DNA from: Kudoa neothunni
Lineage: Eukaryota; Animalia; Cnidaria
DNA length: 64,000 nucleotides
NCBI GenBank assembly: GCA_964304625.1
Contig: OZ199839.1
Location: forward strand, 9,469,979 to 9,533,978
Reading direction: 5' to 3'
Part shown: in pieces, positions 1-64,000 of the stretch
Layout: every line of letters begins with the position of its first letter
Position numbering within the stretch: position 1 is the first letter of the stretch
Translations under genes and position numbers: made by a program
The notes under the pieces: generated by a model
What the model was told of the DNA's origin: nothing
Database searches by the model: none
What the model saw: only the letters and a program-made list of their open reading frames with translations

Positions 1-513
1 TATCGGAACCGCTTTTCTATTGTTGTAGAACAATTCCTTCTTTCAGGAACCCTTACAACAGACTTGAGAGTGTAATGGAATTCTCCGATTACTCTATCTA
101 CTGTACTGAGGGATACGGTAACTCCAAACTCGTCCTGGAGCTTTTGTTTTAATTCTTTTAAAGAGATTAATGAGTTTTCATCAATCCAACTGATTATTTT
201 TTCTTTCTGATCAATCGAAAGAAGTGATCGTTTGTTTCCCCTCTAGGTTTTGGTTTGGAGCAAGAGTTCCATTGCTTCTAAACTTAGACAATATCGACCA
301 AACCGTGGATCTCGGTAACCTCATTTCCGAAGCGATATATCTATCCGTTTTTCCACCCAAGCAAAAATTGCATATTTGCTCCCTTAAACCGGCAGAGATG
401 ATTTTTCTTTGTTTCCTTTTAGGTTGCGTATTTGATGTCGATCTAGCCGAATCAAATTGTTCTGAAACTATACATTCTGAGTCACTTGAAACTCCGCACA
501 TATTTAAATTCAA
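1..513 (-). mobile_element. Tc1/IS630-family transposase, N-terminal part, frameshifted; continues beyond the window start
   Basis: ORF 513-211 has an HTH (REQICNFCLGGKTDRYIASEMRLPRSTVWSIL). After a frameshift it continues KKIISWIDENSLISLKELKQKLQDEFGVTVSLSTVDRVIGEFHYTLK, the second HTH typical of IS630/Tc1. Confidence 0.75.
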
Positions 514-715
514 TTAAATTAACAAAAATTTGTTCAAAATCAATGCTTAGCGTTAATCGAGAATGCGCGTTGAAACCTATATCTTGATTGTATAAGTGCC
601 GCGTTTGATTGTAAAAGTGCCGAGTTAGATCGGGAAACCCTATATAAACAAAATAATATAAAGATGGGCGCATGGAACTGAAGGTTATCCTTTAAGGGTT
701 AAGGAGTACGCCGCC

Positions 716-776
716 ATATTTAATTGAATTATATTTAATTGAATTATATTTAATTGAATTATATTTAATTGAGTTA
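716..776. repeat. 15-bp tandem repeat (ATATTTAATTGAATT) x~4
   Basis: Directly visible. Confidence 0.9.
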
Positions 777-967
777 AACAAATTTTATAATAGGCGTTAA
801 GCGCGATAATTTAAATTATAATTATCAAATGAGAAAAATAAGAATCCGACAATTAACCGATTGCATTATTACAATAATGTTCAATATTCATAACAATTGC
901 CTTAAACTATTCACACACCGCCAAGCGCACTTGTAAACTTACACGGACAATAGAATTAATTGATTAC

Positions 968-2132
968 CAATGTAGCGTGACAAAAACAATTACAAATTCC
1001 ATAGTAATAAGTAATTATGGCACCCCCTATTAATAATTAAGCAGCCTAAATTGTTCATAACAAAACATTATTTAAAAGAGGTAACTAAGAGTGGCTGTGT
1101 GTAATCATGACATTGTAAGACAATAATTTACCGAGTCCAATTCAGACAAAGGAGGAACCCTTAGCTCGCTCATGCCTTTTGAACGGTCACCATCTGCGAA
1201 TTCTTTTATATACAGCTCCTAGTAAAGTAATTGAGTCCAACTATACAACAACACAATTATAATCACTTCAATATCAAGGAGAATTTTCTGAGCATTGGAG
1301 TCCACATGGAATTGGGCTTGATTGATCTTGTTGATAAAGAATGCATTTCCACTAGTTACATTCCAATTTTTGTCATGTTTTTTAAGGATTTTTCGAAATC
1401 CAGTGTAGTTAAGGTGCTAATGGGCAATATTAAATAAATAAACAAATCTAATCTACCTGATAGTTAACAAGAATGACTACTGACAAGTAGAATTCAGTAT
1501 AACAATAGGCCAGTGATTTCATTCGCTTTCTGTAGTTAATTTTTGATGGTTGAATATTCAACTCGAGAGGACCTTCAGACTCATGCCCCAAGTGGGTGAA
1601 TGTTTCTAGTTGAGATTGAGTTAACAGTGTAATCGCTCTCCATCAAAAAATATCAAACTTCTAAGAGTCCCTTGAGAGCTTTTGGATTTCATTTCTGCAG
1701 CTAATTGTTTTAGTAGTCGAAGTTCGCGGGTTAGCTCGGCATATTTTCTAGTGGCCTCTGCTAGCTTTTCTAATACAATCGTATAAACATAAAAACACTC
1801 AATAATAGCGTCGACTCACCATTGTAAAAATTGTTTATTTTCTCCAATTCATTTCCAATTATTTCGTAGAACTCCTTCTCCGATTTATCCAAAATTTCCG
1901 CAAATTGAGTCGAATCTGATCCCGCCAAAACGTCAGCTGTTTATTATTAGATTAAAAAATGTGTGCACTTACATTATAGATACTGTGTCGATAAATGACC
2001 TTTTTAAGCATCTATAATTTTAGATTAAGTGTAATGTTGAGAGACTGATTGAAAAACAATCACTTTGTAGGATAGGTATTGAGTTTTCCATTCTGGTGCT
2101 AGAGAGCTGGCCAACGTTTCTTCGAATTTCAT
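968..2132 (-). CDS. XPR1: XPR1/SYG1 phosphate exporter, 5' part (SPX domain); multi-exon, 3' end not found in the window
   Basis: Manual splicing from the ATG at 2132 (exon 1 = 2132-2064) gives MKFEETLASSLAPEWKTQYLSYK|MLKKVIY...ELEKINNFYN|EKLAEATRKYAEL...TEFYLSVVILVNYQ|HLNYTGFRKILKKHDK...DGDRSKGMSELRVPPL. This matches the XPR1 hallmarks MKF..PEW..Y..Y, GFRKILKKHDK and LRVPPL. Exons below ~1130 are uncertain. Confidence 0.9.
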
Positions 2133-3206
2133 TTAGAAAACCTGGTTCCCTCGGGCAAATGAGACTAGTGGTGTAACTTCCAGCCTTCGCTTACACAGGC
2201 GCATGCTCCACTTTATTAAACCCTCACTAATGTGTTGGTATCGACTAGACAACTATAAACCAAATTTTTATAATTTCCCGAATTGTTTCACCGCAATCTT
2301 TAAAAATTAGGATCATTTTTATTGAATTTGGTAAGCTCATCCACAATTATGCTGCATTTTAATGATCTAGCTGTAAGCTGGTATTTGTTTCTGAATTATA
2401 AACCTTAGTATAGATACTTGTTTTGCTGAGAAATAGTTTTATTTTATGGAATAATTTCGAGGCGGTTTTCATTATTTATCGCTAATAGCGAAATCATGAT
2501 TAGTGCTAATACACTAGTTTTAAATTGAAGCATAATCGACAAAGTAGTTAATTTAAAAAATCAACTTTTCCATAATTATAAAATAGTTCGAAATTGTTTT
2601 GTGTGATTGGATAAGATTGATTTGAAATCACATGATGAATTTGTCACTAGGATTGGTGTGGGAAATTGCACAATTAGATTAACTATATACGTGCAACAAC
2701 ACATATCCTACGTGGATTCAAGAATGAATACTACTCATTAATCAAAATATTTGCTTCATTCATTAAGGATTAAATAATCAAGATTCAATTATTTATGCGT
2801 AGTGCAATATTCTTAATTTAATTTACTGAGAGAAAAATATTCTGCATGGATTGATCAATAAATATCACGATATTTAATGTATTTATTAGCATGTTAAAAT
2901 CTAATTTTATCATTGCATATTAAACACTGCAAGACATGCTTCCTCCATTAAGGCAAATTCCTCCGTCCATTATTGTTGATATTTCCGATAATCCTCATCT
3001 CTATTTCTTTTAATCATCTTCTCAAAAGGTTTTCTAAATTAACTAGCTGACAGCGCTATTAAATCAAATAACGCTTGTTCCCAGATCTCAATACTAAACG
3101 TTGTGTTAACTCTTTTGCATACACGCACATCGACCGCTATTTTTAACATAAAATTTGAAATTTTCATTTCAACATTATCTCATCTGCGTTGCCTATGACA
3201 ATTAAT

Positions 3207-3262
3207 AAATAGATAGATGATAGCTAGATAGATAGATAAATAGATAGATAGATAGATAGAAA

Positions 3263-3313
<51 letters not shown>

Positions 3314-3329
3314 GATAGATAGATAGAAA

Positions 3330-3360
<31 letters not shown>

Positions 3361-3365
3361 GATAA

Positions 3366-3416
<51 letters not shown>

Positions 3417-3430
3417 GATAGATAGATAGA
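3207..3430. repeat. (GATA)n/(AATA) microsatellite, ~220 bp
   Basis: Directly visible; it explains the IYLS-repeat ORFs. Confidence 0.98.
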
Positions 3431-3736
3431 TTGTTGGAACAAAATTCTCCTCGGTAATATACAACAGGTATCATAACAATAAATCTAAAAGACCTAGAAA
3501 AATAAGGTAATGCAATTGAAATTAATATAAAATATTGAAAAAGTAATAATGTTCCTTAACGATTGAGTATTGAGTCATTGTTAACCAATTGATTGGCTAA
3601 CAATAAATTATGCTTTAACTAGTGGTGAAATTTTAGTCAAACTTGTTTTCTTTTTTGTTCAGATAATAGTTTACTGTTAGAAAAACAACAAATACAACTG
3701 TTGCAAATGCCATAATTATTATCCTAGAAATCCACC

Positions 3737-3741
<5 letters not shown>

Positions 3742-3775
<34 letters not shown>
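3742..3775. repeat. (TA)n microsatellite
   Basis: Directly visible. Confidence 0.95.
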
Positions 3776-3778
<3 letters not shown>

Positions 3779-4233
3779 AAGAGTTCGATTGCAAAAAAGT
3801 TTGAGAATCACTGCTTTAGGTTACTGAATATTTGTGTTTTTAATCGATTGTATTAAGCATTAAATATAAGAGTTATAGTAAGTCATTTTCTATTACCATA
3901 ATATGTAACGCAAATTTAAAAATACTCATTAATTTTCTTTATATTCTAACAGAAAATCGAGGCATATTTTAATTAACGTAATTGAATAAACTTAAAAACG
4001 AATTTATGAAAGAAATAAAATTCTGAAGCTTATAATGGACTATAAAAATATATAATTTAGCTTGAGATATATCCATTTAAATTTAAAATACAACTAAAAC
4101 TTGAAAAATTCTCTCACTCATTGCTAAAAAAATTGCGATTCTGCGCCAGCTGGTTATAAATAAAAACAAAATCATGACTAAAATTATCAACTACGCAACA
4201 TATACAAATTCTACAATGCTCAAAAAGAGTGAA

Positions 4234-5947
4234 TTATCTTTTTAAAGTTTTGAGTGGATTTTTTCGTCGAATCTTTTTGAAGGTATGAGCTTTACCTATT
4301 CCCTTGACAAGTCTGGCGCTTGGAATGGTGGAAGCATTAGCTTTAAGAGGTTCAGGTATCAAATAATCAGGCACAAATCCCATGCTATGAAGTGAGCTTT
4401 TGGTAGGAACATTAAAATCGTGTTTGATAGCTATTCTATCACTAGGATTTTTCTTGAAATGCTCGTTGAGATACTTTGAGTTGAGTAATTCACGTTTTAT
4501 TTCAGCCCGCCTTGCAGCTGTGATCTTGCTTTTGTTTAACGAAAACAAAGCATCGTTCACCCTGTAACGGAAACCTTCCACAATGTCCACCTTAAAACTA
4601 AATGGTTTCAATGATTGGTTGGCGTTATCACTGAGATATTTTTCCACAGCTTCTAGCAACTGCTTTTCTTGCGGGGAAACCAACGATAAAGCGATTCCAG
4701 TTTCATTGGCACGGGCAGTACGACCCACACGATGAATGTATGAGGTGATCGTGGCGGGAAAGTTAAAATTGATGATATTGTCTACTTTTACAAAGTCTAT
4801 ACCACGACTGCTGCTGTATTCGTTATCAGAGTTTGCTTTTTTGGCAGAAGAGTTCATCGCTTTCACGTTTGTAGATTGGTCGGTAGCAATCAATATATCC
4901 AATTTTCCAGAATTGAAATATTCCACTATATGATAACGAGAGTTGAATGGCAATTCGTTATTCAATACGCATGAATATATATTAAATTTTTTCTAGAAAT
5001 AGTTTCAATTTGAATGCTGTTTGAATATCATCGGCAAATATTATAAATCTTCCCTTTAGAAGTGAGAGCTTGATAAGTGAATATAAAATTAGAAATTTGT
5101 CGCTCTTCTCACACCTAAAACAACAAAACCTTTAGAATCGTTCCACACAAATCTACAATCAAAATACCTACCTAACTACATATTGCGAAAGTTGTAATTC
5201 TGAAGGCAATGGAGACTCATCCGGTTCAACAGATATTGGGTCATCCAAAATCTGTTCGCACAACTCATTAACGTTAGAATTTAAAGTTGCAGAAACAATA
5301 ATAGTTTGGCTTTTATGGTTGTTGCCGCTGGAGAGAATACCAACAAGTTGTTTGATTTCTTCTTCGTAACCGTATCCAAATAATAAATCAGCTTCATCAA
5401 ATACAACCTGCTTCAAATTAGTCAACAACTTTAGGGTCGGTATCGCGTTCAGATAACTCACCATACGACTTGGTGTCCCAATAACAATATCAAAGGTAGT
5501 TTGTTGTTTGGTTGCATTTTTAAGATACTCCTCGAACAGAGTATCATCAACCAAATTGATTAACGATACGTAACGTCTGCTGAATTGAGACAACTCATAC
5601 AAACAGTTGTACACTTGAGCACATAATTCTCGACTTGGAACTACGACAATTGAATGAATATTAGACGATTCGGCTCGGTATTCTTCAGTAGTGGCTCTTC
5701 GCAACAAACATTCCAACGTAGAAATAGCATACATTGCGGTTTTACCGGATCCAGTTTTGGATTTAATCAGCAGATCTTTACCCTTGAGTGCCTTAGGTAA
5801 TGCTTCCTTTTGAACTGTGGTAGGGTTAGACCAGCCGACCTTTTTCAGTGCTTTCAAAATGCGACTATCCACTGAAAATTCTTCAAACCCCATGCCGTAA
5901 CAAACGTTGTATTCCTCGGGTATTTTCGTTGTTGTATCGGAGTACAT
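4234..5947 (-). CDS. DDX56: DEAD-box RNA helicase DDX56/DBP9; 2 exons (intron 5115-5171); apparent +1 frameshift at 4987-4992
   Basis: Motifs PTTVQ, KTGSGKT, VPSREL, GTPSR, DEAD, SAT, RGIDF and HRVGRTAR. Family-specific segments VLNNELPFNSRYHIVEYFN, EGFRYR, EIKRELLNS and VPDYLIP. Confidence 0.95.
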
Positions 5948-7713
5948 TCGAATTGAGGTGCTCCCCCCATCTTCATTTACTCAGCTATTTTTTGTGAATG
6001 ATTTTGTATTTTAAAATATTATAAATTTTTGTTTGAAAATTTTTATTAAAATATTTAATAATAAGAAAAACTGTAATCTACAGTGAAGCCTCGGATTATC
6101 AAACATCCTTGGATTTTTTTTGTGATTGATTTTTGAATTATTTTCATTCGAAAAAAGAGATTAACTTCATTTATGCATAACGGCTGACGACAAAATATTA
6201 ATTAACGAAATTTGTCACCGTTATTTGGTTCCTTTATTCCAAGTAAATTACTGAGTGTTGAAAGCACGTAATATTACAACTTCTGATTAGAACTATCGAT
6301 ATAGACAATCTCTCAGGCGATAATATTCCAAATACAGTACAGTCTCTGAGTTCGATCAAAAATTTTGAGTCAGAAACACTTTTGCGTTTGAACACATATA
6401 AAGGGTATTCAGAACAAATCCATTCACCGCGAAAAATAAAGAAGCAAAGAAATTCTAGAAGGAGATTCACTCAATAAAATTGTGCTAATGTCATCGAAAG
6501 AACACCCTTTATAATCTATCGTACGAGGACCGATAAATATTTATCCTAAGTAGCATGTGGATTAAATAAAGGGTTGTAACCCTCCAATGTTACGTGCGAT
6601 CGAGAACAGAGCGTTATGGCACCACAGCCTTTTGATGCTAACAACGCAGGCTCGAATCAAAATTCAAAGATTGTGTTACATCGTATATCCCATTTTGATT
6701 ATTTTATACAGTAGGTGACGGCTCTTGCGCGTTACCTATCACTCGTGGACACCTGCCGTGATTTAATGACTTACACAATTCTGTTACTAATTAAAGTAGA
6801 TCGAATAAAAGCATAACAATTATACGAAATTATTAAAACCTTAGTTTTTGTTTTAATTCACATTAACTAAGAATTAGCTCAAATTTACGACTCGTGGGCA
6901 CCTGGAGAGAACTAAGCAGTTTAGTACTTTGAAAGAAAAATTTAATATAATGTCAAATTATCAAAAATATCGAATGGAAATATCAGAATAACTAATATCC
7001 TCAATTATTTTAATTTCAAATCCGTTTCCTCTTTAAATAAAATTTTGGGTAATAAAGAATCCATTCAGAAGGCTCCTAATGCAATGAGAACTACATAAAA
7101 CCGTAAAAAATTAAAAACAATTACGATTTCTATGAATAACGCTCTAATTTATTTAAGTAACATGTACAAATTTTTCCGAAAAAGAAATTATCTACGGCCA
7201 TAGATCTAGAAACGACTATTCATGGTATAAGAGAGTCAAAATTATACCAGTAAATATTAATAACGTTTCCAACCTAAAAATCAAATAATAAATGTGATAA
7301 AACTTTGTAGTTATATTATACTATATATATCGTTTAATTATATGCAATTTACACATATCATCTATCTATGAATTCTTCTACTATATAAAGTAGTAGTAGT
7401 GTACGTGTGGGTGTGCAAATTATAATCTTACACAGAAATTTTTTTATACTTTTTTCCTACTGGCGATACTTATAAAAATGTATTTAGGATTAAAAAATAA
7501 AATAATTTTAATATTCCTTAAATTAGTTGTTATTTTAGATGTATACATTTTTTGGGCAGATTAACTAGCGCAATAACCGGATTATTCATGGTTAATCTAT
7601 TTACCTAATCAACGATCGAAAACTATTTATCGAATAATACAGTTCTCAGAATCTAAATTTTTCTATTTTTGGTTTTATTAATATCTGTCCTACTATATAA
7701 AGTAGCAGTGCCC

Positions 7714-7741
<28 letters not shown>
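7714..7741. repeat. (TG)n microsatellite
   Basis: Directly visible. Confidence 0.95.
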
Positions 7742-7744
<3 letters not shown>

Positions 7745-8009
7745 CACAAACTTTCTCCTTATACAGAAACTTTTTAGATTATTTGATTTTCGTAGTATAC
7801 TTTAAAAAATATAAAATTAATTACAAAAGAACCACGGGATTGTCTACTTTCTAACAAAGCACAAGACGAATTTTCGTCTGAGGCAAAAATGCATAATCAC
7901 TAACCAAATAATAAGTTCTATAATGAAATTAAAATTACCAATCTTAACCCAACTTCCAATTATAAGTTTTTGAGATCGCTTCTAAGTAAAATGTACCATA
8001 ATACTGATC

Positions 8010-9279
8010 TTATTTTTGGCAGATACATCTTAAATTTTCTAATTTTAAAGGAGTCTTCTTATCTGAGGATTGGGAAATAGGATTACACATCTGGTACATT
8101 ATATCATGCTCGACGGAACCTTGATACTCTTTTAATTTCTCTATGAATGTCACAAGACTAGGATGTGGCTGTTCGAAACAAGAACGGAAATGTCGGTTGA
8201 AATTTTCTGCTGGATACTTTCTAGTGTTCTTGAATATGCCTTCCAACATTCTAATGGATACTTTGTGCTATTTATGAAGTTTTTTTCAAAATACTCTAAA
8301 AAATGAGTCAAATTGAGGTTTTTAAAGTCAGAAGATTTTTTTTTCAATTTCTCATATTCGTCTTAAACATTATTATTTAATGGGACGAATGCCAAAGATA
8401 TAAAGCATTTTATAAAAAGCATAAAATCAGCATTATTTTGATATTCTTTTGATAATCCCAAGTTCTGTATTTTTCGATATACGCATTGCCCGAAATGGAA
8501 CAAGCAAAAATATATATTTGATTTTGATGCTTTTTTAAAAGCATTAAAAGAACCAACTTCAAAGTCGAGTACTATATTTTCAGGAAATTCCATAAATTCT
8601 TGATTTTTGATAATTTGAAGGATCTTTTCGTATGTTTACTCATATTTACTTGGCATCAAAACATATATTAGAGGAAAAACTCTTTCAAAACTTTTACCAT
8701 GAATGGTGTAAAGTTGGTAAAATTCTCTTGGTGCAACTTGAAAGGTTCCATCAGTAATCCAACAATGAGAATTTTTCAGATGGGCCAAATTATTGTTTGT
8801 TCCGAAAATAATTATTCTATTTGCGCCAGAAGATTCTGTATCGTAAATGCAAAAATTGTCGTTTCGTAATGTGGTTAGGTAACCACAAAGGTTTGTTTCA
8901 GGATTTATTTGAATATTTCTCCTTTTCCGTATGTTTTGGATATTTTTATAAATATGGAAATTTTTTCACCACAGGCACGTCGTTGATATTTTGACTATTA
9001 GAGGCAATACTATATACTTCACTGGTGAAGTAAGATGTACTCTCAACCAATTTTCGTATTTTGTCCTGAAAAAACCCATATTTTTTTATCTTCCGATATA
9101 TTATGATTATGAAAGTTAATTTTTTCAATATTCCGAGTTTCCGAAGAATCAGTTCTTAATCTCCCACGGCACATCCTATTTTGACACTTCAAATATTGAT
9201 ATGTATTTGTAGAATAATCTATCATGTAAAAATAATCTTCAAACAACAGCAAATATTTATTTCTTTTTGTTTTTAACAT
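8010..9279 (-). pseudogene. Mutator (MULE) transposase with FLYWCH domain, frameshifted
   Basis: FLYWCH-like YLKCQNRMCRGRL...FHNH; WITDGTFQVAP..FYQLYTIHG; VLDFE; CLFHFGQ; AENFNRHF...HPSLVTFIEKLK. Spread over several frames. Confidence 0.9.
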
Positions 9280-9657
9280 AGTATAGTTTTTTTTTCTTGT
9301 TGCCGCTCATTTTTTAACGATTTTTACGAACTCGCATCTAGCGCATGCGCGCTCCGAGGTTCTCCTCGCGAATTTTCCTCATGCCTTTATATACAACTGA
9401 AACTTTGAAAGTTTACTCTTTTCTACTTTTGAACGTACTTAAGACGAATTACAACATTAGTTTGTGCGTAGGCGGGCTTTCGATGCAAACAAAGATTTGT
9501 TGCTTAAACGGGAAATTATTAAATTAATACGCATGAATATATTATTTACTTTGCGCGTTTAGTTAAAGTTAAAAAGTTTTTTATTTTTTTTAATAAACAT
9601 AAAATTATGTTAGAACGTTATGATTAAGTAAAACATTGTTAACAAACTTTTAGATTA

Positions 9658-11707
9658 CAGTCGAGATTGGATATTGCGTGGGTTTCTGGGACCAACAAAA
9701 ACCCACGCAATAAAAAATTTTTACGCAATATCCAGACCTTTGCGTGCGCATTGTACTATAAAATATGATTTTTTCGTGTTTACGTCCGATGCCAATTAGT
9801 GAAAATCAAATTTTTATATATAAATATATTATTTAATTAAATGAAATGTGATTTATCAAATTTTGTCGAAAAAGCTTGTAATTTTAGTTTGTCGGAATCT
9901 TTCTCTTGATATTTTTAAAACTCGGTCCATTATGGGATGTAAATCAAACGATCCCGTCGGATCCTCTTTAATAAAAGCTTCCCTCAGAACGTTCACTGCA
10001 TTTTTCATTTGATTAATTGAAATTTTGATGTCTTCAATGATTGATTCTCTATCGTCAGATTCGTCACTTATGGGCAATAAGTCGTCATTATTTTCTTCCT
10101 CATATGTTGCTTCATAATCGTCATCAAACATATTTTCTGAATCTTCGATTTCATCTAGAAAAAATTAATTACGTATACGTTAAATATTACCTTGAGAACA
10201 GTTGCTGATTTGAGGTATCTCACTCACATCTTCTTGGTCTATAAACTGATAATAACTTTATTGTCGTAATTTTATTTAATACCTCCAAATATTTTTGATT
10301 TTTTAAAGCAATTAATAATAATTTGCGGCGGAATACTTTCCCAACATTTAGCTAATGTTATCATTGAGTCAAGCAATGTATATTTTTTTATGATAGAATC
10401 TTCGCATAAAACCATTCGCTCGGTCATTGAACTTTTGTACCTGCTTTTAAGGCAGCGAATGATGCCTCCTAAATCAAGGGGTTGTAAAATACTAGTTGTA
10501 TTTTTAGGTAAGAACAAAAATTTGATATTTTCAAAGCAATCAATATTTTTTGGATGGCCTGGACATTGGTCCAACAAAATTAAGACTTTTCTATTCTGAT
10601 TTATCATCCTTCGGTTAAACTTTTTCATTATTTCGATAAATATACTAGAAGTCATCCATGCACTTTTTTGTGCATAATATTCACAAGGGAGGTGTTTGAC
10701 TCTTTTAAAACATCTAGGATTTTGAAATTTCCCGATAACAACTAATGGGAACTTATCCCCATTTAAAGCTGAGGACAGTAAAACAGTCACCCTTTTTTTG
10801 GATAATTTTTTCCCCTTAATCCCGACTTCCTCCTTTAAAACGTAACTACTATTTTGTAACTGCTCATAATAAAGAGCAGTTTCGTCGATGTTAATAACGT
10901 CTTTTGGATTATATGCTCTAATCAAATCAATGTTCTCAATAATCCATGAGTCGACAGATGCAACATCTGCACTCGCAGCCTCGCCATGGAACTTTTTGAA
11001 AACTATCCCATATCTTGACTTGAACCCTGCAAGCCATCCCTTGCTGGCTTTAAAATTGGAAACTTTGTTTTCATTTGCAATATAAGAAGCTTTTTTGATA
11101 ATGGCATCTCCTGACAGAACGTTACCATTCGACCGTTGTTTAACAAACCAATCATACACTTCATCGTCTATATTTTTTGAATCTGCCTGCCGAATGTCTC
11201 TTCCTTTTACTTTCAATATCTGTATTTTTGAATTTATCTTCGTGCGAAAGAATTCTATCAAGTGTTGAATGACCTTAAATGTGATTTTACAATACTATTC
11301 ATTAGAAGACTACTATAGCACTCAATTTAAACTTGGAAATTGTCATTGATTTCGCACCCTTCAACGTTTTTATTGAATTGTAGTAATGGATGATTTCCAT
11401 TTTCCTCTGAAATATTGCGTTGTTCACGGGACATAATGAAAAAACACTATCTGAATTAAACCAATTGACCACAAAAAACCACGCAATAACGAGTCACGCT
11501 GCGCCTAACAACCACGCAATAAAAAATTTCCACGCAATAACGAGACTTTTTGTATTAATAAATTTTTTTAAATTTTTTGTTAACAAATATTTTTACATTA
11601 CAATAAGATAATAACAATTTGAAAAAACTAAATTTCTCTCTTTAAAGGATAACTTTAAAAATCTCTAATTACGCAATATCCAGTCACGCAATATCCAATC
11701 TCGACTG
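9658..11707 (-). mobile_element. pogo/Tigger DNA transposon with both ends and a disrupted transposase
   Basis: Perfect 23-bp TIR CAGTCGAGATTGGATATTGCGTG with TA flanks. CENP-B HTH (FKASKGWLAGFKSRY) and DDD motifs (NIDET, LLDQCPGH, QPLD). A 36-nt intron at 10155-10190 and a C-terminal PIP-box-like QTKITSFF. Subterminal ACGCAATA repeats. Confidence 0.95.
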
Positions 11708-12037
11708 TAGTTAGTTCACCGACGGGTTGCGTAAAGCGATTAATACGCCTCATGATTTGTAAGAGCTTATGATTTCTTAATGAAAATAAGGTCCAATAAC
11801 GTAGAAAGTGAGGATGATCGGGCCATAGCTGTTTATTTCGATCATGACTGTTATAGAAAGGTCGATAAGATAATTATAATTGACTTTGAACATAAAATGA
11901 CCTTGGTCTATTCCAAACCAAAGTCAGCGTGGTCGGGAAAGGAAACCCAAGCGAAGCGGGGTTTTTGCGCTAGTATGATATAAATTAAAAATGTTTACAA
12001 TCTTAATACTAAATTCTCCAGTTTAATTTACTTTTGG

Positions 12038-12583
12038 GGTTAAAATGTAGAATAGTGGCCACATTTTCCGATTAAAGATTATAATTGGTTCGTAGATTAA
12101 TCCGGAATTTTTTATAACACCTTAGCATGAAATATGTTGAACATTAATGGTAGGTATGAGTGGATTAATTACAATAAAATATTTTTGATCTTAGCGTTAT
12201 GCATTTGATACACTGTAACACCTAATGCGTGCAGATAATACTAATTTCTTATTCTTATAGACATAGAATTAGTAATAGGCAATCGCTAATGATGAAATAT
12301 GATAATCAATAAAAAATCATAGTTGTCACAATCAAATTTTAGGATAAAACAAAGCATGCTTTACTCCATCGATTAAATCGTATGTCCTGTGGAAATAACT
12401 ACGAGGGGCTAGCAGTTATTTAGAGAACATATTATAAAAAGTATTATCGATAACAAATACAATGCCGAAAATAACCTACTGGTGGTGAAACAATGATAAA
12501 TACAAAAAATTAGAATAATCAACAGGTTCGATTTTTATCATGGTCGCCGATTTGGATTACGGCTACTATTCTACATTTTAACC
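12038..12583. mobile_element. MITE (Merlin-like), 546 bp
   Basis: TIR GGTTAAAATGTAGAATAGT(G/A)GCC and a perfect 8-bp TSD ACTTTTGG. Confidence 0.9.
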
Positions 12584-12681
12584 ACTTTTGGTTTTCTATA
12601 TAAGTCTATTCAATACGTGGTAGTCAAAATAATGGGTTTTTCACTACAGTGAACAATGGGACCGAAAGGGTTGATAAATGC

Positions 12682-13762
12682 GGCTAAAATACGACATAGC
12701 GATGAAAGTCGGTGGTAATCGTATCTCTTCGTCGTGCTAAAAAATAGATTATTCTACGGTCGAAATCGATGATATCCTCATAGAAGTCGTCTTCAACCTA
12801 ATTAAGGATCAACCCAAATTAGTATTCTTATCACAGAGATTTGATTTACTGCCAAAAATTCGCCCGTGTGAATCTTGCAATTCAGATATGCTGCTACTCA
12901 GACCATTTTTGCAATATTGGCTCATTTATATTCCGTTGTTATAAATGTAATAAAAAAACACCAGGTAAAAAATGCAGAATAGGGACGTTTTTTGAAGGGG
13001 CGATGTTTACGTTATTGCAAATTTTTTATATAATTTTTGCGAACCTTAACAATACACATATACGAATTACAATACAGTTTTGAGGCAATTAAAGATCTAC
13101 TCAAGAGAAACACTTTTCAACTGGAAGAATTATATACTTGAAATCTATATGGAGTATCATAATATCGAAAGTACTTCAAATGGTGGTTCAGATATTATTG
13201 TGCAAATTGATGAATCCCATGTAAGCAAACGCAAATACCATCGCGGTAGAGTGCTTGTGAATCAAAATGTGTGGGAAATTGGAGCAATCGATGAAGGTGG
13301 AAGCATATTTCAAATCTTAACTGAGGTTAGGAATCAAGCCACACTGGAGACGATTATCTCCCAATATGTGTTGGTGGGATCCACCGCCTGGACCGATTTA
13401 TGGGGTGGCTACAAAAATCTAAACATGGTAGGCTATCATCATGATAAGGTTAACCATAGTATTAAATTTCGAACGTCGGATGCAGTCCATATAAACAGAA
13501 TTGGGGCCATTTGGGGTGCCATCAAGCGCAAGTTCCGCTATATAACTAACAAATAACTAACAAAAAATCGGAATTAATGGGTTCTTACTTGATCGAATAT
13601 CAATTTAAAAAAACAGTTAAAAATGATAAAATTTCAAAATATATATCTTTTATTAACCAAATTTATTTACATTGACAAATACACGGTTTTTTGTGTGTTA
13701 CGAATTTCGCGCCGAATGTTCACGAAATGTAACGACTTTCGTCGCTCTATCGTACTTTAGCC
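12682..13762 (+). mobile_element. Merlin (IS1016/ISXO2-like) transposon, defective
   Basis: ~30-bp imperfect TIR GGCTAAA(A/G)TACGA..AGCGA(T/C)GAAAGTCG. Transposase motifs VQIDESH, KRKYHRGR, WTDLWGGY, VNHS, NRIGAIW (catalytic E appears as G). Contains a frameshift. Confidence 0.9.
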
Positions 13763-14674
13763 AAAAATAGCATAATCAGTGGCCATTATGGCGTCAATAC
13801 TTTCGAGAATTAAAGTTTTTTAGCGTGATACTCATTTCTCGGCCGCTGTCTGGCCTTTACCGAAACTGTCCGTATTGTGTAGTTTAATCAAAATTTTAAT
13901 ATTCACTGTTGAATTTCTGAAGGAATAGAGAGAGTTTTGTGAGATATCTATAGAAAATGAATATAGAATAAATTTCATTTCAAGACAATGATAGTTGCCG
14001 ATTGAAGCATGTTATAGATGCACATAAGTAAGATTTTTTGGCAAAAATATAAAGAAATGTTATTAATATTGCGTTAAAAAATGAATAAGAAATAAAATAG
14101 TATTTATAATTTTTAAGAATGGGTCATTCACCAAATTTTATCCTAATGGAAAAGGGGCATAAATATTTTTTCAACCAAATAATCTTACTAATATTTTTTT
14201 TATTCTATTTAAATAAACGGTGTCATGCCCATGCCGAAAAATAAGTAAAACACACAATCGGCTGCGCACGCACATTAGGTGCATATTATCGGTTGAATAC
14301 TGTGTATACAGTAATTATTGTCATTTATATAAACTTTGTTGACATTTTTTAATTGAACTTATGATATAAAAATAACTTTTTACAACCAATGATAAAAGAT
14401 TGTTTGCAATTATTAATTTGTTTTATTATTCGCAACATACTTCATGAATATCATGTAGTTTCCGAAAACTTTATCCATTAAATATCGATTAATTACAAAA
14501 TTGAAGTTTTAGGAAACTAAACAGCATCCGAATTGGATATAAAATAAGACTTATACAGACTTTTAACTGAAATAGTTTATATGTGAATTAATAATAGTTA
14601 AAACAACTTTCGGTCTCAACTATGAATATCATTCGTTTAAATCCAGATAATTGTCGCGTTGAATTAAGGTTTAT

Positions 14675-17600
14675 ATGACATTATTATTGTCAATGAGTTA
14701 CATACCAAACATACTTCTGCTGATTTTAGGAGGTAGTAGTTTATGAAAAATTTATAAAAAATATTTCTTTATTAGTTATTCATGAAAACCACGTTTCTTC
14801 TATTGAGATTGATAATAATCTGATGACTTTGAAATTCTCGAACCTAGAAAATAAATACTCTATTTCGATTTCTGGATACGATATCGAAAATAGCCAAAGG
14901 AAATGTGCCTTACAATATTATGATACGACGGGACCATTATTAAAAAGTATTCCTACTTGCAATAGTGATATTGGAAATGGAATTGGAGATGAAAAAGCAC
15001 AAATGTGCATTTACACATGTAAACAAGTACAACTAAAAATCTCTGGATTACAATTTAAAACCATTAAATACATAAAATGGTGTCAAGGAAAGGATAATGA
15101 AAGTGTTAAAACATGTCAAGATAAGAGAGTTTACAAGATTAAAGGTAAGCTAAATTTTTTTAATACTATTATAATTACGATTTTAGATATTTATTTAAAA
15201 AGCGAGTTTTCGACATCGAAAATCAATGATGAATTTACTGTTTCCATTAAAAACAAAGTAAATGGTGGCTTCTCCGCCATGGTTGATCTTAAAAAAGAAA
15301 CTACAGTGGCTTCGGGTAATGACTTTTTTACAACTAAAAGTATTAATATGAATACAAAATTATATAAACCCCATTACATTATTGAATTCATCGATAAATC
15401 TCCCGAAATATTTCTAAACCCTCAAAAACCTGTCAATGATTGGTTTATTGCGACTGGCTCAAAACATATAGACAGCTCGAAATATTATTACACAATTAAA
15501 CTCGAAAATCCGGAACCTTCGAAGATTTGTTATTTTGGAATAAAGGAAATAAATGAATCTCATTTTACTTCATATTGTTCAGTCTACAATAAGGCGGGCC
15601 CATGTTTTCAACCTTGTTTCAAGGCGACATTATATCATCACTCAAATTTAAATTTTGCTCAAATTATGGTCATACCCTACAACAATTTGACATCTAAAGA
15701 GTTTTTTCAAATTGTCACCTGTAATAAAGAAAACTTAATATTTTGTTAATTAAATTTTTAGTTGGCAACCATCAAACAACTGTTAATCCTAGTAAAGATC
15801 GGATTACTGTTGATCTAAACAACTTGAATAAAAATGTGGGGTCCAATGATGCTGTTAGCTCCGCAGCTATATCAGAAATTAAATTAATTAAAAAATACAT
15901 TGGAATTGAAGCTGTTGGTGAAAATCTTACATGCAGTAGCACTGAAGAATGTCTTAGTTTTGGTTCAAAAACTGTGACACAACTAGCACCATTAACCGAG
16001 TATATTATAAAGGTCAAAATAACCGGACTTACAACCGTTGATTCTCCTGAAGTTAACCATTACCATAAATACATATATTTCAAAACAAAAGGTGAAATTA
16101 ACTAATAATAATTTTTTTAATGTTAATAGGAGAACAATTTGAAGCAACTAGAAATATTACACCGGAAACTGTATCAGGTCAACATACGCAATTAACCCTT
16201 CAACCAAAAGATCTTTTCCTGCCTGGAAAAAATTTAAATGCAAAATGTGAACTTTATTATTCAATTGGGGATGAGGCTTCAAAATATCCAGCTACGTGTC
16301 GAATAGGTGATACTAACAAATTTTGTTCGGATGCATGCAACAAAAGCTTTACTATTGTTAACCTGGATCCTAAAACGAGTTACAAGATTACAGTCTGTTC
16401 CAAAGGATATACGTGCGAACAAAGCAATCCAGAAACAGAAAGTAATTTTTATATTCCTGAATAAAATTTATTATTATAAATAGCCGGAGAAACATCATTC
16501 ACGATTTCTACAAATGACGTGGGTGAAAGTAAGAGGACTACTGTCACTATGGCTCCTTCGAGTTCTGAAAGTTTAGGGAATTCGTGGGCATACGTTCTAT
16601 TTGAAAGACTGTCTAAGAAAATAATTATTGATTGTTTGAATGGTCCCTGCGTTCCTACCATATCGGCATCAAATATATTAGATATTTCCTGGGATATTAT
16701 CGACGCAGAAATAGCATACGAAATAGTTGTGATAAATATTGCTACAAGCAAACCTCTGGCGAAAGATATAAAAAGTTTTAATTGTGTAAAAAAATTGGTC
16801 TACTTTTTTTAGGAAGCATTGTGGAAGGTAGTGATCGGATGATTTTAAGATACGATACGACGAATAATAATTATAAAATAAAATTTAAGGACGACTTTAC
16901 AACACTAAAGCATGAACAATGTACAGTAAAAAAATCAAAAGACGATTTATCTGATTATGAGGATGCCGGTGAAAATAATGGAATTATTAAAAAAAGTTGC
17001 AACACACTTGATATAGAATCAACCATCATTCTTAATGATAAATATAAGCTCAATTATATTTCTTATACTTATCAATATTCTAAGGAAGAAACTGTTGATT
17101 CATCATCTGGACTTGCGAAACCAGAGGAAGAGAGACTCGAAAGTGGTACGGAAAAATCACCAGAACCAACAGCACAAAGAAAAAAAACGATCTCATACCC
17201 AAAAGGAAAAGTTTATTCATATTTCATGGGTAATTTATAATTGAAATATAAATATAATTCTTTCAAGATGATTACGAGGAAATAACTTATGCTGCATCCC
17301 TTCATGATGATAAAATAAAATTAGGATCAAATAAATGTTCGTTAAACTGCGAAGCATATAAGGACAATCAAAAACAAGACGGATTAACACAAAATGAAGT
17401 TAATCCATGCTCCAATTTTGAGAGTTATTCAATTCAATTCGATGAGTTGGTTAAGGATTATCATATCCGCTGCCCAAAACATTTTGACTTCCATTACTTT
17501 TACGACAACGATTTCGTGAAAAATAATGCACCAGTTTTTAGTAGATTTTACTACGAATTAACTAATGACTACACAAATAAAAGGTTTACAATAAAATTGG

Positions 17601-20600
17601 TAAATGAAAACCCTTCTGAAATGTGTACGTTTGAATGGTTGGACGCAACTGCGTCTTCTTCAAATAATTTTTTTTCTAATAAGTGTGAAAATAAAAGAAA
17701 CTGTTTATACAGTATGTGTAATAATGTGATTTTTGGAAATATAACAGAGAGCGTAAAAGCGGTAAAAATTCGTGTCTTAAAATTAGGAATGCAACCTACT
17801 CCTGGTTATCAAAGCAACATCTACATATGTATTATGTTAATCATCTACAAAATAGTAATTGTATTATTTAGTGAAGCATGGACAGGATGTACCTGTGACA
17901 ACTTCAAACAACGACATAAAAATTGATATTGGTACTAAAAATAAATATGAAGGAGGCGAACATGTTACTGAACCCTCCTCTGCTACATGTTCGTTGAGTT
18001 ATTGGAATGCGTATGCACCACTTGTTAATGAAAATGGAAGAAAATCCCCCACCTCTTCAACCTGTAATTTCGGTGAGCTGGAAATAACACCAGATCCAAA
18101 CCACTTACATAATGATGTTATGGTGAAAATATCAAATATACCAGGTTATTCTCCACGAAAATACTTTTATTACAAGACAAGTAATTATTTTGAATATATA
18201 TTTTTTAATAAATTTTATTAAGCTCAATCGACCGTACTTTCAACTGGAGAAGTAGCGGTTACATCAACTGAAGATGGATTTTCTTTCATCCTTAATATAT
18301 CAGTGTCATCCACCACATGCACTATTTATGTAAAAGAAAAAGATTCAACGAATGGTTATTACCCGGCTATGTGTACCGGAAAAGTATTGTGTGTCAATAC
18401 TTGCAACACACAATTTACCCTAATTGGACTTTATTCTGGCGCTAGCTACGATATTAAAATTGTACCCAGTGGGAATTATGAAATGTTAGAAGTAAAAAAC
18501 AAACAAACAAGTAGTATAATTGATCTAAATTTTAACAAATGTATAATAGATGGCAGTAAAGTTGATTTTCAAATTTCTGGAGGGACTACAAAAGATAACC
18601 TTATAATTACTCCTAAAGTCATTATTAATAACGCTGATAATACTGAATGTTATTATCAATTATATAGACATGAAACGAATGAATGTAATAAGTTCTTTCA
18701 TATTATTTTATTTATTTGATGTAGTTTCACACACGAATATACAAAAATCATGCATAAGATGTACCGGAAGTGATCTTAAACAATGCAATGAGATCCAATT
18801 CGATCAAAATTCATATAGTAATAAGTACAACTACAGATTAATGATATACGTGGATAGAAAGTCGCCACCAGTCAAAATCCCCATTCCAGGTATAATGGTA
18901 TATTTCTTCTTACATTATTTAATATGTATTTGTAGCTTTTTCCAGACACGGTAAACTACAACAAAAATTTGTGCCCGCAAGTGGTGAAAATATTGAGAAA
19001 TTCTCTATTTCACTTACCGAATTTCCCGATAGCAGTAAATGCGTGATAAAATTAACAAGTTTTGGTGAAACACCGATATTCAATAAACCAGCTTGCTCTA
19101 TTATCACAGATAGAGATTACTGCACTGTTGATTGTCCGACATCTAGGCCCGTTGAGATTGATTATTTAAATTCAAAAATTGATCGATATATATCGGTTTG
19201 TTATGGTTCAAATGATGAAGAAGCAAAAAAATGTAAAAAGGTGTCGGTTTTCCCAATTAGAATGGGTATTTTAATTATATATTATATTAATGAAATATTG
19301 AAAGATTCTTTTGTATTTTTAAAATACTACATTTTTTTAGATTATCGGATGAAAAATACATATAAGATGACTCACATTGATAATAAAGTTAGTTTATCGT
19401 ACAAGTCGAACTCAAAAACCGAGTGGGAAGTGAGTACTGACGAGAGAAGTGATTTATCCAGTGACTCACAAATAACTTCCTTAAATAAATCAAGTTATTC
19501 AGACAACGTCGAAACAAAGTCCGCTGATTTCTCAGTCGATAGATACATGAGTTATTACAAAATAAATTCAACATTATTATGGCCTGGAATAATATATTAT
19601 ACCAATACTACTTTCCTAAACAGTAGCATTCCAATAAAATCTCAAGTTATACACTCAGTTTCAAGTATCGCTAATAAAAACAATCAACTAAAACTAAGTT
19701 TTTCGCCTGGCCCTTACAATGATGAAATGTGTCACATCAAAGTATTTGAAGTCCAGTCAGATGGCAAAGATAAAGAAAGTAATGTTTTGAATGCATTCGG
19801 AGTTGTGAAAGATGGGTGTTACCAACTATGCGAAGACGGTGTTATCAACTTAACCAATGATTATCAAAGGGTTGGAGTGATTATAAAAAGAAGATTCGAT
19901 ACCGTGGGGTTCAAGCAATACCATAAAAGTTTTTGAAATTTTTCATCATTTAATTAATAAATAAATATAGGAGGTGATACTGGCCTTAGTTTATCTGAAA
20001 TTTCCAATGTGGGTGTTAAACTCACGGGACTAAGTATTTATAAAAATTTAATCAATCAAGCTTTAACCCCAACATGTACTATTAATATATCCAAAGCTAA
20101 TACCATATCTACTGAAACAAGGGCTAAGTGTGATGCTAGTAGTGCTGCATGTTCCACTGACTGTCAACAGTCATATACGATTAATAATTTAGAAGCTGGT
20201 ACGGACTATCTGGTATCAGTGGGAATTACTAATCTTGGAATTAATGGCCAGTATATCAAGAAGTTGGTGTTTAGAACGAGTATTATCGAACTCAAATTTT
20301 AAATTCTGAATTTAAATAGTTGGTGGAATTGAGTTAACTACAACCGAGTTTCAAGCAACATTAAAAGCTGGAACCGCCACGGTTACGCCATACCAGACTG
20401 ACAATTATCTTCCGATATGTAGAGTTTTACTTAAAAAGGATGGTGAATCAGATCCAAAATACATGGCTACATGCGAAGGAATGGGGGCTTGTAAGAACAA
20501 ATGTGAGGGTCCATTCAAAATAGTTAACCTAGCGTTGGGACAAAAGTATGAAATATCTGTGGAACCATCTGACGGTAAAAATGTAAAAACATACGAAATT

Positions 20601-21507
20601 ACCACAAGTATTATGTTCAAAATTTTTGTTGCCTGTATAATTTATAAAAGAAAATGCCGATCTCACTTTTTCAGTGAATTTTGTGGAAAACGATGAATTA
20701 AAAATTGTCACGGAGTTTACTGGAAAAAATAAAGACTCTAAATGTCCATTTATATTGCAAGAGAAAAAAGGCAAAATATTGTCGATAGTTACTTGGTGTA
20801 GTGATGACGATCCTTGTGCAGCCAATAATTGTGTTATTAATCTTAATAGATTGTCGAGGGGAAAAGATTATGTTTTAAGTATAAAAGCGAAAGATTATTC
20901 AAAATATAAACAACAGGATATTTTATGTAAATATATGTTTTGTATTAATTATCGATTTATATATAATAATATAAAAAGATTCAAAAATTTCAAAGTTGTC
21001 AGGGTAAATAAAAGCTCATATATTAAATACATAAAAAATGTTTTAGTAAATTAATAAATAAAGTATTCAAATAAACAATATGTAAATAGAGGAGCAGGAA
21101 ATAAATAGTGAATATACAAATATCAACGTGGATGAAATTATTCAAAAAGTCATAAGAATAGTTGAAAAGGGGGTGAATAATTATTTTATTCTAAATTTTG
21201 ATTCTTATCATCATATAGTAAATTTCTTGTAATTGCTACTGTTAAAAATTATCAAATGAATAGATAACATAGATAAACATGATAATAATGCCGCGAAGAA
21301 TGAAAATTCGTATTTTATGTTAGTATTATTATGGTTAATATTTTATTAGGTCGTCTAATAGATACCTGTAAACTGATTCATGTAGTGTCAATGATAATCC
21401 TTTTATGTAGTCTTTATGGAATGATCCCTATCGTGACATCATTGTTGGTAATAATTGGTCTAGTTGTGTACAGAAGGAGGGCTAAAGATGCTAGTTATGA
21501 TTTATAA
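14675..21507 (+). CDS. Large (~1,950 aa) type-I membrane protein: signal peptide, 3x six-domain Cys-containing FN3-like cassette, TM helix, short tail
   Basis: Exons: 14675-14732, 14776-15144, 15187-15720, 15762-16091, 16130-16441, 16484-16774, 16813-17229, 17268-17828, 17872-18180, 18223-18510, 18550-18684, 18725-18889, 18936-19265, 19341-19928, 19971-20279, 20320-20607, 20651-20926. All 16 introns are GT-AG phase 1 and give an open 1,853-codon frame. Signal-like N-terminus MTLLLSMSYIPNILLLILGVIHENHVSS. Last exon 21411-21507 encodes LYGMIPIVTSLLVIIGLVVYRRRAKDASYDL*. Small linker exons in 20927-21410 are not fully resolved. Confidence 0.88.
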
Positions 21508-21898
21508 ATGGAATAGCAAAATCGAAATGTTTCATTTATTATTGGATTTTTATAATTTAGTTAAAGATTTTACCTATATATTATTTAACAAGTTTTCTAT
21601 TAATAAATTACTTTTATGTATTCCTCAAAACTATTTTATGAATTCTACCAGAGAATTACTCTAGAATGCGCTTAGATACAAAAACTACATATGTGAACTT
21701 GCTGTTTATACACTAGTTTGTTATTATTTAATGTCATATAAAATTATTCTCAGTTCTTAATTTTTGTTATTTACAATTATTTAATAAATAGTCGTACATA
21801 ATTTCTTATATATGAATGCTAGAAGAAAGATTGATGTTTTCATAATTTTGTTACAATTAATTTTTGTGAGATGGTAATATCTTATTCATTGTAGATAT

Positions 21899-22142
21899 GG
21901 CTATTTTACAGTATATGTGACGAACTTCGGTGCAAAAACAAACCGCTCGGGAAAAATCGGACACAATATTAAAATTGAACATAAAACCATTATATATTTA
22001 CACACAGTGCTCAATTCCTTATTTTTATATTTATGACTAAACAAAAAATCGGATATATACCCGGGAAAGGTATCCAGACTTTTGTTGGTCACGTTTCTAT
22101 ATATGCGTTTGAAAGCTCCCCAAGTAGCTTCGATTCGATTAG
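21899..22142 (-). mobile_element. Merlin transposon 3' fragment with TIR
   Basis: Encodes NRIEATWGAFKRIYRNVTNK, homologous to the 13.5-kb copy. The TIR GGCTATTTTACAGTATATGTGACGAACTTCG resembles the TIR at 12682. Confidence 0.8.
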
Positions 22143-22458
22143 TATGGACAACTCAGTTCGCATGTTCTTAATAATAGAGCGAAGAGTCGTCGTAATTGAC
22201 GTGGTGTATTAGTAACAATAGCTTCGTTTAAAGTATTCTCCCAATGATTATCATCTTGAAGCATCCCACGTTTCACACATGCCTCTCTATCTGTTGAGTG
22301 CAGCTGACCATCAAATATTCGAAAATCTTGGAAAAACTTTGATCCTGTAATTTCACGTAAAAGCACCCCTAAGTAAAAACATTCACTATACTTCGGATGT
22401 ACAGTGTAAACTCTTTCCGGCGTATTATCAAATTTTACATCGGCATTACCCTCTACAG

Positions 22459-23967
22459 CAGTGTTTCCCTACAGAGGGTGTGAAAAGCCATCATGGGGGT
22501 GCGGGAGTCATTCAAGAATAAATTTAAAAATTAATCTTATTTTGTTCATTTCATAATTTTCGTTAGTCCCCGTTTAAATCATGTAAGGACGTAATGCGTA
22601 CAATAATATTTCTGGTTGTTTTGATATCAATCAATTTTGATTCAAAAATGGGATTTGATAATTTATTTAATTTATTATTTATTCTGTTTGATTCTACGAA
22701 ATAGCACAGTAAGGCAGTAGTTTATATTAAGCCTGTTCAACCTACAAAATCCAACTATCGCTATTTTCATGTAAAATCGTAACTTTGTTATCTTTCAAAA
22801 TAACATATTTATATGCTTAAGCTGTAATTAGGTTGTCAGCATTTTCATCTACTTAGAAAAAATCTCTATCCATAAAAATAAAACCACAATGTGGTTTGAA
22901 CTTTGTCCTCTGGCTAAATTTGAGATCCATCATTTAATTGTATATGATTTATCATGTTAGGTTTTAAGTTTTTTGCTCGAATTTGTACCTGGTGTTTAAG
23001 ATGAACTTTAGCTAAATTTCCTTGAAAAAGATCGGTACAACAAAAATCCGAGCATTTATTTATATATTTAAATAGATGAATGTCAATTTTAACAGAATAA
23101 TTAGTTATTTTTATTCAGGTACATTAAGGAAGCATCTGTTTTGAATTTTCGGAATTCTTCCTAACCCATTGCCTGTATGTTTAAATTAAAATGTGACGCA
23201 ATATAGAGTAAGGAATTCGCCAGGTTTTTCCACACTTGATGGTATATGAAACAAGCCTATCGACTTCATTATGTACAAATAATAAGTATCGGAATTCATT
23301 AAACCCCGAAAACGATTCTCATATTTCATATTCCAACAAAATCTCTTGCTTTGAACTACTTATGAAAACCGAGCTAGAACAAGAGAACCGTCAGATCAAA
23401 TAATATTAAATAACAATTGATTTTGAAACAATGTTTCTTATGAACTATACGAGTTGGCTATTTTTAATTGGCTCATTTAATTTTCACCCTTTAGTACAGA
23501 ATTTATTTAAGCGACCATACTTTTTATAGTTTAATATTACGTTCATATTTATTTTTTAAGTCTAATATTTTTGAATAATTATAATAACATAATTTATTAG
23601 AATTATTTGTTGCTTTACATAAAAATGGTATATATAAGCAAGAATGAATAATAGCTCCAATCATTGATTGTTAAGTCATAAGGAGTGAAATGATAATGTT
23701 CATCCTTTTTCAATTACACATAGCAAATTGAGTTAACCAAAACATTTCGGTTTTAATTTAGTTTAGAAGTAAATGGGGAAATTTGGAGTTAAAATATAAA
23801 CTAAAATAATACAAATATGATTTTAAGACATTTTTCATTAGTACTATTATTTTCGCATTTAAATAAAAAGAATAATTGAGTCTTGACATTCACGTAGAGG
23901 AGGGGGTATGAAGTGAACGTGGAAATTAGGATGGAGGTACGGACGTAAAATTTGTAGGGTAACACTG
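22459..23967. mobile_element. Non-autonomous hAT (Buster/Charlie-like) element inserted in the Helitron
   Basis: TIR CAGTGTT(T/A)CCCTACA and a perfect 8-bp TSD CTCTACAG (nnnTAnnn). Helitron coding sequence resumes across it. Confidence 0.9.
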
Positions 23968-26481
23968 CTCTACAGAATTCCTCTTTTTCGTCTAATCCAA
24001 TTGTAATCTTTCCATATGAAATAAGAGGGAATTTGGTCATATAATAGAGTTTGTGTCAACGAATCATTGTGGTGAAATTTGAAAAACGCTGTCAAAGTTA
24101 TATCTTTTGGATTTTGAATCTGATCCAATAAAATTTCTTCGTTAAAATATATCCTCTGTCCATTCTCCATATGGACACTTAGATGTTGAATTGCCGGATA
24201 TCGACTATGTATATCAAAACCAAAAATCATCCAAAATGCCCCGCTGCTATTTATATATCGTTATGTTTGATAACTGGTGACTTTGTCGGCATTATTTGGC
24301 TGATTAACACAATATTTTGCAGCATCGCACCCTTTTTTAACATATTTACAAACGTATTTAATAGATTTGACAGAGTTACAATACTCAACGTTTATATGTG
24401 CATTAAATATCTTCGATAATAACGGACAATGTGGTACAATCCATGTATTATTAACAACCACATCACGGCTATTTCTCATCTTGAGAGTTGCAGAGAATCC
24501 ACCATGACCAGGTTGTCGTGTTCTGTCAAGCGGATAACCATTTTCATCAGTTTGGGTTTCTACAATAAAACTTATCGGATACTTCTTTGCACATTTACCT
24601 CCCTTCATGCATGGACTTTGTAGATTTGCACTACCACATGGATCATGAACCATCTGTTTACTTATAATCTGAGATAACTATAGATCTTTAGTTTGATCCA
24701 GTAGTTCAGCCGATATAAATTTATCCACGTCATTTGGACGTAGGTTTTCTTTGAGCCATAATAATATGTGAGCATGTGGCAGCCCTCTTTTCTGCCATTC
24801 AATAATATACATGAAGCGCTGCACCTGGCCAAAGATCTTGAATTTCGTTAACAATTTTATGAGTTCCTTTAACTTCAAATTAAACATCCTAGCCATTAGA
24901 TAATGTCCTTCTTTAGCAGCCTGACCTGTGAATGATTCGCCTGTACCATCACTCTACAACGAATTACACGTGAAAGTAAAAAAAGATCTGGACGACCGAA
25001 ACATCGAACAGAGGTCATTGCATCTTGCTTTTTTTTGTGCATATAACGGGGTGACCCTGTGAAACTGGATGAAGAATACACAATTGTCCCCGCTCCATAT
25101 GAGTACCATCATTGCATACACTATCTATTAAATGTATATAAGAGTCAACACGAAGTTCCTTCTGATGAGTTCTAATGTAACATAATCTCTCAGACTCCAT
25201 CTTAGCAAACATATCCATAGCATATTGCTGATATAATGCCTGGAAATGATGTAATGCGTTAAAATTATTCTATATTATCATAAAGTGAAAATCATAAAAA
25301 TTTTTACATGAGACAGTTTTGTTTGTCCCAACCTGAGGAATACCAAAGTGATAACCATCTTGACCATTAATGCAAATTAATGTGAACTAGTGGGTACTGC
25401 AATGGATCATATGAGCGATGCATTTCATTGATTCGTTAGAGTACATTCTGTTCAGTCCTTAAAACAATGTCTCTTTTCCCATGTTGTTGATCTGACATAA
25501 CAACGGCAACCTCATTGCATCGTGAAGCATTAAATCGTCTTTCGTGCTCTCATTCAGGACGTTTATCAGTGTCAATAACTATTTTAAGGTCACGCGAGGA
25601 TTGCATTTACAACGCATATTTGAAGCTACCAATATAGCTGTGGCGCATATGTAACATATGTTGCAGTTCCAGAACAATATCTTATCTCAATTTGGGATAT
25701 ACGTTTGTTCTGCTCTGGGCCTGTAAATTATGATCCTCCACAGAGCACAACTGTAAGAACTTTGAATCCTCAATGTCTGAAGGTAATAGGGATCCTATTC
25801 TATGACAAATTTGGCCCCCAACTTTGAATGTGACATAAAACCAGGTTCACAAACAATTTCTGCCCAAAAGATATCATTTGAAATACATTACTATATTTTC
25901 TGGTATTTTTCAAAAGCGTTGTGAGTCATCGGTTTTTCCACCTAACAAAATTCTCAATAACGACGGAGGTTCAGGTAAAATATCTAACAAAATTTTCCCC
26001 CCAGAACAACATTAACCAACAAATTTGCTTGGTCATTTTTTAACAAAACACATTGGACAGACATTGTTCATTTTTCCAATATTTAAATTTTTATCGCTTG
26101 AGTAATTGACCTGGGGTCATAACTCGAAGCAGCCATATTCCATGATATACTGGTTAAAATATTGTCTCTTTGATAACGTTGAACCACCATGTTCAGTGAT
26201 GGTTCCGTTATATTTTCATGCTGACAATCAATTTGATATTGTTGACTCAATCGGTTCTGTACTTCCAGAAATCTCATTTCATTTTGTTGAATTGTGAGAA
26301 TACGTCGATTCTGGTTTGCTATACGGATTCTTTGCCCCCTTTGCTCTCTACTTTGTTCTCTATCTTGAGATCGTCTAACTTACTGACGTGATCTATTTAA
26401 TTCTCACCGCGAGTTTCTTTCTTCAATGGTCTCTTCCTGTCTTCTATTGGAATTTCTTATTCCGTTTTACTCTCTTCTATT

Positions 26482-26941
26482 TTTTTGTTTACAAGGTAAA
26501 ACCTTTGGCGCAACTTATTAGGTTGTGGAATTCTGGTTGGTTGGTCAGACCTCTTCCATTAACGCTTTAGGCACCGCAGGACGTAACATGAAACCCCGTC
26601 GCTTATCTTTATGCGGTAGTGTGGGACTTTAACCCACTAAACATCCTCGTCTCAGGGCGACCACCACCCCAAACCCTATCCCTTTAAGGACGTTGGCTCT
26701 GTGGGAACTGCAAATAATTTTGCCTTTCAGTGGGTTCCAGAGATTCAAACTCCTATTCACGCAAATCTGGCTGCCAGTGCATCCCATTCCACAACGAGCG
26801 TACACATTAACCACAGCTCCCAAATATGGGATAGAGACCCACCGACACGGAAGCAGTAGTCTGACCAACGGCGGATTCGAACCTATTACCTCAAGGTTCT
26901 GAGTCCAAGTGCCACACCGATGTGCTATATATCCACAGCCA
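26482..26941 (-). mobile_element. tRNA-derived SINE inserted in the Helitron
   Basis: 14-bp TSD TACTCTCTTCTATT (26468-26481 and 26942-26955). A box TAGCACATCGG, B box GGTTCGAATCC, A-rich tail. Confidence 0.88.
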
Positions 26942-27622
26942 TACTCTCTTCTATTCGCTTGATCAACTACCTCTCTTCAAACCCCCGAACCTCAAACGTA
27001 TATTAAAATTATTTATTCGATTAGTTTTTCGATTATTTTTACTGTTTGGCCTTATTTTGTTTCGCATATAATTAGAAACAACTAATATTTCACCAATATT
27101 AATTTCATGTTTTGGTGAATTTTTTGATTCATAATTAGTTATTCTTCATTTATCTAACCTTTAATAATTTTCAAGTTAATTTTTAATATCTTATGACATA
27201 AAACATTATAATTTTAGACTTTACAATTTGAAATGTTCAAAAAATAAAATTTTAAGTGACAAATAATCGGTATGACTTATGGTTCGTGTATATACACATA
27301 CTATAAATTTTTAGTTTAACCTTAGTCTAAACTGAGGAAACTAAACTATTGCTTTACACTCATTTTGATCCATTTAACATGTTGAAAATATTATTGATAA
27401 AACAAATTTTATATCCTGTATTATGGTATCTTTATATTTTAGCCAAATTCCACACGTTAAATAACAAATTATCTTCTTAAATTAAACAAATTCGGGAAAG
27501 GAAACCACCCCCCCCCCCGCGTAATCCTGCGATAGCGCTATCTATACACATTTAATTATTTTTTAAATATAAAACACCTCAGCCTACACCAGACTTTGAC
27601 CTACATTGGGAACAAACAAAAA

Positions 27623-27829
27623 GCCTGAGCGTGAGCTAGGGTCTTTGTACAATGTTTATACGTAACCATTTTTTTATATTGTAACATTTTAGCAAAATAT
27701 AATGAAAATAAAAAAATAGGGAGGAAAGGTTCCTTTTTATCCAGTAAAATGTCATAAATTACAAGAAAGATTTGGTTACGTAATAAACATTGGGCAAGGA
27801 CCCTGAGCGTAAGCCAGGGTTTGCGCTAG
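27623..27829 (+). mobile_element. Helitron-type 3' end (hairpin + CTAG) with an internal ~45-bp inverted repeat
   Basis: CCCTGAGCGTAAGCCAGGGTTTGCGCTAG|T is nearly the same end as at 11973. 27623-27667 is an imperfect inverted copy of 27774-27820. Confidence 0.6.
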
Positions 27830-29376
27830 TTATATATAAAATTTGTCTTAATTACTAACTCTTACTGTCACTTCTCTAGAGAACAGAAAATAATTTCTTA
27901 TTACGCAACACTTTTTTAAAATATAATAATTCATTAAGATAGTTTTCTGCATGTTTTTATTTAAACTCATCTAAAACTTATGATGAAAATAAAAAAATAA
28001 TTTTTATTATAATAAAATAGGATGTGTAAATTGCATTTCTTATTTGTTTAATTTTTGGTTGACAGAAATTATTAGTCTTATCATCAAGTTGTCTAAATAG
28101 TTTTCTCCTACAAATTAAGTCATGGATCGACTAGATTAGTCACATCTAACCTTTACATCATTGTCGAAAAAACTTGTTTTTATTAATATACGTTTGAGTG
28201 TAAATGCAAATAAAGTGGATAAATAGGAAAGATTAAATTACAAGGACCCACATTAAATTTTGCTTTGTTTGCAGGCGCTATGACGATTCGAGGGTACTTG
28301 ATGGGTCGTGGACACCTTGGACCTAATTCCCATTTTAATGCCCATTACCCGTCACCTACTGTATAATGTTTATTCGTTATATATTTATTAACACAAGGCC
28401 ACGCTTGGATTTTTTATAAATAAGAATAAAAAGAGTCTATATGATGAGCGGTATGGATTAAAATAATTTTCATTATTTTCCACGGGAAAAATTGATTCGG
28501 AATTCAAACACATTTCTAGATCGAATTATGGTCCGAAGTCGGAGGTTGCATCCTACATTATTCTTCATCAAACAACTACGTTTCATTTGGTTTTCTAGGA
28601 AAGAATTGTTCTGGGTTGTATTGATGCGTATTTTATGTTTAATAGTTTTTTTATATTTATGTAATTTCTATACGACATTCTATCGAAAAAATCCATTCGT
28701 AATTAAAACATAGAATAAAATTAAATTAAAATATTATTACACGATAAAAAAATCAGGTATAATAAAATATGTCGACATCGTTATTATATTTAGAAATATG
28801 TTAATTATCAATTAATTAAACTCACTCATTAATTTATAAATAGAGATCGCTGTTTTCGACATTTATTTTAAAAGAATTCGACAACTAAAATTTGTTTTAA
28901 TCGAAAATTGCAATCTGCATTAATAAAATTTATTTTTGAAATCTAAGAGTTTAGGATAAAAAATCTCAAAATATTTATTCACAAAATTCACGAAAACGTA
29001 ATTTTCCGTCAATTTTGAAATAAATTTTTATTTATTTAAAATGTATTAACAATAAAAATCAAAAAAAGTCTAGTTTTGTAAGTATTTTACTTTTTAATGT
29101 AATTATAAATTTATCAAGGGAGAAAATGTGATAAATTAAAAAATGTAAACATCTCTTGCACGACACTAATAATTACAATATACAATTGAAAAATCGTTTA
29201 AATAAATCTTTTAAATGCATATTACAAAACAAAAATTAAAAATATTTTAATGTAACATTATTTATTCTGACATAACACACTCAATTTAGAAAAATATAAC
29301 TATCTCAATCAAAAAATTTAAAATAAATAAAAAATCAGAAAGAAATACAACTGCGCGAAAAAATAACTAAAATAAG

Positions 29377-30106
29377 CTAGTGACTAAGTTGTTCTTTAGT
29401 GATTTGCAGCGCCTTCAAGAGAATTGAATCATTAATGGATCTTTCGGCGAACTGAAAAACAACATAAATTAGTATAATCTTCAATAGCAAAAAAATAATA
29501 CATAGCTTTCACAGTTGTTGATTACATTGGTGGTCTCAATCTCCAAAATAACCCCTAAAAATAAAAATGGTCAAAATATCCTCATCCTTTATTTGTAATA
29601 AGTACCCCGAATCAATAAATTCGTCCAAAATAATCAACAAAATATCGTAAAAAATTCAGCATATTTTCATGATCATAAGGTGGAGGAATAAATCTCATAA
29701 TGGTATCGATGAAAGAAGTGAGTAGTTGAGAAAGTAGAATCTTTCCCACAAAAATAAATATTTTATATATTTTTTCAAATCACACCCTACCTCATTCTCA
29801 CAGCTATCAGCTAGAATATAACAGAATAGGCTGGGCATTTTTTGGTACACAATCAGCGTGTTATCAACCACCAACGCTTCAACATTCTCCCCCGTGGAAT
29901 TCTGCTGTTGCTTCAATTTGTCTCTAATATCATCCAAATGTTTGAGAGAGTTCTGAAATTGTGTATCGTAGAATTTGCTAAGAATCGTTTTGTCATTTGA
30001 TTGTAGCACAATTGCTTTGATTGTTTTTAAATTTGGTGGCTAATTACGCAAATTTATGCACTAGGTTTCAGAAATTGGCCTAATTTACTGCGGCTTGAAA
30101 AACCAT
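29377..30106 (-). CDS. COPZ1: Coatomer subunit zeta; 5 exons; apparent +1 frameshift at 29649-29654
   Basis: MVFQAA|PPNLKTIKAIVLQSNDKTILSKFYD...IVYQ..SLFCYILADSCENE|ILLSQLL...ENMLNFYDILLIILDEFIDSG|VILEIET...|...LQITKEQLSH*. These are longin-fold sigma/zeta signatures with the zeta-type C-terminus. Confidence 0.88.
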
Positions 30107-30912
30107 CGCCTTCTCTCTAAATCTATCGATTTTTGTTGTTTATACGTCTTTTCGCGCATGCGTGTGATAATATCAATATTGCATATGCTGTTAATTTTTT
30201 TAATCTAAGTAGTTAGTTTTCATTCGAAAAACGTTTTTACAAATCAAATCTTTTTTGTATTACTAAAAAACTAATATCACAAGCTACAAATCCGTGCGTA
30301 CGCACAAACCCAATCCATAAATGACGGCATGACACAGCATTTTTCCAAACTGTTTTATTTAAATAAATTTTATTTAAATTAGCTTAAAATTTTTTAACAA
30401 AAATATCTTTATTTAAATAAACGGATAATCAAATAAACGAGGAAAATATATGACAGGTATACAGAAAATTACAGCTCAAATATTATCAAGCAATAAATCT
30501 CTCAAATATATATCGGGTTAACCGTAAGCAATTAGGCCTATGTGTTAATTACTATATTTAAAAGATTGCGCATGCACTCTTTCGTACTAACATTATCAAA
30601 GTTTTATCTGATTGTATTGGTTTAGAAACGTGTAAGGACATTTTGTAAAAATTCCACACAAGAATATGTCACACGGGTCCCCAAATCAAATCTATCAGTG
30701 TCTGATCAATTACATAATCAATATAAAAAGATCATGTTTGAAAACCCAACAGTCAGTCAAAACAGTAATTTATTCAACTTATTTTACAAAATTTATTATA
30801 TTGTTGAGTTGGATAGCGATTTTTGGTGGGTGTTAAATCGCGAATTTGTAGATAGAAATTCGCAATTTTAAAACTTTTTTGCACAAACTTATTACAATAT
30901 TGTTGAATTTAG

Positions 30913-33900
30913 GTGGCTGAAGAACTTGAACGTCACATAACTGAATTGTATAAACAAAATTTTTTCGAATCTGCCCCAAAACCATTAGCCATTCGTGAAA
31001 TAAACGATTTACTTCTAATGGTTATCAATTCGAAAAATGTGAACCTTCTCAAAGGGTATTTTGAATTGTTGAGTGGTATGGCAAGTTATGGACTATTGAA
31101 TGAGGTAGGGGTCATCTATATTTTGGATTCTATAATGTTGGTTTACGCGTGTATTATAAGGGATTAAATCGCAACATTTAACGCAATTTTTTAAACTCTC
31201 AGCAAATATACAAAATCCAATATATTTATGTAGAATAACTTGGCGGAGGTTATTGAACAGTTTTTCAATGTGTATCACAATTTTGAGGGAGGGTACCGGA
31301 ACTCGTCCCAAAGACGCTAAAATAGTTCGCGCTGCGTCTGTAAAAGATATCAACTTGAATAAGGACAGGAGTCAAAATTCGGCCCAATCATCTCCCAACT
31401 ATTCTACAAATAACGGTAATGATGAATAATTGGTTGGTGTTATCGAGCGTTGTTTCAGAGTTTATCGATGGGATGTGTTCGCCTATGAAAATGTTGCAGA
31501 TTGTTTTCTGTCTGTCGTCCACTTGCAAAATGAGCGGCCAATTACTAGCGCGTTATATTTCTTTTACTTTTCTTCTTTCTTCGATCGACAATAAAAATAT
31601 CAAGTCGACCTCCAACGCATTACTCCTTCAGCTCACGTCCAATGTAATGAAAACCGCCTTCCATTCTCTTTCTGCTGAAAATGATGAGAGTTCCACCACT
31701 CCCCAAAATCAACAGGAGAACGAAGATGCCGTCAACTTTATGACAGATATAGGCCGGTTGTTGCTCGACCAACCAACAAAATGGTTGGTTGATTTACCTA
31801 AAAGTTTCCAATGTTATGCCCCCTATTTTTTGGTGGCCGAGCAGATGGTGAATGAGCTGGGTGACTTGGCACCAAACAACCGCCAAATCCACTCCATCCT
31901 CAAATCGAACATTAATCGTGGTGTTGCTAGGTCGATTAAACGAAGATCTCATCAATCTTAACAGCGTCCCAAGCCTGACTAAACGAGTTTCTGATGTTAG
32001 TTCCAACTCTTCTACTTCAAACATACAATCACAACACTCTAAGATCCGTGATGAGCTGTGTTCTAGTAACCAAAGCATACACAAGCTATTAGTTTCTATT
32101 GTACAAGAAATTCACATTCTCGCCACGGTATTCAAGTTCACTTACGAATTGGATGTAAGCTTTACCTGATTAACAACTATTGTTGTGGCATAACTAACGT
32201 ATATGTAGAGAGAGTTGGTGGACGAATATCTAAGTTGTTTATTGAAAATTTTGAAATATGCCCCTACCTACATCAAAAATTTTGCACTACAATGTCTTAT
32301 CAAACTAATTGGAAACTCTATGTTGGTGAGGTAATTGAAATATTTGGCGGAATAAAGTGTTACATGGTTGATCTCCATTTTAGACAACATTTTGAGGGGT
32401 ATTAAAGCAATATGTATAGAGGTGGCATCCAGTTGCTATTGTGCGCTTGCATACGAATTTTCCGGTGTTAATCATAATGCGCCCAAGATAGACGAACATC
32501 ATCACCCTCACATCGTTACCTCACCAGTGAGTGGCGAATGTCACGACATGAGCCCAGACCTCCAATCTAACCAATAAATATTCGCAAAAAGATGACATGC
32601 TTTGGAGTGTGCTCGACGCCTTTTTGATGAGCAACAGCAAATCCGAATTGTACTATTTTACATACAGATTCCAACATTTGTATTTATTTAGACTCGAAAA
32701 ACATGATTTCCCGGCGGATATTACTCTCCAGTCATGTGCTGCTAATCACGACTCCTACCTTGCGGTGCTGATATCATTGAAAACCCTTTTCATGATAGAT
32801 CTTTTGAAAGTTCTACGCAAACTGATACTAACCCTCAATAGTGAAGGTTATTCTCTTCGTAGTAGCAACTTTCGAATAGCGTTTTTTTAGAACAACCTGA
32901 TATCAGTGTCGTCCTCAAATCGATTCATACATCCATTCAGTTGCTGTTTAATCAGTGGTAAGTTAATTTCATTTGAGGGCGATTTTTAAATTGTTTTTTA
33001 AATAGCGATGACACCTACACAGATGTGTTGGACATATTGATGGAGAATCTATCAGTCTGTGTATCTGTCGCACTTGATCTCGCCAGTGAAAACTACATTT
33101 TCCAACGACTTTTCATCACATCACTTTGTGATTGTGCGATTGTCAAAACTGAAGAAGCCAGCCGCAATGTATGCTAATTCCTTTGAATTTGTTGTTCATT
33201 TGCTTTTGATAAGCGGAAATTTTGATCTTAATCCATTCTGCCAAATTTTCGCTACATTTTGATGTCTCCAAAAAATATATTTAATTTTTATAACATTTTA
33301 ATTCCCATATCGGAAACTTTTGGCGAGAATTACAAGAATTTTCCAATGAAATAATTTATATGTAAATTTATAAATAAATATGAGTTTGTGGTAAATGTTT
33401 TAAAAAATGGTTATAAAAATTGGGTGAAAAATTTGGAGATTTGCGTATCGTTTTCAATAATCTTGAATTTACATCATATATTGTAATGTAATTAATTTTA
33501 TTAAATAACTTTTTTAAATCTTGATTTAAAGTTATACTTTAAAAGATTTACCCTTTAAAGTTTTTTAATAACAGAAAAATTCTAATTTTTAACTAATGTT
33601 AGTATTTAATGAATAGATCTAGATTTAGATTAAGTGTTTAGAATCTACTATCATTGAATAATAAAAGATTAATAATATTATTTAAGTGTTTGTTGATTGA
33701 TAGGTTTTAAATGCAATATTAAAATTTTAAATTGATTAGTTTTTATAAAAATTGCTTTTAAACAAAAATAATTTAAAAATTGTTCAAGCTAGGCTAGCAT
33801 TTTGATACGCGTATTGTAGGATAGTTTATGATCAATCCAAGTCAAAACTTTGATATCATAATATTAAATATTGAGGTTAACGGGGTTCAACAACCGTAGA

Positions 33901-36900
33901 CGATTTTTTAATTTAAATAAGAAGTCATAATAATCTATTTTACGATTATATGATTATCTTTTATAATTTAGAATATTTTTTATACGAATTAGAAAAACCT
34001 CATATTGTTATTACACCGAAGGTAATTTGTAATAAACATGAAATTATGTATCTAAAGAATTTTAAATCATTATTTTCTATAATGTGTTTAAAAATATATT
34101 TAGCCAATATAGAAATTTAGAGAAGAACAAAAATATTTTTTCACTTTTGGACTCCAATGACGTCCTATGCACAAAATGTTTGGTTTATCAATGATAAAAA
34201 CTATTTTTAATTATACAATATTTATATTAGAAATATTGTTATAAAATAATAAATTTTTAAATGAATATCAAGCGATGTTAATTGAGTCGATTTCAATTTA
34301 ATTAACCTTAAGAATTAAAAAATAGATTAAAATATTTATCATGCGAGTTGTCATATAATTTATTAGTTAAGTCATTGAGATGAAGTGAAAATAATTTTAT
34401 TTCCATCATCAATATCTACATCAGCTTAATTTATGTTTAAAAACCATTATTTCTGAAAATGTTTAAAAAAATCGAAATTTTTAATTGTAAAGAAATATCA
34501 ATTTTATGACAAAAACACTTTTTTAATAAAAAATCCTCATATATTATTTTTTTATTAATACAAAAAAGTTTCACAATAAAAATACCTTAATTTTAAAAGT
34601 TTTAAATAAGCTAATTAGACTGATGATTCATTTTCAAAAATGGCACACGATGTTTAAACCTCAATATTAATATATCACGAATTTAGATTCAGAATGATAA
34701 CTTTAAATAAAGAAATCGAAGTTTTACCTTCATCAAATTATTAATTTTAATTTATAATACAGAAACTCGCTCTTTATAACCAGTCCATTTTAAATGAATA
34801 TTAAGATCATAAAAAATTGTATTACTTTTATATTTATTTTATACTTATTTGATTATTAGCTCTATATGTTTAAACTTACGTATATCCTTATTTATAACAA
34901 TATTCATATACTCGTTATCTTCTATAATTCAAAAAATTTTTGCATGTGTTTCGAAATGACCATGCGGTAGGCAATATGTCGTAAGATGTAGCTAGGAGAG
35001 TGATTGAAGGAATTTATTCAGAACCGCGCACAGCGTTAATCTGTTTTTCTAAAATGATCCAGTTTTATTTTTATGTATTCATAATTTTATATAATTCGGA
35101 GATAAGAAATAAAATTATACAAAGAATTTTTACGTTTTAGTAGGAATTTTGAGACCTCAAATTCACTTTGGTTCAAATAATCCCTAACATATTTTATTTT
35201 TTTATATTTTTATCGATTTTTCAATTTTTCAATTTTTGATGCCAACATTAGAAATTATTAAATTAAGAGATTGTGAACTAATTAGTTCCTTCATGTAGGA
35301 GTCAACCAAGCAACACATAGCCACAATGGCCATATTTGATCTTCTTGCTCAACATCCAATTCTCATCGATAGTGCAACCAATGTTGTTATTGATAGTATT
35401 AAAATAAAAATATTTCAGTATGATTGGCCTATATCATATGTGTTATATGATGTGGTTGGTGTGGCGGATCTCACAAACAAATGGTCCTCATGTTCGTTTG
35501 TTTCACCTTTTGACGAACCGCCAAAATCGCTACTAACCAAATATTCTTCCAAATTGGTATCGATACAATTTCATTTGTACGATTGATTTTGAATGTGTTT
35601 CTAGACTAAGAATGTAACTATCAAAAATAAACTCACATTTCAATCCTATAAAAATATTCTTGGTTCTCTGAGGTTGTTTTATTAAATACTTCGAATTGTA
35701 TTGTAACACAAAGTTCTGTTATATAATGTAGGAAACTCGGCGATGAACAATTTCAAGGGACCGTTGGTAAAATGATAGACTACATATTCGGCAAGTATAT
35801 CCGTGGTAAACCCTCATTTAGAAACAAAAATCTGGATGTTGTTCAATTTGCTATTGGATTCTCATTCGACATTCTTTTCACTAATCTAAACAGACTTGAA
35901 TTGGTGTTTGAGTACACTGGCCATTTACTGCATTTGTCCCAGTACGGTGATGTGTTGCAATCCTTTGGTGCTGTATGTGTTGGATATCTGTACGCTTCTT
36001 ATATCGATTATTGTTTAATTCCATCATCCAACACCAGCGTGTGTTCATCGGCCCATCTCACTAGCCGGAGCATTTGTTTGAAAAATGCATTGATGTTTCT
36101 TTATGAAACCACCGCCTCACTTCTTACTATCAACACTATTAATGTAGATATGACTGCCGATGCCAATCATATTGATGAAAACCTTCTCAAACACATTCTC
36201 TTTCTATTGGCTTATACTGTTGATAGATGTGTATCGATCTTTGATTGTCGTTTGTTTCGGCTGTTGATACAAATTTTTGATAAAATTGCACTAACCTATT
36301 CATATCCAATTCCCCTTACGGACGATAGGAGCTTTCGTTTGCTGAACGTTGAACGTTTGAAGGATTCATCTCAAATGATAATTCAACAGATATACACTAT
36401 TGTTCACAAGATAGTAAATCATCATCTATCAATTATGTTTCCGCCCGAGCAGCTTATTGCGGTAACTGAAGGATGTTCTGTTGAGACTAACGCTGATAAT
36501 AACGAGGGGAGTCATACCAAAGAGTTGTTTCGAATTATTTCTTCAGATGTTGGGTCATTTTGTTATTGTTTGTCCAGATCTCAATAAATCGTTATCATCT
36601 GTGGGATTTGTGTTGAATATCTGTGACTACATGAGAGTCAGTAGTAGTGAAACTTCACAGTCACCCTCCACCAACCAAACTATTGATTTTTTATGGGATT
36701 GCATTTTTGATTCGTTGTGTCAAATGTGTTTCGACTATCGTGGAGCTGTTAGGAAATGCGCTGTTCACACCATTCTTTCAGTCTTTCAAGTGCATAACTC
36801 GATCATTTCGGTAGATTGTTACGTGAAATTAGCCATCAAACACATTTTCCCTTCTATCTCTATGATGCTGTATTTTTACGATCGATACATTGCGAGTATT

Positions 36901-39596
36901 GAGTCAACTGATCTGCTCAATAAATCCAATGTTGAACACCTGCTACTACATAATCTTCTTCTTACGTTCAAAAAGGATAATGAACTTATTGTTCATCATA
37001 CTCGAAACACCTTTGAAAAACAATGGCTGGAAACGTACATTAGTTTTTCCTCGGAAATAACAACAGAAATTTGCCAAAATCCAAAATCCTATGTCGCCAA
37101 TGACACTTTACTGCACTGTCTTGACAATGTAACTACTATTGTAAGTTGACAATTGTGTCTAATTGATTTTAACTACATATTAATTCTTATTTCTATGTAG
37201 AACCTCGCCAATCCCATTCTCATACATTATTTCCTCTATGAAATGAGCATGTCGTTCAAACTTATTCAGTCGAACATGAATGGCGACCTACTCAAAAACT
37301 TTTGTTCTGTTCTTAATAAATGTGTTTCCTACGGCAGCTTTACGAATGGTCGCAAAATAATTGCTCCGTAGATTCTTGTAATCTCTATTTCTCATTTTAT
37401 ATGAATATTTTTTATTAATTATTCTCTATTAACGAATAACCAATATTTGGGTTTTTAGATGATTTCCAAGAATTGCCACCAACATACGATGATTCAGTAA
37501 TTGACGAGACCACGTTTAAAGCGTACAAAATGGCCAACCAATCGATGAATGATGAAAAAAATGAGAGTTATGGTAGTGGTGGCATTGAAGGAGTGAAAAA
37601 CTTTTTGGTGATTGCTAACGATCCCACTTATTGGTTGTTCTGTTGGGATATCTGGAACAGTATAATTTTTGATCACATTTTCACCCAAGTCATGCAAGAA
37701 ACTCATGAGCATATATCGGTTTGTGTTGTAAATGTGTTATCGAATACGCTTGGGAAAATACTTGAATATTTACCTCCTGAAATTGTTGCTTCAAATAAAG
37801 CGACCATCTTCACTTTTGTGGTTTTTCTTTACGACTTCAAACCAATTCAAACATCCGTTAGGCGTTTTGATTCCAACTTTTGTTTCTACTATAAAAAACC
37901 TACTGCTCTCAATGTAACTCATGTGAGTGTATATTTCATTCTTAAACAACTATGCAAACGGTTGTGTCCGTTCGACGGGACAAAAATTTGAGGCGCTATC
38001 GCAAATAATCAAAACAATAGAAAATTGCCTGCTTTTTATATTGGGAAAAATTGCGGTCTGCAAACAATGGTTTACTGGAGCCACCATTGGAGAAGTTTCA
38101 CCTTCCAATTCCCAATCAAAATTCGGGCTTCCAGACGACAAGCAAAAGTTATGCCTCAATGATATACTTCAACTCATTATTCTCAACTCAAGCAGCTTTG
38201 AACAGCCAAATATTCCCCAATCACAAAAATTCTTATCCAGTAGATTGTGTCTCATCCATTTATGTATTCTTCTTGATACAAATTTGGTCTGTTCGCTAGA
38301 TCAAATCGATGAAATTTCAATAATCTTTGATTCTTATTTAAATGTATTATTCATATTTACGTAAATAGATTTGATATTGCTTGATGTTTAGATATTTTCA
38401 ATAATAATTTTAAATCATCAAAACGCGGTTGGTAAAGAATTGTCCTTAGTTGCACTACGTTCGGTGTTTGTTGCGGTTGAACATTTATCTTCAATGATCA
38501 CATCAAAAATCGACGTTTATTTGCGTAAGAAATAAATTCATTCGTTCTTAAATTGTATTTCACATATTTGTTATAATTGTAGCTTCTCTTAAAAACTTGG
38601 TAGATGTTATTAATAAACGCCTGTTTCAGCCACAAACAACGTATCACTAGTTTTTGTGAAAATAAACAGGATTCTAATATTCATTATAGTAAAATCTCTT
38701 CAAAATCAGAAGTCAATGCAATAAAAACGGTTATGGAAACTGAGGTTTGTTGTGTTTAATAGTTGAAGAAAATTAATTTTTAAATATTTAAGATGGTTCA
38801 GTTTTTATCCACCACACTTATTGATCTCATTCCGAATGTCGATGATGAAATTCTCTCACAAATTACAGATACATTACTTCAAGGATTTCAAAACGCTGAC
38901 AATAATCTCCCCTCCCTTGATAAGGCATCATTTTTACAAAGATAATGCCAACATAGAGAATCAGGAAACTAACACGGATCTACGTGATAATTGTTTTGAC
39001 GCTCTGGTCATACTTTCTTTTAAACTAATCGAACGTATTTTTGTGTTTCCGCTCCAGATTTTAATAGTAATTTTGCTAGGAAATCCGGATTATTCCACCA
39101 ATCAACTAGCCAATTCCACACTCCAAAAACTTGTCTCCTCCTGTTGTGATTGCTTAGAAAATTTGAGAAACCTCCCCGATATTAGCACACCCAACTCTAG
39201 AAGTTCAGGCTCTCAAACTCCAATCTCAACCAAGTGACTAATTATTATCTAATATTTGAGGAAATTGAATTAACATGCATGTATCACTAATTATTGTAGT
39301 CGATCCACCATTTTTACCCTTAAAAGTGCTAACACTGCCCTCAGAGGAACCAAACTGATTATTCAAAGTATTAAAAGTGTTATTGTGCAAAATAAACAAT
39401 CTGATAATGGTACTTCTGCTTAAGTCAAATACTTGCTTCATCCATTTTAGATTTGAAATGTTTTCTTCGTGCTCAATGTGGGATTCTCTATGATGCCATT
39501 GTCAAATCCATTTTGATCGATTATCACACTATACGAGTCCTTTTGTATGATGTTCTACAAGAATTTTCCGAAATTATCAAAGAAGATATATTATAA
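30913..39596 (+). CDS. MON2: MON2-like (Sec7-family-related HEAT protein), many exons; true start lies upstream (~30570-30900, unresolved)
   Basis: N-terminal DCB-like LLLMVINSKNVNLLKGYFELL, then KMLQI and STSNALLLQL. DLNKSLSSVGFVLNICDY, LCQMCFDYRGAVRKCAVHTILS and LIVHHTRNTFEKQWLET match MON2 motifs (IHHSRDTAEKQWAET). The last exon ends at TAA 39594-39596. There is a ~2-kb intron at about 33.2-35.3 kb. Confidence 0.85.
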
Positions 39597-39949
39597 TTTT
39601 TAAAAATGATATTTTTACCTTAAATTCCTCTAAAATTCCTTTCGTGTTATTTTCTGCCGCATAAGCTATATTCGAGTGATTTCTTTTGTGTCTTAAAGTT
39701 TTTATTTTTTTCATAGCTTAAATTGCTTAGGGGCTTATGATTAACTTCATGGGATTACAACACACTTTATAGATTACGTACATACAGATACTTACCATCA
39801 CACTCAGTTTTTTTCTATTTGCTGTAGACACCTAAACTTCCCATTAATGTAATATTAATGTATAATTGATTTTTTGACTTTAGCAATTATCGCGTTTCAT
39901 ATTTATTGAAATTAACTAATTGATTATAGTAGTTAAAATTTAATTAAAT

Positions 39950-40152
39950 AAAGCGTGCGAATTAAATAATTCAATGGGATAATGGGCGCAAAGTATTTAA
40001 GTAAATTGTTAAAAGTATGCATAGTGTTTACGTTAATTGAGTAGAGCGTGCGAATTACATACTTCAATAGAATATTGGATGCAAGGTATTTAGTTTAATT
40101 GTTAAGAGTATATGTATAGTATTTATGCTAATTTGGTAGATCGTGCGAATTC
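39950..40152. repeat. Imperfect ~92-bp tandem repeat (2-3 copies, core CGTGCGAATT)
   Basis: The core recurs at ~39955, ~40047 and ~40142, with similar GCAAnGTATTTA..TAATTGTTAA.AGTAT..ATAGT segments between. Confidence 0.7.
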
Positions 40153-40419
40153 CACGGTCAATTAAAATATTAGATAAAAAGTGGTGAAATACAATGGGCG
40201 GCGGTTCGTACTTTCTATGACTGCGCGCGCGATATTGATTTATGGGGTAAATACTATAAATCAACGGTAATGGGGGACAGCGTTACCATCCCCAATGTGA
40301 TAAATCCGAATTTTTTGTAAAAACGGAACTAATATTTAATTATATGTATGGATATTACGTTAATTTATAATTAACTCAGAAACTTCAATTTTATGACGTC
40401 ATTTTGTCAATGTGTTGAA

Positions 40420-40700
40420 AAAATTCCTCATTAGAACAAGATTATCTAATGTATAGCACAACGTTCTATTTCATCTGATTTTTTCGATAATTCCAGATGA
40501 GAAAATGAGATTTCCGGAGAAGCGTTAATCAGAGCTAGAGGAAGTAAAGATGTGCTGTATTTTCCGATAGAATTAAATTTATTTGCCAAAAAAGGCGATT
40601 GTTAAGAAATTAATCGAACAAACTTTGTTTTTGAGCCTATTAAACTAATTTAATTTCAATTTATTGCGTTACAGCTTTTCGTTCGATTTTTGAATAACAC
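40420..40700 (-). mobile_element. hAT transposase C-terminal (dimerization domain) remnant
   Basis: Diverged copy of 57360-57650; encodes ..LPLALINASPE.SFS..RNRTLCYTLDNL. Confidence 0.6.
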
Positions 40701-41361
40701 ATAATAATTATACCTAGATGAGGTTTTATTTTTATGCGCGACCATTTATTCATTAAAATTACGGAAAATTAGTCAAGTAGATAATATTTAGTTAAATTTT
40801 AATTTTTTTAGGTAATACCTAAAATTAGAATTTTTGGAAATTGATAACAAACACTTGTAATGATAACTTAGCATTGGATACCACTAACATCAGTCTTTTT
40901 AAAATCAATCACAAAAATCTCTTCGTAATAATCCCAAAATGGTTTACGGTCATGATAAAACTGTGTTTTAGCTCGCTATGTATAGTATAAAAATCCAAAA
41001 TATTGATCTTAACAGGAGCATAACATTTAAAAATGCGTTCATTTTAATAAATTTTTGACATATTTTTTAAGCTCAATTTTTGTATAACGTGGGCTTTAAG
41101 GTTTATTAAAATTTCTAATTGTATTTTGCGTGTTATGAATTTCTACTGTAGATATTTTAATTTGAAATAAAGCATTGTTCCAAGTATAAAATTTTCTACT
41201 CGAAGATTTCTCCTAATGAAATCAGCAACGATTACATCCATTTTTTGTTAATTTGCAAAAACTCCTTATCTTTGAAACATTTTATTACGATTATTCAGTC
41301 TTTCGAAGAACAAGAGTAAAAATCGGACAAAAAAAGACACGGAAAAAAATCGGGCACGGTT

Positions 41362-43005
41362 GGCAATGTCCAAAATTTCGGCATGTTCGCGTATGCTATG
41401 CACAAAATCTTAATTATTATATCCCATGATTTAACTCACTTTTAAAATAATGAATGACAAAAAAAATTTTAAAGATTCAATTTAGAATGTTACCAAAAAT
41501 CACGTTTTCAAATCAATCGACCGTCGCGCATATCAGCGCGCACACGTTTTCGCCCCTATTTTTGACGTAATTAACCGTCAAAAGCATACAATTTTTTATG
41601 ATTTTTAAATCTATATAATTCTTATGTTCATTGAAAAGCGTCTGGAAGGCATTATTTATAGGAATTAACTTTAAGATTTCATTCAGCTAGGTTATTGCAT
41701 CTTTTAAACGTCAATTTTGCAATTGACTTGAATAATATTTGAATATAGTATTATATAATTTATGTTTTAGTTGATATATTATTTTAAAAATCGTTAGTGC
41801 TAAATTCGGTTAATAAATCGTGAGAATATATTAAAGTTTTCACATGCATGATGTAATCAAGAAATATATGAATGATAATATATTATATGCGAATTATTAT
41901 ATCATGAATAATTTAACATTAGAATATATTTTTATATTTTTGTAATGTTTCGCATTATTTTTTGTTATCTTTTATGAAAGCGTTAATTGACTAAGATTCT
42001 TGTACGTATTAAAATGCTTTTTTAAACAATTTGTCCACTATCAAATTATTTTTCTAATTGTTCTCATAGCGCCTCCTTAGTAGATATTCGTCAAATTCAA
42101 CTATTTTATTAGCTCCACCCAATATTTTTCAATATTGAGAATTAAACGGTATATATTTTTATAATATTTATGTTAATACTGGCAATCTACATCTGTGATC
42201 TTCAATACACCAACGATAGATTAATTAAATAAATGAGATACTGGCAATTTCGGCATGTTTTCTCTTAACTTGTTATTTTTACCGAAGGATGTGAAGGTCC
42301 TAGGGAAATTAAGTCCTAAAGTCTCGTATGAAAATTAATATTAAAAATAAAATTAATTTTGACATACATATATGTGTATATTTTTTCATCGCATTATTAA
42401 ATAAATCAGTCAAAGTATCGTTTTTTCCCTTTTTGTCACCTGTAGACGTAGCGTTATATATAAGATAATTTCCCCATACATCAGGGTCTTCATCTGTCCT
42501 TTACCAGAGAGGAAAACAAATAATGCGTTCATGAGGAACAAAATATGGTAAAATTGAAGTTAGGTTATAAAGTCCACCATGATGGTAGAATTATATTGAA
42601 ACAGATTAAAATAATGATGTATAAATTTATCACTATAAATTTTTTAAGAAAGATGACAAGTTACTTTCAATATTAATATTTATCCAAAATTAAAACCAAA
42701 ATATTAAGCATTATTCCTCTTTATGTACAACAATTTATATCAAATGAAATTTTTCCAATGAACGTAAAAATTATAAAAATTGTATACTTTTGAAGGTTAA
42801 TTACGTCAAAAATAGGAGCAAAAATGTGTGCGCGCTGATATGCGCGACGGTCGATTGATTTCAAAACGTGATTTTTGGTAACATTCTAAATTGAATCTTT
42901 AAAATTTTTTTTGTCATTCATTATTTTAAAAGTGAGTTAAATCATGGGATATAATAATTAAGATTTTGTGCATAGCATACGCGAACATGCCGAAATTTTG
43001 GAGCC
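41362..43005. mobile_element. Merlin-derived element with ~240-bp near-perfect TIRs
   Basis: 41369-41607 is the reverse complement of ~42765-43002. An internal minus-strand remnant near 42090-42130 encodes KILGGANKIVEFDE, a Merlin motif. No clear TSD. Confidence 0.8.
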
Positions 43006-45062
43006 GGATATTCCCCCATTACCAAATCAACTATAATGATAAATTATTTTTAAGAAAATTACGCAGTTATAGTAATATTTTTAGGTTTTCTGACAATTAT
43101 ATTGTATAATTCTCGTTCAATATCCGTTTGATGTTTATAACTATTTCAACCTTGATATTTCAAATTATGTCCTAAATCAGGAAAATGAGAGAGGAAATTT
43201 AGATCAGAGTAATTCTTTGGGATCTATTGTCATATTTACGAAATTTTTCATCTCTGTGACAATTAGCACCACTTATAAAATCACTAATATTGGCGTCATT
43301 TTCAATATTGTTTCCGTCCCATACCTTCGCTAATTTTTGAAAAACTTTATTATTTCATATTTCTCTTTTAATTTCCTAACTCAATTTTTATTTCTGTCCT
43401 CCCTTTCGCTACTAATAGAAAACAAAAATCTCAAGGCACCTGATAAGTTACGAACCACACGTCACTACAAAATAATCCATTAAAAACATAACTAATTAAT
43501 TTAAAAATATTTTATTTATATTCTTAACGTTCAAAGAAACTTTTTTAAATTTCTTGAGAAATAAATAACATTATAATCTGATATGTACGTTAATTTTGTA
43601 ATATTTTCCCAACTTACGAACTACACGTGACCCATTCTATACGTATTTTTAGCTGATTTTCTAAATTTGACGCTACAAGTAAATTAACAAATGCTCATGT
43701 ATTTACTAAAAAAAGAATAATCGATAGTTATAAAGTTATTTTCAGGCGTTTAAAAATTACATTCATACACGTTTTACTAAAGAATATATGGGAGACCTTC
43801 GACAATTTTTTTGTTTCTTTCAAATACCTTAATTCAAATTTCACATTAATCCAGTAATATTCATTATTTAAATTCGAGTATAAACATTTATAATATAATA
43901 ATAGTTTGAATAACTGACTTTAACGTGAATTTAAATAACACTTAAATTTTCTCTAACTAATGACACGTGTCGTCAACAAATAATTATAGAATAAGTATAA
44001 ATAATCACTTAATAGATTTTTTTAATTAGTTTTGAAATGATTGAAGTTTAAAAGGTTGATAATATCCCTTTAAAATAATTAAATACCTAAAATAATATTA
44101 ATTTATTACATTAAAACATTTAAATATGTCGAAAGTAATGTGTTCCATTTTCAGTAATTTCCTACAATCAAGGAAGTTCTAACGATCCGTTAGCTTTGGT
44201 ACACGTTTTAATCGGTGATTGAATTTAAACTAATAATATTAATTTCATCAACCACACCAAAGTAATTTTTATTATTAAATATTGTATGAAATGTGGTTGT
44301 CTTATTCATACGCATTTATTCAATTAATGTAAGTAATTGAATAAGGCATGTTAGTTACTTCGATAATAATATTGCATGAAAAGTTCTAATTTAATTTAAC
44401 TTAAATTAATATTTAATTTATATTGTATGCTTATATTTTGAGAATAATGAAAATATTTCTCTATCAAATGAATGAATATAAAGAACGTCTTTTCAGAGAT
44501 CTATTACATAGGTACCACTGAATATTAATTAATTCAAATTTTAGCGCGTCAGAAGATAAATATTTTTCTAGATAGAAATAAAATTACTTTTCTTAATAAC
44601 ATAAATTTTTTCGACTTAAAATTACAATAAATTTAATTAATGCGCGATTCATTTCATAATATATTTCTGACAGAACAATCTAATCTGATGACTTATAAAT
44701 TAATCCCAGTCATTGTATTAAACTCAGAATAAATTAAATGGATCTCGTGATTCGAATGCACTTTAAATATACTTAAAATATATGAGAAAAATTGCATTAT
44801 TTAAATCACTTGAGGTAATATTCAGGTGTACAATAATATATCTGGAAATCTTTACTATTCTAAATACGTTGCGTTATTTTATAGAATAACTAAATATACG
44901 TAAGTGATAAACTATTCAATAAAAACTTATGAAATTATAAGATTTTCAGGACTCAAAATAAAATGAGATTTTGATATTAAACAAATTCAATGCATTAAGA
45001 AAATAAATTCACTGGAGGGGTAATATTCGTGAACACACAATATCACCTTAAATCTTGCGAGA

Positions 45063-48000
45063 ATGAGCTATACTTTTCAGCGCGTTTTTTGGCCAAGTTA
45101 TTTATGGCTACTTTTACTAATCATTGTTGAGACAATAATCGCAAGTTCCTCTTTATTTATTATCAAAATTTGTAATTTCATTACGAAAAGCTGACTTCTA
45201 CTTTGACAAATGTCTTCCACAAACCAACTGTGATGAATGCATTGCAGTAGATGAGAAATGTATTTGGCTGGTATACATTAGACTAGGTAGTTAAAACTCA
45301 AAGCCAATTAATATTTAGCTTAATTTGAACTACACAAATGGAGGGGTTTGTACCAACGCGAGTTACCATCGCTTAATAGACACTCCACACATTCAGCACA
45401 AGTCATCCTTGAATGTAAGCCAAATAATTTGTATAGAACAAAATCTATTTATTTCTCCAAATAGACATTTCCCTCCAAGAAATATCACCTCTCTTTGAGA
45501 GAAAGTATCTCTAAGTATCCTCCCAAAATGTTTACCTTACCTTAGGCGCCAACCCCATGGTCATCCCAATCAACCTTACGTTTGAAAAAAATATCCTATA
45601 TCAAATCTATTTTTTGTTTGATTGGTCAAACACAATAAAACCGTACATTTACTCACTCGAAGAACAACTGTATCAGCTGGGTAGTTTTCGTTGCTAACTA
45701 AATATAAAATTTGTATCTAGAGAATCATTATAAAAATTCTGGGTTCAGGTATTTTCAGTTTGCTATCGGATTATTTACAGACAAATCTTACCCCTTCATG
45801 TACATCTAACAACTTCGATCTAATTTATGACTGACGCCTATTTAGAATAAATGATCATTTTGTACCCGGTTTCAAGCATGTATTAAATTTCACCTCAAAT
45901 CATGTCCACATCAAAGTATACTACGTGGCTGCAAATTTTATTTTTAACATTTTATACTCTTAATCTCGTTCTCTTAATTTATCTTATCATTCCTATAGTT
46001 TATTATATTTTTATTTTAGAACACGATTAATCAACTCCGATCTCTCAACCCCACGAGTATTTCAAAGGGAGAACCTAGCGGAGGGCTTGACGCCCTCATT
46101 CAGGTCCTACTCTGCTCGAATCATGTCCTTTAAACTTAAATTGGCACCAGTTTAAATTTTCTTAGATAAACTGGAATAAAAATTTTGTAACTAAAAAGAT
46201 TATCGTCATGACAACGGATTCGTTTTTGAAGACATCTGGAGAAGGACGAGTATTCTTTATTGTTGCAGTTACATTATATATTACAATAATTTAGGTTATG
46301 TCCATAACCAATGATTTTAACAACAAGTGTAATCTTAACAGCGATGGAATATATGATAAACCTAGGTTATACGTAATACAAAATTGGGGGGAGATTAGGC
46401 GGTGAGGTTTAAATTAAATAGGATTACCCGAGTTATGATGATCTGAGAGAAGCTCTAATAGAGAGTTCAGTTTCGGTGATGTTTTTGACTCACTTAACAA
46501 ATTATGACAATTATAAAGTAATTAATGTAAAAAGTAAACCAATAATAAAATATCTTTAGGAATTACAACAACTATTAGAATCATCGAGTATCATCGCAAT
46601 AAGAGCATTGTCGAGTGAACCTAATAAATTAGGAGAAGCTGTGATCGAAGGAGTACGAGTAATTTAAATTTTTTATGAATAATTAAATTATAAATTTTAT
46701 TGATTTATTTTCTCGCAAAAGGCCATTATAAATATTGATATAATTTTGATTGTTAAATATTTTAAAAAATTTAGAATATTAAAAATTGTAATTTATTCAA
46801 CGAATAAATTGAATATCACAAAAATATATACAATTTATTTATTGTACTTTTAGAAATTGGAATCTAAATTGAAATATTTTGTTGAGATGAGTGAAGCACA
46901 TGAAAGATTTTTAGTCTTTAGGAGGGTGAATGAAACACGCTACAATATTTCAGTGTTTCATGATTGTAAAAATGGGTATGCTGGCGTTAATTTTAGTGTC
47001 GAATTAAAATTTAAGTAGAATTGAATTAAAAGAGTCACGAGATGGGCACAGTTACGAATGTAATGACAGTTATTTTTCATCAGAAGGCACCACAATTAGG
47101 CTTAAAAATATCGGCGAAACTTTTGAGGTGTGATTATCGACGTAACGAAAAAAGTATAAAATCAATATTATCAGAAAAATTAAATTATTTTAAAAGGCAT
47201 TTTTGAAAAATAACCTAAATTCTAATCTACTTAACAATAATTATTTCAATCGAAAAAAATCGAAAGCAGTATTTTTTCCATTAGAGAAAACGTTAGCAAG
47301 CATATTGTGGAGCATGTAGGATCATAAGAATAGTTATAAGTGGGCTACACACCCAATATATTGATATCTCGGAATTGTGTGAGTGTGACTGTACTAAATA
47401 TGATCAAGTATTTTAGTGGATTCATATTTATTTGAATTAAATTCACAAAAAAGAGCTTGTCCACTAAAGATATGTGCATTCACAGGAAAATTCAACATGT
47501 GGAAAATGTACCTGTGACAGTGGATGGTAACTATTTGTTATTAGGTGCCTACTACTGTTAAGAATATGAATTCAGGATTGGATCCAGGTGCAACTGCCAT
47601 CTAGAAAATAAACACTATAGACAGCTTTGAAAATTGTATCACGCAAAGCGACCGGATGACACAAGTCTGCTCAAACCATGGGAGATGTATTTGTGGAAAA
47701 TGCGAGTGCGATTCAATAAAAAGAGTGATCTATACTACAAACGAAAAACTCCTTGCCGCCCATTGTAACTTGATATCATTTGGTTTCACTATTATGGAGA
47801 TGTTCAGGTTCGAAATTACACTTATTATGGTAAAGGATGTGAATGTAAACACATATCACTGTGCGAAATACAATAATGAGCTTTGTGGAGGTGGAGAAAT
47901 AATTTTTTCCCATATAATATTTTTTTCAAGGCCATACGCGAGGAAAATGTGTCTGCAATAAGTGCCAATGTAAAGAGATGTATGACGGGGTTAACTGTGG

Positions 48001-50269
48001 TGAAAAAAAATGTTCACACACATTTTATACTAAACAGTGCCTTTTGTCGACTTTAACAGATTTCAACGAAAAGAAATGGTTCGAAATTAACGTATCAATT
48101 GGGCTCAAACCAACCCCTGGTGTTCGTCGAATGGTAGGTGTGAATGTGGTGTGTGTAAATGTTTCCCCGGTTACGTTGGTAACTTTTGTGAGAAAAATTA
48201 TGTAATTATTCATCATAAAATATCCAGAGTTTCCACCTAATTCATAAAGTGACATAGGTTTTTATTATGCCATAACCTTGCAGTTTATTATTCTTGAAAT
48301 TAAAATGTTGTCATTTTTGATAAAAATTTATTATTACAGCATCGAATCTACTCATACTATCCCTAATTGATAAATAAATTAATAATCTTATTTTAATATA
48401 TTATTCCAACAGATTAATTAGAATAGACAGCCTATAATTCGTCATCTTTATTTCGACAGAATTGCATTTGTTTCAAGATGATCCAATTATTATTTAAATA
48501 GTAATAAAGAATATTTTAAAAATTATAGGATCCAAAAAGATGCATAAAAGTTTATGGATGGCGCAATTTGTTATATAACTAATAATATTATTTAAATTAG
48601 GGAAGAATTTTGTTAAATTATTAAAATATATAATTTTAAATACGTTTTCATTATATAATTATTTTAATTTTACCTATAAATAAATACCATATTGAAATTT
48701 ATTAAATAAAACTATTTTGTTACATCCTTAGAAATATAATTCGATTAATTTTTTTGATGAGCAAATAAGCGTTAATCAGTATCTCAACATATGCGAATTT
48801 TCAATGTTAACTTATAGAATTTAAAGCTTTTTTATTAAAATATGTCATACGATGTTTTAATATACCATAAGACATATTTTAAGTAAAAATTTAATTGGTA
48901 TAATTAAAATCATTTTAAATTTGATTTTTATTAAGTTTTGATATAATAAAATAGTTACGCAAATAAATTGACAAGTATTATCATAGTTAAATTAAAAATA
49001 TAAATTCCCCCGTTTACAGTGTAATTTTAGATATGTAAAAAACGTCTATAATATTATTTTGTAAGTATAAAATAACAAATTCTAAAATTATTTAACAAAT
49101 ATAAGAGAAATAGATTTTTGTATGCTTGGAAAATTGGATATTTTGTTTTTACCACATACATATGATCGAGAAAACATTTATAAGATCAAAGTTCAATGCA
49201 TGTGGAAATTCAGTTAATATACTATTAGTAATAAAATACAATATTATATTTATGCATGTATATTAAATATAATGTTTATGGATTTTATGATGAAAAATTA
49301 AACATGGAAGGGAATTTAAACAATCACATAACATTGAATGTCTGATGTCGCCACAGTAATCTAATTCAATCAAAATTATATAATTATGAAAGATTTTGGA
49401 TTAAATTTATTAAAGTTCATAATTAATAAATTAATGTAAAATACATTTAATCAATTTGAGGATTAATTTAGGGCATGAAGAGGGATTCATACTTTTGCAA
49501 CCGGTACTTTGTAACAATGTGCATAATTTAGAACCAAGATGATATTTGTGTACAGCTGCAAAAATGTGTTCAATGTTGGACGTTCATATTTATCAAAAAT
49601 GATTACAAATTAACTGCTGATCACAGCGCATCAAATAATGCATGTAAAAATTATTGTGATGGTCCGGTGAAATTCGCACCTACCTTAAGTAATTTAAAAT
49701 GACTATTAACGGTGGTTTCACACTTGACTGTGGTGTTAGGTAACTATTCTAACGTGTGTCGAATGTTTCTAAACGAGTCCAAATGCTTGGTGGAATATGT
49801 TGCTCTCAATGGAAATCCATTATCATCCCTTATCAAAACTATAAACAGTTCGATAGGTATCATCATCGAATAATCTGATGATTGAAAATAAATTGAGACT
49901 TATTTTAGATTGCGAATCTCCACCAACTGTGATCACCGCCATTGTGGTTGTTCTGTTGATGTGTTTGGCTGTGGTGGTGTGTCTGATAATTCTATTCTGT
50001 AAACTCGCAGACTATCTTTATGTAAGTATACTAGCTGAATGATTTTAATGAGAGTGTATTTAATAGGAGAAAAATGAGTTAAAACGTTTTGAACGTGAAA
50101 AGCTTCTTTCTGTTTGGTCAAAAGTAATTCATAATGTTAGATTGTGGAGTATTTGATTAATCAAATTATTTAGAATGAAAATCCACTATATAAACCATCC
50201 TTTAAAACGGCCAAAAACCCAGTCTACCAAAGTTCAGAACCTTACAATTCAAACACTGTCATCTCGTAG
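45063..50269 (+). CDS. Integrin beta subunit, divergent, multi-exon; apparent +1 frameshifts at 47487-47490 and 47847-47849
   Basis: Signal peptide; PSI domain (CLPQTNCDECIAVDEKCIW); betaI domain (IYFLFDWSNT, IGLFTDK, GFKHVLNFT, GGLDALIQ, INWN, TTDS, DYPS); I-EGF repeats (CSNHGRCICGKCEC); beta-tail; TM helix; cytoplasmic tail ELKRFEREKLLSVWSKNENPLYKPSFKTAKNPVY with both NPxY motifs. Confidence 0.95.
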
Positions 50270-51449
50270 ACAAATTTGATTATAATTGGAAATATCTTTT
50301 AACTCTAAATCGATATTTTATCATGATTTTGTTAAATTACATTCAATTTTATATTTAAAAAATTAAAATAACCCAATAAATAAATATATATGAAAATTAA
50401 GTAAAGTGATGATATTCCTGTTTTAATAATTATCATTAAAGCTACAATTTGAATAAGGTATCGTTTGGTTAATGAAAATGATATCCGTTCGGACTATAAG
50501 TGCGTATAGGTGACGATTAAATTTTATTCTGTGATTTCTGAGTTGACATTAAATTTAAATGATTACTGGATGATATTTCTTAATCTTTTATGAGTCTGAA
50601 CCTGTCGTTATTAGATCTGAGTATATTGTTTCTAATTCTTGGTCAGAGTGACACATAGTTGTGACGATTCCAACAATAAATGAGTTCTTCTAAACATTTA
50701 ATTAATAAGTTTATTTAAAAATTTTCTTAAACAACTTATATTAGGTAAAAACCAATTTTTCGGTGAAATCATGATGTTTAAATAATTTTGTAATTTATAG
50801 GTTGTATTTTAGATAAACAGTAACAAATATATTCTTTTTACAATTGATTAAAAATATTAAACCATTTTAAAAATTAAATAAGAAATAACCCGATTAAAAT
50901 TTTATCATAAACTTTTGAGATATAACACAACAAAATACATAATATCTGCAAAAACCTAATTTTACGGTTTTCTATTCTCTCAAAATGTTGTGTAATATTC
51001 ATTATTTATTATAATATTTAATAATGTTTAAAAATTATAAATAAAATATGAAAATACGTAACAAATAGGTATAAAACTCCTTTTTGTATAAATAGTTCAA
51101 ATAGAAAAGTGTTGACCAAACGGTTTCAAAGTTTAAAATCTACATGAATTTAGCATAATTTTCGATTATGTAAATATAAAAAAAATACAACAATATGACC
51201 TATACATTACTAGATTTTATCACGAACCTAATCGAAAAAATTTAAATTTTATTTGTAAGATTGAATACCATTTTAAAAATTATATTCAAGATATTTTCAT
51301 TTCATCGTTATATTTCAGTTATATATAAAGTTTGGAATTTTTATCAAACTCAAATATAAAACTTTTTACTATATAAATAAATGGATCATTTAATTAACCA
51401 TGAGGAATATCTTATAGTATAGATTGTATCAGGTATCAATATTATTTAA

Positions 51450-52640
51450 CCCTTCCTCCATTGCGTAAAAAAAATTACGCGTGGTCCGACGTGGGGTACC
51501 TGCCGTACCACAACAAAAATATGCCTTAGCCCATTTTAAATCCATCGAAGTCTACTTAATTTAAAATATCATGGACGTATACATTAATAGACGTTAACAT
51601 AGAGAATTGTTCTATCCTCTGTAGTAAATAAAACGACAATATTGCAAATACAACAAAATGCAAGTACAAGGGCCTACAAACGACCAATTTCCCTATTTTT
51701 CAGCAAAATAATGATTTAAACCATATTACACAATAAATATGGTCGAAACATACAAGTGCACCATTATTAGCAAACAATGTTGCTCACAAAAAATATCACA
51801 AGTTGCCTAACCTTCGTGTTTTATCGGTATAATTGGATTAAGTCTCCCGTCTGGTTTTGATCAAGTTGTGCGTAAGTATTATATGTAATTGCAGGAATCG
51901 AGTTGGTTTAAACTAAAGAATCTATATCTATTTAAAAATGAATGAGGGTTAAACAGACGATAACAATAATAACAACAATAGGTTGAACTTAAGGGTAATG
52001 ATGGAGCGTGTGACTCCTCCAATTTTAGCTTTTTTCCAATTTTTTGTCAGAAATGGTCTCAAAAAGTCTTATTTGCTGTCTCCATCTGTAGCGAATCAAA
52101 ACTTTTCGTCTAATCTCATACATGGCGGCGTAATAAACACGATAATCTTCAATATGCATTGGAGGATTATAGAAGTATACTAAATGAGATCCCAACGGCT
52201 TCCTTAATTATTAACAAGTTTTCTACATTAATTTAAGACAGGAAGTTATCTCAACAAATGAAAAATTTATACAAATTAGGAATGCGGGCAAGCCTCCAGA
52301 TTAGTAAAGTATTATCGGATTAACTTTCGTGAATACCCAATCGGTTTTACTTTGATGAAAACATGCTTTTTCGGATCAATAAAATGTGAATTTTAATTTT
52401 TAAATGATGTTAAAATATATATTAAATAGAAATACAAATTAGTGATACGTTCTTTAAGAAATAATTATTTCTCGATTTTTAGAAGTGTATGATTTTGTTT
52501 ATAAAATTTCGAATACAATTTTTTTGTGTAAATGGAAGCCTTATAAGTTTTTAGTAGCATTCTAAAAATTCTCTTGCTTTGAGTAAAACAACAAATATTT
52601 CTTTTGGGGTATGGCAAATACCCCACCCGGGCAGGAAGGG
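51450..52640. mobile_element. Non-autonomous piggyBac element
   Basis: TTAA flanks, terminal CCCTTCCT/AGGAAGGG, and a subterminal inverted repeat GTGGGGTA..TGCC.TACC.CAA.A.AAATAT. Confidence 0.85.
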
Positions 52641-55207
52641 TTAAAGAATTATGTAACACGAATAATTAAAATTTTTAAATGTTTAAGTTAGTTTATTTAT
52701 TTATTTAAATTTACAAAGTATATAGATTCCATACGTATCATTTATGACTAAATTAGAAGAATCGAAGAAATATGCATATTTAAATTCATTTAAACAGAGC
52801 CGTGATAAGTTTGAATTATTCCTTGAATTATGCGAGTAGTTTATATTGTATTAAAAAAAGAATTACAAATAAAGGTAGTTAAATTAATTTTTTGGATTAT
52901 TTAATATTTCAACGATATTTTTGATGGAAATAGTTGTAGCATGGAGAGAAAAACGAAAACAAGATAAATGTTAAAAAATATAGTTTTTTAGATTCATTCA
53001 TTTAATAACTTTATGTTATATATTTTTTTATAAAAATAGCTTTCTGATCGTGTGTCGAATTATTAAAATTATAATTCAAGATCAACTGATAATCATAATT
53101 ACGTTTCATCGTGGGAACGTCGTTTTTCAACTTCTAAGGATATTAGTTCAGTTTATAAGTTACAGTATTTCAAGATCTAAACGTAACTAGGTCAAATCAA
53201 TATGCAATTTTCTTAGAAATGAATTATTTTAATTATTTATTTTTCTCTTCCATATTAAACACCTTTGAAAATCGGATTAAGTGTGGTGTGAATAATTAAG
53301 CCAGTTTTGTGAGGTAACTTTTACGAGATTCTATATAATTGTGTTTTGTAGTTCCCCTCAATTTTTTTGAAATTTATTCGTTATAATCGTTTCTAAATGA
53401 TGAGAAAATTTTTTGATAGGACTGAGGAATTGCGAATATGGTGGTAAAAATAGAAGCTTATGATTGCTTGTCTGAATTAGTTCCATAATTAAATTTGTTT
53501 TATATAATCTAACATTGTCTAAGAAAGGATAACTCTTTCAATTTCTTCATTATCCAGATTGTTGAATAATTTATTGGTGAAAACAAGAAATATATGTTGG
53601 TTTACAGATCCACATTAGAAATCCAGGCTCTTTCTCAGTTCATGGCTGAAATTAATTTTATATTGTTACATCGGACATTTAAACTTTGAAATTTTCTCCA
53701 ATCTCAAGAATCGTTCTACCAAGTGATCTCATAGTTGAGATGGAAAACCCCAGTTCATCTACATATAAACGACAGGAATATAAAGTGGTTTATTTTTGAG
53801 AAATTTTAGTACATAACTTGATATAAAAAATATTATAATTATTGCACAAATGGATCAGTATCCATTCTATATTTTCTACGTTTATCTCAATTATACATTT
53901 TTAGGATTGTATCTTTAATTTTACCATTCATTATAACATTCAATAAAAAAAATTCGCTACATAACTCAATGCGTTATTTCTTCGCTAAGGATGGTTGCAT
54001 ATGGGTTTTACCTAGTTGCATTTAGATCATGGAATAGTGTATAAACAAATTAATTTGAGTTAATGTCGAATTGTAATTTCCTCCAATACATGGAAGACCC
54101 CATAAAGATAAATTTCATTTTTCGTCATTCCAATACGTCATATTACGCAAATATAAATGTAATTACTATTTTTAAACATATTTATATTTTCCAATCATGT
54201 TTCACCCTATAATACCTTAATTTTATTATTTTTCCCTTTATTTAAAATTATGTGCTTTCTGTAATCTAAAATATTTTTAACTCCAAAAAAATGTTGATAA
54301 CTTGGCATAATTTTTTTTAAGATAAAGGAATATTGGAGTTTAAGTTATATTATTTATTGATAAATTCTCACATTTGATTACTATAAAAGTATAAAACTCG
54401 AATTTTTCGTTTTCAAATATCTTCAAAAATTATTTTATTCTATGTCATCAACTTCATTTTACCAAATAAAATGTTACTCAACGTTTAAATCATAAGTTTA
54501 CTATCTGACACTTATAAAATGCTGTAACACGCTTTAATTTTATTCTAAGAGATCCAAAAGATATATATTAAAATTTTTTAATAATTTTTATACACATTAA
54601 TCGTATCCGATGATTATTTATATCATGCGCATATCTATAAGATTTTAATCGACTTTTAGCTGATAGATGAGTAGTCATTCATTAACTTTTCTTCACACAT
54701 AAACAATTCGAGCTTGTTTTTAACTAACAATAAAATCATCTTTTGAGGCATTATCCGATTTTACTTATAGAATAATTTTTTTGATCAAGTTTATCAATAA
54801 CAAATCTACTTCACATAATCCTTCCTTATTAATAAAAAATAAATAATTATTCTATTTAAACAAAATTCTATGGATAGAAGTTGGTTCATGTTGTTTTAAC
54901 AATTTTGTTTATTATACTATATTTTTAATATTAATTTATACTTATTAGACTAAAAATTATAAAAAAATGTAGAATTGTAACATTCTTAATTGTCATTACA
55001 AATTAGTTTAATATTTGATGAATATAAAGTTTTAACAGAAATGGCTACTTAAAAAATATAGAGAACTGTTATTTCTGTTTGTCACGACTCATTTTGATTA
55101 TTAATACTGTCAATCAGATTAAAACTAAACAATGAATAACCACATTCACGATTTATACATTAAACATTAATCCATCTTTCATATCAAGAATTATAGTGAA
55201 CATAAAT

Positions 55208-56751
55208 ATGAATATTTCCTTATTAACTTTGATCTATATCACTTCAAGCTGCATCCCTTATTGTTACCTCGATAGTAATTCAACTTTATAGACACACAAA
55301 TCCATTTTTATTAGGTACGCCGAATACAAAATATAACTTCGATATTAATAACAACCACAGAATTTATTTAAAATCCTATCCTAAAAGGTATTACGTCCAT
55401 AAAGAAACAGCTACGTGCAAAGAGTTTGGATACAGAGGAGCTGGCGGAACTAACTTCAATAATTTTGAATCACTGGAGGAATGCGAAAAAGAATGTACTT
55501 AAAACTTTACGATAGATTAATAAAACTGTGATTCTAGTTGAATTTGACTATGCGAGTCGAGTAGGTGTTTGCACTGAAATCGCCCCATCTGCAGATCTGA
55601 GCGACGATGGTACTACCTCATTCAATGTTTGTGGTAAAGAAGGAGTCACCAGATATTATTTTAAAAGATATGGTTCCACCACTGCGAGTTGCAAGACATA
55701 TAGTTATAAGGGTTGTAACGAGCCTAAGTACTCATTTCCGAGTGATGCTGCTTGCAAGAACATGTGCTTAAGTAATTCACTCTTAATTTTTACATTAATT
55801 TTAATTTAATATAGCAAACCAAACGAGTCAAGGAATACCCAACAAAGTTGATTGCGAAGTGGGTGCAATTTTAACAACAAATGCAGCCAATGGAATAGAT
55901 ATCAAGATTGTACGTGACAGTGACAAATCCACTTGTGTTCATGCCATCGTAAACAATAATGCACCGCGTGGTGTCTTCACTTCATTTACACAATGCCAAA
56001 AAGTATGTCACGGTAATTAAAGAATTAATTAGATAAGCTAAATAAGTGAAATTAGCTGACGGCGAAATAACTAAGAGATGCGAGTCTGCTGCATACCAAC
56101 CAACAAATGATGGACATATAACAACAAAATATTATTACAACTCTAAAAACAAAATGTGTATGCAAATGTTAGCTGTTGATGTCGAAGTGGACTCAACAAA
56201 AAATTATTTTGATACAGCTGCAGAATGTATTAGTGCTTGTCCCGCTAGTACGTTCCTTTTATTATTTAAAATAATATAATTTTCTGTTTAAAGTTAACGA
56301 AGATAAAACAGACGAGAAATTGCCTGATATTCCATCTGTCTGTAGCGAACCAAAAGAGCCTGGTAATGGAAACGAGGCAAGCACGTTGCCAAGATGGTAC
56401 TATGATGAAAAAGAAAAAGTATGCAAACGATTTGCATATACTGGAATTGGTGGAAACGCGAACAACTTTGAAACTGAATCTCTTTGCAATTACATTTGCA
56501 TTGAAGGAATAAATGAAGTTCAATTATCTGAACCAACAACGACTCCAGAAACTACTACGACTACTACGCCTGCTACGGATGATTCAGGAGATTCCCAAAC
56601 CCCTTCCGAATCTGGTCCAGAACCTGATCTAGAATCTGATTTAGATTCCGACCAAAGAACTGACCAAGAACCTGTTCCAGAACCTGTTGCTGATCCTGAG
56701 CAGGACAACCAGGACAACCATGACGATCAGGACATCCCTGATCCAGTTTGA
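55208..56751 (+). CDS. Secreted protein with five Kunitz/BPTI-like domains and a Thr-rich/acidic tail
   Basis: Exons 55208-55274, 55315-55494, 55538-55771, 55815-56012, 56056-56247 and 56294-56751, all with phase-1 GT-AG introns. Signal peptide MNISLLTLIYITSSCIPYCYL. Kunitz motifs such as RWYYDEKEKVCKRFAYTGIGGNANNFETESLCNYIC and RYYVHKETATCKEFGYRGAGGTNFNNFESLEEC. Confidence 0.92.
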
Positions 56752-57359
56752 GAGAAAATGAGGTGTTATCATTGGCCAATAGCAACTATTTGAAATATCG
56801 TGATACATGTATTAATACTGAATGGTATATTAAGATGTGTTATTTTATTATTTTTATAATTTATTAGTAAAACCCTATTATTTCTTCATGTTAGTTTATT
56901 TGTGGATTAATTAATTTTTCGTCGTATTAAGAGATTTATTAACGTTTTAGTATAAAATAAGTAATATTTCAATAATTTCACTCTGAAATATCTAAAAAAT
57001 ATATTCTTATTACGTATGGCAATTTTTTAAATTGTATTAAAATCGACGCAACTCACAATGTTGATTGTAAATAATGTGAATATTTTAAAATGATAATGGC
57101 TATATTTTATGTAATGAGTTTTTCAAGAAATTTCTCTATAAGTTTTATTTTACTCTGAACTATTATGTAAATTAATTTTTCAATAAGTTTTAAAATTTTT
57201 GAAATATATAGATTTTTATTAGCGTTGCTGGAAGAAATCGGGCAAACCAAACTTTTTGTAAACCCCGAACTAATATTTACTTCTATGTATAATTATTACC
57301 TAAATTTATAATTAAAACAAAAACTTAAAAGTTATTACACTACTTGATAAACGTGTTGA

Positions 57360-57650
57360 AGAATTCCCTCATTCCAATAAGATCATCTAGTGTAGAGCAC
57401 AACATTCTATTTCTTCTAATGGTTTCGGTAAATCCATAAAAAGAAAATGTTCTTTCCGGAAAAGCGTTAATCATAGTTAGTTCAAGTAACGGTATGCTAT
57501 ATTTTCCGATGGAATGAAAACTATTTTTCTAATAAACAGTGCTAAAAACACGATTATTGAAAATTTAATTAACCCGACTTTCTTTTTGAGTCCGTCCAAT
57601 TCCTTTAATTTAAAATAACTATATTACAGCCTCTTTTTCGAGGTTTGAAT
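57360..57650 (-). mobile_element. hAT transposase C-terminal remnant
   Basis: Translates as LLELTMINAFPERTFSFYGFTETIRRNRMLCSTLDDL, matching the hATC ERxFS...RNR pattern. Confidence 0.65.
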
Positions 57651-58811
57651 AAAGGCACTGGCTATTGCAACTGGTGGGAATATCTACTAATATAACGATC
57701 GTATCAAAAGTTTAATGTCGTAAATACATATAACAATAAATGAACTATTATTAAATAAATCTTCAAAAGAAAATAAATTAATTGACGTTTTATTTATAAA
57801 TTAACCAATAATACATGGATTAATCCTAAACTATCCTCAAGAATTTATATATAAGTTTATTTTTGAAATGATTTTAAAATCATTATGCGTTGATTTTATA
57901 TAACAAGAAGCATCGATATACCCGATACGTTAATTAAGAACACGTGAAATTCTACAAATATGTTTTGCTTGCAACACTGATTTAAATAGACTATCTTATG
58001 ATATAATTTCAATTTAAATGTTTAATTTTACATTCATCTGGTAGCTGAATTTTTATAAGGGGTTTTATCGATAAAGATCACCATTTATCGATTTAGTATT
58101 AATGTTACCTATACGTAAAATCAATACTTAATTTATTTTAATAAAAATATTTCCTGTCTGTGAGAATATAAAAAATAATATTCCATCTAATAACAATGCT
58201 AAACCTAGTCACAATATGGAAGTATAAGAAATCCACAAGAAAAATTTACACCCTATTCAAAGCGCCCATAAAATGCAAAAGTCATACAAACCAACATATG
58301 CCAACGTCTGCAGAATATTGCAATTAATTTATCCTTAATTCAATAATTGCTATCACGATAGTTGAAGCCATATTATAGATATAAATGTTTTGGGATTAGA
58401 AAAATCATTAAACATTGGTATAAAATGCTCATCTAAAATGATGAGACTAATTTTAATTAAAAAGCGATACCAACGAGAATAATTTGAAAAGCAATAATCA
58501 GGTATAAATATAATGTGCTCAATTAAGTTGCTTATTAATGATTCGTCTTAGAATTTATTTAATACGGAAGTGAACAGCAGAGAGATGAATTCAAACCGAC
58601 GAAAAATTCAAAAGTTAAATAGTCATATCGAATTTTTTATTAATTTTACATAGATTTAAAATTCTCTCTCTAAAATAATAACAATGAGGCGATCTAATGA
58701 TTATGATTAACAGTCATTGGATTATCTAAAGCGCGAAGATGAGCAATTTCAATTCATATAAAGTATACAAACAATAAAATATTCTATGAAATATATATTC
58801 ATTATATAATA

Positions 58812-59810
58812 CAGGAGTGGTCTGATTTGCCCAGATCGGGAGCCAACTTTAAGGTAGCCCAAATTTTCAAGAGCCACAAGGCAATAAAATCATTTATATA
58901 ACTCTTCCTTATTTAAAACTTACATTATTGGAAAATTTTTGGTATTTATTAAGATAAGATGTTGTAGAATTTTAACTATAATGTTTCTTAATTTATTTCT
59001 CATTCAGTGAATCGCTGGAAAACTTTCACATAATTTTTATAGGTATAATTAATGATGGTTTTTCCAAAAAAGTAATTAAATCGTTAACGATTCAAGTAAC
59101 TATTTCTCTATGAAAAAGGTCGCAAATATTACAAAATATTTTTCACATTTAATCATGTATGGTAGTTTGACAAAAAATGAAATTAAATATTTACCAATGA
59201 CGTAATGCCTTCGAATTTTTTTTAAAATTGTCTCTAATGTTACAAGTTTTTTATGTTTCCACATTATCAGTGAGTTGTCAGTAATCTGGTCCGTATACTG
59301 TTAACGCTGTACAAATTAATTCCGTCAGATGTTTGTTTGTTCGGAATTGATTCATGATACTTCGATTTTACAAATTTCATCGTTGAATAAATAAACTCAC
59401 AACAATAAGTTGTTTCAAAGATAGAAGCAAGTTTGAGTAGGATTTCTTTTAATTTTGAATATTTAATATCTAGATCGTATTTCCACAATTCGCTTGGTGA
59501 GTTGGAATTGGGAATCGTGCTTAAAACTTTAATGAATGTTTTATTCTTTCGATATCTGTCACTTTGGTAATAGATAAACATTAGTTCTAATTGTATTCCC
59601 TAATGAAACTAGTAATAATTCTAATTTGAATCAAATATTAAAACCGTATGGTAGTTTGTAATTATGTTTTCTAATCAAAAATATTACCTAATTTACGATT
59701 AAAGATCTAATTTCTTCGTTTGATTAGAAAGTTTAAACTTTGTACTTTTCTGAATTAAAAAAAAATTCGACGGACAAAATTTTATTCAAGAACCACATGT
59801 GGCCACCCTG
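58812..59810 (-). mobile_element. Internally deleted hAT (Buster/SPIN-like) element
   Basis: Ends CAGGAGTGG / CCACCCTG. TSD ATATAATA vs ATAAAATA (7/8). ORF contains LASIFETTYCCEFIYSTMKFVKSKY. Confidence 0.8.
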
Positions 59811-61689
59811 ATAAAATAATTTCCTTCTCATTTTTATAAAATAGTAAAAAAAGTTAAAAATCACAATCATATGATCTTAATAACAGTTATATCCACTTAT
59901 GTAATAAAATTAACTGATAAAAATATTACAGTAATGCAAGGTTATTACATAGCATGGTTATTGCGTACGTTTAGAAATAGTGTCAAAACTTCAAAATACC
60001 CGATTTAACTATCGATATAAATCGTGAGATAAGAGTAAAATATATCGATAAATATAATTATAGAATTAAGAAATAATTTTTTCGTTTGGGAAAATAGGAG
60101 TGCAAGTTTATTACACAGTCGAAATCTGTTGTATGATTACATTGGCATGGATAGTACGCAGTAGGAAAATAGGAAAAATTATCGTTTACTCGAAGAAAAC
60201 GTTTAGATTATTAAATAATAGGAAAAATTAGGAACTAAGAGTGGGGCTCTAAAGTGAACATCGTTAGGCGCTCCGGCCTTAAATCAATTACCACATTGAA
60301 TACAATTGTATCAATAAAATCAAAAATATTTGCAGACTTTAATTCAAGCGATTTAAGATTTTATTGCAAAACTCATAAAAAAGTTCAAACTATTTGATAT
60401 AAGAATGGATGAATGAATGGATCTAACATTCGAGAACAAGAAATATAAAACTGTCCAGAGAGTGCGATATAATAGGAAAATAAATTAGCCAATGATATAA
60501 AGTACAACATTAAAGAAAACACTCCTATAACTGTCGGTCTAGCACAGTTCTATGAGTTTGCTTCGAGAGTTAGTCTAAAAATGAACCGTTTAAATAGAAT
60601 GTCTACAAGAAATAAGGAAATTATTCAAGATCCACCTCTCAGAAATCCTAAACACATTACGAAATCAAATTTTTTCTTTTGCAAAATAAAATAAACTTCA
60701 TTTAAAATAAGAGAAATAACTAATTTCTTGTTGAAAAACTAATTCTGTCTCAAACTACCTTATTAATTTTCAAAATACTCTGTTAACAATACAAAAATTA
60801 GTACGAAAACGTTTCACATCTCCCTATTAAAGTTATTATTAGTGCAACGAGAGAATAAATAAAAAAAGCAGAAAAAAGTGGACGCGCACGGAACCCAATT
60901 ATATTGTGTGCGCCAGACATGGATATTAGCGTGCAGGGTTACGTGCTCGAGTCTTTGTCCCGAAAAAGTGCATAGTATCCCTGCAAAAACTTTATAGCTT
61001 ATTTTTTGCGCATATTTAACCAAGAAAATATGATACAATCGACAGAAACAAAATTGAACTCATTATGGTTTTTTAGCATAGGCGCCAACTCTCTTGGTAA
61101 GCTCAACATTCCTTGTAATTTCTTATGAAAGTTACACAACTTATAATCATTATTATTTAAAACCAAATAAATATATTAATTCTTGAGGAAAGTTATTGCT
61201 TAATTCAGACATAATCGATCAATTTATAGACAAAACGTCAACTGGTTTATTTTTCTTTGAAAATTTATGTAATTAATATTTTGACTCGATTGTTATTTTA
61301 GTAGATCTTCCTATCCGTTGCAATAGCCAGTCCGAGCATAGGGATTGAACCAGGGTGCGGAACCTGTGGCTCTCCGGATGGTTGCGTCCGGCTCGCTGAC
61401 AAGTTTTCAATTTAAAAGAATTTTTCGTTAAACCCATTTGAGCATATGTGAAACGATCATTAAGGAACGTCAGTTACTTACTGTATCATGCTCTGCAGCG
61501 TGCGAGTATTGCTGTAATGACAATGTTTGTCTCGACGTATGTATGTGAGCAGCCTTTCTACATTTTAAGACATTAAAACCAAATTACGGTAGTGTTTAAC
61601 GGATGGATGTCTCAACGGCCACATGAAGTTTTATCTTACTGCGTATCAACCAGTCTACAAAACCATGCAAAACCTGAACATGCCAGGAT

Positions 61690-62073
61690 AATATGGCATA
61701 GTGGTGTTAGGTAGAGATCGCATACAGTGAGGTTTCGAGTTCGAAGCCTAGTCCGGGCGTCCTTGTACTTCTAATCCGAAAGTATGTAGGAAGGCTGTAG
61801 TAATCGCAAGGATCTGCGGATTTATCGTGGCCTTGCTTGCAGTTGGGAGTGGAGCCTGGAGGAAGATTAGATCTGGCACGCTCGTAAACGCCGGGGGTAT
61901 AGAAGCGAAATACAACCCAGTAGGGGGTTTCCGTAGGGCCGACGCCCGCATTCAGACGACTTTCCCAAACTAATTCTGAGCTATTCCAAGGGTATGGTTG
62001 GAGTGATGGTTGCTCCGAAACGAGGATGTTTAGTGGGTTAAAATCCTACACTACTGCACAAACGTAAGTCGCC
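61690..62073 (+). mobile_element. tRNA-derived SINE, cut by a piggyBac insertion
   Basis: A box TGGCATAGTGG, B box GTTCGAAGCC, GC-rich body. Shares GAGGATGTTTAGTGGGTTAAA.TCC.ACACTAC.GCA.AAA with the SINE at 26.5 kb. Confidence 0.7.
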
Positions 62074-62077
62074 TTAA

Positions 62078-64000
62078 CCTTCCGAGCATCTTTTGGATCA
62101 AATTGGCCCCAATCTATTTTCTTAGGAACGTGAGAATATATGCACAAGGCTTTAAAGAAAAATATTTTGTTTAAACTAAATCAAATTATAAGAGGATTTT
62201 GTCCTAGAATATTAAGAATAAACACAAAACAGATACTCGGCGAACGATGGCGAGAAAATACATTTTGAAAATGAGTGATTTCGAGTACAAGTTCTGTTCA
62301 TAAAATGATTCCGAAGCAAGTGAAATAGACGACTGTCTACAATTATTTGATTCAACATCAGAATCCGACAACTTTGACAATGAAATAATGCAAAACGGAC
62401 AACTTATTCCTCGACAAAAATGGAATTGATTGGCCCTGCGCTGTACCAAAGATCACAAAAACACAGTAGGAATACATACTTCATCCGATCTCAGTTTTAA
62501 CTGCCTAATCGACAACAAGAATCAAAGAATTATCGGAAACATTCTTGATATTTTTTGACACTATTTTCTTCTATTGTGAGTTCTAACACGAACAAAATTG
62601 GATTTTTTCATTACAATAATGAGTTTAAATCTATAACAGGGGAAGAATTTAAAGCTTATCTTGGATAACTAATTTATATGTCCATATTTAAATCAAAACG
62701 AGAATCCTCAAAATTATTTGGAATGTTGACAAATGGAGAAGTATATTCAGAAAAATGATCCCATTCAAAAGATTTGTTCGGCTATCAAAGTCTCTTCATT
62801 TCGATGACTTGAGAACTCGGGAAACAAGACATGAGTCGGATAAATTTTGCCCATTGCGAGAGATTTTTGATCACTGGAAAGACCTAACTTCGAAACTAGT
62901 TATTCCCTGAGAAAATTTGACCATCGACGAACAACTTGTTGCAGATAAAGGTAAATGTCCCTTTAAGCAATACATGCCGCCAAAACTTTCTGTTTTCGGT
63001 ATAAAATTTTTCCTGCTTATCGACCCTGATACAAAATATACCCATAATATATCGGTATAGTTGGGAAGAAATAATAGCGAGAGAGCCAAGAATGTTGATG
63101 AAAGTGTGTGGTTTTGGAACTTGTAGCTATTTTAAAAGACAATGGCGAAAACATTGTATTTGATAATTTTTTCAGCTTTATTTCTGTTGCAGAAAAGCTC
63201 TTGAATTGGGGATGACTATGGTTGGTACGATCCGAAATAAGGAGGTAAACAGTTCCAGATCTTTGTTTTACAGAACATTTTTGTTGCTATCGTATGTTCA
63301 AAAAAAATCAGTTTTACTTCTAACAACGTCTTCTTGCAATACAAATGTTGATAACACTGCTACTAAAAAACCTGAGGTCATACATCATTATAATAAGTGC
63401 AAAGGAGGAGTCGACACAGTTGACCGTATAATTGTCATTAATGTTTAACGATATACGAAACGTTGGCCCATTGCAGTTTTTATATGGTTGACGTCAGTTT
63501 GATTAACTCATTCCACATTTATAAGGAAATATTCGTTGACTCTAATTACTCTAGGTTGAAGTATTTAGAAATTCTAGCGGACAGTCTTGTAACAAATTTT
63601 TTGAGCATTAACAATGGGATGATAAAACAAAATATGTCTATGGAGTGTTCAAGCTGAAGTCGAAAGCGGTGTTGCCTTTGTGAAAGAAACTACGACATAT
63701 AAACAAAATCTGTTTGTTCAGTTTGTAAGACAATATGTTGTGAAGAGCACTCAAACGTTATTTGTGTTAAATGTTTTGCTTAATTAGATAAATTACTTAG
63801 AAACATATATTTACATTTGTCTTGTCCGATAGTTTAATGTGTTTTTATTCGCAACATGCTCTACGTTAGACGATTTTTTATAAATATAGGAAAGAATAAA
63901 ATAATAAAACATGCAAATTTCCTAATTAACGAATAATTTCCATTAGTTTCTAACTAGTGTACATCATATATATTGATTTCTCGTATAGTCATATTAAGCC
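62078..64000 (+). mobile_element. piggyBac transposon, decayed; right end outside the window
   Basis: TTAA|CCT left end. Fragments SLHFDD, DKFCPLREIFD, LTIDEQL, CPFKQYMPPK..FGIK, FDNFF, VGTIRNK, KPEVIHHYNKCKGGVDTVD, RWP and a C-terminal Cys-rich domain. Confidence 0.92.

Follow-up and report, generated by a model that had tools for sequence, protein, structure and literature searches.

A Kudoa neothunni gene for a protein of tandem FN3/Ig-like domains arranged in three cassettes, and its paralog family

A series of fragmented open reading frames in the DNA of Kudoa neothunni, a myxozoan (Cnidaria) that parasitises the muscle of tuna and has a published assembly (PMC12239612), raises the question of whether they form a single gene and, if so, what kind of protein it specifies. 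They occupy positions 14675-21507 of the window, by which we mean the whole 64,000-nucleotide stretch of contig OZ199839.1 that was analysed herein. An earlier note, made from the letters alone, had proposed one spliced frame for a giant surface protein, built from three copies of one cassette, which it could not assign to a known family.

Gene model and 3' end

As summarized in Table 1, the plus-strand interval was found to be one gene, with its ATG at 14675 and a stop codon ending at 21507. Exons E1-E17 are joined by GT-AG introns, all in phase 1 and 38-46 nt long with a single exception of 75 nt; the lengths of E2-E17 are all divisible by 3, and the interior of the locus contains no stop, extra start, second signal peptide or second TM segment. 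The gene model was obtained by junction-by-junction inspection of the splice sites, the signal peptide and TM helix being called by eye, while a minimal-intron shortest-path construction yielded long introns and a wrong model for the locus. The searches were run per exon, an all-against-all exon comparison took the place of a self dot-plot, and the joined reading was used just for local frame checks, from the last codons of E17 to the stop. The uniform short phase-1 introns, together with an exon order shared with paralogs, bore out the proposal of a single gene; the sizes given earlier for E9 and E15 (both 309 nt) and for E10 and E16 (both 288 nt) were right, and all the motifs quoted in the earlier note were present in the exon translations.

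Table 1. Exons and modules of the gene (window positions).
Feature	Position	Strand	Description	Match or support
E1	14675..14732	+	Start codon and hydrophobic signal-peptide exon, 19 codons + 1 nt	
E2	14776..15144	+	Cassette 1, module A, 6 Cys (4-Cys pattern plus extra C-terminal Cys pair)	Matches E13
E3	15187..15720	+	Cassette 1, module B, double size, two domains	Matches E8
E4	15762..16091	+	Cassette 1, module C, 2 Cys, FN3-like Tyr corner	Matches E9
E5	16130..16441	+	Cassette 1, module D, 6 Cys (4-Cys FN3-like core plus two more)	Matches E10, E16
E6	16484..16774	+	Cassette 1, module E, 2 Cys, beta-rich	Open in paralogs, 31-56% aa identity
E7	16813..17229	+	Cassette 2, first module and acidic/Pro-rich linker	Paralog comparison
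E8	17268..17828	+	Cassette 2, module B, 8 Cys, Ig-like N-terminal and FN3-like C-terminal domain	
E9	17872..18180	+	Cassette 2, module C, 309 nt	
E10	18223..18510	+	Cassette 2, module D, 4-Cys FN3-like, 288 nt	
E11 + E12	18550..18889	+	Cassette 2, module E (E11 18550-18684, E12 18725-18889)	
E13	18936..19265	+	Cassette 3, module A, 6 Cys	Matches E2
E14	19341..19928	+	Cassette 3, module B, double size	
E15	19971..20279	+	Cassette 3, position C but 4-Cys D type, 309 nt	Matches E16
E16	20320..20607	+	Cassette 3, module D, 288 nt	Repeat comparison, module tree
E17	20651..20926	+	Cassette 3, module E, 4-Cys pattern	Acceptor 20650 kept in six paralogs
Mini-exon	20979..21003	+	25 nt, phase 1 in, phase 2 out	Length, open frame and AG/GT same in L010, L011, L012, L033
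E18	21109..21172	+	Short conserved acidic juxtamembrane exon, 64 nt	Paralog comparison
E19	21350..21367	+	18-nt exon	AG...GT and frame kept in L010, L011, L012, L033, L035
E20	21411..21507	+	Single TM helix, RRR stop-transfer, 11-residue tail ending Y-D-L; stop 21505-21507	

An equivalent of E1, namely a short hydrophobic exon ~100 nt before E2 followed by a GT donor, was present in five paralogs. The Cys counts were even in every module except E14, which has 3 Cys and carries Phe at the fourth-Cys column kept by the compared paralogs. E11 and E12 together constitute a single 4-Cys module (1 + 3 Cys) interrupted by a 40-nt intron, and the Cys columns of E3 are in common with the alignment of the double-size exons.

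The 3' end was defined by the paralogs, in which one targeted exon model was tested; following E17 (20651-20926), it comprises the 25-nt exon, E18, the 18-nt exon and the TM/tail exon. The peptide of the mini-exon is also kept in L034 and L035, an 8-nt indel of L010 just past the E19 donor marks the stretch there as an intron, and the tail ends in (S/T)-Y-(D/E)-L in 7 of the 7 copies compared. Other constructions of this region were discarded. Read-through of E17 to 21003 loses the frame in L010 and L011; a second mini-exon at 21047-21062 meets an in-frame stop in L012 and requires an intron of 29 nt; within the conserved block 21264-21309, an exon would have an acceptor phase that suits neither donor; and a start of E17 at 20675 gave way to 20651, which is supported by six paralogs. 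A path open in the window only (donor 21229, acceptor 21323 and a long last exon) keeps the frame, but its sites are absent in L011/L012 and it translates two family introns.

The E18 exon has 64 nt here versus 63 nt in L010, L011, L012 and L033, its G-run at 21169-21173 being longer by one base; its donor is in phase 0 here versus phase 2 in L010, L011, L012, L033 and L035, and the exon lengths sum to 5764 nt, that is, 3n+1. The longer G-run at the donor thus breaks the frame ahead of the TM exon: the family splice sites lead in this copy to a stop two codons past E18, and an in-frame E18-E19-E20 junction to the TM helix and the Y-(D/E)-L tail was not found in this copy as assembled. The signal peptide, TM segment, RRR and YDL tail described in the earlier note all exist as exons, but as assembled the frame is lost on the way from E18 to the exon for the TM anchor. 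Accordingly, this copy is either mis-assembled at the homopolymer, or anchorless (secreted), or a decaying variant. At overlapping contig ends, 23 of 35 differences were single-base homopolymer errors, and since the assembly contains such errors, one miscount in the G-run is a sufficient explanation of the frameshift. An apparent truncated copy just upstream of the gene was interpreted as an unmerged contig overlap of 19.2 kb, adjoining a 200-N gap at contig positions 9469779-9469978.

Module fold and the cassette repeat

The AF2 model of E10 (pLDDT 87.8, pTM 0.80) gave top Foldseek matches that were all FN3 scaffolds (monobodies), with TM 0.65-0.71 and rmsd 2.0-2.4. For E8, the model was of moderate confidence (pLDDT 73.8), and the Foldseek matches were two-domain cytokine-receptor and Ig tandems; VIA assigned its residues 3-79 to the Ig C-type (Z 8.1) and residues 88-186 to FN3 (Z 7.0), Z 7-8 being the range that VIA calls common. 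Positions 56-85 of the module profile matched the FN3 E-F region of titin, Dscam, fibronectin and tenascin with E values down to 1.5e-6, and the profile also matched hundreds of multi-FN3 proteins at the E-F tyrosine corner. Pfam fn3 (PF00041) was detected below threshold on E5 (E 0.0075) and E15 (E 0.0062), the best scores of 16.9 and 17.2 bits (HMM positions 47-80) lying under the gathering cut-off of 25, and Pfam searches of all exons otherwise returned noise. The ESM Atlas features for E8 all scored below 0.85, too low to be informative, the E8 profile found no match among PDB sequences, and the search for proteins homologous to E8 gave a single one, a 106-aa ENA fragment. Among 1.84 billion representative proteins, no annotated homologue was found, but only short ORF fragments with the 4-Cys pattern.

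The predicted structures and profile matches supported the assignment of the module, at the level of fold, as a divergent FN3 domain. Most of the domains were shown to be divergent FN3 with a lineage-specific C...C-x5-C-x3-C cluster just ahead of the tyrosine corner. The earlier statement that the protein fits no known family held for Pfam matches above threshold and for annotated homologues, but not for the fold, which AF2/Foldseek and the profile identify as FN3.

The protein has in common with multi-FN3 type I proteins such as RPTPs, Dscam/sDscam and contactins the seven-strand sandwich of ~90-95 residues with L-x5-Y-x-(I/V)-x-(I/V), one domain per phase-1 exon, a signal peptide, tandem domains, a single TM helix and a short tail. 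In contrast, canonical FN3 is devoid of the four-Cys cluster that the Kudoa module bears in the C-C'-E region, and, unlike canonical FN3, the Kudoa protein scores 17 bits against the Pfam cut-off of 25; unlike multi-FN3 animal proteins, it also lacks a cytoplasmic domain for catalysis or signalling. Orthologues were detected within a narrow parasite lineage and nowhere beyond it. By Foldseek, E8 came closest to the class I cytokine receptor module (two FN3, four Cys, WSXWS), to which its two sandwiches with four Cys in the first correspond; however, WSxWS gave 0 matches in E2-E17, the first domain of E8 is of the Ig C-type by VIA, and the 11-residue tail is too short for Box motifs.

In the exon comparison, the Smith-Waterman z values against shuffles were 12.7 for E10-E16, 8.1 for E15-E16, 7.8 for E4-E9, 7.3 for E5-E10 and 7.2 for both E2-E13 and E5-E16, and those of the double-size exons were 4.1 (E3-E14), 3.3 (E8-E14) and 3.0 (E3-E8). 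Profile-profile comparison of six-paralog alignments with hhalign gave 97% for E5/E10/E16, 96% for E2-E13 and for E15-E16, 92% for E4-E9 and 88% for E3-E8. All significant exon pairs were colinear and lay 5, 6 or 11 exons apart. Furthermore, the genome contains single-cassette relatives with the order B-C-D-E; the profiles of E3, E8 and E14 all matched the B module of one distant relative of this kind, and the E12 profile matched the module at position E in a distant relative with one cassette. In the module tree, the grouping followed cassette position with label changes at the possible minimum (0 of 200 shuffles were as low), and E5 fell in the clade expected from its position. A match of E7 to E2/E13 had no support (hhalign 12%), and E6, E11+12 and E17 gave no significant match to one another by sequence.

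The division into three cassettes (E2-E6, E7-E12 and E13-E17) was thus upheld through E2/E13, E3/E8(/E14), E4/E9 and E5/E10/E16, but E7, E6, E11-12 and E17 are unmatched by sequence. Of the equivalence once claimed for E4, E9 and E15, the E4-E9 part stood, whereas E15 is closer to the 4-Cys D module, as in E16, than to E4/E9. The relatedness of the double-size exons, which are linked through the B module of the single-cassette relative, and the equivalence of E5, E10 and E16 were both supported, and the count of ~18 beta-rich domains was consistent with the folding of E8 as two beta-sandwich domains. Altogether, the ectodomain was shown to consist of 18 beta-sandwich domains in three copies of an older cassette A-B-C-D-E, in which B is a pair of an Ig-like and an FN3-like domain.

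The A-band of titin consists of 7- and 11-domain Ig/FN3 super-repeats in tandem, and the gene resembles it in having a fixed multi-domain cassette whose domains are closer to their positional counterparts than to their neighbours. Titin, however, is located inside the cell, as a filament protein of muscle that has neither disulfides nor a signal peptide or TM segment, and its repeats are far more numerous than those of the Kudoa gene.

The paralog family and its age

The tblastn search for paralogs revealed ~55 intact genes of the same 18-domain architecture on all three K. neothunni chromosomes, so that the gene is not a one-off; the earlier description as a lineage-specific gene for a multi-domain extracellular protein, with no Pfam match and no annotated homologue, was sustained. 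The E8-like exons numbered ~57 intact copies at 51% identity or higher, the E14-like exons ~53 intact copies, located ~2.07 kb 3' of the E8-like ones, and the E10-type module had at least 150 matches among 481 genome candidates; ~10 family loci were clearly broken. L010, L011, L033, L034 and L035 were colinear with the gene at 31-83% aa identity per exon, E8 being the best-conserved exon of the family and E7 the one diverging most among paralogs. Contigs from two further organisms (L037/L039 and L038) showed the same exon order across the E12-E13 cassette junction. Since this order is shared by ~55 paralogs and two other organisms, the triplication is older than the spread of the family: it was shown to precede both the family expansion and the split of the related species, and belongs to the family as a whole rather than having arisen in this gene.

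Compared with two paralogs, dN/dS was 0.13-0.60 in every exon (0.31 for E2 and 0.45-0.60 for E6), and by this measure the exons are coding and under purifying selection. The dS along the gene was uneven against different paralogs, which suggests a mosaic produced by recombination or gene conversion. The gene itself stands alone: the closest cluster of the family lies 130 kb away, and remnants of transposases occur 1-4 kb upstream of the gene. The family is described neither in the genome paper, which reports very few parasite transcript reads (PMC12239612), nor in the literature searched, and a myxozoan preprint (bioRxiv 10.64898/2026.02.11.705288) mentions neither FN3 nor the family. Because the published annotation was built on protein hints, it probably missed the family.

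In concept, the family is similar to the apicomplexan 6-Cys (s48/45) and SRS proteins and to the VSP-like and RIFIN/STEVOR-like families reported in the myxozoan Sphaerospora molnari in the same preprint, all being lineage-specific, expanded and Cys-stabilised families, with a surface location proposed in Kudoa. The Kudoa fold is nevertheless different from theirs, with no sequence or Pfam relation, and the exons gave no s48_45 Pfam match at E<=1. Whereas Giardia-type VSPs have >10% Cys, repeated CXXC and the VSP tail, the Kudoa protein has 3.4% Cys, one CxxC and a tail of Y-D-L.

Proposed role and significance

The reading that we regard as probable is that the gene is one of ~55 K. neothunni paralogs for ~1,920-residue type I membrane proteins, whose 18 FN3/Ig-like domains would form a surface coat or adhesion rod. 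A signal peptide would precede the 18-domain ectodomain, and one TM helix with the short tail would serve as anchor. On the surface of the parasite cell, the ectodomain may stand out as a glycosylated, disulfide-stabilised rod with a length of tens of nm, and the invariant C-terminal Y-(D/E)-L of the tail could act like a PDZ-type or sorting signal. From these sequence features we infer a coat or adhesin role, possibly in contacts among parasite cells or with host tissue. In view of the phase shift at the E18 donor and the unpaired Cys of E14, the membrane-anchored form may not come from this locus.

Indeed, this copy might be a recently disabled member or early pseudogene, in which the extra G is real, the TM helix is uncoupled and the loss of the E14 Cys is a second lesion. 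A G-run one base over that of L010, L011, L012, L033 and L035 with an exon sum of 3n+1, the Phe in E14 where the compared paralogs keep Cys, the solitary location near transposase remnants and the ~10 further broken loci all point in this direction; however, 17 of the 17 large exons are open, the splice sites are all intact and homopolymer errors are demonstrated in the assembly, so that we consider it unlikely. The phase-0 donor and the 3n+1 sum would equally suit a real and tolerated frameshift yielding a naturally secreted, anchorless variant, a soluble 18-domain protein ending two codons past E18. This is very unlikely, since the TM and tail exons downstream remain intact and conserved, the stop results from a phase slip and not from a dedicated terminal exon, and a premature stop two exons from the end usually leads to mRNA decay.

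For the family as a whole, a repertoire of variant surface antigens, with immune evasion by expression switching among the ~55 genes, would be in keeping with a large, clustered, surface-type family in a parasite and with the possible gene-conversion mosaic in dS, but the purifying selection in all exons, the orthologous modules recognisable between species and the lack of a hypervariable exon in this gene render it highly improbable. That the locus comprises several adjacent genes, or that beta-rich, AT-biased ORFs resemble each other by chance and so mimic repeats, is hardly credible: four cassette positions do lack a significant internal match, yet the significant matches are colinear, the interior of the locus is free of start, signal, TM and stop features, and the exon order recurs in five fully checked paralogs and, at the E12-E13 junction, in two other organisms. 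[quoted passage not shown] A broader proposal, that the ~55 genes and hundreds more 4-Cys FN3-like modules in a 40-Mb, ~5,300-gene genome would together provide multivalvulid myxozoans with their main coat for host contact or cell-cell recognition, as a cnidarian-parasite invention comparable to the apicomplexan 6-Cys/SRS or var-type repertoires, with surface diversity generated by paralog choice or recombination, is speculative and rather improbable.

The individual locus adds modest value, being an ordinary and possibly damaged family member. The family, at ~55 genes of ~6.8 kb, accounts for ~1% of the K. neothunni genome, and for a much larger share when related modules are included; myxozoan genomes are very reduced and contain many uncharacterised orphan genes. 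Structurally, the interest lies in a Cys-stapled FN3 variant within a conserved six-domain super-repeat. If located on the plasmodium or spore surface, these proteins would be prime candidates for host-parasite contact and for Kudoa diagnostics in commercial fish, and would provide a comparative case of a cnidarian parasite surface made from FN3 domains.

Gene model and constraint

Kudoa neothunni, a myxozoan from the muscle of fish, is a highly reduced parasitic cnidarian, and the window was AT-rich (GC 26-36%) and carried animal genes, including an ordinary housekeeping neighbor, a DEAD-box helicase gene split by a short intron. Two transposase remnants lay 1-4 kb upstream of the studied gene (exons E1-E20). 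The assembly totaled 40,260,978 bp in four pieces (C1, 17,154,348 bp; C2, 12,040,071 bp; C3, 11,048,340 bp; C4, 18,219 bp). The published K. neothunni assembly, obtained out of yellowfin tuna reads, was described as spanning 40.2 Mb with a scaffold N50 of 12.0 Mb, three chromosome scaffolds, an 18,219-bp mitochondrial contig, a genomic GC of 30.4% and a median intron of 49 bp, and as having low coverage and residual haplotypic duplication (PMC12239612, G3 2025).

On the + strand, stop-free blocks were joined via GT-AG introns of 38-46 nt, with the single exception of 75 nt, and every intron from the ATG at 14675 through E17 was in phase 1. The exon sizes given in the earlier note (309 nt for both E9 and E15, and 288 nt for both E10 and E16) were reproduced, and its peptide motifs were found in the exon translations. 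E1 encoded a hydrophobic leader; in five paralogs, too, a comparable short exon comes first, with a donor after it. In six paralogs, the acceptor was located two bases ahead of the same Asn/Asp codon, which placed the start of E17 at 20651 and ruled out 20675. Each of E2-E17 showed a dN/dS of 0.13-0.60 against two paralogs, and thus all of them are coding sequence under constraint. The Cys count was even in all modules except E14, where a Phe stands at the position of the fourth Cys in compared paralogs. Against the paralog L010, dS was 0.23-0.35 in E14-E17 and 0.40-0.88 in E2-E13 (window 14776-20926), and against the paralog L011 it exceeded 0.77 in E2-E4; this unevenness along the gene suggests that recombination or gene conversion may have occurred between paralogs.

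The 3' end and the upstream near-identical stretch

No simple splice from E17 to the transmembrane (TM) exon retained the frame. The 3' exons were defined by comparison with paralogs down to ~45% identity. The resulting four-exon model was in frame in five paralogs (L010, L011, L012, L033 and L035), and the tail ended in (S/T)-Y-(D/E)-L in every compared copy.

Features of the 3' end and the surroundings of the studied gene (window positions)
Feature	Position	Strand	Basis
DEAD-box RNA helicase gene	4234-5947	-	DEAD + Helicase_C
pogo/Tc5-type transposase ORF	10272-11261	-	DDE_1 + HTH_Tnp_Tc5
ISXO2-like (IS1595-type) transposase fragment	13080-13556	+	
25-nt exon	20979-21003	+	paralog conservation
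E18	21109-21172	+	paralog conservation
Conserved block in the long E18-E19 intron	21264-21310		paralog conservation
18-nt exon (E19)	21350-21367	+	paralog conservation
Final exon (E20): one TM helix, RRR, tail ending Y-D-L	21411-21507	+	paralog conservation

In the window copy, E18 measured 64 nt versus 63 nt in the compared paralogs, with one additional base in the G-run at its donor (21169-21173). Its donor consequently exited in phase 0, a stop was met two codons inside the 18-nt exon, and the exon lengths summed to 5764 (3n+1). Of the signal peptide, TM, RRR and YDL tail proposed earlier, a hydrophobic leader, TM helix, RRR and Y-D-L were all present, with the TM exon out of frame as assembled. 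An alternative open path from donor 21229 to acceptor 21323 existed in the window copy only, its sites being absent from L011 and L012.

C2:9450508-9469778 (19.2 kb) was 99.6% identical to C2:9469979-9489162 (window 1-19184), and exactly 200 N separated the two. In the compared part (window 9950-18566 vs the upstream copy), 23 of the 35 differences were single-base changes in homopolymer length, nearly all of which, when inside exons, disrupted the frame in the upstream copy; that stretch held E1-E13 of the studied gene, with frameshifts, and was cut at the contig end. These are features of overlapping contig ends scaffolded with a gap; the pair looks like an unmerged overlap or a haplotig, and neither like a second gene nor like a biological tandem duplication. 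Indel errors in homopolymers are thus present in the assembly, at any rate close to contig ends, and the extra G may be another of them.

The conserved block in the E18-E19 intron had a single reading frame with the motif A-A-K-N-x-N-S, was kept in paralogs down to about 50% amino acid identity, and was preceded by a conserved AG and ended in a conserved GT. Its phases matched neither flanking exon; it may serve as an alternative exon or have a regulatory function.

The triplicated cassette and its folds

The repeat was assessed by comparing individual exon peptides all-vs-all, using local alignment z values versus shuffles and hhalign on six-paralog alignments.

Similarity between exon pairs of the studied gene
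Pair	z	hhalign
E10-E16	12.7	97.6%
E15-E16	8.1	95.6%
E4-E9	7.8	92%
E5-E10	7.3	97.2%
E2-E13	7.2	96%
E5-E16	7.2	97.7%
E3-E14	4.1	not significant
E8-E14	3.3	not significant
E3-E8	3.0	88%

Inside the gene, identities were only 20-34%. The significant pairs were all colinear, falling into modules A (E2, E13), B (E3, E8, E14), C (E4, E9) and D (E5, E10, E16). E14 could be tied to E3 and E8 because the B module of L036, a distant relative at C3:8.35 Mb with the module order B, C, D, E, E, was matched by the profiles of all three (E8, E = 3e-22; E14, 1e-9; E3, 1e-6). The existence of this gene with just one cassette demonstrates that the cassette is an evolutionary unit. The triplicated cassette within one gene, as noted earlier, was thereby confirmed overall; its exon correspondences held for the four modules, and failed in grouping E15 with E4/E9, since E15 lies at position C and is not supported as a C-type module, being of D type. 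Sequence comparison could not pair E7 with E2/E13 (hhalign 12%), and it showed no relation among E6, E11+E12 and E17; E11+E12 and E17 are 4-Cys modules by their Cys pattern.

Across 32 aligned D-module sequences, Ala48, Cys50, Cys56, Cys60, Leu69 and Tyr75 were invariant and Cys32 nearly so. The AlphaFold2 model of the module (pLDDT 87.8, pTM 0.80) had seven strands, and the top Foldseek matches were all FN3 scaffolds (TM 0.65-0.71, rmsd 2.0-2.4). The module profile likewise matched the E-F region of FN3 domains of titin, Dscam, fibronectin and tenascin in the PDB, and Pfam fn3 scored below threshold on the exons (17 bits vs a cut-off of 25). By DSSP, the four Cys were located where strand C begins and in the region of the C'/E segment. 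The E8 model was all-beta and moderate (pLDDT 73.8), with two-domain cytokine-receptor and Ig tandems as Foldseek matches; residues 3-79 resembled Ig constant-type domains (VIA-align Z 8.1, rmsd 2.5, 77 aligned) and residues 88-186 FN3 domains (Z 7.0). Because the tool calls both Z values common, the model firmly predicts two beta-sandwich domains and nothing more specific. Counting two domains per B exon gives the 18 domains noted earlier.

Family size, age and proposed role

The genome search yielded at least 150 scored D-module matches among 481 candidates, ~57 intact E8-type exons at 51-83% identity with ~9 broken and at least 85 distant ones (23-32%), and ~53 intact E14-type exons, each following an E8-type exon at a distance of ~2.07 kb. 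The order E2-E18 was identical in the five paralogs examined fully (L010, L011, L033, L034 and L035; 31-83% identity per exon). L012, at about 9.70 Mb on C2, was broken by an N run inside E7 (about L012 6710-6930), past which E2-E6 were not found; this run may be another assembly gap within a family member. The closest relatives lay at C3:3.92 Mb, C2:9.70 Mb and C2:9.73 Mb, and the studied gene was solitary, 130 kb away from the C2 cluster. In the D-type module tree, clusters followed position, not gene; label changes were as few as they can be, a number that none of 200 shuffles reached, and the triplication is therefore older than the family expansion.

Outside K. neothunni, 1.84 billion representative proteins were searched with the module profile; among the best 150 matches listed, just seven short ORF-type fragments had the 4-Cys pattern, and the long matches were generic multi-FN3 proteins aligned via the tyrosine corner. 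The fragments were traced to their contigs. Those of ENA ERZ28624939 (L037 and L039; sample SAMEA5316497) matched the family at a nucleotide identity of 65-70%, with E4-E6 and E9-E14 arranged as in the family. A Logan SRR33849685 contig (L038), without a match to the family at the DNA level, had E10 and E12-E17 in the family's succession, with an amino acid identity of 26-44%. All three, from public metagenome or run assemblies, shared short introns and the identical exon order, and their probable sources are further kudoid or myxozoan parasites within host or environmental data. Since the ENA pieces nested among K. neothunni paralogs in the D-module tree, the expansion appears to predate the split from that species.

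The organization of the gene and the constraint on it, the folds of its modules, and the size and age of the family are shown; how the protein works is inferred. A secretory-pathway protein would be expected from the leader, the even numbers of Cys and the 15 N-x-S/T sequons. Considering the established properties of tandem FN3/Ig ectodomains, the 18 domains would form an extended rod, anchored through the single TM helix with basic residues at its inner side, and the invariant C-terminus of the very short tail, which resembles the class II PDZ-ligand pattern (hydrophobic-x-hydrophobic-COOH), might act as such a ligand or as a sorting signal. The protein most likely acts as a coat or adhesion molecule on the surface of parasite cells, host binding and parasite cell-cell contact being alike compatible, whereas a signaling receptor is unlikely because the tail has just 11 residues. 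Programmed antigenic variation by the family is unlikely, the purifying selection giving it no support.

No description of the family was found in the searched literature on Kudoa/Myxozoa; the text of PMC12239612 does not mention fibronectin, surface, expanded or orphan, and a preprint on Sphaerospora molnari (2026; bioRxiv 10.64898/2026.02.11.705288) describes other lineage-specific surface families, VSP-like and RIFIN/STEVOR-like, with FN3 absent from it. The earlier interpretation was right in kind, but the gene is no one-off: within a large family that the literature searched does not describe, it is an ordinary and possibly damaged member.
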